From Bacteroidales bacterium (lineage in GTDB: Bacteria > Bacteroidota > Bacteroidia > Bacteroidales > JAAYJT01): 64,000 bases of DNA. Positions 1-64,000 of this stretch are shown one piece after another. A program made the position numbers and the translations under genes. The stretch spans positions 64,513 through 128,512 of the forward strand of contig JBASHR010000069.1 of assembly GCA_049654165.1 (NCBI GenBank), given 5' to 3'. The notes below the pieces were generated by a model. The model did not search any database. It worked only from the letters and a program-made list of their open reading frames with translations, and was not told where the DNA came from. Position 1 is the stretch's first letter; the number at the start of each line of letters is the position of its first letter.

Positions 1-1
1 C

Positions 2-520
2 ATCTGCACACAAAACAGGTTGCATTATTTTGGTGAAATTGAAAATAATGAAATGATATTTTCACCCCTGGGAATGGCTGCACAAACCTGTTGGAAACAA
101 ATACCAGATCATTTTCCATTTGTTCAATTGGGTGCATTCGTGGTAATGCCCAATCACGTCCATGGTATTATTATCATCAATAAATTGGTTGATATACCCG
201 TGGGGACGCAAATCGTTGGAACGCAATCCGTAGAGACGCAAAATTTTGCGTCTCTACCAATAACAACAAAACAAAAATCACAACCATCCAACAACCAATT
301 TGGCCCGCAATCAAAAAATTTGGGATCCATAATTCGCGGATTTAAAATTGGTGTTACCAAACAATCAAAAATCATTGCCCCGGATTTTAAATGGCAATCC
401 CGATATCATGATCATATCATTCGCAACGAGGCGGAATATCACCGTATCGAGGAATACATATTGAAAAATCCTATTAATTGGAAAAATGATAAATTTAATA
501 AATCAGTGAAATTTTCATGA
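2..520 (+). CDS. IS200/IS605-like Y1 (RAYT-type, REP-associated) transposase, 5' end cut by the window edge
   Basis: The frame stays open back to nt 2 (ICTQNRLHYFGEI...). It has the HUH-type motif 'MPNHVHGIIII' and a C-terminal 'SRYHDHIIRNEAEYHRIEEYILKNPINW', both typical of RAYT/IS200-like transposases. Confidence 0.75.
   Translation: MCTQNRLHYFGEIENNEMIFSPLGMAAQTCWKQIPDHFPFVQLGAFVVMPNHVHGIIIINKLVDIPVGTQIVGTQSVETQNFASLPITTKQKSQPSNNQFGPQSKNLGSIIRGFKIGVTKQSKIIAPDFKWQSRYHDHIIRNEAEYHRIEEYILKNPINWKNDKFNKSVKFS
200..257. repeat. Three tandem 15-nt units ending in a 28-nt perfect palindrome, inside the transposase CDS
   Basis: The units are gtggggacgcaaatc, gttggaacgcaatcc and gtagagacgcaaaat (200-244), encoding VGTQI/VGTQS/VETQN. 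Nt 230-257, GTAGAGACGCAAAATTTTGCGTCTCTAC, equals its own reverse complement. Confidence 0.9.
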
Positions 521-792
521 GCACAGTAGGTAAATTAGAACGAGAAACCCAAAACCGTATAGTGACATTAATGCAAAAAGAATTGCATTATGAATATCCC
601 GGTAATTGGGAGGATCGCGAAGACAACAGCAATATCGAAGTAGTTTTAAAAACATCACACACCAACTGCCTGGTTCCAGGCTATGGCGACTTGCCCGTTA
701 GATATATTTATGTACATTTGGCAGGCTGTTGGCTCACAGGGCATGTATTGGGCACGCTATCGTCTGAAAACCATACCTCCAACCGTTACTAG
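517..792 (+). pseudogene. N-terminal remnant of a type I restriction enzyme R subunit (HsdR-like)
   Basis: The first ~45 aa ('GKLERETQNRIVTLMQKELHYEYPGNWEDREDNSNIEV') resemble the conserved N-terminus of HsdR proteins. The rest has no recognisable similarity and the ORF stops after 91 aa, whereas HsdR is about 1000 aa. Confidence 0.4.
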
Positions 793-925
793 CAGCAAAA
801 ATGTTTTATTGCTTCCGTCAAATCGCTGAACGACTTTAAGACCAAAGTCACTGATCCACGGGGCCTAAAATGCAGCACATGAATGAACCAGCAAAAATTT
901 TGGTAAAACATATTTCATTTTATTC

Positions 926-2203
926 TTACAATAAATCCAGCCTGTGAGCATCCTGTTTTACAAAAGTAAACAGCAAAAGCGTGAATGCCATAAGCGAAGA
1001 ACCGCCGTAACTAATGAATGGAAGCGGTATCCCAATCACAGGGACCAGGCCAATAGTCATACCTATATTTATAATGAAATGAAATATAATTACTGAGGCT
1101 ACCCCATATCCGTAAATTCTTGCAAAATCAGATCTTTGTCTTTCAGCCATATTTATCAGCCTAATTATCAATATTATATAAAGGGCTATTACTATCATAC
1201 TACCAATGAATCCCCATTCTTCTCCTATGGTGCAAAAAATAAAATCGGTGCTTTGCTCCGGAACAAAACTATATTTGGTCTGTGTGCCCTGTAAGAAGCC
1301 TTTTCCTTTTAAACCTCCCGACCCAATAGCAATTTTTGACTGATTCAGGTTATAGCCGGCACCTTTCAGATCAATCTCCTTGCCAAGGAGCACATTGATG
1401 CGGGATTTCTGATGAGCCTGCAGAATGTTTTCAAACGAGTACTCAACAGTAAATACAAATGCAGCAGCCACAAGAAATATAGAAATAACCTTCAGAATGT
1501 TAGCTCTGCTACGTTTTATAAACAGAATACTTACAGCAGCAATCACGGCTAAAGAAATGACTACAATACCAGGTTCTAACAGTAATGTCAGCACTGAAAG
1601 AACGATTACGGAAAATCCTACAATAAACAAATAACCTGAAAGTCCTTCACGGTAAAGAGTTATTAAAAAAGCTGAAAAAACCAGGGCTGAGCCGGTATCG
1701 TTCTGTAACAATATCAGAATTGCCGGCAATCCGATGATCGCAAATGTAATTGCTTTTCCTTTAAGGGTTTTCATATCAACAAAATCACTGCTTAAAGCCC
1801 TGGCCAAAGCAAGGCAGGTAGCATATTTTGCAAGTTCGGCAGGTTGCAGTGCAAAACCACCAATCTGAAACCACGATTTACTTCCTGCTACTACTGCACC
1901 TTTAAATAATACTGCTATCAGAAGTAAAATTACAACGGCATATATCAGATACGAGAAAGCCGGAAAAAATCTTATGTCAATAAGTAAAATGATCATTGCA
2001 AGAAATAAGGCAATGGCAATCCATATCAATTGTTTACCATAGTTCTGGGAAATATCGAAAATACTGCTGTGATCTTCCTGGTACACAGCAGCATAAATAC
2101 TTATCCAGCCAATAAGCACCAAAGCCAGGTAAATCAGAACGGTTATTTTGTCTATGCCGGCAAAAAGGCTGTTACGTTCTCTCATATCAATACAGAATCG
2201 CAT
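926..2203 (-). CDS. rodA: Rod shape-determining protein RodA (FtsW/RodA/SpoVE, SEDS family)
   Basis: It is a polytopic membrane protein with the SEDS-like stretches 'QPAELAKY' and 'PEQSTDFIF'. It lies immediately downstream of the PBP2 gene and overlaps it. An alternative start is at 2185. Confidence 0.9.
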   Translation of the reverse strand: MRFCIDMRERNSLFAGIDKITVLIYLALVLIGWISIYAAVYQEDHSSIFDISQNYGKQLIWIAIALFLAMIILLIDIRFFPAFSYLIYAVVILLLIAVLFKGAVVAGSKSWFQIGGFALQPAELAKYATCLALARALSSDFVDMKTLKGKAITFAIIGLPAILILLQNDTGSALVFSAFLITLYREGLSGYLFIVGFSVIVLSVLTLLLEPGIVVISLAVIAAVSILFIKRSRANILKVISIFLVAAAFVFTVEYSFENILQAHQKSRINVLLGKEIDLKGAGYNLNQSKIAIGSGGLKGKGFLQGTQTKYSFVPEQSTDFIFCTIGEEWGFIGSMIVIALYIILIIRLINMAERQRSDFARIYGYGVASVIIFHFIINIGMTIGLVPVIGIPLPFISYGGSSLMAFTLLLFTFVKQDAHRLDLL

Positions 2204-3998
2204 TTACCATACGCTCTTCAATATGTTTGCGTACTATTTCACCATTAAAATATTTTTCCATCATCAATGTGGCTATAGGAACTGCCCAGGTTGCCCCAAA
2301 ACCTGAATTTTCAACTACAACTGCTATTGCTATTTTGGGGTTATCCATTGGAGCAAAGGCAATAAATAAAGAGTGGTCCTTGCCATGAGGATTTTCTGCC
2401 GTGCCTGTTTTCCCACACATTGGAATAGTATCAATTCTATACCAGCGGGCAGTTCCATGTGAACCGCTAAAAACCTGATGCATTCCGTCAACAATATCAT
2501 GAAAATATTTTTGATCAACGCTGGTATATTTCTTTTTAAATTCGGGTAATGCAATGCTATCGCTTCGCTGCGTGACGGATCTCAATAAATGCGGAGGATA
2601 GTAAGAACCTCTGTTTGCATAAATTGCAGCCATATTTGCAAGCTGAACAGGAGTAAGCAATATCTCCCCCTGCCCTATTGATAATGAACGTATTGTAAGC
2701 GCACGCCAACGATTCACTCCATAAATCCTGTTATATTCTCCGGATTGGGGTATTTTTCCCGATTGTTCACCAAACAGATCGCCTCCCACTGGTTTTCCAA
2801 GGCCAAAACTATGTATGGTTTCAGTCCATTGCTGAAATGCCTCAGCAGTGTTCTTAAACTTTGAACTACCGATTAAATCACGAAAAGCCCCCCAGAAATA
2901 AGAATTACATGAATGCTCGATAGCTCCACGAAGTGCCAGCGGCGATTCATGGCTATGTGTACAACGTATTGGCTGGGATTGTTTTCCTGAACAGCCATAT
3001 CTGGATTGAGGGGTTAATGTTTCATATTTCAGTGCAACAAGTGCATTAGCCATCTTAAATGTTGATCCGGGCGGATAGGTAGCCATTAATGCTCTGTTAA
3101 ACAAGGGTTTGAGTGAGTCTTTCGACATCAGAAAATAATTTTTTGTACGTTCCCGCCCTACCATAAGGCCAGGGTCATACGTAGGACTGCTTACCAGTGC
3201 AAGTATTTCTCCGGTTACGGGTTCAATGGCAACAATGCTCCCTCTTTTATTTTTCATCAAATATTCGCCATAAGCCTGAAGCTCAGCATCAATCGTTAAA
3301 TAAATATCAGAACCCATTTCGGACAAGGTGTCAAATTTCCCTTCCATGTAACTACCTACTTCTCTGTTATGCACGTCAACCATCATGATCTTAACCCCTT
3401 TTTTCCCTCTCAAAATCTCCTCATAGGTTTTTTCAATCCCACTTATTCCAATATAATCGCCCATTTTATAATAGGGATTGGTTTCTATCACTCTGTTGCT
3501 TACTTCTCCAATATAACCAAGTATATGTGCTGCAATGGGTTCGGAATATTTACGAAGTGTACGGGTTTGAACAAAAAAACCGGGACATTTAAACAGTTTT
3601 TCTTCAAGGAAACCATAAGTTTCGCGTGATATCTGAGCCTCGAAAACTGAAGGTTTGAAAAAAGAATATTTTTTTGCGCGGTTTATATTGCTGATAAAGG
3701 TTTCCCTGTCAATGCCAATTATATTGCAGAATTCAACTGTATCAATATTTTTAACCAGGCGTGGCACAACCATAAGATCGTAGGCAGCCTCATTATATAC
3801 CATCAATTTCCCGTTGCGGTCATATATAAGACCACGCGCCGGATATTGGGTCATATATCTCAACACATTATTATTGGCTGAAAGCTTATAACTCTTGTCA
3901 ATGATCTGAATGTGAAAAAGCTTCAGAATAAAGATGATTCCAACAGCAATCACAAAACCAATAACAATATATTTCCTGTCGGCGTAAGGTTTTCGCAT
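2187..3998 (-). CDS. mrdA: Penicillin-binding protein 2 (elongasome transpeptidase)
   Basis: It has an N-terminal membrane anchor and the transpeptidase motifs 'STFK', 'SCN' (SxN variant) and 'KTGTA'. It is paired with rodA. Confidence 0.9.
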   Translation of the reverse strand: MRKPYADRKYIVIGFVIAVGIIFILKLFHIQIIDKSYKLSANNNVLRYMTQYPARGLIYDRNGKLMVYNEAAYDLMVVPRLVKNIDTVEFCNIIGIDRETFISNINRAKKYSFFKPSVFEAQISRETYGFLEEKLFKCPGFFVQTRTLRKYSEPIAAHILGYIGEVSNRVIETNPYYKMGDYIGISGIEKTYEEILRGKKGVKIMMVDVHNREVGSYMEGKFDTLSEMGSDIYLTIDAELQAYGEYLMKNKRGSIVAIEPVTGEILALVSSPTYDPGLMVGRERTKNYFLMSKDSLKPLFNRALMATYPPGSTFKMANALVALKYETLTPQSRYGCSGKQSQPIRCTHSHESPLALRGAIEHSCNSYFWGAFRDLIGSSKFKNTAEAFQQWTETIHSFGLGKPVGGDLFGEQSGKIPQSGEYNRIYGVNRWRALTIRSLSIGQGEILLTPVQLANMAAIYANRGSYYPPHLLRSVTQRSDSIALPEFKKKYTSVDQKYFHDIVDGMHQVFSGSHGTARWYRIDTIPMCGKTGTAENPHGKDHSLFIAFAPMDNPKIAIAVVVENSGFGATWAVPIATLMMEKYFNGEIVRKHIEERMVNAILY

Positions 3999-4089
3999 TG
4001 AATGACTTAAAAATAAAACACCAGGACTCTTCCTTTCAGCAAAATTACTTTATTTACCTGTAATAGGGCAATTGAATTTGCAAAAGGTC

Positions 4090-4590
4090 CTAATCAATAA
4101 TTATGAGAGGTGTGCGAATTGTATTGCTTTCATGTAATGCCCTGTCTTTCAGGCTAACATCAAAGGCTAATGTATCGTTAAGTAAGAAAGACCTCAACAT
4201 GGGATAATCAAAATTATATTCAATAACTCCCTCTATTGGCTTATTGTCAGGATTTGGAGCAACTATAGGAATACGCCCGTTAAAATTAACAGTGGAATCT
4301 TCGAAAATTATCTTTTCCAACTGCCCTTTTTTCATTTTTAAAACATCAATGAAAAGATTGTAATCGTAAGGCGGGGCTATCATTGTTGAATCAAGCCCGA
4401 CATCGCCATCGCCATCAGTAAATGAAATGCTCAGAATAAGTAACTGAGGAATAGTATCAGGTGGAATAATTACCTTTGTAAAGTCTTTGAAAGCTATCCG
4501 GGGCTCAACAGGGAACTCCTTTTCTTTCATACAGGACGAAAGAACAAGAAAAAGCAAAACCAGAAAGGTTAAAAATAATCGCATAAACAT
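4090..4590 (-). CDS. Hypothetical lipoprotein
   Basis: It has a signal peptide with a lipobox ('LVLSSC'). I recognise no other motif. Confidence 0.5.
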   Translation of the reverse strand: MFMRLFLTFLVLLFLVLSSCMKEKEFPVEPRIAFKDFTKVIIPPDTIPQLLILSISFTDGDGDVGLDSTMIAPPYDYNLFIDVLKMKKGQLEKIIFEDSTVNFNGRIPIVAPNPDNKPIEGVIEYNFDYPMLRSFLLNDTLAFDVSLKDRALHESNTIRTPLIIID

Positions 4591-4637
4591 TTTATTTATC
4601 AGCGTATAAAAATACTAATTTTTTCGTTTCGAAACCT

Positions 4638-5630
4638 ATGAATGAGTTTAAACCCGATATAAACCGGATCTTTAATATTAGCACTGAAACTGAATTTCAG
4701 GAATGTGCTTTACAGATCTTTCATTTTCAATACTCGCAAAATGAGGTTTACAGGCGGTTTTGCGACTTGCTGGGAACAGGAAATAAAGTTGGCGATATTT
4801 CTGCAATACCTTTTCTTCCGGTCGAGTTATTTAAAACCCACAAGGTTCAATGCGGGTCAGAACCGGCAGAAAGAATTTTTATAAGCAGCGGTACCACAGG
4901 GCAAACTACATCAAAACATTATGTGAACCGGCTTTCGCTGTATGATGAAAGCCTGACGAGGACATTTGAATTATTTTATGGCTCTCCGGAAGATTATTGT
5001 TTTCTTGCATTATTGCCATCGTATCTTGAACGCGAAGGCTCGAGTCTGGTGTATATGGTCAGTAAACTGATGAGCTTAAGCAATCATGCTCAGAATGGCT
5101 TTTATTTATACGAACACCATAAACTTGCTCAAACCATAGAGCATCTTATTGAAAAGCAGCAAAAGGTCATCCTCATAGGAGTCAGCTATGCCCTGCTCGA
5201 TTTTTCAGAAACTTATCCCATACATATGCCTCCTGATTTTATTGTCATGGAAACAGGAGGTATGAAGGGCAGAAAAAAGGAAATGATAAGAAAGGAACTG
5301 CATGAGATTCTGAGTTCAAGGTTTCAGATCACCAGTGTTCATTCAGAATATGGCATGACTGAGTTACTTTCGCAGGCATACTCGAAAAACTCCGGAATAT
5401 TTGGCACTCCACCATGGATGAAAATAATGATCCGCGATATTAATGATCTGTTCAGGTATCTGTCAGCCGGTAAAACCGGAGCTATTAATATAATTGACCT
5501 TGCCAATATTAATTCATGCGCTTTTATTTCTACTCAGGATCTGGGCAGAATAAATCATGATGGCAGTTTTGAAGTCTTAGGCCGCTTTGACCAAAGTGAT
5601 ATGCGCGGCTGTAATCTTATGATCACCTGA
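4638..5630 (+). CDS. LuxE/PaaK-like acyl-protein synthetase / acyltransferase family protein
   Basis: It has an adenylate-forming-like 'SSGTTG' motif and an overall LuxE-like layout (330 aa). Confidence 0.6.
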   Translation: MNEFKPDINRIFNISTETEFQECALQIFHFQYSQNEVYRRFCDLLGTGNKVGDISAIPFLPVELFKTHKVQCGSEPAERIFISSGTTGQTTSKHYVNRLSLYDESLTRTFELFYGSPEDYCFLALLPSYLEREGSSLVYMVSKLMSLSNHAQNGFYLYEHHKLAQTIEHLIEKQQKVILIGVSYALLDFSETYPIHMPPDFIVMETGGMKGRKKEMIRKELHEILSSRFQITSVHSEYGMTELLSQAYSKNSGIFGTPPWMKIMIRDINDLFRYLSAGKTGAINIIDLANINSCAFISTQDLGRINHDGSFEVLGRFDQSDMRGCNLMIT

Positions 5631-5682
5631 AAGCAAGAAACACATAAAACAATTTAAAAATCCTGATTTATTTCCATCACTA

Positions 5683-6342
5683 TTATCCTTTTACAGGAAG
5701 CAGTACAGCAGGATTGTCATTTGAAGGGGAATTTACCAGTTTTGATATCTCATAAGCATCCATCTGATCCGGATCATAAGGCTTTAATAATGCAAGAAGT
5801 TCATTCTGCTTATTACTGTTAAGCCATTTTTCTTCCGATTCCTGTGGCAAGATCACCGGCATACGCTCATGAATACTCTGCATAAGCTCGTTTGCGGTAG
5901 TAGTAATGATAGAAAACGAATAAATTGCTGTATTCTCAGGGTTTTTCCAGGCTTCCCATATTCCCGCCATTGCAAAAGGCTGATCGTTTTTCAGTTTTAT
6001 TCTGAATGGGGTTTTTCCGTTCTGACTTTTCCACTCATAAAAACCATCAGCCGGAATAAGGCATCTGCGTTGTTTAAAGGCATGTTTGAACGATGGCTTT
6101 TCCGTTATACTTTCAGCGCGGGCATTTATCATTTTATTTCCGATTTTTTCATCTTTTGCCCAAAATGGTATCAAACCCCACCTGAAATAACGTAATTGCC
6201 GTGGCTCACCGGCAATGATGACGGCAAGATTCTGTGTGGGAGCGCAATTATACCTTGCCACATAAGGCTCAATGCCTCCGGCCAGCCTGAAACGCTCGTT
6301 CAATAGGTATTCATCAGTGGTTAGCGAGAATCGTCCGCACAT
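5683..6342 (-). CDS. SOS response-associated peptidase (SRAP/YedK-like abasic-site processing protein)
   Basis: The N-terminus 'MCGRF' carries the catalytic Cys2. The size (219 aa) and conserved 'YNCAPTQ' and 'GFYEW' motifs fit the family. Confidence 0.9.
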   Translation of the reverse strand: MCGRFSLTTDEYLLNERFRLAGGIEPYVARYNCAPTQNLAVIIAGEPRQLRYFRWGLIPFWAKDEKIGNKMINARAESITEKPSFKHAFKQRRCLIPADGFYEWKSQNGKTPFRIKLKNDQPFAMAGIWEAWKNPENTAIYSFSIITTTANELMQSIHERMPVILPQESEEKWLNSNKQNELLALLKPYDPDQMDAYEISKLVNSPSNDNPAVLLPVKG

Positions 6343-6434
6343 GTCTCTTCAATTTTATAATTTAGTTCTCTTTTCTTTTTTGTAACTTTGAAGCCTGAAA
6401 AGCAATACAAATATATATTCAAATACTCATAACT

Positions 6435-7082
6435 ATGAAAAAATTTGCAATTGTTATCGCAGGAAGTGGTGTTTTTGACGGTGCTGAGATCCACGAAGCC
6501 GTTATGACCATGTTGGCTGTTAAAAAGGCAGGCGCTGAATATCAGATGTTTGCACCCGATGCCATGCAACATCATGTAATTAATCATCTTACCGGTGAAG
6601 AAATGCCCGAAAAGCGCAATGTACTTGTTGAATCAGCACGTATTGCAAGAGGGAACATAAAACCTCTGGCAGAATATGACGCAAAACAATACGATGCTTT
6701 AATATTCCCGGGTGGCTTCGGAGTTGCTAAAAATCTTTGCACTTTTGCCTTTGATGGTCCTGACTGTAAAGTAAACCCCGATGTTGAAAAAGCTGTTTTG
6801 ACAACCCATGCGTTGAAAAAACCAATAGGTGCATTATGTATTGCTCCGGCATTGATATCAAGGCTTTTAGGCGATGTGGAAGTAACTATTGGTGAGGATG
6901 CCGGAACGGCAGAAGCTATTGCCAAGATGGGATCAAAGCATATTAAAACTACGCATGGAGAAGTTGTTTTTGACAAAAAGAACAATGTATTTACCACACC
7001 ATGCTATATGTTGAATGCAAGCATTGCCGATATTGAGCTTGGAGCCAGAAATATTGTTAATGCTATGCTGGAAGTAATGTAA
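6435..7082 (+). CDS. elbB: ElbB-like DJ-1/PfpI family protein (isoprenoid biosynthesis glyoxalase ElbB)
   Basis: The N-terminus 'KKFAIVIAGSGVFDGAEIHEAV' and the stretch 'IGALCIAP' are typical of ElbB. Confidence 0.8.
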   Translation: MKKFAIVIAGSGVFDGAEIHEAVMTMLAVKKAGAEYQMFAPDAMQHHVINHLTGEEMPEKRNVLVESARIARGNIKPLAEYDAKQYDALIFPGGFGVAKNLCTFAFDGPDCKVNPDVEKAVLTTHALKKPIGALCIAPALISRLLGDVEVTIGEDAGTAEAIAKMGSKHIKTTHGEVVFDKKNNVFTTPCYMLNASIADIELGARNIVNAMLEVM

Positions 7083-7128
7083 TGCCCTGTTGGTCAGCAA
7101 GCTGAATTGCTTCAATTCCGGTGCGTTT

Positions 7129-7563
7129 TTACATTTTATTGATCAGCTCAGATACAGCTTTCTGAAGGATCTTACCATGGTCAAAAGCCAGAGAAGGAAG
7201 TTTGTTTATATCAAACCATTCTGCTTCCTTGGCATCTGAACCGGCTTTTGCAAGATATTTGTCCTGCCCAGCTTCACCCCAGAAAACAACCGATATTGTT
7301 CTGTGACGCGGGTCACGATCAGGGTCGCTGAATGCATGAAATTGCGAAAGTGAAATTCCGGTAATCCCGGTTTCTTCTTCCAGCTCTCTTTCGGCTGCTT
7401 TTTCAAGTGTTTCATCCATTTCAACAAAGCCACCGGGCAAAGCCCATTGATTTTCAAACGGAGGTAAAAGCCTCTTAATAAGTAAAACCTCAGTCATTGC
7501 ATTTCTTAACACAATGATATCAACGGTTACAGCCGGACGCGGATATTCATAGGTATATGGCAT
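7129..7563 (-). CDS. NUDIX hydrolase
   Basis: It has a NUDIX box 'GGFVEMDETLEKAAERELEEETG'. Confidence 0.85.
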   Translation of the reverse strand: MPYTYEYPRPAVTVDIIVLRNAMTEVLLIKRLLPPFENQWALPGGFVEMDETLEKAAERELEEETGITGISLSQFHAFSDPDRDPRHRTISVVFWGEAGQDKYLAKAGSDAKEAEWFDINKLPSLAFDHGKILQKAVSELINKM

Positions 7564-7600
7564 AGCGTATTCTAAATTTTAAATGTAAGCGATATTTGAA

Positions 7601-7660
7601 GCCAAAAATACTTATACGAATTGTATTTACAAAATAATCTAAACTGTTTTGCCAACCGGT
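7601..7660 (-). repeat. Dispersed ~50-nt intergenic repeat, copy 1 (inverted orientation)
   Basis: The reverse complement reads accggttggcaaaacagtttagattattttgtaaatacaattcgtataagtat. This matches the copies at 13892, 27983, 53432 and 56468. Confidence 0.7.
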
Positions 7661-7726
7661 AATATTTCGGGCATGGTCATCAAAATTTATTACTGTTAAT
7701 TGCCACTATCCTTATAACGAAAGCTT

Positions 7727-7734
7727 TACTTTTG
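7727..7734 (+). promoter_or_regulatory. Bacteroidota -7 promoter box (TAnnTTTG)
   Basis: TACTTTTG lies 30 nt upstream of the GTG start at 7764. Confidence 0.4.
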
Positions 7735-7763
7735 CCTGTACAAGTTTTGAACATTGTCATAAG

Positions 7764-9029
7764 GTGAATTCAGAAAAAAAATATGATGTGATTATTGTGG
7801 GAGCTGGTGCTTCTGGGCTGATAGCTGCCGGCAGGGCTGCCCATCTGGGCGCACGGGTATTATTGCTTGAAAAAATGAGAAGTGCCGGGCGCAAACTTTT
7901 AATTACAGGAAAAGGACGATGTAATATCACAAATGATGCTCCGCAGTCAGTTTTCTTTAAAAACATTTTTCCTAAAGGAAGATTCCTGAAACATGCTTTT
8001 GATGCTTTTTTCACTGACGATATTCTTCAAATACTTCATGATCACAGCGTTGAGACTATAACTGAAAGAGGTAAGCGAATTTTCCCGGTAAGTAATAATG
8101 CATCCGATGTTTTGAATGCAATATTGCAATGGATGGGTAAAAAGAATATTGAAATCAGATATAATACAAGGGTTACATCATTATTAACCGGAAATGACAG
8201 GATAAATGGAGTAAGAGCCGTAATTGACGGCAAGGATACAGACTTTTTCTCGAAAACTGTCATTATTTGCACAGGAGGGAAATCATATCCTGCCACAGGT
8301 TCAACCGGTGATGGCTATACGCTGGCTATCCAGGCAGGACACAGTATAAATGAAGTCAGGCCTGCCCTGGTTCCTCTGGTCACTTTTGGACATACTGCTG
8401 AAAAACTACAGGGACTGGGATTGAAAAACATAAATGCGATAGTTTGGGTGAATGGCAAAAAGATCGCTGAAGAATTTGGTGAACTAATGTTTGCACATTA
8501 CGGACTAAGCGGACCGGTTATACTTACGCTAAGTCGCATTGTTGTGGAAATGCTCATGAAAAACAACAAAGTGGAAATCGGTATTGATCTGAAACCGGCA
8601 CTTGATGAAAAAAAGCTTGATGCACGTTTATTACGTGATATTAATACACACGGGAAAAAACAAATAGAAAACATTTTCAAGCTCTGGCTGCCTTCAAAAC
8701 TTATCCCGGTTTTTATTGAATTATTAAAAATTGACGGAGAAAAATTGTGTAATCAGCTTAGCTCACAGGAACGTAAGAAAATATTGCTGCTGATGAAAGA
8801 CTTCCGCTTTGAAATCAAGGGACATCCGGGTTTTAAAGAAGCTATCATTACAGCCGGTGGTGTTGAAACCAGCGAGATAAACCCCAGAACAATGGAATCG
8901 AAACTTATGCCCGGTTTGTACTTTGCCGGTGAAGTCATTGATCTTGACGGAACTACAGGCGGTTTCAACCTTCAGTTGGCTTTTTCAACTGCCTGGCTGG
9001 CAGCACAAAGCTGTTGTAATAAAACCTAA
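7764..9029 (+). CDS. HI0933-family NAD(P)/FAD-dependent oxidoreductase (BaiN-like flavoprotein)
   Basis: It has the Rossmann motif 'YDVIIVGAGASGL' followed by 'KGRCNITN', typical of the HI0933 family. The start codon is GTG. Confidence 0.85.
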   Translation: MNSEKKYDVIIVGAGASGLIAAGRAAHLGARVLLLEKMRSAGRKLLITGKGRCNITNDAPQSVFFKNIFPKGRFLKHAFDAFFTDDILQILHDHSVETITERGKRIFPVSNNASDVLNAILQWMGKKNIEIRYNTRVTSLLTGNDRINGVRAVIDGKDTDFFSKTVIICTGGKSYPATGSTGDGYTLAIQAGHSINEVRPALVPLVTFGHTAEKLQGLGLKNINAIVWVNGKKIAEEFGELMFAHYGLSGPVILTLSRIVVEMLMKNNKVEIGIDLKPALDEKKLDARLLRDINTHGKKQIENIFKLWLPSKLIPVFIELLKIDGEKLCNQLSSQERKKILLLMKDFRFEIKGHPGFKEAIITAGGVETSEINPRTMESKLMPGLYFAGEVIDLDGTTGGFNLQLAFSTAWLAAQSCCNKT

Positions 9030-9098
9030 ACTAAAAAATCCTGATTTTATCAAAATAGCACCTCGTAATCCTGCATCCTGAATATCAACAATATAGGA

Positions 9099-9680
9099 TT
9101 AGTTCCAGGTCAAGGTTGAAAGTAGATACTGAATATCTTCTTTTAGGAAATCAATTACCGGAGCCAGTGAATCGTTATTTGGAATAACATTGAAATATAA
9201 AGCCCCTCTTAAAAAATGCCGGGTACTGTCAGTAACAAAAAACTGACATGGCGAAGCTACCCCTGAACCCTTTACATTATAGATAGTTCCGTAAACCCTT
9301 GCATCAGTATTTATGATCATATCCTCGCGAATACCAGTAGCCTTTGAAATTTGCTTTGTCAGCAGCTTATGTGAATCGTCAAGGTAAGATGCCAGATTAT
9401 TGTCAATTTTTTTATAGCTGAGATGAATATTTGCTTTGAAACGGGGAATATCAATATTCATCCAATACGGTTCTGACAGCGAAGAAGGATTCAGGCGAAC
9501 CTGAGCGTATTCAGGAAATTGAAAAGAATACGGAAAAGCAGAATCAAATTTTATGTAATGTTTTTCAGGAAGTGCTATTCTGAAGAATGTCCGGGGTTTT
9601 GGAACCGGAGCCTCCTGACAGGAAACCAGAATAAAACTAACAAAAAACAAAACATATAGTATCTTTAGCAATTTACTCAT
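9099..9680 (-). CDS. gldD: Gliding motility lipoprotein GldD
   Basis: It has the lipobox 'LVSC'. The stretches 'PKPRTFFRIALPE' and 'QFFVTDSTRHFLRGALYF' match conserved GldD blocks. I trimmed the start to the internal ATG at 9680, in front of the signal peptide. Confidence 0.8.
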   Translation of the reverse strand: MSKLLKILYVLFFVSFILVSCQEAPVPKPRTFFRIALPEKHYIKFDSAFPYSFQFPEYAQVRLNPSSLSEPYWMNIDIPRFKANIHLSYKKIDNNLASYLDDSHKLLTKQISKATGIREDMIINTDARVYGTIYNVKGSGVASPCQFFVTDSTRHFLRGALYFNVIPNNDSLAPVIDFLKEDIQYLLSTLTWN

Positions 9681-9817
9681 TATCAGATAAATATGAAATT
9701 GTTCCAAAACCTTCATTAATTAAAATTCAGCTATTGGTTTAAAAGACATGAATCAATATCAATAAACCCGATTTTCTGTATTTTATTTTAAAATCGCGTT
9801 CTATTGAATTTTTGGCT

Positions 9818-9825
9818 TAATTTTG
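9818..9825 (+). promoter_or_regulatory. Bacteroidota -7 promoter box (TAnnTTTG)
   Basis: TAATTTTG overlaps the ORF-track TTG start at 9823. This argues that priA begins at the ATG at 9892. Confidence 0.4.
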
Positions 9826-9891
9826 AATCCGGTAAAACTCTTACTTGAGCAGGTTAACTGTCAAGGATATAAAATCGCACTTTCTCCAACT

Positions 9892-12393
9892 ATGTCATTA
9901 CTTCCGGGCAAATATGCCAATGTTTTGCTTCCTCTACCAATTCCGGGATTTTTCACTTACGCAATTCCTCCGGAAATGGAATCAACTCTGGTTGCCGGCG
10001 TAAGAGTAGTAGTACAATTTGGGAGAAAAAAGTTATACACTGCTCTGGTTCACAGCATTCATGAAACAAATCCGGGTTTATCCGTTAAAGAAATCCTGGT
10101 TCAGATGGATATTCTGCCCATCGTTAACATCAGGCAGTTTGTGTTCTGGGAATGGTTGTCAGAATATTATATGTGTTCGATGGGAGAAGTGATGAATGCG
10201 GCACTACCACCGGCATTGAAACTCAGCAGTGAAAGCCGCATAAGTCTTGATCCTGATTTTGATCATGATTACAGCAGGTTTAACGAGCGTGAATACAATG
10301 TAATTACAGTACTTGAGCAACAAGAAGAACTAAGCATTTCAGATGTTTCTCAAATTACTGGGCAGCAGCGGGTTATCCCATTGATCAATTCCCTTATTGA
10401 GAAAAAAGCTGTAAGTATTTACGAAGACATCATACAGCGTTATACTTCAAAAACCGAGAAATTCTATAATCTGGCTCAGATTTACCACGATGACGAAAAT
10501 GCACTTGCAGCAATAATGGAATACCTTGAAAGGCGCGCTCCGCGACAGTATGAAATATTGATCAATCTGTTGCATTATCTTGAATTAAGAAGCCACCCTG
10601 AAAATGGTATTCCAAAATCGTTACTGATCTCTGAAACTAAAAGCGCTGATGGGGCTTTGCGCTCATTGGTAGAAAAAGGGCTGCTTGAAGTAACAGAACA
10701 AAATATATCAAGGCTGGGTAAATATGAGGCTGTGCAGTCAGTTTCTGATATAGAACTTACTGAGCACCAGCAGGAAGCATATACAAAGATCAGGGAATAT
10801 TTCACAAACTCAAAACCTGTGCTTCTGCATGGAATAACTTCAAGTGGCAAAACCGAGATTTATATTAAACTTATTGAAGAAACTCTCAAAGCCGGATTTC
10901 AGGTTCTTTATCTGTTGCCGGAAATCGCACTAACAACTCAGATAATTTCACGTTTGCGAAAATTTTTCGGTGATGTTGTTGGTGTTTATCATTCACGATT
11001 TGGTGAATCCGAAAGAGCAGAAGTATGGAACAAGGTAGCTTCATGGCAGGCTTCTGCTGACGGGCAGGTTGTTTCCCATAGTGTCATACTTGGCGCTCGA
11101 TCTGCAATATTCCTGCCTTTCAGCAAACTGGGCCTGATAATTATTGATGAGGAACACGACACTTCTTACAAGCAATATGATCCGAGTCCACGCTATAATG
11201 CACGCGATGCTGCCATTTATCTGGCAAAACAGCATGATGCAAAGGTTTTATTAGGTTCGGCAACACCTGCCATTGAAAGCTATTTCAATGCAAAAACAGG
11301 AAAATACGGGCTGGTATCGCTTGCGAAACGCTATGGAGATATGACGCTGCCTGAGATTTCAGTTGTGAATCTCAAAGAAGCCACACGTCTGAAACAGATG
11401 AAAAGCCATTTTACACCTGCGTTGATCAATGAACTTGAAAAAGCTCTGGATCTCAACGAACAGGTTATTCTTTTTCAGAACCGGCGTGGTTTTGCCCTTC
11501 GTCTGGAATGTAATTTATGCCATTATGTTCCTCAATGCCGCCACTGTGATGTAACCCTTATCTACCATAAAAAAGAAAATCATCTGCGATGTCATTATTG
11601 CGGATATAAAGAGCCAATACCGCCGCATTGTCCGAAATGTCACAGTAAAGAGCTGAACCTCATTGGGTTTGGAACTGAAAAAATTGAAGAGGAACTATCC
11701 CTGATATATCCTGATATCCGTATTGCAAGGATGGATATTGATACTACCCGCAGCAAATTTGCACATCAAAAAATAATCACTGATTTTGAAACCGGCAAGA
11801 CTGATGTTCTCACCGGCACTCAAATGGTAAGCAAAGGACTTGATTTTGACAATGTCAGCCTTGTCGGTATTTTAAGTGCCGATAACATGATCAGTTTCCC
11901 TGATTTCCGCTCTTTTGAGCGCAGTTATCAGCTTATGGCGCAGGTAAGCGGGCGCGCGGGTCGAAAAAACAAACAGGGTAAAGTGATAATTCAAACCCGT
12001 AATCCAAAACATCCGGTTATTAATTTTGTAATTGAGAACAATTATGAAGGTATGTACCGGCATCAGATAGCGGAAAGGCAAATGTTTAATTACCCGCCGT
12101 TTAGTCGCCTTTTGAAGATTTCGTTGAAACATAAAGAGCCTGAACCATTAAACCATGCTGCGGATAAACTTGCCGGAAAACTTAAAAAAGCCTTCCCAAA
12201 GCAGGTACTTGGCCCTGAATATCCTGTGGTTTCGAGGATCAAAAATTATTTTATTAAGGAAATCCTTATAAAATTAAGTCGTGATAAAAATCTGGCGCGA
12301 AACAAAGAACATATCTCGAAGATAATTGATGACTTCATGAAAACCACATCAAATAAGCAAATCAGAGTAATTACTGATGTTGACCCGATGTAG
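9892..12393 (+). CDS. priA: Primosomal protein N' (replication restart helicase PriA)
   Basis: It has Walker A 'GITSSGKTE', a DEAH-like 'DEEHD' and the Cys-rich zinc-binding insert (CNLCHYVPQCRHCD...CHYCG...CPKC). Confidence 0.9.
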   Translation: MSLLPGKYANVLLPLPIPGFFTYAIPPEMESTLVAGVRVVVQFGRKKLYTALVHSIHETNPGLSVKEILVQMDILPIVNIRQFVFWEWLSEYYMCSMGEVMNAALPPALKLSSESRISLDPDFDHDYSRFNEREYNVITVLEQQEELSISDVSQITGQQRVIPLINSLIEKKAVSIYEDIIQRYTSKTEKFYNLAQIYHDDENALAAIMEYLERRAPRQYEILINLLHYLELRSHPENGIPKSLLISETKSADGALRSLVEKGLLEVTEQNISRLGKYEAVQSVSDIELTEHQQEAYTKIREYFTNSKPVLLHGITSSGKTEIYIKLIEETLKAGFQVLYLLPEIALTTQIISRLRKFFGDVVGVYHSRFGESERAEVWNKVASWQASADGQVVSHSVILGARSAIFLPFSKLGLIIIDEEHDTSYKQYDPSPRYNARDAAIYLAKQHDAKVLLGSATPAIESYFNAKTGKYGLVSLAKRYGDMTLPEISVVNLKEATRLKQMKSHFTPALINELEKALDLNEQVILFQNRRGFALRLECNLCHYVPQCRHCDVTLIYHKKENHLRCHYCGYKEPIPPHCPKCHSKELNLIGFGTEKIEEELSLIYPDIRIARMDIDTTRSKFAHQKIITDFETGKTDVLTGTQMVSKGLDFDNVSLVGILSADNMISFPDFRSFERSYQLMAQVSGRAGRKNKQGKVIIQTRNPKHPVINFVIENNYEGMYRHQIAERQMFNYPPFSRLLKISLKHKEPEPLNHAADKLAGKLKKAFPKQVLGPEYPVVSRIKNYFIKEILIKLSRDKNLARNKEHISKIIDDFMKTTSNKQIRVITDVDPM

Positions 12394-12406
12394 AAAGTCT
12401 TCTCTG

Positions 12407-13027
12407 TTAATGGGATTGCAAAGGCAGGAACTGAAATCCTTTATCGCTGTAGTATCCTAAAACCTGTGGCAAGACCTTAAGCATAGTTTTGGCTGATTTT
12501 TTATTATCATGTAACACTATGATTGAACCCTCGCGGGCAGATTTTAAAATATTTTTAATGCATTTCTCTACACTAACTTTCGGGTCAAAATCACCACCCA
12601 ATGCTGACCACATTATTATCTTATATTTCTTTGATAAATATCCTGCCTGACTTCGGGTAATACGACCATAAGGAGGGCGGAACAGCTTTGAATCAACAAG
12701 TTCCGCACATTGATTTACATCTTTTAAATATTCTTCATCAGTAGTTTTCCAGCCATTTAAATGATGAAATGTATGGTTTCCTGCTGAATGACCGGCTTCC
12801 AGTATCTTTTTGTATAATTCCGGGAATTTGCGAACATTATCACCCACACAGAAAAAAGTGGCTTTTGCATCAAAATCCTTTAACAACGATAAAACCTCCT
12901 CTGTTACGCCAGCTACCGGACCATCGTCAAAAGTAAGATAAAGGCTCTTGTCTTTTGTCGGGATCTGCCATACTAAACCCGATGGCATGAATAACCTTAA
13001 TAATCCGGGAGAACCGGTGAAATACAT
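12407..13027 (-). CDS. Polysaccharide deacetylase (CE4) family protein
   Basis: It has the NodB-type motifs 'TFDDGP' and 'HSAGNHTFHH'. Confidence 0.8.
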   Translation of the reverse strand: MYFTGSPGLLRLFMPSGLVWQIPTKDKSLYLTFDDGPVAGVTEEVLSLLKDFDAKATFFCVGDNVRKFPELYKKILEAGHSAGNHTFHHLNGWKTTDEEYLKDVNQCAELVDSKLFRPPYGRITRSQAGYLSKKYKIIMWSALGGDFDPKVSVEKCIKNILKSAREGSIIVLHDNKKSAKTMLKVLPQVLGYYSDKGFQFLPLQSH

Positions 13028-13136
13028 TGAAAAGTGATTTTGATTTTACAATAAAACGGACAAAATGACTAATTTCGCACTCTTAAAAATTAAATCAGCC
13101 AATAAATCGCTAAAATAATTATAAAACTAAATCAAC

Positions 13137-13883
13137 ATGAAAAAATTAGTTCTGATCAGACATGGTGAAAGTTTGTGGAATAAAGAAAATCGTTTCACAG
13201 GCTGGACTGATATTGATCTTTCTCCCAAAGGAATTGAAGAAGCTCATGAAGCCGCTAAGAAACTGAAAGAACTGGGGTTTCAGTTCAGAGTAGCTTATAC
13301 CTCAGTGCTGAAACGTGCTATACGTACACTCTGGGTCATCCTTGATGATATGGATTTGATGTGGATACCGGTTTACCGTACATGGAGGCTGAATGAGAAA
13401 CATTATGGAATGTTGCAGGGTTTGAATAAAATAGAAACTGCTGAGAAATACGGGGATGAACAGGTATTGCTATGGCGGCGTAGTTTTGATGTGCCACCAA
13501 CGCCACTTGATGAAAACGATCCAAGGCATCCTAAACACGACCCTCGCTATAAAGACCTTGAACCTAAAGATATTCCTGACACTGAAGCTCTGAAAGATAC
13601 CATTGACCGCTTGCTTCCGTTTTGGGAAAACGAAATAAGGCCAGCTCTGGTAAAGCATAATGAGGTATTGGTGGTAGCTCACGGAAACAGCCTGAGAGGA
13701 GTAGTTAAAGTGCTGAAAAACATCAGTGATCAGGATATTCTGGAAATGAACATTCCCACAGGTATTCCCTATGTCTTTGAGTTTGACGACAATATGAACC
13801 TTGTGAAAGATGAGTTTTTAGCCGACCCTGAAACACTGAAAAAACTTATGGATGCTATTGCCGCTCAGGCTAAAAAGAAATAA
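13137..13883 (+). CDS. gpmA: 2,3-bisphosphoglycerate-dependent phosphoglycerate mutase
   Basis: It has '[18 protein letters not shown]' and 'AHGNSLR', the histidine phosphatase signature. Confidence 0.95.
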
Positions 13884-13891
13884 TGCCGTTT

Positions 13892-13943
13892 AAACCATCG
13901 GCAAAACAGTTTGGACTATTTTGTAAATGCAAATCGTATAATA
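13892..13943 (+). repeat. Dispersed ~50-nt intergenic repeat, copy 2
   Basis: The sequence is aaaccatcggcaaaacagtttggactattttgtaaatgcaaatcgtataata, in a convergent intergenic region. Confidence 0.7.
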
Positions 13944-13970
13944 CGAACTCAGGGATCTGCATCCTGATAC

Positions 13971-14010
13971 AAAAACAGCCATCAGTCCGCTAGCTTCTGA
14001 TGGCTGTTTT
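13971..14010. terminator. Bidirectional intrinsic terminator hairpin
   Basis: AAAACAGCCATCAG, a 12-nt loop, then CTGATGGCTGTTTT, flanked by A and T runs. It lies between the convergent gpmA and the 705-aa lipoprotein gene. Confidence 0.75.
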
Positions 14011-14029
14011 TCATTTTTTTAATACTTTT

Positions 14030-16147
14030 CTATCTGTTTGCGCTAAGCATCACTTTGCCAACTTCCCATGTGGATGAAGCACTGCTTGAGCAAGTATATT
14101 TAAATGCGATATATATGTTTTGCCCTTCATAAGCTGCAAGGCTGACTTCATTGGTTTCAATGAATGTCCAGCTATTACCTGCTGCACGTGTAAAACCGGT
14201 GAGTTCAGTCCATGTTGCAGTATTTGGATTACCCGACCCGCTAAAATCTGTTGAAATAAGAACCTTTAGGTCATTAATACTTGTAATGTGATTGATTGCT
14301 TCGCGGAAACTCATTTTAACACCTGTCTGCCCGCTAAGAGATATTTCAGGAGAAATGAGCCAGTCTTCATTCACATAATGTGTTCCACCAACAAAACCTG
14401 TCATTTTAGCACATCCGCTATCAAAATCTGCCCATTCCCAAACCTGATCGCCGGCAACACTATATGTTGAGAAAGTTCCAAGGTCTTTTTTAAAATCTTC
14501 AACAAACAAATAATCTTCTCCTCCACTGCCTCCTCCTTCTTCAAGCTCAAAATCTTCACTTCCACCATTACTGTCGCGTAAGCCTGCAATACCAAAATAG
14601 GTTCGGAGAGTACCTGTTACTTTCAGCCATTTACCAAGGTTATCAGGATGATCTAGAAGATTTACTTCCGAACGCAAAGGCTTTCCTGCCGGAAGATTAA
14701 CCACTACGCATTTCGTATAATCGATTTCGTTCTTTTCATCAGCTATCAATACGTTAGTTGAAGAAGTAAAAGGTGGCGCAAAATGAATATCATCGCCTGA
14801 GGAAATTGAAGTTACTCCGGATTTTACCGATCCAACAATATATCCCTTCACCCAACCTACTACGTATGGATTGGCATTTTGTTTTTCGATTGCAGATTGA
14901 ACATCATAAGGATCATCCTGTGTGCCACTACCCGATCCGCTTCCACCTCCGTTGCCTCCGCCTTCAAACTCATAATCATCTGCTTCACCGGAGAAATCAC
15001 GCAATCCGGCTATTCCAAAGTATGTTCTCAAAGTACCTTTTACATTAAGCCATTTCCCCATATTATCCGGATTATTCTGAAGGTTAACATCGCCACGAAG
15101 GCTGCTGCCTGCAGGAAGGTTTACAACAACACAATTCATAAAATTGGTTTCACCGGCTTCATCAGCTATCAGCACATTAGTTGCCGAAGTGAAAGGTGGC
15201 GAGAAATCAATATCATCGGCTGATGCAATACTTGTTACACCTGCTTTCACCGATCCTACAATGAAACCTTTCACAAAACCAACTACATATGGTGTTGCGT
15301 TTTGCATTTGTACTGCCTGTGCCACAGTGTATGGATCTTCTTTTGAACCATCACCACCTTCAGGAGGTGGGGGAACTGTGCCGCTAAAGTTCTTCAGATC
15401 ACTGGTATCGCGAATAGTAAGCTGATAGGTATTCTGAAAAATACTTAAAATCCCGGTAACAGTACCGCTGCCTGCCGGTATCAGCTCGCTGGCGAAATTG
15501 GCATACTTACTGGTTCTTACTACCATTGTAGTGCCAACAATTGAACGGTTTGTGGCATCTGCCGACTGAGGTGCCCATTCTTTTCCGGGATCAACAAAGG
15601 TGATATTTTCAAATTTCACAAGCTGACTTACCAGAAACGTATTTAAACCTGTAAGTTCAGTTAATTGTGGTTCAGGAACTTTTCCCGGAAGGCTGTCGCG
15701 AAAAATATGCTGTGGCATAAATACTTCCGGAAGTCGTCCTATTGAGCCTTCAAAAAGATACCCAAGCTGGATGAGCTTATTGTAATCGCCGATATACATT
15801 CCCTTACATTTGACAAAAACCCTCTGTCCAAGTTTAAATTCATTGTAAAGATTGGTTTTGTCCAGCGCCAGCTCAATACCTGCCGTACTATCCTGAATTA
15901 TAAGTTTTTTGTACAAATTACCGCTTTCATCGTTACCTACAACAATTCCCTGAATAATGATATCCTCTTCAATCTGTTTTAACGATTTATAGGAAGATTT
16001 CAATGCAGCTATCGTAGTGTTGGAAGTAAAATCAACTCTTGGAATATAAATTGGCGGTTCATCAAAATCGCCTTTTACGCAAGCTGCAAAGTATGTTGCA
16101 ATTCCAAGCAGCAAAAGTCCGATGAATATTTTCCGGATATTTTTCAT
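14030..16147 (-). CDS. Surface lipoprotein with an N-terminal OB-fold-like domain, a tandemly duplicated ~140-aa module and a C-terminal beta-sandwich (choice-of-anchor-J-like) domain
   Basis: It has the lipobox 'FAAC'. The OB-like pattern is 'IIIQGIVVGNDESGNLYKKLIIQDSTAGIEL'. Two modules at about 60% identity are separated by Gly/Ser linkers. From memory this resembles DUF5689/DUF6359-type proteins (unverified). Confidence 0.7.
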   Translation of the reverse strand: MKNIRKIFIGLLLLGIATYFAACVKGDFDEPPIYIPRVDFTSNTTIAALKSSYKSLKQIEEDIIIQGIVVGNDESGNLYKKLIIQDSTAGIELALDKTNLYNEFKLGQRVFVKCKGMYIGDYNKLIQLGYLFEGSIGRLPEVFMPQHIFRDSLPGKVPEPQLTELTGLNTFLVSQLVKFENITFVDPGKEWAPQSADATNRSIVGTTMVVRTSKYANFASELIPAGSGTVTGILSIFQNTYQLTIRDTSDLKNFSGTVPPPPEGGDGSKEDPYTVAQAVQMQNATPYVVGFVKGFIVGSVKAGVTSIASADDIDFSPPFTSATNVLIADEAGETNFMNCVVVNLPAGSSLRGDVNLQNNPDNMGKWLNVKGTLRTYFGIAGLRDFSGEADDYEFEGGGNGGGSGSGSGTQDDPYDVQSAIEKQNANPYVVGWVKGYIVGSVKSGVTSISSGDDIHFAPPFTSSTNVLIADEKNEIDYTKCVVVNLPAGKPLRSEVNLLDHPDNLGKWLKVTGTLRTYFGIAGLRDSNGGSEDFELEEGGGSGGEDYLFVEDFKKDLGTFSTYSVAGDQVWEWADFDSGCAKMTGFVGGTHYVNEDWLISPEISLSGQTGVKMSFREAINHITSINDLKVLISTDFSGSGNPNTATWTELTGFTRAAGNSWTFIETNEVSLAAYEGQNIYIAFKYTCSSSASSTWEVGKVMLSANR

Positions 16148-16187
16148 GGTGTTTCTTATTATGAATTATTTATTAATTATTTGTTTG

Positions 16188-18905
16188 TTAAAATCTTACA
16201 GCAACGTTAAGGAAATAATTAGTTCCTATCATATAGAAATAGCGGGGAGGAAATTTATCAACATCCTTTTCCTGAAAATCAAATCTTAATTGTTCATATC
16301 CTCCGGTACTGATTTTTTTATTGTTTAGTAAATTATTGGCGCTAAGATTAAGCTGCAAAAAGTATTTTCGTTTGATCCTGAATGATTTGCCCACCGAAAC
16401 ATCAACGGTATAACCACCGGAAAGAGTTTCCTGACGGGTAATTTTTGCAATTCTTGGGTCACCTTCTCCCAGATTCTCAATAGCACCCTGACTTCTGCGC
16501 TCTGGATTAAAGCTCAGATAAATATCATCAAAATAATTAACACTTGCATTAACAAAAAGGTATTTGGGTCCAACCCATTTAATGCCGAGTGCAGCCGCTG
16601 TTTGTGGTGTTCCGAAAACAAAAAAGTTCCTAAGATAAGCAAGTTCTGTTGTATCAGGGCGCGACCCATTGTCAAAGGCAACAGTGGCAAGAGGGCGGTT
16701 TGTATAACGGTAATTACCAATATTTACGGCAGCCTGTAGCCACAGATCATAAAACATATATGCTTCGCCTCCGAACTCAATACCCTGATGTGTGGTATTA
16801 ATACCATACATAATATGATTGACCAGAGTACGGTAATCGTCATGATAAAAGCTAAGTATCTGATTCTGATCTTTAAACTCGGTATGATAGGCTGTCAATC
16901 TGGCTTTTACCAATGGAGCACGGAAATGCAGGCTTGCTTCAGAGCTGAATATCTTTTCACTCACCAGTTTCGGAGAAACATCATGCCTGGTTCGGGGTGA
17001 AACAAAAGCATTACGCATGAACGGAGCCTGGGTCATATAAGCCATATTTCCTTCAAGGAAAAGCCTTCCGGTGAATTTATATGTAGCACCGCCTTTAAAG
17101 GCATAGTCAATAAAATTATATTTATGCGATTCCCCAAGCGATTTATCAGGATGACGGCCATTGCGCATAAATCCTTCGCGCCAGAATGTTGTGGAAGAGA
17201 GCTGTGCTGCAAGGAAGAAATCTATCTTTCGGTATGAGAATAAACTACTGAGCCATAATTTCCCAACCTGCTGCTTTAGTTTGTAATCGTAACCAAATAT
17301 ATCACCTTCTTTAACTATACGGTTTGGATTGTCAAGGTCGTTCTGGATTATGGTATCATTACCAATAAAATCCCTCTCGGCAAACTGGTCAATATCAGTC
17401 CAGAATTCGCCACCAAGCAGGTCGTCAATTGTTTTAAAATAGCTTACCGTATAACTTGAAAGCTCCACACCCTTGTTGATGGTAATATTTTCGTTTACCC
17501 TGTGATTTACAACTGTGTTCAAATTAAGATTCGACATGTCGTTTCTACGGTCTTCAATGATATACCGTGCCTGTTTACCTTCCATACGCGAAAGATAATT
17601 AGCCTGATACAGGGCATCCCAGTTTATCTGACTAACTGCACTGCTGTTTCTCCAGGTTTCAGCAACTGCATTTTTCACTATCGTATCAGCGAACCAGCTT
17701 GGCAGCTTTCTGTAGTAGTCCGGGCGGGGATCGGCTGAGTTATACCAGTTTAAAGCAGTAGTCCCGGTTTTGCCAAACATATATGACACAGTAGTGGTAA
17801 TATCGGTATTGCTGTTGTATTTCCAGTAATGGTTCAGAATCATAACCGGTTGATTCATAGTCCTGACCCTTGAGTTCCGTACTTCTCCGTTTTGAAATCC
17901 CCAGTTTGGGCTATAATGGTTGGTTCCGAGCAGATCATAAATCTCCTGTACCGAACCACCCTGCATACCTCGTTTGACAGGTGCGGCAAAGGCAGTGAAT
18001 TCAAGAGAGTGTTTGTCGTTAAACTTTTTTTCTAGACCCAGATAATAAGCCCATGCATCATAAAATGTTCCCCTGATATATCCCTCGTTACCCCAACGCC
18101 TTGATCCACTGACTGTTACAGCCCAATTATTGTTCATCAAACCTGTGGAGTGAATGAACATAAGCCGGTGAGTATAACTTCTGTTTGACACTGAATAGGT
18201 AAATTTGGTTTGAACACGCTGGCGCGAAGGACGTGTAATAATATTTGAAACCCCACCAATGCTCCCAAAGGAATAAGTTGTGGGCTCCAGACCATTAGTA
18301 TAAACACTGTTACGGGTAGCATCGTTAAGCCCACCCCATATTGCCCACAATGTACGGCCTGTTTCAGCATCGTTTATCATTGAGTTCCCAACATAGGTAG
18401 GTGTAAACTCAGCATCATATCCACGGTTTCGGAACCATGCCTGCCCAAAGGTATATGACGCAAAAGAAAGAAAGACATCGCCTGTGGAATGAAGCAGACC
18501 TGAAATATTCTGTGCCTTGGCATCGTCGTCCATATCAATCATTTCAAGATTGATTTCAGGGATTTTTTCAGTTTCGGTAAGATCCGCTATCAGAAAAACA
18601 TCATCAAGCCGGGTTTGAGTTTTTACTTCAATGTCTAACGTCCTGGTTATAAACCCAGCTCCTGAGAACACGATTTCAGCAGAGCCGAGCCTCAAACCTG
18701 ATATTGTGAATCTCCCTTCATGATCGGTTATTACCTGCTGCCCCTCAATGCTTACAATAATTGAAGGTAATGGTTGCCGGATCTGAGATTCCAGCACCCT
18801 CCCTGTAACTGAACCAGGTTGCCGGTCATCAGGTGATAAGGGTTGAGCGTATATGACATAAAATGGCAACAATGCCATCAGAAAAAACAATAGCTTTTTA
18901 TTCAT
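16188..18905 (-). CDS. TonB-dependent outer-membrane receptor with an N-terminal carboxypeptidase-regulatory-like domain
   Basis: It has a signal peptide and a CarboxypepD_reg-like N-terminus ('GSVTGRVLES...PLPSIIVSIEG'). It is 905 aa with a beta-barrel-type C-terminus ending in '...NVAVRF'. Confidence 0.85.
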   Translation of the reverse strand: MNKKLLFFLMALLPFYVIYAQPLSPDDRQPGSVTGRVLESQIRQPLPSIIVSIEGQQVITDHEGRFTISGLRLGSAEIVFSGAGFITRTLDIEVKTQTRLDDVFLIADLTETEKIPEINLEMIDMDDDAKAQNISGLLHSTGDVFLSFASYTFGQAWFRNRGYDAEFTPTYVGNSMINDAETGRTLWAIWGGLNDATRNSVYTNGLEPTTYSFGSIGGVSNIITRPSRQRVQTKFTYSVSNRSYTHRLMFIHSTGLMNNNWAVTVSGSRRWGNEGYIRGTFYDAWAYYLGLEKKFNDKHSLEFTAFAAPVKRGMQGGSVQEIYDLLGTNHYSPNWGFQNGEVRNSRVRTMNQPVMILNHYWKYNSNTDITTTVSYMFGKTGTTALNWYNSADPRPDYYRKLPSWFADTIVKNAVAETWRNSSAVSQINWDALYQANYLSRMEGKQARYIIEDRRNDMSNLNLNTVVNHRVNENITINKGVELSSYTVSYFKTIDDLLGGEFWTDIDQFAERDFIGNDTIIQNDLDNPNRIVKEGDIFGYDYKLKQQVGKLWLSSLFSYRKIDFFLAAQLSSTTFWREGFMRNGRHPDKSLGESHKYNFIDYAFKGGATYKFTGRLFLEGNMAYMTQAPFMRNAFVSPRTRHDVSPKLVSEKIFSSEASLHFRAPLVKARLTAYHTEFKDQNQILSFYHDDYRTLVNHIMYGINTTHQGIEFGGEAYMFYDLWLQAAVNIGNYRYTNRPLATVAFDNGSRPDTTELAYLRNFFVFGTPQTAAALGIKWVGPKYLFVNASVNYFDDIYLSFNPERRSQGAIENLGEGDPRIAKITRQETLSGGYTVDVSVGKSFRIKRKYFLQLNLSANNLLNNKKISTGGYEQLRFDFQEKDVDKFPPRYFYMIGTNYFLNVAVRF

Positions 18906-19091
18906 GATATATAGAAGTGAATTAATTGCAAAGTAAGACAGAAATAATAATTTGTATTTGAACTATTATCAGTTGCGGAATTTCAGCACAAAATAAAGCA
19001 AAATTTCAAAATCAAGCATTACATACAGTTTTTTAATTGCTGCATCATTATCAAATTGAAGTATAATGTCGCAGCCCTAACTGAAAAACAA

Positions 19092-19099
19092 TATCTTTG
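19092..19099 (+). promoter_or_regulatory. Bacteroidota -7 promoter box (TAnnTTTG)
   Basis: TATCTTTG lies in the divergent region between the receptor operon and the EEP nuclease gene, 34 nt upstream of the ATG at 19133. Confidence 0.4.
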
Positions 19100-19132
19100 C
19101 TCATCCATAGTTTTATGAAAAAGCACATTGAT

Positions 19133-20182
19133 ATGAAAAAAGTAATCTTTTTATTGTTAATCGGTTTATTAATAGTCTTTGTAACATATACCCAAACATC
19201 TAAACCTCAGGAGAAAAGAGCCACAGTTGCCTGTATAGCTTTTTATAATATTGAGAATCTTTTCGATACAATTGACAGCCCCGACACTTTTGATACTGAA
19301 TACACCCCTCAGGGCAGTAAAAAATGGGATAGCGCAAAATATTGGGAAAAAATTTCAAACATTGCCAGAGTCATCAGTGATATAGGAACAGATATGACAC
19401 CTGACGGACCTGCAATAATCGGATTGGCAGAAGTTGAGAACCGTTCTGTTCTGGAAGATCTGGTCAATGATCCACAAATCCGAAACCGTAATTATCAGAT
19501 AGTTCATTACGATTCTCCTGATCGCAGGGGAGTAGATGTGGCGCTGTTGTATCAGCCAAAATATTTTAATCTGTTGTCAAGCAAACCCTATCTATTTATC
19601 CCTGAGGGCAGAACGAATTTCTACTCCCGCGACGTGTTACTGGTTAGTGGTTTGTTTCACGGTGAATTGATGCATGTACTTGTAAATCACTGGCCATCAC
19701 GTGTTGGTGGTGAACGTAAATCACGCCCGCTGCGTAATTCTGCTGCTCAATTAAACCGTAAGATCATTGATTCACTTATGGTTGCAAATCCTGAAGCCCA
19801 CATTCTGCTTATGGGCGACTTAAATGATGATCCGGTAAACGAAAGCGTAAAAGTACATCTGAAAGCCGGATGGAAAAAAGATAAACTCAAGCCCGGTGAA
19901 CTTTATAATCCGCTTTATGAATTCTATCAGAAAGGAATCGGTTCACTTGCATACCGCGACTCATGGAACCTGTTTGATATGATTATTATGAACCAGACAT
20001 TATTATCGAAAAAAGAAAATACTTATCAGTTCCTAAGAGCCGGAGTTTTTAATAAACGATATTTATTACAAACCGAAGGACAATATTCCGGATATCCGCT
20101 ACGCACTCATGTAGGCGACAATTACATGGGTGGCTTCAGCGACCATTTTCCAACATTTATCTATGTTGTAAGAGAAAAGTAA
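19133..20182 (+). CDS. Secreted endonuclease/exonuclease/phosphatase (EEP) family protein
   Basis: The signal peptide is 'MKKVIFLLLIGLLIV'. EEP-like blocks include 'FYNIENLFD', 'GLAEVEN', 'LMGDLND' and 'SDHFP'. The starts at 19097 and 19115 are less likely given the promoter box at 19092. Confidence 0.8.
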   Translation: MKKVIFLLLIGLLIVFVTYTQTSKPQEKRATVACIAFYNIENLFDTIDSPDTFDTEYTPQGSKKWDSAKYWEKISNIARVISDIGTDMTPDGPAIIGLAEVENRSVLEDLVNDPQIRNRNYQIVHYDSPDRRGVDVALLYQPKYFNLLSSKPYLFIPEGRTNFYSRDVLLVSGLFHGELMHVLVNHWPSRVGGERKSRPLRNSAAQLNRKIIDSLMVANPEAHILLMGDLNDDPVNESVKVHLKAGWKKDKLKPGELYNPLYEFYQKGIGSLAYRDSWNLFDMIIMNQTLLSKKENTYQFLRAGVFNKRYLLQTEGQYSGYPLRTHVGDNYMGGFSDHFPTFIYVVREK

Positions 20183-20247
20183 TCCTTTTTAACCTATATA
20201 TTTAAAACTGACATGGGAAACCGGGAAGTATAAACCGGCAGCTTAGC

Positions 20248-20353
20248 AAAAGGACAGTTGACCTTTTACACAGCCCGATTGATCGTTTGGTAGATAAAAA
20301 AACAGAAATAAATAAAATCGGTAAAAAGTTATAACTTTGTACGGGTATTTATT
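20248..20353 (+). repeat. Repeated promoter-bearing module, copy A (51-nt conserved 5' block + TAACTTTG core)
   Basis: aaaggacagttgaccttttacacaGcccGattgatcgtttggTagataaaa, then an A/T spacer, then ataactttgtAcgggtatttatt. The 5' block matches copy B at 48 of 51 positions. Confidence 0.85.
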
Positions 20354-20399
20354 TGTGCAAGTATTTATAAGTTATGGGGTATAGTGAAAACAGAAATCT

Positions 20400-21215
20400 A
20401 TGACATTACATGAAGCAATAAAAAAGGTTTTAAAGGAAAATGGAAGGCCTTTAAAGCCAATTGAAATAGCATCAATCCTGAATGATAGCAAAATCTATCA
20501 AAAAGGTGATAAGAGTAGAATTAAATCATCTCAGATTTCAGCTCGAGTAAATAAGTATCCATCATGTTTCTTCAAAGAAAATGGGTTAATCTATTTGAAT
20601 AATTGGGACTCATCATTAAAAAAAACAAATGAAATTATGCCAAAACATACTATAAAAATAAGAGTTGATTCGAAAGTTACTGATGGAGATATTGAAGAAA
20701 AACTTTTAGCAGCAGGAAACTTTCGACAATATAATGACTTAGATTCCATAACTTTATCTAAAAATGGTTTTTATTGTTTGAGACTTAAGGAAAACTCAAA
20801 ACTACCAGATAGATACCAGCTGATTCTAGATAAACGTAAGTTTAAATATTTATACATTGGAAAAGCTGAAGGACAAAATCTCGGAGAGAGATTAGACCAA
20901 GAAATTGAACATAAAGGTCCAGGAACTTTTTTTAGAAGTATCGGTTGTGTATTAGAATATTTGCCAATTAAAGGTCATTTAAAAGGACATTCAAATCAAA
21001 ATAATTACAAGTTTTCAACTACAGACACAGCGGAAATTGTGGAATGGTTAATTTCTAATATTGAAATTAGCATTGTTGAGTACAACAGTAGCTTTGAAAT
21101 TGAGAAAGAATTTATCAATAAGTATTGTCCCTTATTGAATTATACTCATAACCCAATGAAATTGCAAGAATTGAAAGAAGATAAAGACAATTGTCGAAAA
21201 ATTGCAAGAGGATAA
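20400..21215 (+). CDS. HARE-HTH domain / GIY-YIG-like nuclease fusion protein
   Basis: The N-terminus 'TLHEAIKKVLKENGRPLKPIEIASIL' is HARE-HTH-like. The C-terminus has the GIY-YIG pattern 'GFYCL...YLYIGKA...LGERL...EKEFINKYCPLLN'. Confidence 0.6.
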   Translation: MTLHEAIKKVLKENGRPLKPIEIASILNDSKIYQKGDKSRIKSSQISARVNKYPSCFFKENGLIYLNNWDSSLKKTNEIMPKHTIKIRVDSKVTDGDIEEKLLAAGNFRQYNDLDSITLSKNGFYCLRLKENSKLPDRYQLILDKRKFKYLYIGKAEGQNLGERLDQEIEHKGPGTFFRSIGCVLEYLPIKGHLKGHSNQNNYKFSTTDTAEIVEWLISNIEISIVEYNSSFEIEKEFINKYCPLLNYTHNPMKLQELKEDKDNCRKIARG

Positions 21216-21449
21216 AGAAATACATGTGATAACAAAGTGTAGTAACAATAAGGGTTTCAAAGGTAAATTAAGCCTCCTATATTACTCAAACTTCGATGGT
21301 GGTTAACAATTTTGCAGCCCGTAATCCCTTTCTTTTGCTACACTCAACCGTAACAATCAAGCCTAAAAAAAACAGCGACATAATGAAAATTGACAAGAAA
21401 AAATATAAAGACAGAACAAAAAGCCAAATCAAACGAAATCCGACAACAT

Positions 21450-21480
21450 TTTGTTGATCGGAAAAAATATACTACTTTTG
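21450..21480 (+). promoter_or_regulatory. Candidate Bacteroidota promoter (-33 TTTG, 19-nt spacer, -7 TACTTTTG)
   Basis: TTTG is at 21450-21453 and TACTTTTG at 21473-21480. This would give a leader of about 270 nt in front of the ATG at 21755. Confidence 0.5.
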
Positions 21481-21568
21481 ATTTTGAATTAATTAAAACG
21501 AATTTTATGACATAAGAAACCTTAATTTAAAAATATAGAAGCGTTAGCTTTTATTCTGAGATTAGAAA

Positions 21569-21702
21569 ACTACCACTTTTCAAACGCATCAGGAATAACA
21601 AGTGAAACGCTCACGCCATGGCGTGGGCTTAACTTATTTGATGCGTGGGTGCGTGGTAGTACCTCTGATCTGAATATAGTTACAGACCCACGCTTCTTTT
21701 TT
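21569..21702 (+). promoter_or_regulatory. GC-rich structured leader element with an intrinsic terminator (candidate riboregulator/attenuator or small RNA)
   Basis: Nested helices: ACTACCAC (21569-76) with GTGGTAGT (21653-60), and ACGCATCA (21584-91) with TGATGCGT (21639-46). A central hairpin spans 21609-21628 (CACGCCATGGCGTG core). A competing helix pairs GCGTGGGT (21643-50) with ACCCACGC (21686-93), followed by TTCTTTTTT. Confidence 0.5.
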
Positions 21703-21754
21703 ATACTAACCGTCATAGTTGGGTCTGATGTGGCAATCTAAAAACACAATTTTT

Positions 21755-22474
21755 ATGTTTAGCAAATCATTTTTTAAGACAGCCCTTATTGCGGGGCTAA
21801 CGGTGGCAATGGCACAAGGTGCATTTGCACAAAAAACTGCTGATGAGTTAAAAGCAGAAAGAGAAGTATTAAAGTCAGAAATGAACTCAAAAGAAGCAAA
21901 AAAATTAGAGAAAGTTCTCGAAAAAATTGCACCTATTGGTGGCACAATGGCAGATTTTGTAACAACAGTGTTAAATCCTTCATTAGCATCAGTTCCAGAA
22001 ATTCAAAGGAAAGCTGTTCCTTCGGTTGCAAAACTCGTTGGTAATGAACCTGCCAGAATCGTAAATAAACCTGCTGCAACAAGGCTTAACTCTGTTGATG
22101 GGCTTGTAGATGCAGGCACAACATTGCTTGGTGTTGTAGTTTCAACCAATGCCGTGTTGTCAAAGTACAAAATCGCGATCACTGAAAGTAAAGATGGCGA
22201 AGTTGATATTACACAATACAAAGCAAATTTGGACGATTACATTGCTATTCTTCCAATGCTGGTGCAAGCAGACATTGATGCTACAAAAGCAGTTGAAAAA
22301 ATCAAATATGCTCAAGCCGATCTCAAAGGATTGAATCCTATACAGGCAGCTCCAACTATTAAAGCGTCTAATTGGGCTATTGACGCAGTAAATGTCAGTG
22401 TGTGGAAAATTGCAGAAAACACCAAATTACTGCAGAATCTTATCAACAGTATTAAAGTAGCAGGTAATTTGTAA
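21755..22474 (+). CDS. Exported all-helical protein of unknown function (operon gene 1)
   Basis: The signal peptide 'MFSKSFFKTALIAGLTVAMAQGAFAQ' is followed by a coiled, Lys/Glu-rich N-terminus and the central hydrophobic segment 'GTTLLGVVVSTNAVL'. I trimmed the start from the track's 21719. Confidence 0.6.
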   Translation: MFSKSFFKTALIAGLTVAMAQGAFAQKTADELKAEREVLKSEMNSKEAKKLEKVLEKIAPIGGTMADFVTTVLNPSLASVPEIQRKAVPSVAKLVGNEPARIVNKPAATRLNSVDGLVDAGTTLLGVVVSTNAVLSKYKIAITESKDGEVDITQYKANLDDYIAILPMLVQADIDATKAVEKIKYAQADLKGLNPIQAAPTIKASNWAIDAVNVSVWKIAENTKLLQNLINSIKVAGNL

Positions 22475-22475
22475 T

Positions 22476-23294
22476 ATGTTGATTATGAAAAGATCTACAG
22501 TAATCATATTATTGCTTATGGTTAGTCTTTACGGTTGCCCGCAAGCTGATAGTAAACCAGTAATTGTAGTTAATAGATTTTCTTCAGAAGTGGATAATCC
22601 AAGTTTTACAACTTCTGTTCAGGAAAAAGTTTCTCAAATTGTTGTAAATTCAAAACGTTTTACGGTTAGGATGAGTGATGAAGAAGCAAAAGACGAAGTT
22701 GAAACAAGGAAATCTGAAATTTACCTTGATAATAGTGAGAATCTTGCCGATTTGAAATTGTCGGCATATCAATTCCGTATTATCGGACATTTGATAAAAG
22801 CGAATATCTACAGAATGAAAAACCCTGATGGAAGCGTAAACGGATTTAAAGCAAGTTGTGCTTTTACGCTGAAAGTCAATGATGTGGAAAGAGGGCAAAC
22901 TACTGAAGCTGAAAGTTTTCAAACCGAAGTCAGTCCGTTGGCGGCATCAAAAGAACAGGCAATAAACCAAGCATTGCAATCTATAGAGCCAAAATTGAAG
23001 TCTTATTTTATAAAAACTTTTCCATTAACAACAAAAATTGTAAAGTTTTTGGATAATAAAAAATGTTTGATTTCAGGCGGAAAAAGTTTTGGGTTCAGAG
23101 AGGGCGATAAATTGATGGTTGAACGTATTGAAATGCTTAACGGAAAGCCCTATCCTATCGAAATAGGCGAATTGAAAATTATAAAAATTGCAGGCGATGA
23201 CTTTTCAGAATGCAGTGTTTCAAAAGGTAGTAAAGAAATTTTGGCAGCATTTAACACAGCTGAAAAGTTGAATTGTAAATTAATTGTAAAATAG
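22476..23294 (+). CDS. Lipoprotein of unknown function with a CsgG/LpoB-like N-terminal pattern and an SH3-like C-terminus (operon gene 2)
   Basis: It has the lipobox 'SLYGC'. 'KPVIVVNRFSSEV...VNSKRFTVR' resembles the first strand-helix-strand of CsgG/LpoB-type lipoproteins. An alternative start is at 22488. Confidence 0.6.
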   Translation: MLIMKRSTVIILLLMVSLYGCPQADSKPVIVVNRFSSEVDNPSFTTSVQEKVSQIVVNSKRFTVRMSDEEAKDEVETRKSEIYLDNSENLADLKLSAYQFRIIGHLIKANIYRMKNPDGSVNGFKASCAFTLKVNDVERGQTTEAESFQTEVSPLAASKEQAINQALQSIEPKLKSYFIKTFPLTTKIVKFLDNKKCLISGGKSFGFREGDKLMVERIEMLNGKPYPIEIGELKIIKIAGDDFSECSVSKGSKEILAAFNTAEKLNCKLIVK

Positions 23295-23300
23295 TTAAAT

Positions 23301-23762
23301 ATGAAACAATTAGTAAAATTATTTTTAGTCGGAGTTTCCATTATTTTGTTTGTAAATTCTTGTCGAACAATTTATCCTTCAGCTGAAGTCAATTATTTGT
23401 CGGGCGATGAGCAAACGCTTACCGTTCGTTCCGTAGGGGTTGACATTGATAAAGAAAAAGCAATTATCAATGCTGAACAAAAAGTGTTTGATGTTCTGTT
23501 CTTTAGAGGCTTACCCGAATCAAAACAAAAAATACCGTTAATCAGCAGCAACGAGCATGAAGAAATATCAAATCACAAGAATTATTTTGATAGTTTTTAC
23601 GATGGAAAACGACATAAAACATTTGTAATGTCGTCAATTCCTGTAAGTAACGTAAAAGCTAGGGGTAGACAAAAAATAGTTACGCTCGACGTAAAAGTTA
23701 ATTTGTCGGCACTGCGGCACGATTTGGAAACCTTCGGGGTTATCAGAAAATTTGGTTATTAA
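23301..23762 (+). CDS. Small lipoprotein of unknown function (operon gene 3)
   Basis: It has the lipobox 'FVNSC' and is 153 aa. Confidence 0.6.
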   Translation: MKQLVKLFLVGVSIILFVNSCRTIYPSAEVNYLSGDEQTLTVRSVGVDIDKEKAIINAEQKVFDVLFFRGLPESKQKIPLISSNEHEEISNHKNYFDSFYDGKRHKTFVMSSIPVSNVKARGRQKIVTLDVKVNLSALRHDLETFGVIRKFGY

Positions 23763-23783
23763 CCCAATAAATAGAGGAAATTT

Positions 23784-24674
23784 ATGAGAAAAATACAAAT
23801 AGTAACATTTTTATTGCTTGCGGTAGGTTCTGTTCTCGGACAAAACGTAGCCACAAACAGCGATGGACAAGTTGTAACTGTTCAGCCCAAAATAATGGTC
23901 ATTCCATTTACTAAAGAAAGAGAAGATATCAGGACAATTTTGGAGGAGGATGTTAACCGAAGAATTGCAATTGCTAAAATAAAAGAAGGTTTTGACAGTC
24001 GAGGTTTCACAACCGTTGATTTTGTTGCCAGACTCAAAATTGCAAAAGACAATAATGTTTTCACTTCCGATAATCAGACGGATATTAAAACGCAAATTGT
24101 AGAAATGTCGGGAGCTGATGTGTACGTACAATCCGAAGTAATTATAGAAAAAGGTCAATCGGGTAATTCGGTAAAGCTGATTCTTGCTGCCTATGAAATT
24201 TCTACAGGTAATTCGCTGTCGAACAAAGTAGGCGAAAGCGGACGTTTTTACACAGACGATTTCAATAAGTTGGCATCAAAAGCTGTAGAAAGCTGCATAG
24301 AGGATTTTTTGAACATCATGCAAACGAAATTTACGGACATTGTGAATAACGGAAAATCTATTTTGATTGACATCAGCTTCGATCCTTCTTCGTTGTTTAC
24401 GATGTCGTCGGAAGTTGGAAGTGATGGTTTACCGCTTTCCGACCAAATAGAAATGTGGATGAGCGAAAATGCTCTTAAAGGGAATTATCATATTCAGGGA
24501 ACTACGAATTTAAAAATGTTGTTCGATGATGTGCGTATTCCGCTCAAAGACAGCAATGGAAATAATTATAATCCCAATAAATTCGGACTAGAAATGTATA
24601 AATTCTTCAGAACGTTAGGAATTTCAATAGGCAGAGACATTAAAGGCAATACTATTTATATAACAATAAAATAG
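23784..24674 (+). CDS. Exported protein of unknown function (operon gene 4)
   Basis: It has a signal peptide ('LLLAVGSVLGQ'), and 'PKIMVIPFTKE' directly follows the mature N-terminus. It may belong to a Bacteroidota-only DUF family (unverified). Confidence 0.6.
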   Translation: MRKIQIVTFLLLAVGSVLGQNVATNSDGQVVTVQPKIMVIPFTKEREDIRTILEEDVNRRIAIAKIKEGFDSRGFTTVDFVARLKIAKDNNVFTSDNQTDIKTQIVEMSGADVYVQSEVIIEKGQSGNSVKLILAAYEISTGNSLSNKVGESGRFYTDDFNKLASKAVESCIEDFLNIMQTKFTDIVNNGKSILIDISFDPSSLFTMSSEVGSDGLPLSDQIEMWMSENALKGNYHIQGTTNLKMLFDDVRIPLKDSNGNNYNPNKFGLEMYKFFRTLGISIGRDIKGNTIYITIK

Positions 24675-24681
24675 AGACAAC

Positions 24682-25626
24682 ATGAAAACAATTTATTTTA
24701 TAGTAATCGCAATGATTTTGGCTTCTACTTCAGTTGCCCAATCAATAAGCGATTTGGGAAAAATTACCCTATCGGTTGTAATGCCTGAAAATGTTGATGG
24801 TTTGGATATTTCGCAACTTTCTAAACTGGAGACTAAAATCTCTCAAATTGTTACCGTATCTGGTTTAGCAGCATCAGGTTATAATAATAATTTTGTCATT
24901 TACCCCAAGTTTGCAATTTATGAAAATAATATAGTTGAAGGAGGTATGCAAAAAATTACTGTTTTTACAGCAGAATTAAGTTTGTTCATTAAACAAGTTG
25001 AAAATAATTTATTATTCTCTACAATTAGTAAACAACTCAAAGGAAGTGGAAGCAATAAAGAACAGGCAATTACAAACGCTATCTCTAAAATTCCAATAAA
25101 CGATACCGAATTTAAAATCTTTATTGAAACAGGAAAATCTGAAATTATCCGGTACTATGAAACAAAGTGCGAGGACATTATTAAAAAATCTGACAGTTAC
25201 GTTAAAATGCAGCAGTATGACCAAGCATTGGGATTATTAATGACTGTTCCTGAAGAAGTATCAAGTTGCTACAATCAGATTCAGGGTAAAGCAATTGAGG
25301 CATATAAAGCTTATCAAACACAAAAATGTGCCGAGTTAATTCAAAAAGCAAAGACCACGCTTGCTGGTAATGATTATGCTGGGGCATTAAACATTTTATC
25401 AGATATTGATCCTTCCGCTTCGTGCTTCAATGAAGCACAAGCATTAGCAAAAACAGCCGAAACAAAAGTTGATGCCGAAGAAAAAAAACAATGGGATTTT
25501 CAGATGAAACAGTATAGTGATGCTGTTAGTCTGGAAAAACAGCGTATTAATGCAATAAAAGAAATAGCGGTTTCTTATTACAAAAGTCAACCTACGACAG
25601 TCAATTATAATTATATCATAAGGTAG
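24682..25626 (+). CDS. Exported protein of unknown function with a Cys-containing helical-repeat C-terminus (operon gene 5)
   Basis: The signal peptide is 'IAMILASTSVAQS'. 'ITLSVVMPENV' starts the mature part. The C-terminal half is helical and TPR-like, with five Cys residues. Confidence 0.6.
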   Translation: MKTIYFIVIAMILASTSVAQSISDLGKITLSVVMPENVDGLDISQLSKLETKISQIVTVSGLAASGYNNNFVIYPKFAIYENNIVEGGMQKITVFTAELSLFIKQVENNLLFSTISKQLKGSGSNKEQAITNAISKIPINDTEFKIFIETGKSEIIRYYETKCEDIIKKSDSYVKMQQYDQALGLLMTVPEEVSSCYNQIQGKAIEAYKAYQTQKCAELIQKAKTTLAGNDYAGALNILSDIDPSASCFNEAQALAKTAETKVDAEEKKQWDFQMKQYSDAVSLEKQRINAIKEIAVSYYKSQPTTVNYNYIIR

Positions 25627-25731
25627 TTTCTCCCTTAAACATTTATGCTATTTTTGTCCAAAACACAGAATATTTGCATTGTGAAAACTTTTTGACAACA
25701 TATTATCATACATATTATAAAAATTAAAACG

Positions 25732-25832
25732 AAAGGACAGTTGACCTTTTACACATCCCTATTGATCGTTTGGCAGATAAAATTAAAAAGACAAAACCAA
25801 CAAAAATTGATAACTTTGTTCGGGTATTTATT
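25732..25832 (+). repeat. Repeated promoter-bearing module, copy B
   Basis: aaaggacagttgaccttttacacaTcccTattgatcgtttggCagataaaa, then a spacer, then ataactttgtTcgggtatttatt. Confidence 0.85.
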
Positions 25833-25873
25833 GGTTACTGGTCAGGTTACTGCAAACTCTAAAACACAAGATA

Positions 25874-26089
25874 ATGGCAAAATACACTTTTACCCAATCG
25901 CAGTTTGACGAAATTAGCAACTTGTTAAAAATACGAAAATATCAAAGTCGGGACGAACAAAAATCTACCCAAACTAAAATCAGAAGAAAAGGTTTTAAGA
26001 TTTCAGACCATTTTACCGGGTTTAGCGATATTGACTTTAAAAAACTTTTAGACAGAGGCGAAATTGTAATTATAGACAATCCCATATAA
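25874..26089 (+). CDS. Small basic protein of unknown function (71 aa), first gene of a three-gene cassette
   Basis: The ORF starts 55 nt downstream of the TAACTTTG box. It is Lys/Arg-rich in the centre ('KSTQTKIRRKGFKISD'). Confidence 0.45.
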   Translation: MAKYTFTQSQFDEISNLLKIRKYQSRDEQKSTQTKIRRKGFKISDHFTGFSDIDFKKLLDRGEIVIIDNPI

Positions 26090-26110
26090 TAATATTTTAA
26101 AAACAGATTT

Positions 26111-26605
26111 ATGAACTTCAAAGACATTGAACAAATTAAGAAAGCAGGTTTTACAGGCTTCAAGACAATGAAAGAATTGTTTGCAGACAGTTCAGCTATT
26201 CCAAAAATCAAAGGCGTTTATTTGGTTCTCAACCCGACAAAAAAAGGCGGGTTCTTGACTGTTGGAACAGGCGGTCACTTTAAAGGGAAAAATCCAAATG
26301 TTTCAGTTTCGGAACTTGAAGCAAATTGGGTAGATGACACGATTGTAGTTTACATCGGCAAAGCAGGGAAAGACGGTAGTAGTGCGACACTTCAATCACG
26401 CTTGCGACAGTATTTTGGTTTCGGACAAGGTAAAAATGTAGGACATTGGGGTGGCAGATTTATTTGGCAACTTAAAAATTCAGCAGATCTTGTAGTTTGT
26501 TGGAAAGCATTACCGACAACCGACCCAAGAACAGTTGAAGCCGACCTAATTCAAGACTTCGTTTCAAAATTTTCTCAGCGACCATTCGCAAATTTAGCTA
26601 ACTAA
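26111..26605 (+). CDS. GIY-YIG-like nuclease domain protein
   Basis: It shows the GIY-YIG fold pattern: 'KGVYLV' (GIY), 'VVYIGKA' (YIG), 'LQSRLRQY' (Arg helix) and 'EADLIQDF...PFAN' (Glu/Asn). Confidence 0.6.
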   Translation: MNFKDIEQIKKAGFTGFKTMKELFADSSAIPKIKGVYLVLNPTKKGGFLTVGTGGHFKGKNPNVSVSELEANWVDDTIVVYIGKAGKDGSSATLQSRLRQYFGFGQGKNVGHWGGRFIWQLKNSADLVVCWKALPTTDPRTVEADLIQDFVSKFSQRPFANLAN

Positions 26606-27294
26606 TGAACCCACGACAATTTGAAGAATTAGTTTGTGAGTATTTTCGCAAACAAGGTTACGAGGCCAAAACAACTTCATACAGTGGCGACTATGGTATT
26701 GACGTTTTCGCAACAAAAGGAAAAGAGAAAATAGCAGTTCAAGTAAATATGTATGGCGATTCAACAAGAAAAATAAATCGTCAAATGGTAATGGAATTGT
26801 ACGGAGCAAAAGATTATTTTGATTGCACCAAAGCAATTATCGCAACTGACGGAGCATTTTTGCCCGATGCAATTTCTGTTGCAGAGAAATTGAAAATTGA
26901 AATTTTGTATTTCAACGAATTTCAAACACAACTTCCACAAAATCAATCACTAAAAAGCCGCAAGACAGATAAAACTTTTGAACAAATTTGGGAAGACTAC
27001 ATAATTCCACTTCAAGGAAAAACACTAACGAGAAGTAACGGTAAAACAAATAAAATAATCAAGGTAGATTGGAGTGGAATTGAACGGCTGACATCAAACG
27101 GTAATAAAGGAAAAATCAAAATTGAAATATTCAAACAAGCCGTAAACAAACTTTTAACTAATGGTTCAATTAGCCGTGATTACATCAATCAAAACTACGT
27201 CGGACGAGCATCTTCGGGAATTGTGCTAATTTTATCACAAGTTCCGTTCTTTACACTAACTGACAGACCAACAGGATTGAAATATGAAATGTAA
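26605..27294 (+). CDS. Mrr-like (PD-(D/E)xK) restriction endonuclease domain protein with an uncharacterised C-terminal domain
   Basis: 'FEELVCEYFRKQGY', 'GDYGIDVFA' and 'IAVQVNMY' match the Mrr_cat layout. The start ATG overlaps the upstream stop by 1 nt (TAATG). Confidence 0.65.
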   Translation: MNPRQFEELVCEYFRKQGYEAKTTSYSGDYGIDVFATKGKEKIAVQVNMYGDSTRKINRQMVMELYGAKDYFDCTKAIIATDGAFLPDAISVAEKLKIEILYFNEFQTQLPQNQSLKSRKTDKTFEQIWEDYIIPLQGKTLTRSNGKTNKIIKVDWSGIERLTSNGNKGKIKIEIFKQAVNKLLTNGSISRDYINQNYVGRASSGIVLILSQVPFFTLTDRPTGLKYEM

Positions 27295-27306
27295 CGATAA
27301 AAAGCT

Positions 27307-27329
27307 ATAACTTTGTGCGGGTATTTATT
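27307..27329 (+). repeat. Repeated promoter module, copy C (3' core only)
   Basis: ataactttgtGcgggtatttatt is identical to copies A and B except at one position. Confidence 0.8.
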
Positions 27330-27395
27330 AGTTAATGACAAATTTAAGATTACGACTTGCAATAACTCAAATTTAATAACCAAAAAAATGTAATT

Positions 27396-27650
27396 ATGTC
27401 AGAAATTATTCGCAACAGGACAATCAGACCTTCAAGTAGGCTTGAAAGTTCAAAGAGTTACAAAATTGACACTAAAACCGTTTCGAGTGGCGACACTTTA
27501 ATTGTAAACATTGACCACGAATCAAAACCATTTAAGAAAACGTTCACATTCCGAGGTTCGGACGTTGCACATCTTAACAGTATTCACTTTAAGGTGCATG
27601 ATTTTGGAACTCATATTGAAATTTCTTGGAGTGGAGCAAAGCCAATCTGA
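27396..27650 (+). CDS. Hypothetical protein (84 aa)
   Basis: The ORF starts 81 nt downstream of the third TAACTTTG core. I recognise no motif. Confidence 0.4.
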   Translation: MSEIIRNRTIRPSSRLESSKSYKIDTKTVSSGDTLIVNIDHESKPFKKTFTFRGSDVAHLNSIHFKVHDFGTHIEISWSGAKPI

Positions 27651-27982
27651 ATAGCCGAAACATATTTGGTCAAGCAATTAGAACTTAAAGCACAGGTATT
27701 ATCAAAACCTACTGTTAAATCATTAATATTAGTCCACTCAAAAAAATCATTTGCGCCGTTGGCGAAAGACGATATTGAGATTTTAATCTTAGACACAATG
27801 CCTGGTGTATATTCCGAACTAAACTGCCCCCCCTATTCCGGTGATGCTGACCCCCATCATTCGATATCAGTTTTTTAGGGCTAATCTCAGTCTATAACAA
27901 AGAACAACGAGAGGATAAAATTATACCGATTGGAAAAATATAACAGACCAATTTTATCTCTGCTTGATTGTTCTATATATTT

Positions 27983-28025
27983 AAACCATCGGAATTGGCG
28001 ATTGTAAATACAAATCGTATAATAT
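27983..28025 (+). repeat. Dispersed intergenic repeat, copy 3 (shorter)
   Basis: aaaccatcggaattggcgattgtaaatacaaatcgtataatat. Confidence 0.6.
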
Positions 28026-28138
28026 GAGTGTTGTTTTATTGGCAATAAGCTATAAAATATCCCTTTTTTCAAAAAAGAGCGATTTTAATGAAACAAAATC
28101 ATTCAAAATTTCGTTCATATAATAAAATATATTATCAA

Positions 28139-28597
28139 ATGATAGAAGAAAAAGGAATAACAACAGACCATTATAAGAAATTCACTGAAATTCTCGGAAA
28201 GGAAAATATCCCTGTTGAAATTGAAAGCCCGTTCGATTTCATACATAATGCCAATGAAGGAATAAATGTAGGTGTGATATTGAATTTCAGCAGATATTTC
28301 AACCTGTCAAAAGAGCTTGTTGCTCAATTTCTGGATATTTCTGAACCGACTCTGTATCGTTGGTTTAAAGCGAACAAAAATTTAGAAAGGAATTTCTCGG
28401 TTAAGCTATTTGAAATTGTTGACCTGTTTATTTACGGTGAGGAAGTGTTTGGCGACCGTGATACTTTCTTCAAATGGTTGGGTCTGCCTAATCAAGCTAT
28501 GGGGGGCATGGAGCCAAAAGAGCTGATTGAGATACCCGGTGGTGTTTCAAAGATCAAAGACCTTTTGGGAAGAATTGAGCACGGTGTTTACAGTTAA
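28139..28597 (+). CDS. Xre-like antitoxin with a C-terminal DUF2384-type (MbcA/ParS) domain
   Basis: 'ISEPTLYRWFK' is HTH-like and 'FKWLGLPNQAMGGMEPKELIE...GVSKIKDLLGRIEHGVY' is the typical C-terminus. The ORF track starts at 28088. The gene lies directly upstream of a RES gene. Confidence 0.75.
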   Translation: MIEEKGITTDHYKKFTEILGKENIPVEIESPFDFIHNANEGINVGVILNFSRYFNLSKELVAQFLDISEPTLYRWFKANKNLERNFSVKLFEIVDLFIYGEEVFGDRDTFFKWLGLPNQAMGGMEPKELIEIPGGVSKIKDLLGRIEHGVYS

Positions 28598-28603
28598 TGA
28601 ATT

Positions 28604-29056
28604 ATGCTTGTTTACAGGATCACAGCAAGGAAATATGCAGGCGACCTGAGTGGCTATGGAGCAGCCATGTACGGCGGACGTTGGAATAAAAAAGGAATAC
28701 CGGTTCTTTATACAGGAGAAAATAAAGAAATAGCTCTTCTGGAGGTAATTGTAAACACCCCGCCATTGTTAATTCCGGAATTGGATATCCTTACTATTGA
28801 AATCTCAGATGATTCAATAACCACAATTGATATAGAGCAGTTGCCTAAAAACTGGAGTTCATATCCTGCTCCTGTTATTTTAACTGATATTGGAGAAAAC
28901 TGGATTAAGGAAGGCAAAACCATATCCCTTAAAGTGCCGAGCTGTATTATACATACCTCTCACAATTATATTTTAAATTGCAGGCATCCCGAATATTCAA
29001 GGGCTAAACTAATTGAGCGCAGGCATTTCAGGTTTGACCCGAGATTAAAAAAGTAA
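28604..29056 (+). CDS. RES domain toxin (NAD+-degrading RES family)
   Basis: 'YRITARKY...GGRWNKKGIPVLYTGENKEIALLE' carries the R-E-S signature. It is 150 aa and paired with the Xre/DUF2384 antitoxin. Confidence 0.8.
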   Translation: MLVYRITARKYAGDLSGYGAAMYGGRWNKKGIPVLYTGENKEIALLEVIVNTPPLLIPELDILTIEISDDSITTIDIEQLPKNWSSYPAPVILTDIGENWIKEGKTISLKVPSCIIHTSHNYILNCRHPEYSRAKLIERRHFRFDPRLKK

Positions 29057-29195
29057 AACCCTCATCATAGTATTGAGTCAGGGCGTTAAGGAAATTCGTA
29101 TTGAATAGCATGAGCCCCTGCTCAAATAATTGCCGAAAACCGTTATTCCAGTATATCAGGCAATAAGAAAGCCCGGCTTATTTCCGGCAGAAACC

Positions 29196-30734
29196 TTACA
29201 AAGGTATATTCCCATGTTTTTTACCCGGCAAACTATCAACTTTATTTTGGGTCATTTCCAAAGCCTGAATAAGTTTACGGCGGGTCTGTCGGGGATAAAT
29301 GATCTCGTCAATATAACCAAGTTCAGCGGCTTTATATGGGTTTGCAAATGTTTCGCGATAATTTTCAACAGCTTTTTGTTTTTGCTCTTCATCAAGTTTC
29401 TCGCGATATAAAATATTAACAGCCCCATCAGGTCCCATTACCGCAATTTCGGCACCGGGAAATGCAAAATTCACATCAGCACCAATATGTTTACTCGACA
29501 TTACATCATATGCACCGCCATATGCTTTACGGGTGATCACAGTGATCTTGGGTACGGTAGCTTCAGCGAAAGCATATAATAATTTGGCTCCATGCTTTAT
29601 TATACCGCCAAATTCCTGAGCAGTGCCTGGAAGAAAACCGGGGACATCAACAAATGTTATCAATGGAATATTAAAAGCATCGCAAAACCGTACAAATCTT
29701 GCAGCCTTGATTGAAGAATTGATATCCAGAACCCCTGCCAGTACAGCAGGCTGATTAGCCACTATCCCCACCGGACGTCCGTCAAGACGGGCAAAACCAA
29801 CAACCATATTCTGTGCATAATGCGGCATTACCTCAAAAAAGTTGCCATCATCAATAACAGTATATATCAGTTCTTTCATATCGTAAGGCTTATTGGGGTC
29901 GGCAGGCACCAATGTCTGAAGCTTTTCATCTTCACGGTCAGGATCATCTGCACTTACCTGAACAGGAGGGTCTTCCATATTATTTGATGGCAAAAACCCC
30001 ATCAGCTCACGTATCATCATAAGACATTGCTCATCAGTAGGTGCAACAAAATGAGCGACACCACTTTTTGAGTTATGGGTCATAGCCCCGCCCAGTTCAT
30101 CCTTTGTAACTTCTTCGTGAGTAACTGTTTTAATCACATCAGGACCTGTCACAAACATATAGCTCGTGTCTTTCACCATAAAAATAAAGTCAGTTATTGC
30201 AGGTGAGTAAACAGCTCCGCCGGCACATGGCCCAAGAATAGCAGATATCTGAGGTATTACACCTGAGCTTCTCACATTGCGGTAAAAAATATCAGCATAG
30301 CCTGCCAAACTCTGAACTCCTTCCTGTATACGGGCACCTCCTGAATCGTTAAGCCCGATGACTGGAGCACCCATTTTCATGGCAAGATCCATGACTTTAA
30401 CAATTTTATCGGCATTGGCACGGCTTAAGGTACCGCCAAAAACTGTAAAATCCTGTGCGAAAACATATACCAGACGCCCATCTATTTTACCATAACCGCT
30501 TACTACACCATCGCCGGCAATTTTTTGCCTGTCCATACCAAATTCAGACGTCCGGTGAGTCATATATTTATCAAGCTCCACAAAACTACCCGGATCCAAT
30601 AAAATATCAATACGCTCACGGGCAGTCAGGCGGCCTGACTGATGCAGTTTTTCAATTCTTTCAGCACCACCTCCGAGCAAAGCTTCTTTTTCCTTGTTCT
30701 CAAAACGTTTGTAAATTTCGTCCTGTGTAATCAT
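29196..30734 (-). CDS. Acyl-CoA carboxylase beta subunit (propionyl-CoA carboxylase / methylmalonyl-CoA carboxyltransferase)
   Basis: It shows carboxyltransferase family similarity throughout, e.g. 'GKLTARERI'-like '[14 protein letters not shown]' and 'DVPGFLPG'. Confidence 0.9.
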
Positions 30735-30815
30735 AACTCAGTATTTTTCAATTTTTGTTTTCGGTTTTGAACACAAATTATTTATATCCCGGAAATTAAT
30801 CTTCAGAACCTTTTT

Positions 30816-31325
30816 TTATTCAAAAACCATCATAACCTGATTTCCATCCACCACATCGCCTTCATTAACATTTATTTTTTTCACCGTAGCGTCACGTGGC
30901 GCTTTGAACTCGCTTTCCATTTTCATTGCAGAAATTGTCATAACGGTCTGTCCTGCCTGCACTTTCTCTTTTTCTTTAACAAGTATCTTTATTACTCTTC
31001 CCGGCATTGGACTAACAATGGAATCACCACCGGCTTCGTCAATAGCTCCCTCACGGCTTTTCAGATATTTGGTTTGCGGGTCAATTATCTCAACATTATA
31101 CGTATTATAGAAGGTGCTTACAGTATAATGCCGTTTGCTGCCGGTGTTCACCATTTCAAGATTGTACGATCTATCATTCAGCAAGGCTGAGTAAACGCCA
31201 TCGCCAACCCTGGCAAGGTCGAGTTCGAGAATTTCTTCGTCAACCCTGATTTTTACATGGTTGCCGTCACGCTGTAATAATTCAACCAGAGCAGTACGAC
31301 CATTTATATTTATTTCTGTTTTCAT
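30816..31325 (-). CDS. Biotin carboxyl carrier / biotin-lipoyl attachment domain protein
   Basis: Its C-terminus has the biotinylation motif 'AMKME'. Confidence 0.8.
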   Translation of the reverse strand: MKTEININGRTALVELLQRDGNHVKIRVDEEILELDLARVGDGVYSALLNDRSYNLEMVNTGSKRHYTVSTFYNTYNVEIIDPQTKYLKSREGAIDEAGGDSIVSPMPGRVIKILVKEKEKVQAGQTVMTISAMKMESEFKAPRDATVKKINVNEGDVVDGNQVMMVFE

Positions 31326-31422
31326 TCTCTTTTGCTGCTATTTTTTATAACAGATATTTAATGGGGTTAATTTCTTTTTTCTGATAATGCTTTCTACTGA
31401 ACTTGAAACATAAGGCTTAATA

Positions 31423-32928
31423 TCAGGTTCTCAGGGCTTTTCTTCTTCCACATTCTTTCCAGTTGCTAACGCTGTTACGCGAAGCCTGTTCATTCTTTTT
31501 CATTTCTATTTTATCCAGGTAATCAATGAATGTTGAGATTATTGCCAGAGTCTCACAGCGTTCACCACAATACGGGTCCTGCAAAAGTATATCACGGTTA
31601 TTTTCAATGAAATGGGTGTTATAGGTGCCATTTTTAAAGTCAGGTGTATCCATTATTCTTTCCAGAAACTTTATAGAAGTCTTCACACCCGTTATTTTGT
31701 ATTCATACAATGCCCTTCGCATTCTTCGTATGGCTTCTTCCCGCGTCTGAGCCCATACAATAAGTTTTGATATCAGAGGGTCGTAATAAATAGGTATTTC
31801 ATATCCTTCGTAAACATAACCATCATGCCTGACACCAAGACCGAGTGGTTCAGAAATATGGCGTATCAATCCCGGGCTGGGCATGAAATTATTGTTTGTA
31901 TCTTCAGCATAGATACGGCACTCAATAGCATGGCCGAATTGCCTGAGTTCTTCCTGTTTCAGTTTCAGATGCTCTCCATTTGCAATTCTGATCTGTTCTT
32001 TAACAAGATCAACGCCCACAACCCTTTCAGTGATCGGATGCTCAACCTGCAAACGGGTGTTCATCTCAAGGAAATAATAATTCAGGTTATCATCAACAAT
32101 AAATTCGATAGTTCCTGCACCATAATAATTAACTGCTTTAGCGGCATTAACCGCATGACGTCCCATTTCTTCACGAATTTCGGGAGTAAGTAAAGGCGAT
32201 GGGGTTTCTTCTATCACTTTCTGATGCCTGCGCTGTACTGAGCATTCTCTCTCAAACAAATGAATTGTATGCCCGTGCTTATCGGCAAGGATCTGAAATT
32301 CAATATGATGAGGTGAATCAATGTATTTCTCGATATAAACCGCATCATCGCCGAAAGCTGTGTGAGCTTCAGAACGTGCAGCTCTGATAGCCGAAACTAT
32401 TTCACTTTTTTTATGAACCAGGCGCATACCCTTGCCTCCTCCACCTGCTGAAGCTTTTATCATAACCGGCAAACCTATTTCCGTAATAGTCTGAATAGCC
32501 TCTTCTTCGCTGGTAATTTTATTTTCAGTACCGGGAACCACAGGAACACCTGCTTTCGTCATATGTTTACGCGCTGTAATCTTATCGCCCATAGCCGAAA
32601 TTGCCTGAGGCGAAGGTCCTATGAAAATTATACCTTCATCAGCACAGCGTTGCGAAAACTTTTCGTTTTCTGAAAGAAAACCATAACCGGGGTGAATGGC
32701 ATCAGCTCCGCATTTTTTAGCTACCTCAATTATCTTTTCAATATTCAGATAGCTTTGTACTGATGGTGACGGGCCAATATGATAAGCTTCATCAGCATAA
32801 CGTACATGCAGGGATTTACGGTCGGCATCAGAAAACACCGCAACTGTTACCAGACCCATTTCGCGACAGGAGCGCATAACCCTGACAGCAATTTCGCCAC
32901 GGTTTGCGACCAATACCTTTTTAATCAT
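31423..32928 (-). CDS. accC: Biotin carboxylase subunit of acyl-CoA carboxylase
   Basis: It starts 'KKVLVANRGEIAVRV' and has an ATP-grasp region with 'GGGGKGM' and 'EMNTRLQVEHP'. Confidence 0.9.
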   Translation of the reverse strand: MIKKVLVANRGEIAVRVMRSCREMGLVTVAVFSDADRKSLHVRYADEAYHIGPSPSVQSYLNIEKIIEVAKKCGADAIHPGYGFLSENEKFSQRCADEGIIFIGPSPQAISAMGDKITARKHMTKAGVPVVPGTENKITSEEEAIQTITEIGLPVMIKASAGGGGKGMRLVHKKSEIVSAIRAARSEAHTAFGDDAVYIEKYIDSPHHIEFQILADKHGHTIHLFERECSVQRRHQKVIEETPSPLLTPEIREEMGRHAVNAAKAVNYYGAGTIEFIVDDNLNYYFLEMNTRLQVEHPITERVVGVDLVKEQIRIANGEHLKLKQEELRQFGHAIECRIYAEDTNNNFMPSPGLIRHISEPLGLGVRHDGYVYEGYEIPIYYDPLISKLIVWAQTREEAIRRMRRALYEYKITGVKTSIKFLERIMDTPDFKNGTYNTHFIENNRDILLQDPYCGERCETLAIISTFIDYLDKIEMKKNEQASRNSVSNWKECGRRKALRT

Positions 32929-33131
32929 GCAAGCTTAAAATGATTAGAACTTTGAATTTAAACAATGAGGATTAAAAAAGGTTTGATCATACAAAAGTTC
33001 AAAGAATATCTTCCGAACTTCCGGATCGAATCATAATTGCACAAAAAACAACTTGCTAAACTCCGATTTAAAAAAAATCGGACATAGGTTTTGCCCCTTC
33101 AGATATTACTTTGATGGGGTTGAAATTATTA

Positions 33132-34127
33132 TCAGAACACTTTGAACCCGATTATTTCCCTTACGTCTCTGATAGTACGTGAAGCACTTTCGCGTGCTTT
33201 TTCAGCGCCAAGGCTGGCAACTTTATGCAGATAGTCGTCGTTTGCAGATAATTCTTTTATTTTTTCACGAAACGGCTCTGTAAACGCAATAACATCTTCG
33301 GCAAGCTGCTTTTTCAAATCACCGTAACGGATCTGACAGGAATTATAAAGGTTGTTAAAATGTTCATAGGTATCAGCAGATGAAAGCACTTTCATCAACT
33401 GGAACAAATTTTCAACAGGCTGGGGCTTAGGCTGATTTTCAACTGTCGGGCCTGCATCGGTAACAGCTCGCATTATCTTCTTACGAATGACTTCAGGCTC
33501 ATCAGAAAGATAAATGGCATTATGATCGCCTTCTGACTTGCTCATTTTTGTACTTCCATCGAGTCCGGGAATTTTTATAAGCTCTTCGCCAAAATTGAAA
33601 GCTACCGGAGCCGGGAAATATTCCACTTTATACATGCGGTTAAACCTGTTGGCAAAGTTGCGCATCATTTCGAGATGTTGCTCCTGATCCTTGCCAACCG
33701 GCACTTTAGCAGCTTTATGAATGAGAACATCGGCGGCCATAAGAGTAGGATAAGTCAGCAAACCGGCATTTATATTATCCGGCTGAGTTCTGACTTTCTC
33801 TTTGAATGAAGCTACCCGCTCCAATTCGCCAAGATAGGCATTCATATTCAGTAACAAATATAGTTCGGTAACTTCAGGAATATCACTTTGAATGTAAAGG
33901 GTAGCTTTTTCAGGATCCAAACCGGCAGCAAGAAAATTTACCAGAACATTCTTCACATTGCCATGAAGGTCGGCAGGGGTTGGATGTGTCGTCAAAGAAT
34001 GATAGTCGGCAATAAAGAAATAGCATCTATGCTCGTTTTGCATTTTAATGAAATTTTTTACCGCTCCAAAATAATTACCCAAATGCAAATTTCCGGTAGG
34101 GCGAATTCCGCTTACAACAATATCCAT
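33132..34127 (-). CDS. trpS: Tryptophan--tRNA ligase
   Basis: It has the class I motifs 'TGNLHLGNY' (HIGH-like) and 'KMSKS'. Confidence 0.95.
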   Translation of the reverse strand: MDIVVSGIRPTGNLHLGNYFGAVKNFIKMQNEHRCYFFIADYHSLTTHPTPADLHGNVKNVLVNFLAAGLDPEKATLYIQSDIPEVTELYLLLNMNAYLGELERVASFKEKVRTQPDNINAGLLTYPTLMAADVLIHKAAKVPVGKDQEQHLEMMRNFANRFNRMYKVEYFPAPVAFNFGEELIKIPGLDGSTKMSKSEGDHNAIYLSDEPEVIRKKIMRAVTDAGPTVENQPKPQPVENLFQLMKVLSSADTYEHFNNLYNSCQIRYGDLKKQLAEDVIAFTEPFREKIKELSANDDYLHKVASLGAEKARESASRTIRDVREIIGFKVF

Positions 34128-34187
34128 TGATTATAATTGATTTTTAATAAGTTACAAAATTATACTAAAGCGTACGTAAGGTACACT

Positions 34188-35741
34188 TTATAAAACGATC
34201 TCATCGTCGTTTTTGTTGAAAAAATGATATTCAAGAAAATGATGTGACGACATTGAACTGAGCCTTATCCATTTCCCATAACGCAGAAACCATTTCATAC
34301 GCCGGCTGATAAAACCTTTTGTAATAAAAGCATGAACATAGGGATGTAAAGCTAATTTCAGATATTTTTCATTTTGATCCTTAATGAGATAATGAATGTT
34401 GTTTTCAATTTCATCAACCAGAATAATACTTGATTTCACTTTACCGGTTCCATCGCAGGCAGGACATTTTTCAAGTACCTGAACTGTCATTTCAGGTCTT
34501 ACACGCTGACGTGTTATCTGAACAAGTCCAAATTTACTGGGAGGCAATATTGAATGTTTGGCGCGGTCTTTCGACATTTCATCCTTGAGTTTCTGATAAA
34601 GCTCACGACGATGCGCCGCCTGGTGCATATCAATAAAATCAACGACTATTATCCCGCCCATATCGCGTAATCTCAACTGCCGTGCAACCTCGGCAGAAGC
34701 TTCCAGGTTTACAGATAATGCATTGGCTTCCTGTGTATTGTCAACATTTATACGATGACCGCTATTAATGTCAATCACATGTAAAGCCTCAGTATGCTCA
34801 ATAATGAGATAAATACCGCTTTTAATCGTTACGATCTTGCCAAACGAATTCTTTATCTGCTTATCAATGCCGAAATTCTCAAAAATCGGCGTTTTACCTT
34901 TATAATGCTTTACTATATCAACCTTGTCGGGTGATATTTTTTTAATATAGTTTTTAATTTCCTCATAAACATCGGCATCATTTACGTAAATACTATTAAA
35001 CGATTCGTTAAGGATATCACGTAAAATGGCTGAAGTACGATCAATTTCACTAATGATTTTCTGTGTAGGCTGCGCCTTTTTAAGTCTGGCTACAATATTT
35101 TCCCATTTCTGCACCAGATTTTTCAGATCAGCATCCAGGTCGGCTACCATTTTATTCTCAGCAACCGTTCTGATAATAATTCCGCAGTTTTTAGGCCTGA
35201 TGCTTTGTATTAATCTTTTCAGGCGATTTCTTTCTTCCGGACTTTTTATCTTTTGCGAAACCGAGATCCGGTTTGAAAACGGTACCATAACCAGATAACG
35301 TCCGGCAAATGTAAGTTCAGAAGTAATTCGCGGACCTTTCGTTGAAATAGGTTCTTTTGCTATTTGAACCAGAACATTTTGATTGGGGCTGAGTACCGAA
35401 GATATTTTACCACTTTTATCAATATCGGGTTCCATGCTGAACCCTGCAAGGGCGCTGCTCTGTACTTTTCCTTCAATGGCGAGGTTAACGAACTTGTTAA
35501 GTGAGTTTATCTGGGCACCCAGATCGAGATAATGTAGAAAGGCATCTTTTTCGTAACCAACATCAACAAATGCAGCATTCAGACCCGGCATTATTTTCCG
35601 AACCCTTCCAAGATAGACATCGCCAACAGAATATTTATTGTTGCTCTTCTCCTTGTTAAGTTCTACTAATACCTTGTCTTCAAGTAATGCAATGCTGACT
35701 TCTGAAGAATCCGAATCAATGACTAATTCCTTATTCACCAC
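34188..35741 (-). CDS. rng: Ribonuclease E/G family (RNase G-like)
   Basis: It has an S1-like N-terminus ('VGDVYLGRVRKIMPGLNAAFVDVG') and a catalytic core with 'IIEHTEALHVIDINSG'. The start codon is GTG. Confidence 0.9.
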   Translation of the reverse strand: MVNKELVIDSDSSEVSIALLEDKVLVELNKEKSNNKYSVGDVYLGRVRKIMPGLNAAFVDVGYEKDAFLHYLDLGAQINSLNKFVNLAIEGKVQSSALAGFSMEPDIDKSGKISSVLSPNQNVLVQIAKEPISTKGPRITSELTFAGRYLVMVPFSNRISVSQKIKSPEERNRLKRLIQSIRPKNCGIIIRTVAENKMVADLDADLKNLVQKWENIVARLKKAQPTQKIISEIDRTSAILRDILNESFNSIYVNDADVYEEIKNYIKKISPDKVDIVKHYKGKTPIFENFGIDKQIKNSFGKIVTIKSGIYLIIEHTEALHVIDINSGHRINVDNTQEANALSVNLEASAEVARQLRLRDMGGIIVVDFIDMHQAAHRRELYQKLKDEMSKDRAKHSILPPSKFGLVQITRQRVRPEMTVQVLEKCPACDGTGKVKSSIILVDEIENNIHYLIKDQNEKYLKLALHPYVHAFITKGFISRRMKWFLRYGKWIRLSSMSSHHFLEYHFFNKNDDEIVL

Positions 35742-35838
35742 TTAATAAAGTGTTACGATTTTCCTGCATACTGAAAAGCCAACTACACAATAAAGTCGGT
35801 AAAATTTAGGGATTGGGAAAGGAATAAGAAAAAGGTAT

Positions 35839-35871
35839 GAGTTAAAGCGATGTAAATTACCGCTTTAACTC
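35839..35871 (-). terminator. Intrinsic terminator hairpin downstream of the 29-aa ORF
   Basis: GAGTTAAAGCG, a 11-nt loop, then CGCTTTAACTC gives a perfect 11-bp stem. A T-rich tract follows on the minus strand. Confidence 0.6.
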
Positions 35872-35885
35872 ACCACTCCTTACTC

Positions 35886-35975
35886 TTATTTCTTCTTATG
35901 ACGATTTTTTCTTAAACGTTTCTTACGCTTGTGAGTCGACATTTTGTGCCTTTTTCTTTTCTTTCCGCTTGGCAT
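35886..35975 (-). CDS. 29-aa highly basic peptide, bS22-like small ribosomal protein (below the ORF-track size cut-off)
   Basis: My manual translation is MPSGKKRKRHKMSTHKRKKRLRKNRHKKK*. It resembles the bS22 (AURKAIP1/COX24-like) mini-protein known from Bacteroidota and mycobacterial ribosomes. Confidence 0.6.
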   Translation of the reverse strand: MPSGKKRKRHKMSTHKRKKRLRKNRHKKK

Positions 35976-36004
35976 AATTTAAATTGTTTAACTTTTTACC
36001 AGTT

Positions 36005-36289
36005 TTATTTTACATTGGCTTTCACTTCATTAACAAAGGATTTAGCCGGCTTGAATGCAGGAATATTGTGAGCAGGAATAACTATAGTTGTATTCTTTGA
36101 AATATTTCTTCCGGTTTTCTCAGCTCTTTGCTTAACAATAAAACTTCCGAAACCACGTAAGTAAACATTTTCGCCTTTGGCAAGTGAGCCTTTTACAGCT
36201 TCCATAAAAGCTTCAACGGTTTCCTGAACAGCAACTTTTTCAACCCCGATCTTATTTGCAATTTCTGCAACAATTTCTGCCTTTGTCAT
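36005..36289 (-). CDS. HU family DNA-binding protein
   Basis: It is 94 aa, with 'GENVYLRGFGSFIVKQRAEKTGRN' (the HU beta-arm). Confidence 0.9.
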   Translation of the reverse strand: MTKAEIVAEIANKIGVEKVAVQETVEAFMEAVKGSLAKGENVYLRGFGSFIVKQRAEKTGRNISKNTTIVIPAHNIPAFKPAKSFVNEVKANVK

Positions 36290-36625
36290 AATTTCTTTGT
36301 TTTAATGATTTGATAATAAATTTTTTATTGAGGGCTGCAAATATATAATTTTTTGATTTACTGATACTCTAACAAATTTTTTATTTTCTAAACCTAATGT
36401 ACCTTTGCAACAAAAATCAAATTTTGATTTTGCCCATAATACATTGATTAGGTGTCTTTTATACAAGTAATACGTTTATAAATAATGGTTTAATATAAAA
36501 ATTGATTTTAATTTGAGTTTTTTGATAATTATCAGCAAATCAACTATTTTTCTCATTAAAATTGTTTTATTTATCAATGTTGAGATTGAAAAATCTTTGA
36601 AAAACGATCCTAAAGTAAAAAATGA

Positions 36626-37603
36626 ATGAAAATAGGAAGCATTGATCTGGGTTTACAGCCTTTATTGTTAGCTCCTCTGGAAGATATAACCGACTCACCG
36701 TTCAGGCAGCTTTGCAAGGGATATGGTGCTGATATGGTTTTTACCGAGTTCATATCATCTGAAGGGCTGACCCGAAAGGCTGCCAAAAGCTTCAACAAAC
36801 TTGATTTCGATGAAACTGAGCGTCCTGTAGCAATACAGATATTTGGTCATGATCCTGAAGCAATGCGCCAGGCAGCCATACTTGCAGCAAAGGCTGAGCC
36901 GGATTCAATAGATATTAATTTTGGCTGTCCGGTTAAGAAAGTCATTTCCAAAGGCGGAGGCGCTGATTTATTACGGGATATCCCACGTATGATAAGCATT
37001 ACAAAAGCAGTAACAAATGCTGTAAATCTGCCTGTAACCGTTAAAACAAGACTGGGATGGGATGAACAATCAAAAAACATTGTTGAAATTGCCGAAAAAC
37101 TCCAGGATTGCGGAATTGCTGCAATAATAATTCATGGGCGTACCAGAGCGCAATTATACAAAGGCATAGCGGACTGGACTTTGATAGGCAAAGTAAAAAA
37201 CAATCCGGCAATGAAAATCCCGGTCATAGGTAATGGCGATATTGACAGTCCGCAAAAGGCAAAACAAATGTTTGATGATTTTGGTGTTGACGGGATAATG
37301 ATAGGCAGAGCAGCAATAGGAAACCCATGGATATTTAAACAAATAAAAACTTTTCTCACTTCGGGCGAAATACCTGATGTGCCAGATATAAATGAAAGAA
37401 TATCGGTATGCAGGACTCATCTTATAATTTCAGTGGCACTAAAAGGCGAAAGGCGGGCGATACTGGAAATGCGCAGGCATTATTCAGGATATTTCAGAAC
37501 GCTGCCACGCTTTAAAGCTCACAGAATAAAGCTGCTAACCCTAAATTCCCTTGATGAAATTCTATCTTTATTTGATCAGATATCACAGGAAAACCAGATC
37601 TAA
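36626..37603 (+). CDS. dusB: tRNA-dihydrouridine synthase (DusB-like)
   Basis: It has 'LAPLEDITDSPFRQLC' and 'DINFGCP', the Dus family signature. Confidence 0.9.
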   Translation: MKIGSIDLGLQPLLLAPLEDITDSPFRQLCKGYGADMVFTEFISSEGLTRKAAKSFNKLDFDETERPVAIQIFGHDPEAMRQAAILAAKAEPDSIDINFGCPVKKVISKGGGADLLRDIPRMISITKAVTNAVNLPVTVKTRLGWDEQSKNIVEIAEKLQDCGIAAIIIHGRTRAQLYKGIADWTLIGKVKNNPAMKIPVIGNGDIDSPQKAKQMFDDFGVDGIMIGRAAIGNPWIFKQIKTFLTSGEIPDVPDINERISVCRTHLIISVALKGERRAILEMRRHYSGYFRTLPRFKAHRIKLLTLNSLDEILSLFDQISQENQI

Positions 37604-37612
37604 AGCAATATA

Positions 37613-38743
37613 CTACAAGCGGTTTGAAAGTTTATTTACCATTTTTGATTTCCAGGAACTGAAATTACCTTCAATTATCTTACGGCGGGCTTCCTCAACC
37701 AGCCATAAATAAAACCGCAGATTGTGGATACTTGCTATCATCGGTCCCAGCATCTCGCCCGAAATGAACAGATGCCGCAGATAAGCCCTTGAATATTCAT
37801 TATCAGTGAACGAATCGCCATCGGGATCGAGAGGGGTAAAATCTGTTTTCCATTTTTCGTTTTTAATGTTGATGATCCCTTTCTGCGTGAATATCATGCC
37901 ATTACGTCCATTGCGGGTTGGCATCACACAATCAAACATATCAACACCAAGGGCAATGCTTTCGAGTATGTTTGCCGGTGTTCCCACACCCATAAGATAG
38001 CGGGGTTTATCTTCAGGCAGGATACCACAAACAAGGGCAATAATTTCGTACATAATATCTACCGGTTCGCCAACAGATAACCCACCTATAGCATTTCCTT
38101 CAGCATTACAAGCAGCAATGAACTCAGCCGATTTTTTGCGCAGATCATGATAAATGCTACCCTGAACAATCGGGAACAAAGCCTGGGAATAACCATACAA
38201 AGCCTCAGTAGCATTGAACTGAGCAATACATCTTTCGAGCCAGCGGTGAGTACGATGCATACTTTGAGCAGCATAGGACTGCTCGCAGGGAAAAGGTGTA
38301 CACTCGTCGAAAGCCATAATAATGTCAGCACCTATCATTCGCTGGGTATCAATTACACTTTCAGGGGTGAATTCATATCTTGAACCATCAATATGCGACT
38401 GAAAAACAACACCATTTTCATTGATCTTACGCTTGTCAGTGAGCGAGAAAACCTGATATCCGCCACTATCGGTTAATATCGGGCCATTCCATCCGTTAAA
38501 GCGGTGCAATCCTCCTGCCTGTTTAAGTATCTCTGTTCCGGGTCTGAGGAAAAGATGATAAGTATTGCCAAGGATTATCTGCGCTTTGATATCTTCAGTC
38601 AACTCCCTGAAATGAACCGCTTTTACAGAGCCAACAGTACCAACAGGCATAAATATCGGAGTTTCAATAATTCCGTGGTCTGTGGTAAGAATACCAGCCC
38701 TCGCACTACTTTTGGTATCTCTGTCAACAAGTTTGAATTGCAT
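37613..38743 (-). CDS. tgt: Queuine tRNA-ribosyltransferase (tRNA-guanine transglycosylase)
   Basis: It has 'ARAGILTTDHGIIETPIFMPVGT' and 'LTDSGGYQVFSL'. Confidence 0.95.
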   Translation of the reverse strand: MQFKLVDRDTKSSARAGILTTDHGIIETPIFMPVGTVGSVKAVHFRELTEDIKAQIILGNTYHLFLRPGTEILKQAGGLHRFNGWNGPILTDSGGYQVFSLTDKRKINENGVVFQSHIDGSRYEFTPESVIDTQRMIGADIIMAFDECTPFPCEQSYAAQSMHRTHRWLERCIAQFNATEALYGYSQALFPIVQGSIYHDLRKKSAEFIAACNAEGNAIGGLSVGEPVDIMYEIIALVCGILPEDKPRYLMGVGTPANILESIALGVDMFDCVMPTRNGRNGMIFTQKGIINIKNEKWKTDFTPLDPDGDSFTDNEYSRAYLRHLFISGEMLGPMIASIHNLRFYLWLVEEARRKIIEGNFSSWKSKMVNKLSNRL

Positions 38744-38879
38744 AAATAATTATAAGAATTGACGCCAAAAATAGAGTAATTATGTTAACCGGCTTTAATA
38801 AGCACCGGGCTAAAAGTTTTCTGATAAAAATAAAAGTGCCGTCTTCAGGCTTTCCATGCTTTTTTTCAAATCATTTGGA

Positions 38880-38887
38880 TAATTTTG
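38880..38887 (+). promoter_or_regulatory. Bacteroidota -7 promoter box (TAnnTTTG)
   Basis: TAATTTTG ends 19 nt upstream of the ATG at 38907. Confidence 0.4.
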
Positions 38888-38906
38888 CAGATACAAATTT
38901 CCATAT

Positions 38907-40034
38907 ATGCAATTTCTACAGGAACTCCCTACACTCACACTTATTCTGTTGATTGTCTTTCTGATATCTTTTCTAATCCAGATTTTTTATTACTGGTTTT
39001 TCTACAGTCGTCTGGCTTTTTATAAATCCAGACCCGGATCAGACACTCTTCAGCCTGTTTCAGTGGTAATTGCATCACATAACGATGGTATCAAGCTCAA
39101 AAGGAACCTTCCCGCTATTCTGACACAGGACTATCCTGATTTTGAAGTCATTGTGGTAAACGATGCTTCTGATGATAATACTGAAGAGGTTCTCACAGCT
39201 TATTCACAACAATATCCAAGGCTAAAGGCTGTGCATATTAAGCAAAGCGTGATCTTTTTCCGAAGCAAGAAATTTCCTCTCTCGGTTGGTATCAAATCAG
39301 CTAAAAACGAGATCTTACTTCTTACCGATGCTGACTGTTATCCGGCTTCTGACCAATGGATCAGAGAAATGCAGGCAGCTTATGATAAAAACAGCGAAAT
39401 AATCCTTGGATTCAGCCCTTATGAAAAACAACCCGGACTACTTAACCTTCTGATACGTTTTGATACTTTTCAGATAGCTACACTCTATTTTTCATTTGCA
39501 CTGGCACGTTTGCCATATATGGGTGTGGGGCGTAATCTTTCGTACAAAAAGTCTCTGTTTTTCAGGCATAATGGATTCATAAGCCATTATAAAATCCAAT
39601 CGGGCGATGATGATCTGTTTATAAAATCTGCTGCCACTAAAACTAATACACGCATTCGTATTATCGAAGAAGCACATGTGATCTCTGAACCAAAAAAAAC
39701 ATTCAAAGCCTGGATAAGACAGAAACGCAGGCATTTTTCAACAGGCAGCTATTATAAACCATTGAAAAAGAACTTGTTAGGATTACAGGCTTTAAGTGGT
39801 TTATTATATTACTGTTCGCTCATAACTCTCATTTGTTTCAAAATTTTTCTTCCTGTTATCCTCGGCATACATGGTTTCAGATTATTAAACAGAATAATAC
39901 TTTTAGGCTTTTGCAGTAAAAAACTTAACCAGGGTTATTTATTCTTATTTTCGCCGGTGTCAGATCCCTTTTTTACATTTTTCAATCCTTTACTGGTATT
40001 GTGGGGCATGGCATTTAAAATCAAAAGATGGTAA
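38907..40034 (+). CDS. Family 2 glycosyltransferase (membrane-associated)
   Basis: It has 'VSVVIASHND', 'VVNDASDDNT' and 'TDADC' (a DxD-like motif), plus flanking TM segments. Confidence 0.8.
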   Translation: MQFLQELPTLTLILLIVFLISFLIQIFYYWFFYSRLAFYKSRPGSDTLQPVSVVIASHNDGIKLKRNLPAILTQDYPDFEVIVVNDASDDNTEEVLTAYSQQYPRLKAVHIKQSVIFFRSKKFPLSVGIKSAKNEILLLTDADCYPASDQWIREMQAAYDKNSEIILGFSPYEKQPGLLNLLIRFDTFQIATLYFSFALARLPYMGVGRNLSYKKSLFFRHNGFISHYKIQSGDDDLFIKSAATKTNTRIRIIEEAHVISEPKKTFKAWIRQKRRHFSTGSYYKPLKKNLLGLQALSGLLYYCSLITLICFKIFLPVILGIHGFRLLNRIILLGFCSKKLNQGYLFLFSPVSDPFFTFFNPLLVLWGMAFKIKRW

Positions 40035-40639
40035 CAAAAAAGCCAAATAGCGGTACTTCAAAGCGTGATCAGGAACTGATCCATGCCGCTGTTGTCATTG
40101 GCGACCGGAAAGCCTATACTGAGCTTATGAACCTGTATTGGGAACGGATTTATAAAATGATGCTTAAAAAGGTAAATGACGAAGATATTGCCAACGATCT
40201 GACAATTGAAACTTTCGGTAAAGCTTTCAGGAACCTGCACAAATACGTGCCGGATTTCGCTTTCAGCACATGGCTGTTTAAAATTGCAAATAATAATTTC
40301 ATTGATTATAAAAGAAGGTCAAAACACAATACTTTGTCAATTGACGAAACATTTGAAGACGACGACGGCAACGTATATTTGTTTCCTGACCTTAAAAGCA
40401 AGCATCCCAGCCCTGAGGAAGAATTCATTAAAAAGCAGGAAGACAGCCTTATACATGATGTTGTTGAGCGCCTTAAGCCTCATTACCGAAAATTGATTGA
40501 GCTCAGATATTTTCAGGAATATTCTTATCAGGAAATTGCCGATGAGATGCAATTACCGCTGGGCACTGTTAAAGCCCGGCTTTTCAGGGCTAAGGAATTA
40601 CTTTGCGCAATACTGAAGAAATCCGGCGATAACATCTAG
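40028..40639 (+). CDS. RNA polymerase sigma-70 family (ECF-type) sigma factor
   Basis: Region 2 is 'FSTWLFKIANNNFIDYKR' and region 4 is 'YSYQEIADEMQLPLGTVKARLFRA'. It overlaps the glycosyltransferase stop by 7 nt (ATGGTAA). Confidence 0.85.
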   Translation: MVTKKPNSGTSKRDQELIHAAVVIGDRKAYTELMNLYWERIYKMMLKKVNDEDIANDLTIETFGKAFRNLHKYVPDFAFSTWLFKIANNNFIDYKRRSKHNTLSIDETFEDDDGNVYLFPDLKSKHPSPEEEFIKKQEDSLIHDVVERLKPHYRKLIELRYFQEYSYQEIADEMQLPLGTVKARLFRAKELLCAILKKSGDNI

Positions 40640-40654
40640 TATCACCTCACTGCT

Positions 40655-43279
40655 TTATTTTCCTATAAGTTTCTTTATTTCATTAAGCTTCATCAGCGCC
40701 TCTACCGGAGTAAGAGTGTCAATATCAATATTAAGGATATCTTCCCTTATCTGCTCCAGCAAAGGATCATTCAAATGAATAAAACTAAGCTGATACTGAT
40801 CTTTGATGTGTTTTCCCTTTTTACCGTCTTTTTTCGAGATACTTTCATGGCTATGCGACTGCTCAAGCTGTTTTAGCAACATGTTTGCCCTTTCAATAAC
40901 ACTGGCTGGAATACCTGCCATACGTGCCACATGGATGCCAAAGCTATGCTCGCTGCCGCCGGGAGTGAGTTTTCGGAGAAAGATAACCTTATTCCCTATT
41001 TCTTTTACAGCAACATGAAAGTTTTTGATCCTCGGGAATGATGATGCCATCTCATTAAGTTCATGATAATGAGTAGCAAACAAAATTTTGGGTTTAAACA
41101 AAGGATGCTCATGCAGGTATTCCGCTATTGCCCATGCTATTGAAATACCATCGTAAGTGCTGGTTCCCCGCCCTATTTCATCAAGAAGTATGAGGCTGCG
41201 GCTCGAAATATTATTGAGTATGCTTGCTGTTTCGTTCATCTCAACCATAAAGGTTGATTCGCCTGATGAAATATTATCGGAAGCTCCTACTCGGGTAAAT
41301 ATTTTATCAACCACTCCCAGGGTTGCTTCCCTGACCGGCACAAAACTTCCTGCCTGAGCCATTAACACGATGAGAGCCGTTTGTCTGAGCAGGGCAGACT
41401 TCCCCGACATATTAGGACCGGTAATTATTATTATCTGCTGTGTATCAGGGTCAAGATATACATCGTTGGCAATATATTCCTCGCCGGTAGGCATAAACTT
41501 TTCAATTACCGGATGCCTGCCCTGTTTTATATCTATGACCCATGAATCGCTCATTACAGGTTTTACATAATTGTTTTCAACAGCTATTCCGGCAAACGAC
41601 AATAAACAATCGAGGCGGGCAATAAGCGAAGCATTTAACTGCACCGGCTCAATATAATCACATAATGCAAGTACCAGTTCATCAAATAACCGCTGCTCCA
41701 GACCGAGTATCTTTTCTTCGGCGCCAAGGATCTTTTGTTCATAATCCTTTAATTCTTCGGTAATATAACGTTCACTACCTACCAGAGTCTGTTTTCTGTG
41801 CCATTCAGCCGGAACTTTATTTTTATGGGCATTGGTAACCTCAAGGTAATAGCCAAAAACATTATTATAACCTATCTTCAGATTGGTAATACCTGTATTA
41901 ACAACTTCGCGCTGCTGTATCTGAACCAGATAATCCTTACCTGAAGTCAGCAGATTGCGTAATTCGTCAAGCTCGCTGTTTGCACCCCTGGCAATAACTC
42001 CCCCTTTCTGAACCTGCACCGGCGGTTCAGGCTGAAGTTCTTTTTCAATTCTGTTACGAATGAGGCTGCATGGATTAAGCTGTTCGGCAATTTTCTCAAA
42101 AGCAGCATTACCAGATGCTGCAAGTATGTTCTTTATTGGAATTAAAGCATCCAGCGCTTTTTTTAATTGAACCGTTTCACGAGGATTTACACGGCGAACC
42201 GCAACTTTTGAGATCAAACGTTCAAGGTCGCCAATAATCTTGATCTGCTGTAATAACACATCAGCTACCTCAGGGTTCCGTATCAGATAATCCACCATCT
42301 CATGTCTTTCTTCTATGGGCTTACGGTTTTTCAACGGGAGTAGTATCCAGCGCTTCATCATGCGTGAGCCCATAGGCGAAGTCGTTTTATCCATAACATT
42401 GAGCAGGGTGGCGGCATTTTCATTGGCTGAATATATCAGCTCCAGATTACGGATAGTAAACTTATCGAGCCATACAAAATCATCTTCTTCAATTCGTGAT
42501 ATCTTGCTGATATGCTCAACCTTGTCGTGATGTGTTTCAGCCAGATAATGCAGAGCTGCTCCTGCAGCTATGATGCCAAGGTTCTGAGTCTCAATGCCAA
42601 AGCCTTTCAGGGAAAGGGTATTAAAATGTTTTAATAACAATTCGTGAGTAAAATCGAAAGTAAAAACCCAGTCCTCAAAGGTGTTGATATAAAATTTATC
42701 GCCAAATAATTCGGTGAAACGGTGGCGCTTGTTTTTCTGAACAATTATCTCGCTGGGCTGAAAAGTTTGCAGCAGTTTATCAATATACTCGTTTGAACCC
42801 TGAGCAAGAAAAAACTCACCTGTTGAAACATCCAAGAAGCTTATCCCTGAGGTATTTGGCTGAAGATGAATACCTGCCAGAAAATTATTTTCCTTATGAT
42901 CAAGGATTTTATCATTATATGAAACTCCCGGGGTAACCAATTCAGTAACCCCACGTTTAACCAGTTTTTTTGTCAGCTTAGGGTCTTCAAGCTGATCGCA
43001 GATAGCAACACGCAAACCTGAGCGTACAAGTTTTGGCAAATAGGTGTCAAGAGCATGAAAAGGAAATCCTGCCAGCTCGACGTATGAAGCTGCGCCATTG
43101 GCGCGACGGGTAAGAACAATACCAAGGATCTTTGAAGCCTTTATGGCATCTTCACCAAAGGTTTCATAAAAGTCACCAACCCTGAACAGCAACATGGCAT
43201 CAGGATATTTTGCCTTGATGCTGTAATACTGCTTCATTAAAGGTGTTTCAACAATTTTTTCCTTTTCTGCTTCCTTCAC
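40655..43279 (-). CDS. mutS: DNA mismatch repair protein MutS
   Basis: It has 'TPLMKQY', Walker A 'GPNMSGKS' and '[12 protein letters not shown]'. Confidence 0.95.
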
Positions 43280-43401
43280 AATATTTCATGGTTTATTTGG
43301 CAAAGTTACCAGAAAAAACTTAAGCTGTGATAAAGTTTCTTTAATCAAGTTATTAACCCAATGTGAATCCGAAGTGTGAAAACACGGCCAAAATTTGATG
43401 T

Positions 43402-43579
43402 ACGGGCTTTAGCCCGTTTCAATTTATTCTTCATTTGTTATTAAATCCCGTAAGTGTCTACGACACTACGGGATTTATGAGTGGCATAGAGTACCACACG
43501 TGTTATAAACATGCCATCCCGTAAGGGTCTTCAACCCTACGGGATTTGTAGACTCAGGCGCTGAAGCTCCCGAAGCGCC
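43402..43579. repeat. Cluster of REP-like hairpins in the giant-gene/mutS intergenic region
   Basis: ACGGGCTTTAGCCCGT is at 43402-17. There are two related hairpins: AAATCCCGTAAGTGTC-TAC-GACACTACGGGATTT (43443-76) and ATCCCGTAAGGGT-CTTCA-ACCCTACGGGAT (43516-45). GGCGCT...AGCGCC is at 43557-79. Confidence 0.7.
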
Positions 43580-43584
43580 TTATT

Positions 43585-43607
43585 AAAAAACCCCGCCGGG
43601 GTTTTTT
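43585..43607 (-). terminator. Intrinsic terminator of the giant T9SS cargo gene
   Basis: The minus strand reads AAAAAACCCCGGCGGGGTTTTTT, about 50 nt after the stop at 43654. Confidence 0.7.
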
Positions 43608-43653
43608 AACCTGCGGCGGGGTTTTTATTTAGTCAGTTTTGACTGACAAAGAA

Positions 43654-46600
43654 CTATTGTTTGATCAGTTTTTCAATACTTGTCTGCTTGCCGCTAAGTA
43701 TGCGTATAATATACACTCCCTTAGGACTGCCTGACAGATCAAACTCATACTGGTTCTGGCCAAAAACCTGTGTTTGCAGTACTCTTTCACCCATCAAACC
43801 AAATATCTCAACATTGATCACCGAAGCTTCATCAGCTTCTTTCATCAACAATGTGAAGCGTCCGGTAGTAGGATTCGGATATACTGTGAACATTGCATCC
43901 ATTTCTGCCGGAGTAATAACAGCAGGTGCAATTTCTTCAGATTTAGCTGTAACCATGGTAGCAGCTTGTTCGCAATATGTAATTTCATCCATAATAGTGG
44001 CAAGGAAATTAGCACCCTGAGCTACATGAACACCTACGCCAAGTACAATATTCTGACCGGCATACAAGTATGCTACAGCACCTTCTTCAATTTCAAAGTC
44101 AGTAGCAACAATGCTCACTTCAGCTCTGAACTCAGTATTAGTTCCTTCTTCAACCTGAGCATTGTCAATTGTCAGCATTCCAAGTCCATCATAGCAATCG
44201 TCTTCAAGTACACCGGAATAAGTTGGATTCTCAGGTGGACCAGTTTGTATTGCTTTGAATTCAAAGTCATCAAAACTAATATACCACGGCGTACTTGTTG
44301 AATTGATCCTAATTGCAAAATAGTAAATACCATCAGCATCAGGTACAAATGTATGTAAGAACTGAGCATATGTTTTTGTAGTGGTTGTCCCACTGGTAAC
44401 AAATGATGTTCCTACCTGAGTTGCGCCGGTTGATATTTGTGATGTATTCACAAATACATCCCCGGTCCAACCAGCATAATTATCGCCAGCCCACCAGAAT
44501 GAAAACTCATATGTTTTTCCGGCCTGAACAGCGAAACCAGGTGTCCAGATATATGAGTTTGTTGAACCCCAAGGTGCCCGTAAAAACTGGGTCCCGGTTC
44601 TAGCATCAGCATCATATGTTGAGCTTGCATTATTGGTGGTAACCCAACTACCACTTTCCTTGAACCAGCAATTGGGGAATGCAGGAATAGTTACATTTTC
44701 AAAACTTTCTGTCCATGGGAAAATAGAAATTGCTTCACAAAGTGTTGCAAAAGTCATCTTCACTGACCAAGCACTAACATCTCCCTCACCACAGTCTGCT
44801 TGAACGCTGAATGCATAAGCTGTACTTGAATTAAGACCTTCAAGAAGGAAAGGATTAGTTGTAATACCAGAAATCAATGTACCTCCCGTTTCAGGGTTAA
44901 ATCCCGGCTCACCATACTTAATATTCCATTTTGTTTCATTTCCTCCAGGAGTCCAACCCAAAACTGCACTGGTTGCAGTTATATCTGAAACAGTTAAAGC
45001 AGTTGGAGCGGGACATGTAGGAGCAAAATCAATAAGAATATCATCAACGCAAAGATAATTCATATCTGCATTACTATATCCGTGCCAACCAACATAATAT
45101 ACTCCGGTTTCTACAGGAGTAAATGCAGCAGTTGCCAATGCATAAACTGTATTTGTAATGTTAGCATTATTCCAGATCTGTCCACCTGTCATTCCTGCTG
45201 CATTTGGAGCTGTTCCCCATTTAACCTCAAGTTTTTCAGGCCAGGTGGTGCTACTACCACGATAATAGAATTCAACTATATAAGTCTTTCCACCGATAAG
45301 ATTTAATCCCGGAGTAAAGAACCAGTCATCCATAGCTAAACTTGTATTATACAAGATGTACATACAATTTGGCGTTGATTTTGGATATGAAGTGGATGTT
45401 ACCCATAATCTAATATCACCATTATCATTAGTAACTGTCATGCAATCAGGAATAGCTGGTGCTGTAACGCCATCAAAGTTCTGAACGTAAGGTATATCTT
45501 CCGTACCGCAAGGTGTTTTAAAGGCTTTTGTTACCGACCATGTACTAACGTCGCCACCGCCACAATCAGCCTGAACCATAAATGCATAATTAGTATTTGA
45601 GGTCAGACCAGTAACCGGATAGGGTTTGGTAATGTTGTTAGCGAAAACAGTATCACCTACTCCAACCTTATAATATTTAAGATTCCATGTAGTTTCGCCA
45701 AATCCGGGAACCCAGTCAAATTCAGCACTTGTGGCTGTGATATCAGAAACAGTAAGATTGGTTGGTGTCGGGCAAAGCGGCAGAGTAGTGAATTTCTTGG
45801 GTCCAGCCCATACACTCCTGGTTTTAGGTATACTTTCATGAACAATAATGCCCCAACCTGTTGCATTTACATCCCAATATTCATCCAGGCCTATGTTTGA
45901 AACAGGTTTTGGTGTATTTGATGTATTAGCTATCTTGATATTTATTCCACTGATACCAACCGAGATCCATTCAGGGTTATAATCAGGAATATCGAATTCC
46001 AGTTCAAACCATTGTTTATTCTGTCCACTAGCTGTAACAGTATAAGATCCGTTTAAAGGCGATCTCCGGATGAATTCTTCATCATTCGGAGTTGGAAATC
46101 CAGGTGTTTGCGGATCCCATTCAGGTGTAGTATAACTTACACAATAACTTATATAGGCTGGTGCTAATCCAACAATCTTCTGAACATAAAAGCCCATCTT
46201 AATTTTATTCATGTTCCAGCTATCAAGTGGACTATTATAGAACCATATACTACGTATAGTATCATTGTAAGTACCCCACGTTCCGTCTTCTCCAGGTTCA
46301 TTGGCAGTACCACCACTGTTGGCAGAATCTATGTCACCATTCGATTTAATTTGTAGCCAGAATCTGTTAACTTTTGGTGTATCAAATTCGGCTTCACCGC
46401 AATCAGCCTGTACATAGAACCAATAATCTGTTTCGGGCTGAAGGTCTTCAATAAATAGCGGATTATCCTCAATGCCCTCAAAGCTATCGTATGGATCAAT
46501 TGCACCACCTATTTCAAACTCATCATCATCAGCTATTATAACATTGAAAACTGACGCATCACCCACCGGTGTCCATCCAAGGTTAAAAGCTGTAGGATTG

Positions 46601-49600
46601 ACCAGAGTAGCTGTAAGATCAACAGGTTTGGGACATAGTGGAGCCAGGGTCATAGTAACGGGAATATTTACAGGTTGTTTGGATATAACCCGCCCGTCAT
46701 GAGTAAGAAGTATATTGCAATTGTGAGTACCTTCATCAACTAAGTTGCTGTTAAAAATAACATCAATATCACTACTTGCGGCAGGTGGTACAACACCTGT
46801 GTATGAGCCAAGTGTCAGCCAGGAATCACCCCCAACAAGGCACATGCTTAAAGCATATGCACCTACTGTTACTGTAAAGTTTTCTTCATCGAATTGCAGG
46901 TAAGGTGTTCCCTGATCTAAAGAGCCTGCCCACATAAACCAGCAATCAGGATCAGAGGTTTGACCCTGAATAGCAACCCAACCACTTGATAAGTATAACG
47001 GCTTATCAATTTCGAGGTGATACATATATAAATTACCATAAGAGCCAAGCGCAATACCAGTATTTACCCTGTTGATTGTGGGATTGAAAGATGCTACAAA
47101 ATCACCTGGGAATCCATCATTATCAGTGTAAAATTGAATTACAAAAGGCATTGGATCCTCATTGCTACATGCGCTCCAGGCACCAGTATAAATCAAATTC
47201 CCGCCCCAGAAGGTAAGCCCGGTTATAGGTGCGTTAGCTCCGGAAAAATACTGCATTGCAAAATATCCGGGAGCTTCTTCTGAAGTAACTAATTTCCAAC
47301 TGATTGTATCAGGAAGTTGACTAAAAATTGAACCTTCAGGGCATGTTGTAAATACTTTTGCCGATCTGTTACCGTGGTTATACGAACCGCTTAAGGATGC
47401 GTCTTCAACACTCTTTTCAACAATATTTCTGCTAAATTCAAAATGTTTGTTCAGTGAACCCCGCTCTTCATCCAGATAACCAGTAATTACAGCATTCCAG
47501 GTTAAAGGTCCTGTTCCGCCAGGATTTGAAATTGTAAGCTCTTCAATTTTCTGACCCGGCTTATTAAATTCAACTTCAAAGCTTTCAGGACTAACGCTGA
47601 TTTCTGCATAATCAAGTACAAAATTCAGAGTATTGGTTATCCCTCCAACGATCTCAAAATCTTCTTCCAGTTTTGTGAGAAAAGTTTCAGCTTCACATGT
47701 AATATCATAAAATCCTGCCGGTATTCCTGTTATTTCATAATCTCCATTTTCATCAGTAAAGGCTATTTGATATATACTTTCACTTAATAAAGTCATTTTG
47801 GCTCCTTCAACTGGCCCACGGGCGCCACTGACATTACCGGCTAAACTACCCGGCACAAAACTCTCTACTAATACATTGTCAATAAACCAACCATCTATAT
47901 TAAACGAATAACCGTAAAATGTAAATGCCAGTTTAAAATCAACTGTGCCGACAGGTAATGTGAATGTCAGATTTTCAGGCTGAGGTCCGACATCTCCGGT
48001 AAAGAAATTTTTATAAATAATATTCCATGTTTGACCAAGATCAACAGAGTACTCCACAGCAATATATGCGCCTGTATATGCTGCATAATAAGCTAAAAGA
48101 TGATCAAAAGATATTTTAAAATCACTGGCGCCACCTGTAGCTAATCCAGGAGTTACCAATCTGGTTGTACCTGTAAAGCTTGGGCTCCAGTATAATCTCA
48201 TTTCAGGAGCCGGACCACCGGCATTTATAGAATTCTGAACACTCCAACTATTTTGTCCAAGCCCCATAACTGACCAGCAATCCGGTAATGTTCCGATAGT
48301 TACTCCGGTAAAATCCTCTGCAAATGGTAAAGGAAATGCTGCACATTCGGTTACAAATGAAACAGGACCTGCCCAAGGACTATTATCTCCATTACAATTA
48401 GCCTGTACATATACTTGATATTGTGTACTTGAACTTAAACCTGTAATAGTATAACTATTTGTTGTTATGTTTTCAACAAGGGTTCCTTCTGTTTCAGGGT
48501 CAAAACCTGCTTCACCATATAATAAATTCCACATTTCTTCATCACCGCCTGGAGTCCAGCTAATTTTTGCACTGGTTGCAGTTATATTAGAAACAACCAG
48601 ATTTTTAGGAGCTATACAACTTGGTGTTGGTTCAAACCTAAAATCATCAAAACTAAGATACCAGGGAATGCCCGTAGCATTTATCCTTATTGCAAAATAA
48701 TAAATACCATCCTGATTAGGGATAAACGAATGTAAAAATTGAGCGTATGTTTTTGTAGTTGTTGTTCCACTTGTTACAAATGACGTTCCTATCTGGGTAG
48801 CGCCGGTTGATATTTGTGATGTATTCACAAACACATCACCTGTCCAACCTGAATAAGTATCACCAGCCCACCAGAATGAAAAATCGTACGATATTCCTGA
48901 ATACAATTGGAAACCGGGTGTCCACATAAATTCATTAGTAGCAGAATATGACTCACGAAGGAATTGAGTTCCGGTTCTGGCATCAGCATCATAGGTTGAA
49001 TTTGCATTATTGGTAGTTACCCAATCGCCATTTTCTTTAAACCAACAATCGGGAAAAGCAGGAATGACAACACCTTCAAAACTTTCAGTCCATGGGAATG
49101 TAGATATCGGAGTGCATAATGTTTTAAAATTCTTCTTTGCTGACCATTCGCTTATATCATCTTCACCACAAACAGCCTGAACATAAACATCATAATTCGT
49201 GTTTGGATCTAACCCTTCAAGAAGAAAGGGATTTGTATCAATGTCTTCTACCAATGTTCCTTCTGTTTCAGGGTCAAAACCTGCTTCACCATATAATAAA
49301 TTCCACATTTCTTCATCACCGCCCGGAGTCCAGTTAATTTTTGCACTATTTTGAGTGATATCTGTAACTATCAGATCTGTAGGAGCTGCACAACTTGGAA
49401 TTTCCTCAAAAACAATATGATCAATAAATACATTATTACCATAACCACTTACACCTTCAAAAATGATATATGAATTGGTTTTTTCTTTGTTTTGCGGAAT
49501 ATTAAAAACATAATTATACCATCCTGCTGAAGGTACAACTGGTGCCAATGTGGTTGACCTGTTAATTGTTCCAAGTAAGGTACCACCAACAGAAGTAGCT

Positions 49601-51549
49601 GAGGTATTATAATATATGTTTACTAAATCGGCATTGGAGGGGTAGCCAGTGTCTCTGTACATCCAGAATGATACTCTGTAATTATTATCAGGGAAATTTA
49701 TAGGCGGGGAGATTAATTCACCCTTGGTACCGCTGGTATAACCGTAATTATTATATCTTGCCATCCCCGCGCCACTGTAAGGATAACATGTTGGATAAGT
49801 TCCACTGGTTTGTCTGTCCCAGGTACCTGTTCCGCCTCCTCCAGTTTTTATATTTGTCCATCCTAAAGGAGGAAATGTAGCATTATCGAAACTTTGCACA
49901 TGAGGAAAAGTTGATATTGTTGGATTCTGCATGACTGTAAATGATCTTACTTCACTCAATGTTTCGCCGGCACCATTATAAGCTCCAATCCTCCAGTAAT
50001 AGGTAGTTGAGAAATCCAATTCTGGTGAAACTGTATAAGGAGAGGCAGTAACATCAGCCCATTCAAAAGTTGGAGTTACTGTGGTGGCAAGGTAAATTTT
50101 ATAACCCTGTGGGATCCCACCTGTGGCAGCGGGAGTCCATGAAAGCTGAACAGTTGGTTGTATATCTACTGCTCCATCGGCTGGTGCTGAAAGCGTAACA
50201 GGATCAGGAATTATTGGCGTGATTTCCGGTCCAAACACTTGATCAATGTAAATACTGCCTGAAGATCCGACATAATAAACTGAAAAGGCGAGGTAATAAT
50301 TTGATTTTGCTCCTGCAAGCGAGCCCAAATCCACACTATAGTATGCAAACGGCGCATTGCTTGCAAGCTCTATCACATTGCCGATATTGTTCCATGTAAT
50401 CCGGTCTGTTGAGTATTTTATCTGTATCCTCTGAGAGGTGTTTGCAGTTGCTGTTCGTGCATAAAACTCCAATTTACTTGTGGGTGTAATTGTGAGTAAA
50501 GGAGTTGTAAGAAGATTTTCAGTAGTTGAAGTAAATTTATAGGCAGAAGCCACGCCATGTTGGAAATAGGTTGTTGACCGGCTGAAAGAACCGGGATTTG
50601 TCCAACCTAAAGGTGGAAAAGTTGTTGATTCAAAACTCTCAGCAAGCTGAGTAACTGTAGGGGTTCTAAAGCTCCAGACAGGACAGCCTACTGCAGCTCC
50701 GATACTATTACGTGGAACAATCTGCCAGTAATAGGTTTGTCCGGCTGCCAAAGCAGGTGTATAAGAAGTACCAGGCTGATTCTGAATAAATGCAGGAGGA
50801 TTGCTTGTACCAAAATACACATCATAAGATGTGGGAGTTCCACCACCACTCTGCCATATTAGAAGTTGATTGGTATAAACAGTTGTATTATCAACAGGAG
50901 CGATTAATACAGCACAGTTTGGAGGTGTGGTTGGTACATAGGCAGCCATATCAAACTGAACCTGAGCTATTGTAGCAGTTGGTCCAGTTTTAGCAATCGG
51001 AGGTGAGGCAGGATTAGGATTGGTATTATCATCGTAATACATAATTCCTCTGTTTGTTCCTGCATTATACGAACGCCAGGCGGCAGTACAACTGTAACTG
51101 GCAGAATTTTCATCCACAGCAACTACAAGATTCCCTCCCGTATAATTGAAAGGTGTGGGCAAGGTAATTTCAATCCAGTTCCCTGCAACAGGTGTTGGAA
51201 TATCACCTGAAAAAACCTGTGTCAATGCAGCCAAAGGTATCCAGTCAGTCGTACTGGTAAAAACAGATTTACTTGTATTACCCAAATAAATTGTCCAATC
51301 AGACCAGGTTGAATAGCTAGTACCTCCTGATGAATAAAAAAATCTTACTTTGGTAATAGGACCAATTCCTCCACCAGCATCGCTGATTTCTCCTGCTAAA
51401 TAGATTTGCTGACTGTAACTGTAGTTGTAACAGGAATAGATTGGGAAGTAGCTTGTTGTTGTAGTACCTGACCCAATCTGTACATCCACTGAATACAGGC
51501 TGAATGACCATAACAGCATTGTTGTAATGAACAGTAATAACTTTTTCAT
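43654..51549 (-). CDS. Giant (2631 aa) T9SS-secreted multidomain surface protein (FN3-like and choice-of-anchor-J/MAM-like beta-sandwich repeats, CarboxypepD_reg-like domain, T9SS C-terminal sorting domain)
   Basis: It has a signal peptide and at least five FN3-like units of the pattern 'CPxPTxLTVSDITATSA...W.PGG.E..WN..YG...Y...VQA.CG'. It ends in the T9SS CTD 'FTVYPNPTTGRFTL...PKGVYIIRILSGKQTSIEKLIKQ'. Confidence 0.85.
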   Translation of the reverse strand: MKKLLLFITTMLLWSFSLYSVDVQIGSGTTTTSYFPIYSCYNYSYSQQIYLAGEISDAGGGIGPITKVRFFYSSGGTSYSTWSDWTIYLGNTSKSVFTSTTDWIPLAALTQVFSGDIPTPVAGNWIEITLPTPFNYTGGNLVVAVDENSASYSCTAAWRSYNAGTNRGIMYYDDNTNPNPASPPIAKTGPTATIAQVQFDMAAYVPTTPPNCAVLIAPVDNTTVYTNQLLIWQSGGGTPTSYDVYFGTSNPPAFIQNQPGTSYTPALAAGQTYYWQIVPRNSIGAAVGCPVWSFRTPTVTQLAESFESTTFPPLGWTNPGSFSRSTTYFQHGVASAYKFTSTTENLLTTPLLTITPTSKLEFYARTATANTSQRIQIKYSTDRITWNNIGNVIELASNAPFAYYSVDLGSLAGAKSNYYLAFSVYYVGSSGSIYIDQVFGPEITPIIPDPVTLSAPADGAVDIQPTVQLSWTPAATGGIPQGYKIYLATTVTPTFEWADVTASPYTVSPELDFSTTYYWRIGAYNGAGETLSEVRSFTVMQNPTISTFPHVQSFDNATFPPLGWTNIKTGGGGTGTWDRQTSGTYPTCYPYSGAGMARYNNYGYTSGTKGELISPPINFPDNNYRVSFWMYRDTGYPSNADLVNIYYNTSATSVGGTLLGTINRSTTLAPVVPSAGWYNYVFNIPQNKEKTNSYIIFEGVSGYGNNVFIDHIVFEEIPSCAAPTDLIVTDITQNSAKINWTPGGDEEMWNLLYGEAGFDPETEGTLVEDIDTNPFLLEGLDPNTNYDVYVQAVCGEDDISEWSAKKNFKTLCTPISTFPWTESFEGVVIPAFPDCWFKENGDWVTTNNANSTYDADARTGTQFLRESYSATNEFMWTPGFQLYSGISYDFSFWWAGDTYSGWTGDVFVNTSQISTGATQIGTSFVTSGTTTTKTYAQFLHSFIPNQDGIYYFAIRINATGIPWYLSFDDFRFEPTPSCIAPKNLVVSNITATSAKISWTPGGDEEMWNLLYGEAGFDPETEGTLVENITTNSYTITGLSSSTQYQVYVQANCNGDNSPWAGPVSFVTECAAFPLPFAEDFTGVTIGTLPDCWSVMGLGQNSWSVQNSINAGGPAPEMRLYWSPSFTGTTRLVTPGLATGGASDFKISFDHLLAYYAAYTGAYIAVEYSVDLGQTWNIIYKNFFTGDVGPQPENLTFTLPVGTVDFKLAFTFYGYSFNIDGWFIDNVLVESFVPGSLAGNVSGARGPVEGAKMTLLSESIYQIAFTDENGDYEITGIPAGFYDITCEAETFLTKLEEDFEIVGGITNTLNFVLDYAEISVSPESFEVEFNKPGQKIEELTISNPGGTGPLTWNAVITGYLDEERGSLNKHFEFSRNIVEKSVEDASLSGSYNHGNRSAKVFTTCPEGSIFSQLPDTISWKLVTSEEAPGYFAMQYFSGANAPITGLTFWGGNLIYTGAWSACSNEDPMPFVIQFYTDNDGFPGDFVASFNPTINRVNTGIALGSYGNLYMYHLEIDKPLYLSSGWVAIQGQTSDPDCWFMWAGSLDQGTPYLQFDEENFTVTVGAYALSMCLVGGDSWLTLGSYTGVVPPAASSDIDVIFNSNLVDEGTHNCNILLTHDGRVISKQPVNIPVTMTLAPLCPKPVDLTATLVNPTAFNLGWTPVGDASVFNVIIADDDEFEIGGAIDPYDSFEGIEDNPLFIEDLQPETDYWFYVQADCGEAEFDTPKVNRFWLQIKSNGDIDSANSGGTANEPGEDGTWGTYNDTIRSIWFYNSPLDSWNMNKIKMGFYVQKIVGLAPAYISYCVSYTTPEWDPQTPGFPTPNDEEFIRRSPLNGSYTVTASGQNKQWFELEFDIPDYNPEWISVGISGINIKIANTSNTPKPVSNIGLDEYWDVNATGWGIIVHESIPKTRSVWAGPKKFTTLPLCPTPTNLTVSDITATSAEFDWVPGFGETTWNLKYYKVGVGDTVFANNITKPYPVTGLTSNTNYAFMVQADCGGGDVSTWSVTKAFKTPCGTEDIPYVQNFDGVTAPAIPDCMTVTNDNGDIRLWVTSTSYPKSTPNCMYILYNTSLAMDDWFFTPGLNLIGGKTYIVEFYYRGSSTTWPEKLEVKWGTAPNAAGMTGGQIWNNANITNTVYALATAAFTPVETGVYYVGWHGYSNADMNYLCVDDILIDFAPTCPAPTALTVSDITATSAVLGWTPGGNETKWNIKYGEPGFNPETGGTLISGITTNPFLLEGLNSSTAYAFSVQADCGEGDVSAWSVKMTFATLCEAISIFPWTESFENVTIPAFPNCWFKESGSWVTTNNASSTYDADARTGTQFLRAPWGSTNSYIWTPGFAVQAGKTYEFSFWWAGDNYAGWTGDVFVNTSQISTGATQVGTSFVTSGTTTTKTYAQFLHTFVPDADGIYYFAIRINSTSTPWYISFDDFEFKAIQTGPPENPTYSGVLEDDCYDGLGMLTIDNAQVEEGTNTEFRAEVSIVATDFEIEEGAVAYLYAGQNIVLGVGVHVAQGANFLATIMDEITYCEQAATMVTAKSEEIAPAVITPAEMDAMFTVYPNPTTGRFTLLMKEADEASVINVEIFGLMGERVLQTQVFGQNQYEFDLSGSPKGVYIIRILSGKQTSIEKLIKQ

Positions 51550-51637
51550 AACTAATAATTTTTGTTAAACATTTAAAATAAAGATTTGATGGATTATATA
51601 TAATTATTTGATTGTCAATAACAAATAAATAATTAAG

Positions 51638-51745
51638 CTATGGCGGCTCAAGGTCGGAAATAAAAAAATTTTGTATCATTGCCTCTGGTTTTTAGATTGG
51701 AAATTAGCCGGCTAAATTAGTAAATAATTTTACTATAACCAATAC
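51638..51745 (-). repeat. Paralogous upstream leader/promoter region, copy 1 (upstream of the giant gene)
   Basis: tatggcggctcaaggtcggaaataaaaaaattttgtatcattgcctctgg...ggctaaattagt...actataaccaa aligns by eye at roughly 75% identity with 53020-53123. Confidence 0.65.
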
Positions 51746-51901
51746 CTGAAACGATGTTTTTTGATTGTTTATAAGATTTTTAATCGAATTTATTTTATCT
51801 TACTGAATTACAATACATTACTACATAAAATAAAATAATCACTCTTTGGATTTTACAACTATCAGCGTCATCCTGAATTATTCTTATAACTGGTATAAGG
51901 G

Positions 51902-52105
51902 CTATTGTTTGATCAGTTTTTCAACCCAAATCTGCTTGCCTCTATGCATACGTACTATGTACTGTCCCTTATTACTATCCCGAAGATCAAACTCATACAA
52001 ATTGCGCGAAGTCTGCATCAATAGGAGCTAACCTGTATGTCACTCTGTTTCAGCATTTTCTGCAATCATAAGATCAGTTACAACTTTGATTTTTCTGGAG
52101 TCTTT
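51902..52105 (-). pseudogene. Decayed T9SS C-terminal sorting domain remnant
   Basis: The minus-strand frame reads KIKVVTDLMIAENAETE*HTG*LLLMQTSRNLYEFDLRDSNKGQYIVRMHRGKQIWVEKLIKQ*. It has two in-frame stops. The last ~36 aa parallel the giant protein's C-terminus (NQYEFDLSGSPKGVYIIRILSGKQTSIEKLIKQ). Confidence 0.7.
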
Positions 52106-52155
52106 CTGCTATTATTATATATTCTTATGGGAGTCTACCGGTTAAGGCAGGAAAT

Positions 52156-52186
52156 AAAAAAGCCGGATTCAAAAATCCGGCTTTTT
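52156..52186. terminator. Bidirectional intrinsic terminator hairpin
   Basis: AAAAAGCCGGATT-caaa-AATCCGGCTTTTT lies directly downstream of the stop at 52206 (minus strand). Confidence 0.75.
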
Positions 52187-52205
52187 ATGATTTTCAAAAA
52201 GTAAT

Positions 52206-52934
52206 TTAATTATTAAGTTTTCCTTTCCATCCGCTTTTTGCGATAATATACATAGTTACTTCACAATTAAATGTTTGACCCTGAGCAATCTGAAACTCGG
52301 TAAGAGAAATACTACCAAGTCCGCCGGAACCATACCAGCCAACATAATCTCCAGAAGACCAGTTTGCACTATTGTCAATATCTTTCCAGACATCAAGTAC
52401 ATAATTTCCGGGATTTACACTGGGTATTGTAAAATTCACTGTTGCCCCAGTACCTGTAACAGCTACATATTTTATTGGCACATTGAGATTCCAGTTATTA
52501 ATAGAGGTATACAAGCTAACTTTTGAATTTGCAAGATCACCTGACACTCCAGCAGGGAATCTGGCAGTTCCGGTAACCTGAGTAACCGGCGGAAGAACTG
52601 TAAGTGCTGCAGAACCTGTGGCACTTCCTCCTTTACCGTCGCTGACTGTAACATTGATAGAATGGGCACCTTCAACCGAAGGAGCAGTCCATGTAACATT
52701 AGCACCTGTTCCGGAAACAGACCCTCCCGTAACGGTATAACTGTATGTGAGTGCATCACCATCGGGATCAGAAGCAACAACGGTAACCGTTGCCATTCCA
52801 TTTGCATTAACGCTTGCCGGCTCAACACTTACAGAAGTGATAACCGGCGCTTTGTTCGACTCTTTCTTGCAGGAATGAAACCCTGCAACTGCCAGAACAA
52901 CAAAAGAAAATAGAAAAACAGTTTTAATTTTCAT
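52206..52934 (-). CDS. Lipoprotein with an Ig/PKD-like domain
   Basis: I trimmed the start to 'MKIKTVFLFSFVVLAVAGFHSC' (lipobox). The Ig-like segment is 'VVASDPDGDALTYSYTVTGGSVSG'. The ORF-track N-terminal extension runs through the conserved upstream repeat. Confidence 0.7.
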   Translation of the reverse strand: MKIKTVFLFSFVVLAVAGFHSCKKESNKAPVITSVSVEPASVNANGMATVTVVASDPDGDALTYSYTVTGGSVSGTGANVTWTAPSVEGAHSINVTVSDGKGGSATGSAALTVLPPVTQVTGTARFPAGVSGDLANSKVSLYTSINNWNLNVPIKYVAVTGTGATVNFTIPSVNPGNYVLDVWKDIDNSANWSSGDYVGWYGSGGLGSISLTEFQIAQGQTFNCEVTMYIIAKSGWKGKLNN

Positions 52935-53019
52935 AAGGATTTTAATTTTCATGAAACATCTAATAAATTTTATAAATAAGTATAATGATTTGATTATCAG
53001 CATTGAATACACAAACTGC

Positions 53020-53123
53020 TTAAGGCGGTTCATAGTCATAAATAAAATATTTCGGTATCATTAGCCTCTCGTTTTAATTGTAAATAACAGGCTAAATTAA
53101 TTTGTGTTTATACTATAATCAAA
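53020..53123 (-). repeat. Paralogous upstream leader/promoter region, copy 2 (upstream of the 52206 lipoprotein gene)
   Basis: taaggcggttcatagtcataaataaaatatttcggtatcattagcctctcg...ggctaaattaat...actataatcaa. Confidence 0.65.
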
Positions 53124-53431
53124 ATGAGAAGCAGCCTCTGTTTTTGTTATTCCTTGTGCCAGTTACCATATATTGTTGCATTACAGCCCCTTAACACAGC
53201 TTAGGCAAAATTCAAAATTGCAAAAAGCCATAAACTTTTAACATATATTTAACTTAATCGGCTGAATTCAAGACATTTCTGTAACGACAAAGCTCATTTT
53301 TTTTAAATTTTCTAAAAACTGGAACATAAGATTAGTTACCTGGTTAAAAAACAGTTAGCCAATCTGTGTAATTTCGATTGAAAAAGAATAATAAACCAAT
53401 TTTACCAGTTGGTAGCTTGTTCTATGTAGTT

Positions 53432-53482
53432 AAACCACCGGCAAATCAATTTGGACTATTTTGTAAAAACAAATCGTATAAA
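53432..53482 (+). repeat. Dispersed ~50-nt intergenic repeat, copy 4
   Basis: aaaccaccggcaaatcaatttggactattttgtaaaaacaaatcgtataaa. Confidence 0.7.
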
Positions 53483-53539
53483 ATCATATTCCAGCATAAA
53501 GGCTATAATAAAATCGGAAAATACTAAAGGATAAATCCT

Positions 53540-53547
53540 TAATTTTG
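53540..53547 (+). promoter_or_regulatory. Bacteroidota -7 promoter box (TAnnTTTG)
   Basis: TAATTTTG ends 24 nt upstream of the ffh ATG. Confidence 0.45.
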
Positions 53548-53571
53548 CAGCCATAAAAATATTTCTGCTAT

Positions 53572-54912
53572 ATGTTTGAAAATCTGAGTGAACGCCTTGA
53601 AAATGCCTTTCGTATCATTAAAGGTCAGGGCTATATTACTGAAATTAATGTTGCCGAATCGCTGAAAGATATACGCCGCGCCCTTCTTGATGCAGACGTG
53701 AGCTTTAAAATTGCCAAACAATTCACTGACACTGTAAAAGAAAAGGCAATGGGGCAGAATGTCCTGAAATCAATTTCGCCCGGGCAGCTTATGGTGAAAA
53801 TCGTTCATGATGAGCTTGTTGCACTTATGGGCGGGCAAAACACTGATATTAATATCAAAGCCAATCCATCAGTTGTACTTATTGCGGGATTACAGGGTTC
53901 AGGAAAAACAACATTCTCAGCCAAATTAGCAAACCATATTAAAAGCAAACGCGGAAAAAGGGTCTTACTCACCGCCTGCGATGTTTACCGTCCTGCTGCC
54001 ATCGAACAGCTAAAGGTTCTTGGCAATCAGATAAATGTTGATGTTTACAGTGAAGACAACAACCGTGAACCTGTAAAAATTGCCAGAGCCGCAGTACAAC
54101 ATGCCCGCAATATGGGGCATCAGGTTGTAATTGTTGATACCGCCGGTCGTCTTGCCATTGACGATGAAATGATGAACGAGATAGCAGCCCTCAAGGAAGC
54201 CCTCAAACCACAGGAAATCCTTTTTGTGGTGGATTCAATGACCGGACAGGATGCAGTAAATACTGCCAAGGCATTTAATGATGTTCTTGATTTCGATGGT
54301 GTAGTGCTCTCAAAATTAGACGGTGACACCCGTGGTGGTGCGGCGCTTTCAGTAATGGCAGTGGTGAATAAGCCTATAAAGTTTGTTAGCATTGGTGAAA
54401 AGCCCGATGCCATTGATGTTTTCCACCCCGACCGTATGGCAAACCGTATTCTGGGAATGGGTGACGTGGTTACACTCGTCGAACGCGCCCACGAACAATA
54501 CGACGCTGAACAGGCAAGAGCCCTGAAAAAGAAAATTGCTAAAAATCAGTTTAATTTCGATGATTTTCTTGGCCAGATACGAAAAATCAAAAAAATGGGC
54601 GATGTAAAAGACCTTATGGGTATGATACCCGGTATGGGGAAATTAACCAAAAACCTCGATATGGATGATGATGCATTCAAGAACATTGAAGCCATCATAC
54701 AATCAATGACACCGCTTGAACGAAGCGAGCCTTCGGTGCTTAACGGAAGCCGCCGGAAACGTATTGCCATGGGTAGTGGCACTGATATTCAAGAAGTTAA
54801 CCAACTGATAAAACAATTTGAAGAAGCAAAAAAGATGATGAGAGCCGTTTCGGGCGGAGGCATGAAAAATATGATGCAAATGATGCAGCAAAATAAAAAA
54901 AGAAGAAGATAA
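53572..54912 (+). CDS. ffh: Signal recognition particle protein Ffh
   Basis: It starts 'MFENLSERL', has 'GLQGSGKTT' and 'DTAGR', and has a Met-rich M domain. Confidence 0.95.
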   Translation: MFENLSERLENAFRIIKGQGYITEINVAESLKDIRRALLDADVSFKIAKQFTDTVKEKAMGQNVLKSISPGQLMVKIVHDELVALMGGQNTDINIKANPSVVLIAGLQGSGKTTFSAKLANHIKSKRGKRVLLTACDVYRPAAIEQLKVLGNQINVDVYSEDNNREPVKIARAAVQHARNMGHQVVIVDTAGRLAIDDEMMNEIAALKEALKPQEILFVVDSMTGQDAVNTAKAFNDVLDFDGVVLSKLDGDTRGGAALSVMAVVNKPIKFVSIGEKPDAIDVFHPDRMANRILGMGDVVTLVERAHEQYDAEQARALKKKIAKNQFNFDDFLGQIRKIKKMGDVKDLMGMIPGMGKLTKNLDMDDDAFKNIEAIIQSMTPLERSEPSVLNGSRRKRIAMGSGTDIQEVNQLIKQFEEAKKMMRAVSGGGMKNMMQMMQQNKKRRR

Positions 54913-54943
54913 TAACTATACCATCATTTAAAACTTAAAAACT

Positions 54944-55822
54944 ATGCAACTTATTGACGGAAAACTAGTATCAAAACACAAAAAAGATGAAATAGCAAAA
55001 GCTGTTGCCGAAATGATTGACAGTGGCAAACGTGCCCCTCATCTGGCTGCCATACTCGTTGGTGACGATCCTGCAAGTATGACCTATGTAAATAATAAGG
55101 AAAAATCTGCCAGAAGTGTTGGCATCACCTCATCAGTATATCGTTTACCGGCGGATACCACAGAAGAAAAACTCCTGGAAACTGTTGATTTTCTGAATAA
55201 TGATGATGAGGTGGACGGTTTTATCGTGCAACTGCCATTACCACGCCATATCTCCGATTCAAAAGTCATTGAACGAATAAATCCGGCAAAGGATGTTGAC
55301 GGTTTCCATCCCCAGAATATGGGAAGGATGGTTCAGTACCTGCCTTCATACCTGCCTGCAACGCCATATGGCATTGTTCAATTGCTCGATTATTACAATA
55401 TTGAAACTGAAGGCAAACATTGTGTTGTACTGGGTCGCAGTCAGATTGTTGGAACTCCCATGACCTTACTGCTATCGAGAAAATCCCGTCCGGGTAACTG
55501 TACGGTTACCATTTGTCACAGCTATACCAAAGACTTGCCATATCATACTCTGCAAGCCGATATTCTTATTGCTGCAATTGGAAGACCTGCATTTATCAAA
55601 GCAGATATGGTAAAAGAAGGTGCGGTGGTCATTGATGTTGGCATACACAGAGTTGAAGACACTGAAAAAGGTGGCTCACGCCTTATTGGTGATGTTGATT
55701 TTGAAGAAGTCTCAAAAAAAGTATCGTATATAACTCCGGTACCTGGTGGTGTAGGACCTATGACCATTGTAGGGCTTCTGCAGAACACCCTTAGAGCAGC
55801 TAAAAAAGAGATTTATCCCTGA
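54944..55822 (+). CDS. folD: Bifunctional methylenetetrahydrofolate dehydrogenase/cyclohydrolase
   Basis: It has 'DGFIVQLPLP', 'VVLGRSQIVG' and 'TPVPGGVGPMT'. Confidence 0.95.
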   Translation: MQLIDGKLVSKHKKDEIAKAVAEMIDSGKRAPHLAAILVGDDPASMTYVNNKEKSARSVGITSSVYRLPADTTEEKLLETVDFLNNDDEVDGFIVQLPLPRHISDSKVIERINPAKDVDGFHPQNMGRMVQYLPSYLPATPYGIVQLLDYYNIETEGKHCVVLGRSQIVGTPMTLLLSRKSRPGNCTVTICHSYTKDLPYHTLQADILIAAIGRPAFIKADMVKEGAVVIDVGIHRVEDTEKGGSRLIGDVDFEEVSKKVSYITPVPGGVGPMTIVGLLQNTLRAAKKEIYP

Positions 55823-55827
55823 ATTTA

Positions 55828-56460
55828 ATGCATAACACTAACGAACAGCGTATTGCCAGCGGATTATGGCTTCCGTTAATGGAAGAATTCTATACCTTGC
55901 AGGGCGAAGGTTATCATACCGGTAAACCTGCTTATTTCATACGTGTAGGAGGTTGCGATAATGCCTGTCATTGGTGCGATACCAAAGCATCATGGAATGC
56001 AGCACTATATCCGCTGGTACATATAAATGAAATAATTGAACGCGCAAAAGCATGTGCAGCAGGGGCAGTGGTTGTAACAGGCGGAGAACCTCTCAATTAC
56101 AACCTCAATCCATTATGCAGCGGTTTGAAAACTGAAGGATTAAGCGTTTTTCTTGAAACCTCAGGATCAGCACCTTTAAGTGGTGAATGGGACTGGATCT
56201 GCCTTTCGCCAAAAAGAAAAATTCCTGTACACAGCGATTTATTTTTAGCTGCCAACGAATTGAAAGTAGTTGTGCTTGAAGATAGTTATCTTGAGTTTGC
56301 CGAGCAACTTGCTGAAAAGGTCAATTCATCCGCACTGCTTTATCTTCAGCCTGAATGGAGCCGCCGCAATGTCATTATGCCACGTATTATCGAATATATT
56401 AAAGCTAACCCTAAATGGAGGATCTCACTTCAAAGCCATAAATACATGCAAATTCCATAG
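55828..56460 (+). CDS. queE: 7-carboxy-7-deazaguanine synthase (radical SAM)
   Basis: It has 'FYTLQGEG' and the cluster motif 'CDNACHWCDT'. Confidence 0.85.
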   Translation: MHNTNEQRIASGLWLPLMEEFYTLQGEGYHTGKPAYFIRVGGCDNACHWCDTKASWNAALYPLVHINEIIERAKACAAGAVVVTGGEPLNYNLNPLCSGLKTEGLSVFLETSGSAPLSGEWDWICLSPKRKIPVHSDLFLAANELKVVVLEDSYLEFAEQLAEKVNSSALLYLQPEWSRRNVIMPRIIEYIKANPKWRISLQSHKYMQIP

Positions 56461-56467
56461 GCAATGA

Positions 56468-56527
56468 CGATTGTAAATTTACAAAATATTTTGAACTATT
56501 TTGTAGATAAAAATCGTGTTTTATAAA
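56468..56527 (+). repeat. Dispersed intergenic repeat, copy 5 (divergent)
   Basis: cgattgtaaatttacaaaatattttgaactattttgtagataaaaatcgtgttttataa lies in a convergent intergenic region. Confidence 0.5.
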
Positions 56528-56543
56528 GAAATAAAGTGGGACT

Positions 56544-56945
56544 TTAATGTTCCATGGCGTTTTTAAGTTTCTCGGCCATGATATTAATGAAATTGTTAAG
56601 CGGATTCTTAGCAATCATTTCAAGCATAGGGCTTAATTCAGCATTAACGCAGATAACAGCAGAAGTGGAATTTTCATCTTCGGGATGAAGTTCAACACTC
56701 AATTTAAATTCCAAAGGGGTTTTTCCTGTTGAAACAGCGCTGACCTTCCTGTTTTCAACTCTTTCATTAATTAATAAGGCCAGCTCTCCTATTCCGCTGA
56801 TTTCAAAGCTGCAACTATCAGCATCAGCCCTGAAGTTCCTGATCTGCTCAGGCAATACGGTTTCAAGATTGCGAAAATCACTAATGAAAGCATACACCCC
56901 GGCAGTATCTCTGGCAATGAGGTGTTTATTACTTTTCAATTGCAT
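56544..56945 (-). CDS. SRPBCC-like (START/polyketide cyclase fold) protein, function unknown
   Basis: The size and pattern ('ARDTAGVYAFISDFRNLETVLP') suggest the SRPBCC fold. The assignment is weak. Confidence 0.45.
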   Translation of the reverse strand: MQLKSNKHLIARDTAGVYAFISDFRNLETVLPEQIRNFRADADSCSFEISGIGELALLINERVENRKVSAVSTGKTPLEFKLSVELHPEDENSTSAVICVNAELSPMLEMIAKNPLNNFINIMAEKLKNAMEH

Positions 56946-56955
56946 CTTCCAAGGA

Positions 56956-57603
56956 TTATTCAGGTTTGACCCACGCTGACGGATTTTCTCTCCAGTTTAG
57001 CAGGGCTTTCATTTCATCAGCATTAATATACTGATCTTCAACTGCTTTATTAATAAGGGTAGTATAGTCGGTGAGAGTTTGCAACGGTATTTGTGCTTTT
57101 TTAAAATTCTCTATCGCTTCCTGAAGGTCATAGCTAAAAATTGCAACCATACCTTTTACTGAACAACCGGCATCTTTCAGAACCTTAACAACCTCAAGGC
57201 TGCTTTTACCAGTGGAAATAAGATCCTCAACAATCACAACCGATTGTCCTGACTCAACAACTCCTTCAATCTGATTGCCAAGCCCATGGTCTTTTTTCGA
57301 CGAACGTACATAAACAAAAGGCAAACCAAGCTCCTGAGCAACCAGTACTCCATGAGCTATTGCACCTGTAGCAACACCGGCAATAACATCAACAGGTCCA
57401 TAATTTTCATTTATCAGTTTAGCCAGCTCCTGACGTATATAAGTGCGTATTTTGGGATACGACAATGTTTTGCGGTTATCGCAATAAATAGGAGAAATAA
57501 TTCCCGAGGCCCATGTAAAAGGGTTTCTGACATCCAGCTTTATTGCTTTAATTTGCAGCAACAGATCTGCGCTGGTAATAGCAACATCATTATTTAATTT
57601 CAT
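56956..57603 (-). CDS. pyrE: Orotate phosphoribosyltransferase
   Basis: It has 'FTWASGIISPIYCDNR' and the PRPP-binding 'VVIVEDLISTGKS'. I trimmed the start to the ATG at 57603. Confidence 0.9.
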   Translation of the reverse strand: MKLNNDVAITSADLLLQIKAIKLDVRNPFTWASGIISPIYCDNRKTLSYPKIRTYIRQELAKLINENYGPVDVIAGVATGAIAHGVLVAQELGLPFVYVRSSKKDHGLGNQIEGVVESGQSVVIVEDLISTGKSSLEVVKVLKDAGCSVKGMVAIFSYDLQEAIENFKKAQIPLQTLTDYTTLINKAVEDQYINADEMKALLNWRENPSAWVKPE

Positions 57604-57610
57604 GCGGCAA

Positions 57611-58252
57611 ATGTATAAAGTTTTTATCAACGATAAACCCGTCATCTTTGCTGAGAATATTCTCACAAAATATCAAAGCAGCAGAACACGGATTCATAGT
57701 TATAATGATTCATCTGATCTTAAGCAGGTTATCGGAACGTTCATTCATGATAACATGTATGATAAATTGGTAATTATTAACCCTAAAAACCCGGATTTGT
57801 TGCATGATGCTTTTAAAACATTTTTTACACCTGTTAATGCTGCCGGAGGCATTGTGTTTCAACAGGATAAGGGAATGTTATGGATATTTAGAAATGGTCG
57901 CTGGGATTTACCCAAAGGCATAGTTGAAATTAACGAAAGTCCTGACCAGGCAGCTATAAGAGAGGTAGAAGAAGAAACAGGACTTAGTGAACTCAGTATT
58001 ATTGCACCGCTCGAAACCACTTATCATGCGTTTTTTGAAAAAGGGAAATATATTTTAAAGGTTACCCACTGGTTCTGTATGAAAACCAAAAAGCCTGAAC
58101 TATTGTTAAAACCTCAGGAAAATGAAGGAATAACTAAAGCGGAATGGGTTGATATCACAGATATACCGGATAAATTAAACAGCACATGGGCAAATTTGCG
58201 TGAACTGGTACAGAACTTTATTGCGAAATATACCAATGACGAAAAGCGTTAG
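57611..58252 (+). CDS. NUDIX hydrolase with an N-terminal extension
   Basis: It has a NUDIX box 'LPKGIVEINESPDQAAIREVEEETG'. An alternative start is at 57602. Confidence 0.8.
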   Translation: MYKVFINDKPVIFAENILTKYQSSRTRIHSYNDSSDLKQVIGTFIHDNMYDKLVIINPKNPDLLHDAFKTFFTPVNAAGGIVFQQDKGMLWIFRNGRWDLPKGIVEINESPDQAAIREVEEETGLSELSIIAPLETTYHAFFEKGKYILKVTHWFCMKTKKPELLLKPQENEGITKAEWVDITDIPDKLNSTWANLRELVQNFIAKYTNDEKR

Positions 58253-58388
58253 TAACATTACAGACAATAAATTTTAACCTTTACAGGTATTTTACTGAAC
58301 CTGAATATTATAAATAAGATAACAATTGAATAAAAACCATACCTTTACTCATTATTTTATATAAACCTGAATTACTAAAAAACTTTCA

Positions 58389-58868
58389 ATGAAAAAAATA
58401 GCTGTTTTTCCGGGTTCTTTCGATCCGCTTACCCGTGGTCATGAAAATGTAATATTACGGGCGCTACCGCTTTTTGATGAAATTATTATCGCCATAGGCA
58501 TCAATGCCGAAAAAAAGGCATTCTTTCAGGTTGACCAGCGCTTACAATGGATCAAACAGGTTTTTGCTGAATATCCTCAGGTTAAGGTAGAATCATTTTC
58601 CGGATTGACTGTGGAATTTTGCAAACAGGTAAATGCATCCCATATACTTCGTGGATTAAGAACTTCTGCCGATTTTGAATTTGAGCGCAGCATAGGTCAA
58701 ATTAACAAACAAATGCACCCTGACATTGAAACTGTTTTTTTTCTCACCCTGCCTAAATACACGGCACTAACCTCTTCAATAGTCCGCGATATTATCCGTA
58801 ACGGTGGTGATGCCAGCGCTTTTGTACCCGAAGCAATAGCTGATTCAATTAAAAATTACAAGTTGTGA
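58389..58868 (+). CDS. coaD: Pantetheine-phosphate adenylyltransferase
   Basis: It has 'AVFPGSFDPLTRGH' and 'ISSSIVR'-like 'LTSSIVRDI'. Confidence 0.95.
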   Translation: MKKIAVFPGSFDPLTRGHENVILRALPLFDEIIIAIGINAEKKAFFQVDQRLQWIKQVFAEYPQVKVESFSGLTVEFCKQVNASHILRGLRTSADFEFERSIGQINKQMHPDIETVFFLTLPKYTALTSSIVRDIIRNGGDASAFVPEAIADSIKNYKL

Positions 58869-59851
58869 TGTATTGGTTTCGTGTTGCTGTATTTCTGTAT
58901 GCTACTTTCTTTTTCAGTCTGCTCCATGCTGAAACCACTGTGATAAAATCTTCAGTTGCTAATGCTGCCGGACTTCCGGTAGAACTTATCACCTATTCCG
59001 ATTATATTTCAAATACCGAAATGGTTTTAGCACGTACTACTGTTGCTAAAAACGGAACTTTCGATTTGCGGTTTGAACTGGACCATACAATATTTTCAAT
59101 TCTTAAAATCGGGATACAGAAATGTGAAATTTTACTGGAGCCTGCTAAAACTTACCAACTTAAAATTAGTGGTATCCTTAGCGAAAAACTACGTGATAAA
59201 GATATTCCTGCCTTTCAGATACCATGGCTTCAGGTTGAGGTCATTAACCCATGGAAATTTGAACTAAACGGACTTACAAATGAGTTTTTTGATTTTCATG
59301 ATGAGTTTCTGGCTGAAAATACAATGACGATTCTTAGGAGCCGCAACACCGGTGTACTTAATAAATATGTTACTGAATTATATAATCGCTTTCCCGGAAT
59401 TGACAATGCCTGGTTCAACGATTTGTTAACCTACAAAACCGCTGAAATAGAGATGATGCTCAGGATTACGGATCGCAAAGCCCTGGCTGAGAAATATTTG
59501 CTGGATCATGAAATATTATATGACCACATGGAATATATGGATTTTTTTCAGAAATTCTTTGAAAAATATCTTATTACATCTTCTTTATACGAACGCCGGG
59601 ATATTGTCGCAGCACTGGATTCACCACAATCATACAGCCTTATGATGGAAATGCTATCCATAGACACCATTCTGAAAAACAAGCGTTTACGTGAACTGGT
59701 ACTTATCAGGAGCATGTTTGATCTTTGGGCAATACCAGGATTTAACCGTGATAGAATAAACAAGCTGCTACAACAGGTTCAGACAGAAAGTAAATATGCT
59801 GAACATCAATTAATTGCCACTAATATCATAAACCATTTTTCAGCTCAGTAA
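58868..59851 (+). CDS. Hypothetical exported protein
   Basis: It has an N-terminal hydrophobic signal-like segment and no recognised motif. Its start is coupled to the coaD stop. Confidence 0.55.
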   Translation: MYWFRVAVFLYATFFFSLLHAETTVIKSSVANAAGLPVELITYSDYISNTEMVLARTTVAKNGTFDLRFELDHTIFSILKIGIQKCEILLEPAKTYQLKISGILSEKLRDKDIPAFQIPWLQVEVINPWKFELNGLTNEFFDFHDEFLAENTMTILRSRNTGVLNKYVTELYNRFPGIDNAWFNDLLTYKTAEIEMMLRITDRKALAEKYLLDHEILYDHMEYMDFFQKFFEKYLITSSLYERRDIVAALDSPQSYSLMMEMLSIDTILKNKRLRELVLIRSMFDLWAIPGFNRDRINKLLQQVQTESKYAEHQLIATNIINHFSAQ

Positions 59852-60382
59852 AAATGTAAAAAAGCTGAAATGAACTGAGCCATAACTTCTGTGTTCCGTG
59901 AAAAATTCATGATCTGAGAAATCGTATGAGCCGGGGTGTTCCAGAATAAACAGCCCTTCATCAGTCAGAATATTCTTGTTTAAAACAAGAGAAGGCAGCA
60001 TTTTCAGGTCTTCAAAATTAAAGGGAGGATCGGCAAACACCAGGTGATACAGTTTCTTATTATATTTAAGGAATTTGAAAACATCAGATCTGAACACTTT
60101 TATGTTCCTAAAATCAAGCTTTTTGGCAGTTTCAGCTATAAATGTAACACAACCCTGATGTGAATCAATAGCGGTAACGCTTTTGCAGTCCCGTGAAGCA
60201 AACTCATAGGAAATACTGCCAGTGCCGGCAAATAGATCAAGGACTTCCAGATCGGTGAAATCATATTGATGCTCAAGGATATTGAAAAGTGCCTCCTTGG
60301 CAAAATCGGTAGTAGGTCGTACCGGCAGGTTTTTAGGAGGAAATATCTGCCTCCCTCTGTGTAATCCTCTTATTATCCGCAC
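59840..60382 (-). CDS. rsmD: 16S rRNA (guanine966-N2)-methyltransferase RsmD
   Basis: It has 'MRIIRG..RGR', 'VRPTTDFAKEALFNIL', 'DLFAGTG' and 'FADPPF'. Confidence 0.9.
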   Translation of the reverse strand: MRIIRGLHRGRQIFPPKNLPVRPTTDFAKEALFNILEHQYDFTDLEVLDLFAGTGSISYEFASRDCKSVTAIDSHQGCVTFIAETAKKLDFRNIKVFRSDVFKFLKYNKKLYHLVFADPPFNFEDLKMLPSLVLNKNILTDEGLFILEHPGSYDFSDHEFFTEHRSYGSVHFSFFTFLLS

Positions 60383-61257
60383 AGCGTTACATTTAACAAA
60401 TCGTAATACTGATGAAGCGGGGCATCGTCAAAAACAGCACTGAATTTAAATTCATTGGCTTCAGGTATCAGCTCAACAAAACGAAAATATGTTTTGAGCA
60501 AGCCGGCAAGCTCGCTATTATTTTCAAATCTGCCCGATACAAACAAGGTTGATTCTTCGGTATTGATTTTCAATTGCTCAGTTACAAACAGCAGGTAATA
60601 AAGCAAATCGGTATCAGTAAAATAATGAAATGAATTACACAACTGTAACTCTGATCCTTTGAATACTAATATGTCAAGTATTTCTGACTGAATATTTGCA
60701 AGTATCCTCGTAATCGGACTACCACCTCTAAACTGGGTAAAAAAACTACGTATCAGCGAGCTGCAAATATGAAAGCGGCTTGCAGAAGGGAAATTCCTGC
60801 TTATCCATTCGTTAACAGGCACCGGAACAGAATAAAGCAGATAAGTTTCAGGTGCCGTTATCATATCATTACAAACCAGGTCGTTATCGTTTAAAGTATG
60901 GTTGAATGAAAGATACATCCTGTTTTTTGAGGAGTCATAAAGAGGTACTGGTATTAAGGTGTATTTTGCACCTCCGGCCAATACAAACACCTTATTAAAA
61001 TCTTCCTTTAACAAATAATTACTGTTAATGATTTTGTCGAGCCATTGCTGATAATCGTCTGACAGCATTATATCCGGAAATCTTAATCCAGAAGGTAATA
61101 AATACTCTTCCAAAGCCAGAAATCTGTTTCTCTCAGTATTGAATACCGCATAAGAAAAGCCATCCGGTAAAAGACGGATGGACAGATCATAATTATTTGT
61201 AAACAGGTAATTTAATCCGGAATCAACATATCTGTGAACCGGCGAAATCTCTATCAT
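60373..61257 (-). CDS. Conserved hypothetical protein (DUF3822-like, commonly next to rsmD in Bacteroidota)
   Basis: The call rests on its position upstream of rsmD with overlapping stop/start, and on its size. The family assignment is from memory (unverified). Confidence 0.55.
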   Translation of the reverse strand: MIEISPVHRYVDSGLNYLFTNNYDLSIRLLPDGFSYAVFNTERNRFLALEEYLLPSGLRFPDIMLSDDYQQWLDKIINSNYLLKEDFNKVFVLAGGAKYTLIPVPLYDSSKNRMYLSFNHTLNDNDLVCNDMITAPETYLLYSVPVPVNEWISRNFPSASRFHICSSLIRSFFTQFRGGSPITRILANIQSEILDILVFKGSELQLCNSFHYFTDTDLLYYLLFVTEQLKINTEESTLFVSGRFENNSELAGLLKTYFRFVELIPEANEFKFSAVFDDAPLHQYYDLLNVTLCG

Positions 61258-61272
61258 TCAATATATAAATAT

Positions 61273-61869
61273 TTATTCCCAGTTACCGTCAGTTGAGGGC
61301 TCAGTCATTGAGCCTAGCCTAAGCCCGGGATAACGTCCGATTTGCTCTTCTGAAGCAACAAGATTTCTAAGAAGCTGATCGTCAAGTCCTTTAAGAAATG
61401 TATTAAAATGAGCCTTGGCTTCAAAAACATTTACCATCACACCTCCGCGCTCAATACGTCCGGCATCTAACTCAAACTTTTCACCACCCGAAAAAGGAAT
61501 ATATGGCAATGAATCAATCGAATATGAAACATGCTTAAGCAAAGAATCAGCAGCTCTGACATAGGCAATAGTGTCATTAATAGTTTTAGTAAATGTAGTA
61601 TCGTTAGGATCCGGAACAATTTTAACCACCGGTATATCAGCATTTCTCAAAAAATCGAGTAAAGTATCAAAACTTGATGCATAATTGTTGCTATATACCC
61701 TGTAAGTCAGTTGAATAGAACGCAGGTCTTTCATCTGGGATACTACAATGCTTTTGCGATGTTGAAGTTCTTTTTGAAAGCGTACAGGTTTTAAAATACT
61801 TTCAACAATAAAATAACCAAGTACAATAATGACTACTGTGAGAATGATACGGACGATTAATCGGTTCAT
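61273..61869 (-). CDS. Hypothetical membrane-anchored protein
   Basis: It has a single N-terminal TM helix ('IVRIILTVVIIVLGYFIV'). Confidence 0.55.
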   Translation of the reverse strand: MNRLIVRIILTVVIIVLGYFIVESILKPVRFQKELQHRKSIVVSQMKDLRSIQLTYRVYSNNYASSFDTLLDFLRNADIPVVKIVPDPNDTTFTKTINDTIAYVRAADSLLKHVSYSIDSLPYIPFSGGEKFELDAGRIERGGVMVNVFEAKAHFNTFLKGLDDQLLRNLVASEEQIGRYPGLRLGSMTEPSTDGNWE

Positions 61870-62074
61870 AGTTAATGAATTTTAATGTAGGCGCAAATGT
61901 ATAAATTTTTATTCAACAAGATTAAATTTTAAAATTATTCTTTAAAAATCAGTGTCAAAAAATCCTTTTTTATATTCTTCAAATGCTCTTCATGTTAAAG
62001 CTTCACTGGCTGATCATGTGTTTGCAACTAAAAACTGATTTTCTAAAATTACTATGCAAAAGGTCCGAATAATT

Positions 62075-63847
62075 TTATTTTTGTGTTTGTATTGATTGCT
62101 TTTCAAGCATTTGTAAGGTTTCTTCGGGCGCATCCTTAATGTCCATTACTATAAACCCGTCCAAAGCATTATTAAATTTAGGATCAATATTAAATCCAAT
62201 GATCTTGCCATTTTGTTTAAGATATTTTTTCAGCAGCACAGGTGTTTTGAAGCCTTCAGGTTCAAGCTCTGAAATAATATCATCTATGGTTTTCATAAAT
62301 ATTGATTTTTCACGCTGAAGCAATATTTCGGCATCAATATTAGCAAGTCGGACCTTAAATTCTTTCTTTGCTGAAACATACTTTGCCATCTCGTGATCGT
62401 AATAATTCTGACGTATATAGTGCACCAGTAAAGTCTTTGATATTTTCAGAAAATTATTGCTGATACTCACCGGACCAATCAAATATCTGTATTCAGGATT
62501 TTGTTTTATGAAAGTCAGAATACCCCTCCATAACAATAACAGGATGTAAACTTTCTGCTGATATTCTTTTATTATGAACGAGCGCCCCAGTTCAACAGAT
62601 TGCTTTAACATTGGGTGTAATTTACGGTGAATATCAAATAAAGTACTGATATAGAAACCTTTAACGCCGAACTTGTTATACAGATCATTGCCTTTTCCAA
62701 TGCGATATGCACCTACTATCCGCTTTTCTGATTTTGACCAGATAAATAAATGGTGAAAATACAAATCGTATTCATCAATATCAATTGCACGGTTTGTTCC
62801 CTCTCCTATCTCCCTGAAAGTTATTTCGCGCAATCGTCCTATTTCTCTCAGCAAATTAGGAATATCACCCGACTCAGACAAATATACCTCAAAATCCTGA
62901 AATTCAATTATAAGGTCTGTTTCTTTGATTTTTTCAATTTCCTGATCAAGCAGATCCTGTTCAACCGGATCAATAATTTTTTCAGGAACTGATTTTGCAC
63001 GCAATGGAATGGTAAAATAGCGCCTTTTAACTTCAAAAGAAGTTGCAAGAGCATAAGTTTTAGCTCTTAAAAACCGCATCAACTGTGTATTATCGCTGAA
63101 TTCGGCTATATCTTCCCTGCTTATAGCCTTACCGATGCGAATTCTAATGGTATGCTCTTTTTTATTAAGCAGTTCTGATGGCAGTCTTGCAGTACGCAGT
63201 CTGGGATGTATCATGCCCAGAAGATTAAAAAGCAAACCGTTATTACCACTAAAATAAATCGGAACAACTTTAGCCTCCGATTTAGCAATCAGCTTTCCAA
63301 TAAAAGGATTCCATTCTTTATCGGTGATTTTTTTTGAATTAGTATGAAATGCTGATACTTCTCCGGCCGGGAATACAGCCAAACAACCTCCGTCAGACAG
63401 TACGTTAAGCGAACTTTTTATACCCGCCATACTTTTTTGCGCACTGTCCTTACGTTCAAACGGGTCAACCGGTAGAAAATAATCTGATATGGGTTTTATG
63501 CTTTTCAGAATATAATTTGCCATTACTTTTACATCAGGTCTGACCCCGGCAATCAGCCGTATAAGAAGTAATCCGTCAAGTCCGCCATAAGGATGGTTTG
63601 CAATGAAAACCACCGGACCCGAAACAGGGATATTTTTGTAATCGTTGGCAGGGACTTCGTAAACAACCTCCAGCTCTTCAAGGCAACCATCAATAAAATC
63701 AAGGCCTTCACTATGCTCGTACTTTTCATATATTTCATTGATCCTTTGTATTTTCAGTAGTTTCATCAAAGGAACCGCCAATGATTTCAAACCAAACTTC
63801 TGAAGATACAAGGCTCTGCCAAACTCATCAGGACTAATCAAACTCAT
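62075..63847 (-). CDS. Bifunctional acyltransferase (N-terminal PlsC-type O-acyltransferase + C-terminal OlsB/GNAT-like N-acyltransferase), OlsF-like aminolipid synthase
   Basis: The HX4D motif 'NHPYGGLD' is in the N-terminal half. The C-terminal half is hemolysin-like/GNAT ('VGAYRIG...ELGRSFI'). The domain order matches OlsF of Serratia and Flavobacterium. I trimmed the start to 63847. Confidence 0.65.
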   Translation of the reverse strand: MSLISPDEFGRALYLQKFGLKSLAVPLMKLLKIQRINEIYEKYEHSEGLDFIDGCLEELEVVYEVPANDYKNIPVSGPVVFIANHPYGGLDGLLLIRLIAGVRPDVKVMANYILKSIKPISDYFLPVDPFERKDSAQKSMAGIKSSLNVLSDGGCLAVFPAGEVSAFHTNSKKITDKEWNPFIGKLIAKSEAKVVPIYFSGNNGLLFNLLGMIHPRLRTARLPSELLNKKEHTIRIRIGKAISREDIAEFSDNTQLMRFLRAKTYALATSFEVKRRYFTIPLRAKSVPEKIIDPVEQDLLDQEIEKIKETDLIIEFQDFEVYLSESGDIPNLLREIGRLREITFREIGEGTNRAIDIDEYDLYFHHLFIWSKSEKRIVGAYRIGKGNDLYNKFGVKGFYISTLFDIHRKLHPMLKQSVELGRSFIIKEYQQKVYILLLLWRGILTFIKQNPEYRYLIGPVSISNNFLKISKTLLVHYIRQNYYDHEMAKYVSAKKEFKVRLANIDAEILLQREKSIFMKTIDDIISELEPEGFKTPVLLKKYLKQNGKIIGFNIDPKFNNALDGFIVMDIKDAPEETLQMLEKQSIQTQK

Positions 63848-64000
63848 ACGCAAAATTCTGAAACTGTAAAAATACATAATTTTTCATTGGTACCATCAAA
63901 CTGCAATCCGTTTCATCTGATATCAACACATTTATTTTGATCAATGGTATTATAATTCCTGGAATCAATATTGATTGTCAAATACTTGACAGGTTGTTTA

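Follow-up and report, generated by a model that had tools for sequence, protein, structure and literature searches.

Type IIT heterodimeric restriction enzymes, such as BbvCI, BtsI and BsrDI, contain two different catalytic subunits and have cognate methyltransferases. To our knowledge, the pairing of a GIY-YIG nuclease with a PD-(D/E)xK nuclease is not known among enzymes of this kind. These two folds are found on single chains in the winged-helix fusion type IV restriction enzymes, namely PD-(D/E)XK-wH (DpnI, FcyTI, and Psp4BI) and wH-GIY-YIG (Ahi29725I and Apa233I) (PMC11037411), and experiments identified both types of fusion as 6mA-dependent type IV enzymes (PMC11037411). Single-gene GIY-YIG defence systems have also been described, i.e., PD-T4-3, PD-lambda-1, and Uzume (bioRxiv 10.1101/2024.10.26.620412). 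Furthermore, rAID-1 loci of Bacteroidales are recombinase-associated, integron-like gene arrays, whose cargo consists of immunity genes against interbacterial toxins (bioRxiv 10.1101/471110).

The locus considered here lies in a 64,000-nucleotide stretch of Bacteroidales DNA (hereafter the window; positions are counted from its first nucleotide). Instead of single chains, it carries the two catalytic folds on a coupled gene pair (Table 1). Our comparisons identify it as a small mobile cassette that is widespread in Bacteroidota and in which two unrelated nucleases are coupled. A sequence-only reading of the window had listed three ORFs of 71, 164, and 229 aa, with a 21-nt gap between the first two and a TAATG overlap between the last two, and all of these are present: the stop codon of the 164-aa ORF (TAA, 26603-26605) and the start codon of the 229-aa ORF (ATG, 26605-26607) have one base in common. 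The 71-aa and 164-aa ORFs have the same reading frame and are separated by TAA TAA and six sense codons. Like the winged-helix fusion enzymes, the cassette is small, free of methyltransferases, and combines catalytic domains with small winged-helix or HTH readers, although its PD-(D/E)xK domain is of the Mrr type (Q-x-K) and its reader fold is a predicted one. The 229-aa protein follows DpnI in the order of nuclease and (predicted) reader, and relatives of the GIY-YIG protein have N-terminal HTH or HARE-HTH readers as the wH-GIY-YIG enzymes do. Sequence and profile searches of the PDB with the 71-, 164-, and 229-aa proteins returned nothing significant, and DpnI showed no sequence similarity to the 229-aa protein in the PDB at E<=10.

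Table 1 Positions of the cassette, its boundaries, and related features in the window.
Feature	Position	Strand	Basis
Small ORF, 71 aa	25874-26089	+	ORF listing
Divergent GIY-YIG nuclease core, 164 aa	26111-26605	+	Conserved residues, AF2 model, homologues
Mrr-type protein, 229 aa	26605-27294	+	ORF listing
Mrr-type PD-(D/E)xK catalytic domain, residues 1-106 of the 229-aa protein	26605-26922	+	Pfam Mrr_cat, Foldseek
Asn48 codon AAT at the catalytic lysine position of the 229-aa protein	26746-26748	+	Private K48N, A to T at 26748
C-terminal domain of the 229-aa protein, about residues 122-229 (predicted)	26965-27291	+	DSSP on AF2 model
Upstream repeat copy 2, left cassette boundary	25732-25835	+	Repeat comparison, synteny breakpoints
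Repeat copy 3, right cassette boundary (core 27307-27329)	27282-27332	+	Repeat comparison, L087/L088 divergence
Repeat copy 1 (20249-20356) and paralogous cassette (271-aa HARE-HTH + GIY_YIG_2 protein, 20400-21215)	20249-21215	+	Pfam, repeat comparison
84-aa ORF behind repeat copy 3	27396-27650	+	68% identity to residues 1-81 of P0256

The N-terminal ~110 aa of the 229-aa protein had been taken for an Mrr domain, and Pfam agrees: Mrr_cat (PF04471) matched residues 1-106 with an E-value of 2.5e-22 and 79.6 bits (cutoff 21). Motif II reads D29-Y-G-I-D33, and Q46-V-N48 occupies the position of motif III. The Foldseek search with the model of the protein gave matches to AF1548, MspJI, Hjc, and AspBHI. 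As in the Mrr-like, modification-dependent endonucleases (E. coli Mrr and the MspJI/AspBHI family), Mrr_cat is present with motif II D-x-G-x-D and, family-wide, motif III Q-x-K; MspJI and AspBHI, whose catalytic domains match the model structurally, also have no methyltransferase partner. In contrast to these enzymes, the 229-aa protein would have its reader at the C-terminus, with an unrelated sequence; it is also much shorter, its gene is coupled to a GIY-YIG gene, and in the window copy the catalytic lysine is missing. In PADLOC-DB v2.0.0, the matches of the 229-aa protein were confined to the Mrr domains of ZorD, PDC-S01/S02, and LmuA, and the cassette as a whole corresponds to no system in that database.

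The C-terminal ~110 aa of the same protein, which the sequence-only reading could not recognise, gave no match in Pfam, NCBIfam, or PADLOC and no PDB sequence match at significant scores. Weak, sub-threshold matches were to the winged-helix families HTH_45, Cullin_Nedd8, and B-block_TFIIIC. Foldseek results for the whole 229-aa model were dominated by the N-terminal domain and did not resolve the C-terminal one. In the AF2 model (pLDDT 84-95 for this domain), DSSP assigned a helix and four strands followed by a helix-strand-helix-helix-strand-strand unit, with the H-E-H-H-E-E topology predicted at residues 173-227. A conserved R-A-S-S-G motif starts the putative recognition helix. The protein is laid out as Mrr_cat, a linker, and a C-terminal domain that has no known domain model and a winged-helix-like topology, and this domain is a probable winged-helix-like DNA reader according to the predicted fold. 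Proteins encoded by non-Mrr genes downstream of GIY-YIG genes (168 aa in L002 and L010, 172 aa in L005) were compared with the 229-aa protein as possible hidden relatives and found to be unrelated.

The 164-aa protein had been credited with the full GIY-YIG pattern. Its GIY and YIG residues as well as R97, E143, and N161 are indeed conserved, but Pfam GIY_YIG_2 stayed below threshold (E 0.19; 12.1 bits, cutoff 22.4). Y37, Y81-I82-G83, R97, H112, E143, and N161 are invariant in 32 of 32 close homologues, as is the G35-V-Y37 motif; among 83 distant homologues, the former residues other than I82 are conserved to at least 90%. The spacing between Y37 and Y81 is unusual, with a conserved 41-residue insertion (residues 38-78) between the GIY and YIG motifs. 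GIY_YIG_2 was reached at E<=0.01 by 7 of the 83 distant relatives (best 5e-4), and hhalign between the 164-aa protein and the bona fide GIY_YIG_2 protein of the island aligned only the YIGKA..R stretch. For the AF2 model (pLDDT 82), the five best Foldseek matches in the PDB were all GIY-YIG enzymes (R.Eco29kI and the UvrC N-terminal domain), at E-values of only 0.015-0.04; no other notable match was obtained, and the TM-score to UvrC was 0.63 when normalised by target length. On its conserved residues, the protein is a divergent GIY-YIG nuclease with a probable GIY-YIG fold. Its core has homologues in 2127 clusters (90% identity), and the 164-aa form contains no recognisable DNA-binding domain. 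If it acts in defence, it would have the role of effector in common with the GIY-YIG proteins PD-T4-3, PD-lambda-1, and Uzume. It differs from them in being typically paired or fused and in having no PADLOC v2 match at E<=1; NCBIfam and PHROGs gave no match either.

The 71-aa protein had no match in Pfam, NCBIfam, PHROGs, PDB, or PADLOC (E<=1), and hhalign of its family detected no relationship with the C-terminal domain of the 229-aa protein or with the HARE-HTH region. Domains homologous to it are fused N-terminally to the same GIY-YIG core in P0241, P0242, P0246, and P0257. Other N-terminal fusions on relatives of the core are HARE-HTH, HTH_17, MerR, and sigma-70 region 4, and a second nuclease resides in one polypeptide with the core in P0284 (Uma2 PD-(D/E)xK) and P0343 (HNH). 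Given that the core is joined to DNA-binding domains or to a second nuclease in its relatives, it apparently needs a partner. The proposed three-gene unit did not withstand the co-occurrence analysis. Near-identical strains (L087, L088, L172, and L173) are the only ones in which the 71-aa gene stands beside the pair; a separate relative exists at L061, a weaker match (39% identity) at L081, and close homologues also adjoin other genes. Judging from these loci, the conserved unit consists of two genes (GIY-YIG and Mrr), and the 71-aa ORF is an optional adaptor domain. A 253-aa gene beside a 71-aa homologue (L170) was checked as a GIY-YIG candidate and is not a GIY-YIG.

Of 81 species-level loci, about 40 have an Mrr gene that begins between -4 and +5 nt from the GIY-YIG stop codon, and the stop/start overlap is kept across phyla. 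In the reverse test, 77 metagenome loci with the Mrr gene were informative, and 57 of them had a GIY-YIG gene directly upstream. The two proteins show strongly correlated pairwise distances (r = 0.83), and none of 2000 permutations (0/2000) gave a value as high. Together with the movement of the cassette as a block (see below), the overlap and the co-divergence bear out the suggestion that the two genes form a dedicated, translationally coupled module and are not chance neighbours. The partnership is frequent, not obligatory. Unrelated genes are found behind about half of the GIY-YIG genes, and the Mrr protein, which has 950 clusters at 90% identity, includes a human-gut lineage that is encoded behind a WYL regulator without an adjacent GIY-YIG gene. 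As paired and unpaired genes are interleaved in the GIY-YIG tree, where gain and loss are frequent, the partnership is dispensable.

At roughly even chances, we favour the interpretation of the locus as a type IV-like restriction cassette with two nucleases, which is compact and horizontally mobile and contains no methyltransferase. The most likely role would be restriction of foreign DNA, directed against phages or plasmids. The core unit would be a divergent GIY-YIG nuclease that has no DNA-binding domain of its own and a coupled Mrr-type PD-QxK nuclease with a C-terminal winged-helix-like reader. The Mrr/winged-helix subunit would recognise the DNA target, and a small N-terminal adaptor, e.g., the 71-aa protein, may add to recognition where it is present. 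As with type IV enzymes, the target would most likely be a modified base or some other mark of non-self DNA; modification dependence is suggested by analogy with the winged-helix fusion enzymes (PMC11037411). Within one complex, the two unrelated active sites may each cut one strand, resulting in a double-strand break. Such a complex would have the logic of type IIT enzymes, with two non-identical active sites for one strand each, and would differ from them in having no cognate methyltransferase.

We put forward more tentatively, as the less probable of these two proposals, a heteromeric endonuclease of two unrelated folds, one per strand, that has exchangeable readers (the winged-helix-like C-terminal domain, the 71-aa adaptor, HARE-HTH, or other HTH domains) and spreads as one cassette through integron-like arrays delimited by repeats, both in Bacteroidota and outside this phylum. 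If true, the heteromeric enzyme would represent an undescribed family of methyltransferase-free defence systems. The defence systems of Bacteroidota are poorly sampled, and confirmation would extend their repertoire by a widespread restriction-type module of very small size (about 1.2-1.5 kb). It would also provide a natural case in which two nuclease folds that are unrelated to each other act together on a target, as well as plug-in reader domains that could be mined for modification-specific or strand-specific (nicking) enzymes.

Less probable again is that the two proteins are autonomous, stand-alone restriction-like nucleases that are encoded in one operon and have neither a complex nor a target in common. 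Each gene does occur alone in many genomes, the Mrr/winged-helix domain logic is that of single-chain DpnI-like enzymes (PMC11037411), and the interleaving of paired and unpaired genes points in the same direction. Nevertheless, an overlap conserved across phyla and strong co-divergence argue for cooperation, and the stand-alone GIY-YIG core has no recognisable DNA-binding domain. The fusions of the core to DNA-binding domains or a second nuclease in its relatives likewise speak for its need of a partner.

The sequence-only reading had further pointed to an unusual active-site position in the Mrr-type protein. The Q-V-N triplet exists (Q46-V47-N48; CAA GTA AAT at 26740-26748) but is not a design feature. 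Position 48 is K in 31 of 32 aligned sequences, the exception being the window copy, and in 76 of 76 metagenome homologues with a readable motif; Q-x-K was found in every other homologue examined, including those on contigs 99.7% identical. P0122 equals the 229-aa protein of the window save for K48, the codon in L088 is AAA, and position 26748 is among only 5 mismatches over 1.9 kb in L172 and L173. The catalytic motif III (Q-x-K) of Mrr_cat is hence a property of the family that is absent from the window copy, and Q-V-N is, by these alignments, a one-base private mutation (A to T at 26748) confined to this genome. For this genome, the odd active site probably signifies a single inactivating mutation and no new catalytic design. 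In LlaGI, replacement of the equivalent lysine (K94A) abolished cleavage (PMC2790908). Since K48N affects the catalytic lysine, the Mrr subunit is probably catalytically dead here; binding DNA, or targeting it for the GIY-YIG subunit, which is still intact, would be the most it could do. The suggested division of labour, with Mrr as a sensor and GIY-YIG as the effector, fails for the family because its Q-x-K site is intact, and may fit this mutant copy by accident.

It is unlikely, in our view, that the cassette is a decaying remnant and non-functional in this genome. Such decay could be read from K48N, from the in-frame 71-aa and 164-aa ORFs being split by TAA TAA, and from the neighbouring 84-aa ORF, an orphan fragment without a nuclease part. 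However, no conserved residue is missing from the GIY-YIG protein, whose gene is intact; the 164-aa version that begins at this Met is more frequent than any other in the family of the core; and the split 71 + 164 arrangement is conserved with the same stops in L087, L088, L172, and L173. The Mrr protein, too, is only one substitution away from the K48 allele.

Repeats delimit the cassette in the window. The sequence ATAACTTTGTNCGGGTATTTATT occurs three times, with 0 occurrences expected by chance; about 105 nt of copy 2 are repeated in copy 1, and the core is found again in copy 3 (Table 1). Synteny breakpoints lie exactly at 25732 in L087, L172, and L173, and L087 and L088 part from the window at 27303. 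The block 25732-27303 moves as one piece in L087, L172, and L173, and such repeat-bounded shuffling between near-identical strains suggests module exchange like that of integron cassettes. Outside the near-identical strains, the repeat motif is absent from the loci of other genomes, and repeat sequences differ between genomes. A search of 19000-30000 with Rfam found nothing. The -7 promoter consensus of Bacteroidota is TAnnTTTG, which TAACTTTG at 25811-25818 in copy 2 matches, and the repeat may act as a promoter. A promoter shared with the other GIY-YIG gene (20400-21215) had been proposed; the common upstream repeat is real, whereas the promoter activity is only inferred. The 271-aa protein of that gene matched Pfam GIY_YIG_2 (6e-29) and HARE-HTH (1.2e-5).

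This organisation is reminiscent of rAID-1. For example, the pair of a Chryseobacterium (L009) is one cassette in an array of genes of the same direction; conserved repeats of about 150-170 nt lie between the genes of this array, a XerD-like recombinase is at its head, and the cassettes of the window are likewise repeat-bounded and reshuffled between strains. Unlike rAID-1, the cargo is nucleases, the 64-kb window contains no recombinase homologue, and the repeats are not the same in different genomes. A selfish homing-type element, in which the GIY-YIG protein would be a free-standing homing endonuclease spreading the cassette and Mrr would be passenger cargo, appears improbable. It would account for the patchy distribution with 70-80% identity across phyla, the direct repeats on both sides of the window cassette and at 12 of 107 loci (1 of 78 controls), the differing cassette order among near-identical strains, and a XerD-like recombinase at most 6 kb away in about 11 of 81 loci; yet recombination at repeats or recombinase-associated arrays explain the movement better. 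Furthermore, no relative was found among the 2.9 million viral contigs of IMG/VR and no PHROG matched, an intron or intein context was not seen, the 164-aa protein is without the DNA-binding modules carried by known GIY-YIG homing enzymes, and tight co-evolution with a second nuclease is unexpected of passenger cargo.

The locus is a low-GC island (31-37% vs about 40%). Among the neighbours across loci are GmrSD, MmeI-type RM, AbiEii, T5orf172, HsdR, tyrosine recombinases, and TA modules. In other genomes, the genes directly next to the cassette are highly diverse, with 126 Pfam families in 137 proteins, and the defence-island context is a qualitative one. No methyltransferase domain was found in the scanned island genes (19097-30734), as the sequence-only reading had stated, and no consistent methyltransferase partner was found across loci; the 25 neighbour families listed for the 137 immediate neighbours included one DNA methyltransferase, of the EcoRI type, and one RNA methyltransferase. 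A housekeeping pair of structure-specific repair or recombination nucleases (UvrC/Slx1-like and Hjc-like) would fit the Foldseek matches to Hjc resolvases and to the GIY-YIG domain of UvrC but is highly improbable given the sporadic distribution, the hypervariable flanks, the low GC content, the frequent gain and loss, and the RM, Abi, and TA genes as neighbours. A toxin-antitoxin interpretation was also considered and rejected, as nuclease catalytic residues are kept in both proteins and neither is antitoxin-like.

Behind repeat copy 3, the 84-aa ORF shares 68% identity with residues 1-81 of P0256, a protein that has this same GIY-YIG core at its C-terminus; by this match, it is the N-terminal domain of another GIY-YIG fusion type. 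The tblastn search of 27650-28088 with fusion proteins detected no degraded GIY-YIG gene behind it. In L088, the slot of the 84-aa ORF is taken by a 198-aa ORF and a distant GIY-YIG paralogue.

The locus is best read as a methyltransferase-free, restriction-type cassette, a reading that we hold with about even confidence. The three ORFs, the gap between the first two and the stop/start overlap described in the sequence-only reading were all borne out. The 71-aa and 164-aa ORFs, spaced by 21 nt, are in a common frame, with TAA TAA and six sense codons between them, and the TAA stop of the 164-aa gene (26603-26605) overlaps the ATG of the 229-aa gene (26605-26607) by one base.

Features of the cassette and the surrounding island, in window positions.
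Feature	Position	Strand	Basis or remark
Promoter-like repeat, three copies	20249-20356, 25732-25835, 27282-27332		
HARE-HTH + GIY_YIG_2 gene	20400-21215		
Structured intergenic stretch	21530-21715	+	
Five-gene operon, predicted lipoproteins or secreted proteins	21719-25626	+	one is DUF6175 (4.9e-80)
71-aa ORF	25874-26089	+	ORF call
164-aa ORF	26111-26605	+	ORF call
229-aa ORF	26605-27294	+	ORF call
84-aa ORF	27396-27650	+	
Xre/ParS antitoxin + RES/ParT toxin, complete pair	28088-29056	+	NCBIfam (2.3e-27, 7.9e-48)

Curated profiles fail to recognise the 164-aa protein, with Pfam GIY_YIG_2 at E 0.19, and precomputed Pfam domains were absent from all 120 homologue matches listed. Nevertheless, Y37, Y81-I-G83, R97, H112, E143 and N161 are invariant in 32 homologues (70-89% identity), and all except I82 are at least 90% conserved in 83 relatives (38-58% identity), 7 of which reach GIY_YIG_2 at E<=0.01. 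The 'full GIY-YIG pattern' first claimed thus stands for the conserved residues and for their spacing, except that 41 additional residues, also conserved, separate the GIY motif from the YIG motif; the profile score is below threshold. The AF2 model (pLDDT 82) gave five notable PDB matches, every one GIY-YIG (R.Eco29kI, UvrC N-domain), with modest E values of 0.015-0.04. We accept the protein as a distinct, unmodelled subfamily within the GIY-YIG superfamily, separate from the island's bona fide HARE-HTH + GIY_YIG_2 protein.

The Mrr layout noticed in the N-terminal ~110 residues of the 229-aa protein corresponds to Pfam Mrr_cat (residues 1-106, E 2.5e-22). In the AF2 model (pLDDT 84, disordered linker at residues 108-121) this domain is a PD-(D/E)xK fold, and AF1548, MspJI, Hjc and AspBHI are among the structures that it matches. 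The C-terminal ~110 residues, initially called unrecognisable, indeed have no match in Pfam, NCBIfam, PADLOC, PHROGs or PDB sequences. They are modelled as a helix and four strands followed by helix-strand-helix-helix-strand-strand at residues 173-227, a predicted order of elements that is that of a winged helix, and a strictly conserved R-A-S-S-G motif begins the putative recognition helix. Because profile matches to this domain were all sub-threshold (HTH_45, Cullin_Nedd8, B-block_TFIIIC), we infer, and go no further, that it is a winged-helix-like DNA reader.

The GIY-YIG/Mrr pair recurs widely. The GIY-YIG-based sample comprised 80 species-level genome loci (81 with L005) from Bacteroidota, Ignavibacteria, Zixibacteria, Calditrichia, Planctomycetota and one Bacillus. 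The Mrr/winged-helix gene immediately follows GIY-YIG in about 40 of these 81, its start nearly always -4 to +5 nt from the GIY-YIG stop; the remaining loci have unrelated downstream genes, e.g., DUF6933, DUF2971, AAA ATPases, HsdR and a type IIG RM enzyme. From the Mrr side (80 metagenome loci fetched, 77 informative), a GIY-YIG gene lies directly upstream in 57/77, and 18 loci without a detectable GIY-YIG gene belong mostly to one human-gut lineage. The co-occurrence proposed for all three genes does not extend to the 71-aa gene, which accompanies the pair only in the near-identical strains L087, L088, L172 and L173, so that the conserved unit is two genes with the third optional. Elsewhere, in L061, a 71-aa relative precedes a GIY-YIG gene whose downstream neighbour is a different one, and a weaker match (39% identical) is found upstream in L081. 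That the pair represents two independent enzymes sharing one operon seems unlikely to us, if still a serious alternative. Pairwise GIY-YIG and Mrr distances across 38 paired loci correlate with r = 0.83 (0/2000 permutations as high); in a neighbour-joining tree, GIY-YIG genes with and without the Mrr partner are interleaved, so the partner was repeatedly lost or gained. In the human-gut lineage (L148-L166, e.g., L151 2697-7316), the Mrr/winged-helix protein is 59% identical, is preceded by a WYL/WCX regulator and adjoins a GmrSD enzyme; its contigs have no adjacent GIY-YIG gene, and in two of them beyond the 18 (L154, L166) a GIY-YIG relative is located about 4.4 kb downstream.

At the Q/E-x-K position, the 229-aa protein does read Q46-V47-N48 (codons CAA GTA AAT, 26740-26748), but its relatives do not share this triplet. 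Q-x-K is present in 76/76 metagenome homologues with a readable motif and in 31 of 32 aligned Mrr sequences, one of them 97% identical to the window protein and the sole exception being the window copy itself. The homologue P0122 differs from the window protein only in having K48, the codon is AAA in L088 versus AAT in the window, and 26748 is among only five mismatches over 1.9 kb to two independent contigs (L172, L173). The trait that first attracted notice as an unusual active-site position is thus a private point mutation, K48N. The equivalent K94A mutant of the Mrr-family nuclease of LlaGI is completely inactive (PMC2790908). The window Mrr copy is therefore probably catalytically dead; the family is not. 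Probably, either the GIY-YIG site is left as the only active one or the cassette is heading to inactivation. We consider a decaying remnant a quite unlikely account of the locus.

A HMMER search of 1.84 billion representatives returned 1545 relatives of the GIY-YIG core, many of them 260-280 aa long with a small N-terminal domain and the core C-terminal. The fused domains are of the 71-aa type (P0241, P0242, P0246, P0257), HARE-HTH (P0252, P0270), a 'GLPLRNLLR' type (P0254) that is a standalone upstream ORF in L027, the 84-aa type (P0256) that has its own ORF in the window, and HTH_17, MerR, sigma-70 region 4 and transposase-type HTH. Other fusions carry a second nuclease, Uma2 PD-(D/E)xK (P0284) or HNH (P0343), or the RNase-type domain NYN (P0367, P0381), and a Mrr/winged-helix homologue in a Zixibacteria MAG (L056 6492-7268) has an extra C-terminal HNH. 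Close 71-aa homologues also adjoin other genes (a GHKL ATPase, an unknown 253-aa protein). The picture suggested by these architectures is of a GIY-YIG protein acting as a bare catalytic core, to which readers that bind DNA, and in many cases another nuclease, are provided in cis or trans. The window's 84-aa ORF shares 68% identity with the P0256 N-terminal domain, and no nuclease part was found downstream of it in the window; it may be an adaptor left without its nuclease or else the remnant of a third cassette. In five loci (L011, L014, L026, L030, L033), a conserved 92-95-aa ORF family without a Pfam match (MSISxADIQKALRIK...LPIRDFLRHLD...) replaces the 71-aa ORF directly upstream of GIY-YIG, which makes it a further candidate for an adaptor.

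The island around the cassette is low in GC (31-37% vs about 40%) and is flanked by genes for an Exo_endo_phos_3 protein and a carboxyltransferase. The island also contains the HARE-HTH + GIY_YIG_2 gene, the lipoprotein operon between the two nuclease cassettes, and the Xre/RES pair at its right end; as first reported, no methyltransferase was found among the island genes scanned. ATAACTTTGTNCGGGTATTTATT occurs three times in the window against 0 expected by chance, each copy 45-70 nt 5' of the first ATG of a cassette, and repeat copies 1 and 2 are longer, about 105 nt. Inside the repeat, TAACTTTG fits TAnnTTTG, the -7 consensus of Bacteroidota promoters, and is thus a putative promoter element. 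In L087, L172 and L173, the left flank is directly joined to block 25732-27303; the intervening segment 20354-25731, which holds the lipoprotein operon, is missing there and may lie elsewhere in these genomes, the contigs being short. L087 has the HARE-HTH cassette after the block, and in L088 the slot past 27303 is taken by another cassette, which carries a distantly related GIY-YIG paralogue. These rearrangements show that the three genes travel as a single repeat-bounded cassette. Further, strains 92-99.7% identical differ in cassette order and content with breakpoints exactly at the repeats, which suggests that small nuclease cassettes are shuffled by integron-like or homologous recombination.

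In Chryseobacterium kimseyorum (L009, NZ_JAPDHW010000013.1, 3798-12495), a tyrosine recombinase of the XerD-like type heads an array whose genes all point the same way and are spaced by seven copies of a conserved repeat of about 150-170 nt. The GIY-YIG/Mrr pair is one cassette of this array, whose layout resembles Bacteroidales rAID-1 arrays (bioRxiv 10.1101/471110). Immediate neighbours are very heterogeneous, the commonest family being tyrosine recombinases, with GmrSD, MmeI-type RM, AbiEii, T5orf172 and HsdR also present. Flanking direct repeats were found in 12/107 loci (1/78 controls) and a related recombinase <=6 kb away in about 11/81, with none in the 64-kb window. No relatives turned up in 2.9 million viral contigs. 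A selfish homing-type element has, in our estimate, a slim chance.

Under the restriction-type reading, the Mrr/winged-helix subunit would recognise DNA, optionally together with adaptors like the 71-aa protein, and the break would be the joint work of the GIY-YIG and PD-QxK sites; the two proteins may form a complex, each may cut one strand, and cleavage may depend on modification. Among enzymes characterised by experiment, those nearest to this logic are the winged-helix fusions PD-(D/E)XK-wH and wH-GIY-YIG, type IV restriction enzymes that depend on 6mA (PMC11037411). A repair nuclease pair seems highly improbable, given the RM, Abi and TA genes found as neighbours. The PADLOC check called for earlier matched the cassette to no named PADLOC v2 system, and the 164-aa protein drew no match in PADLOC v2 from PD-T4-3, PD-lambda-1 or Uzume, known defence systems that consist of one GIY-YIG gene each (bioRxiv 10.1101/2024.10.26.620412). 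No published description of the gene pair was found in the literature. We count the cassette among the modular restriction nucleases that lack a methyltransferase, which are a known kind. It occurs widely and can be tested, but has shown no surprising principle so far.

The structured intergenic stretch that separates the HARE-HTH-GIY-YIG gene from the lipoprotein operon is predicted to adopt a long, very stable, hairpin-rich fold (-62.3 kcal/mol, z = -6.3, 0/200 shuffles as stable) and terminates in a T-run. Rfam gave no match to it; it may encode a small RNA or serve as an elaborate terminator.
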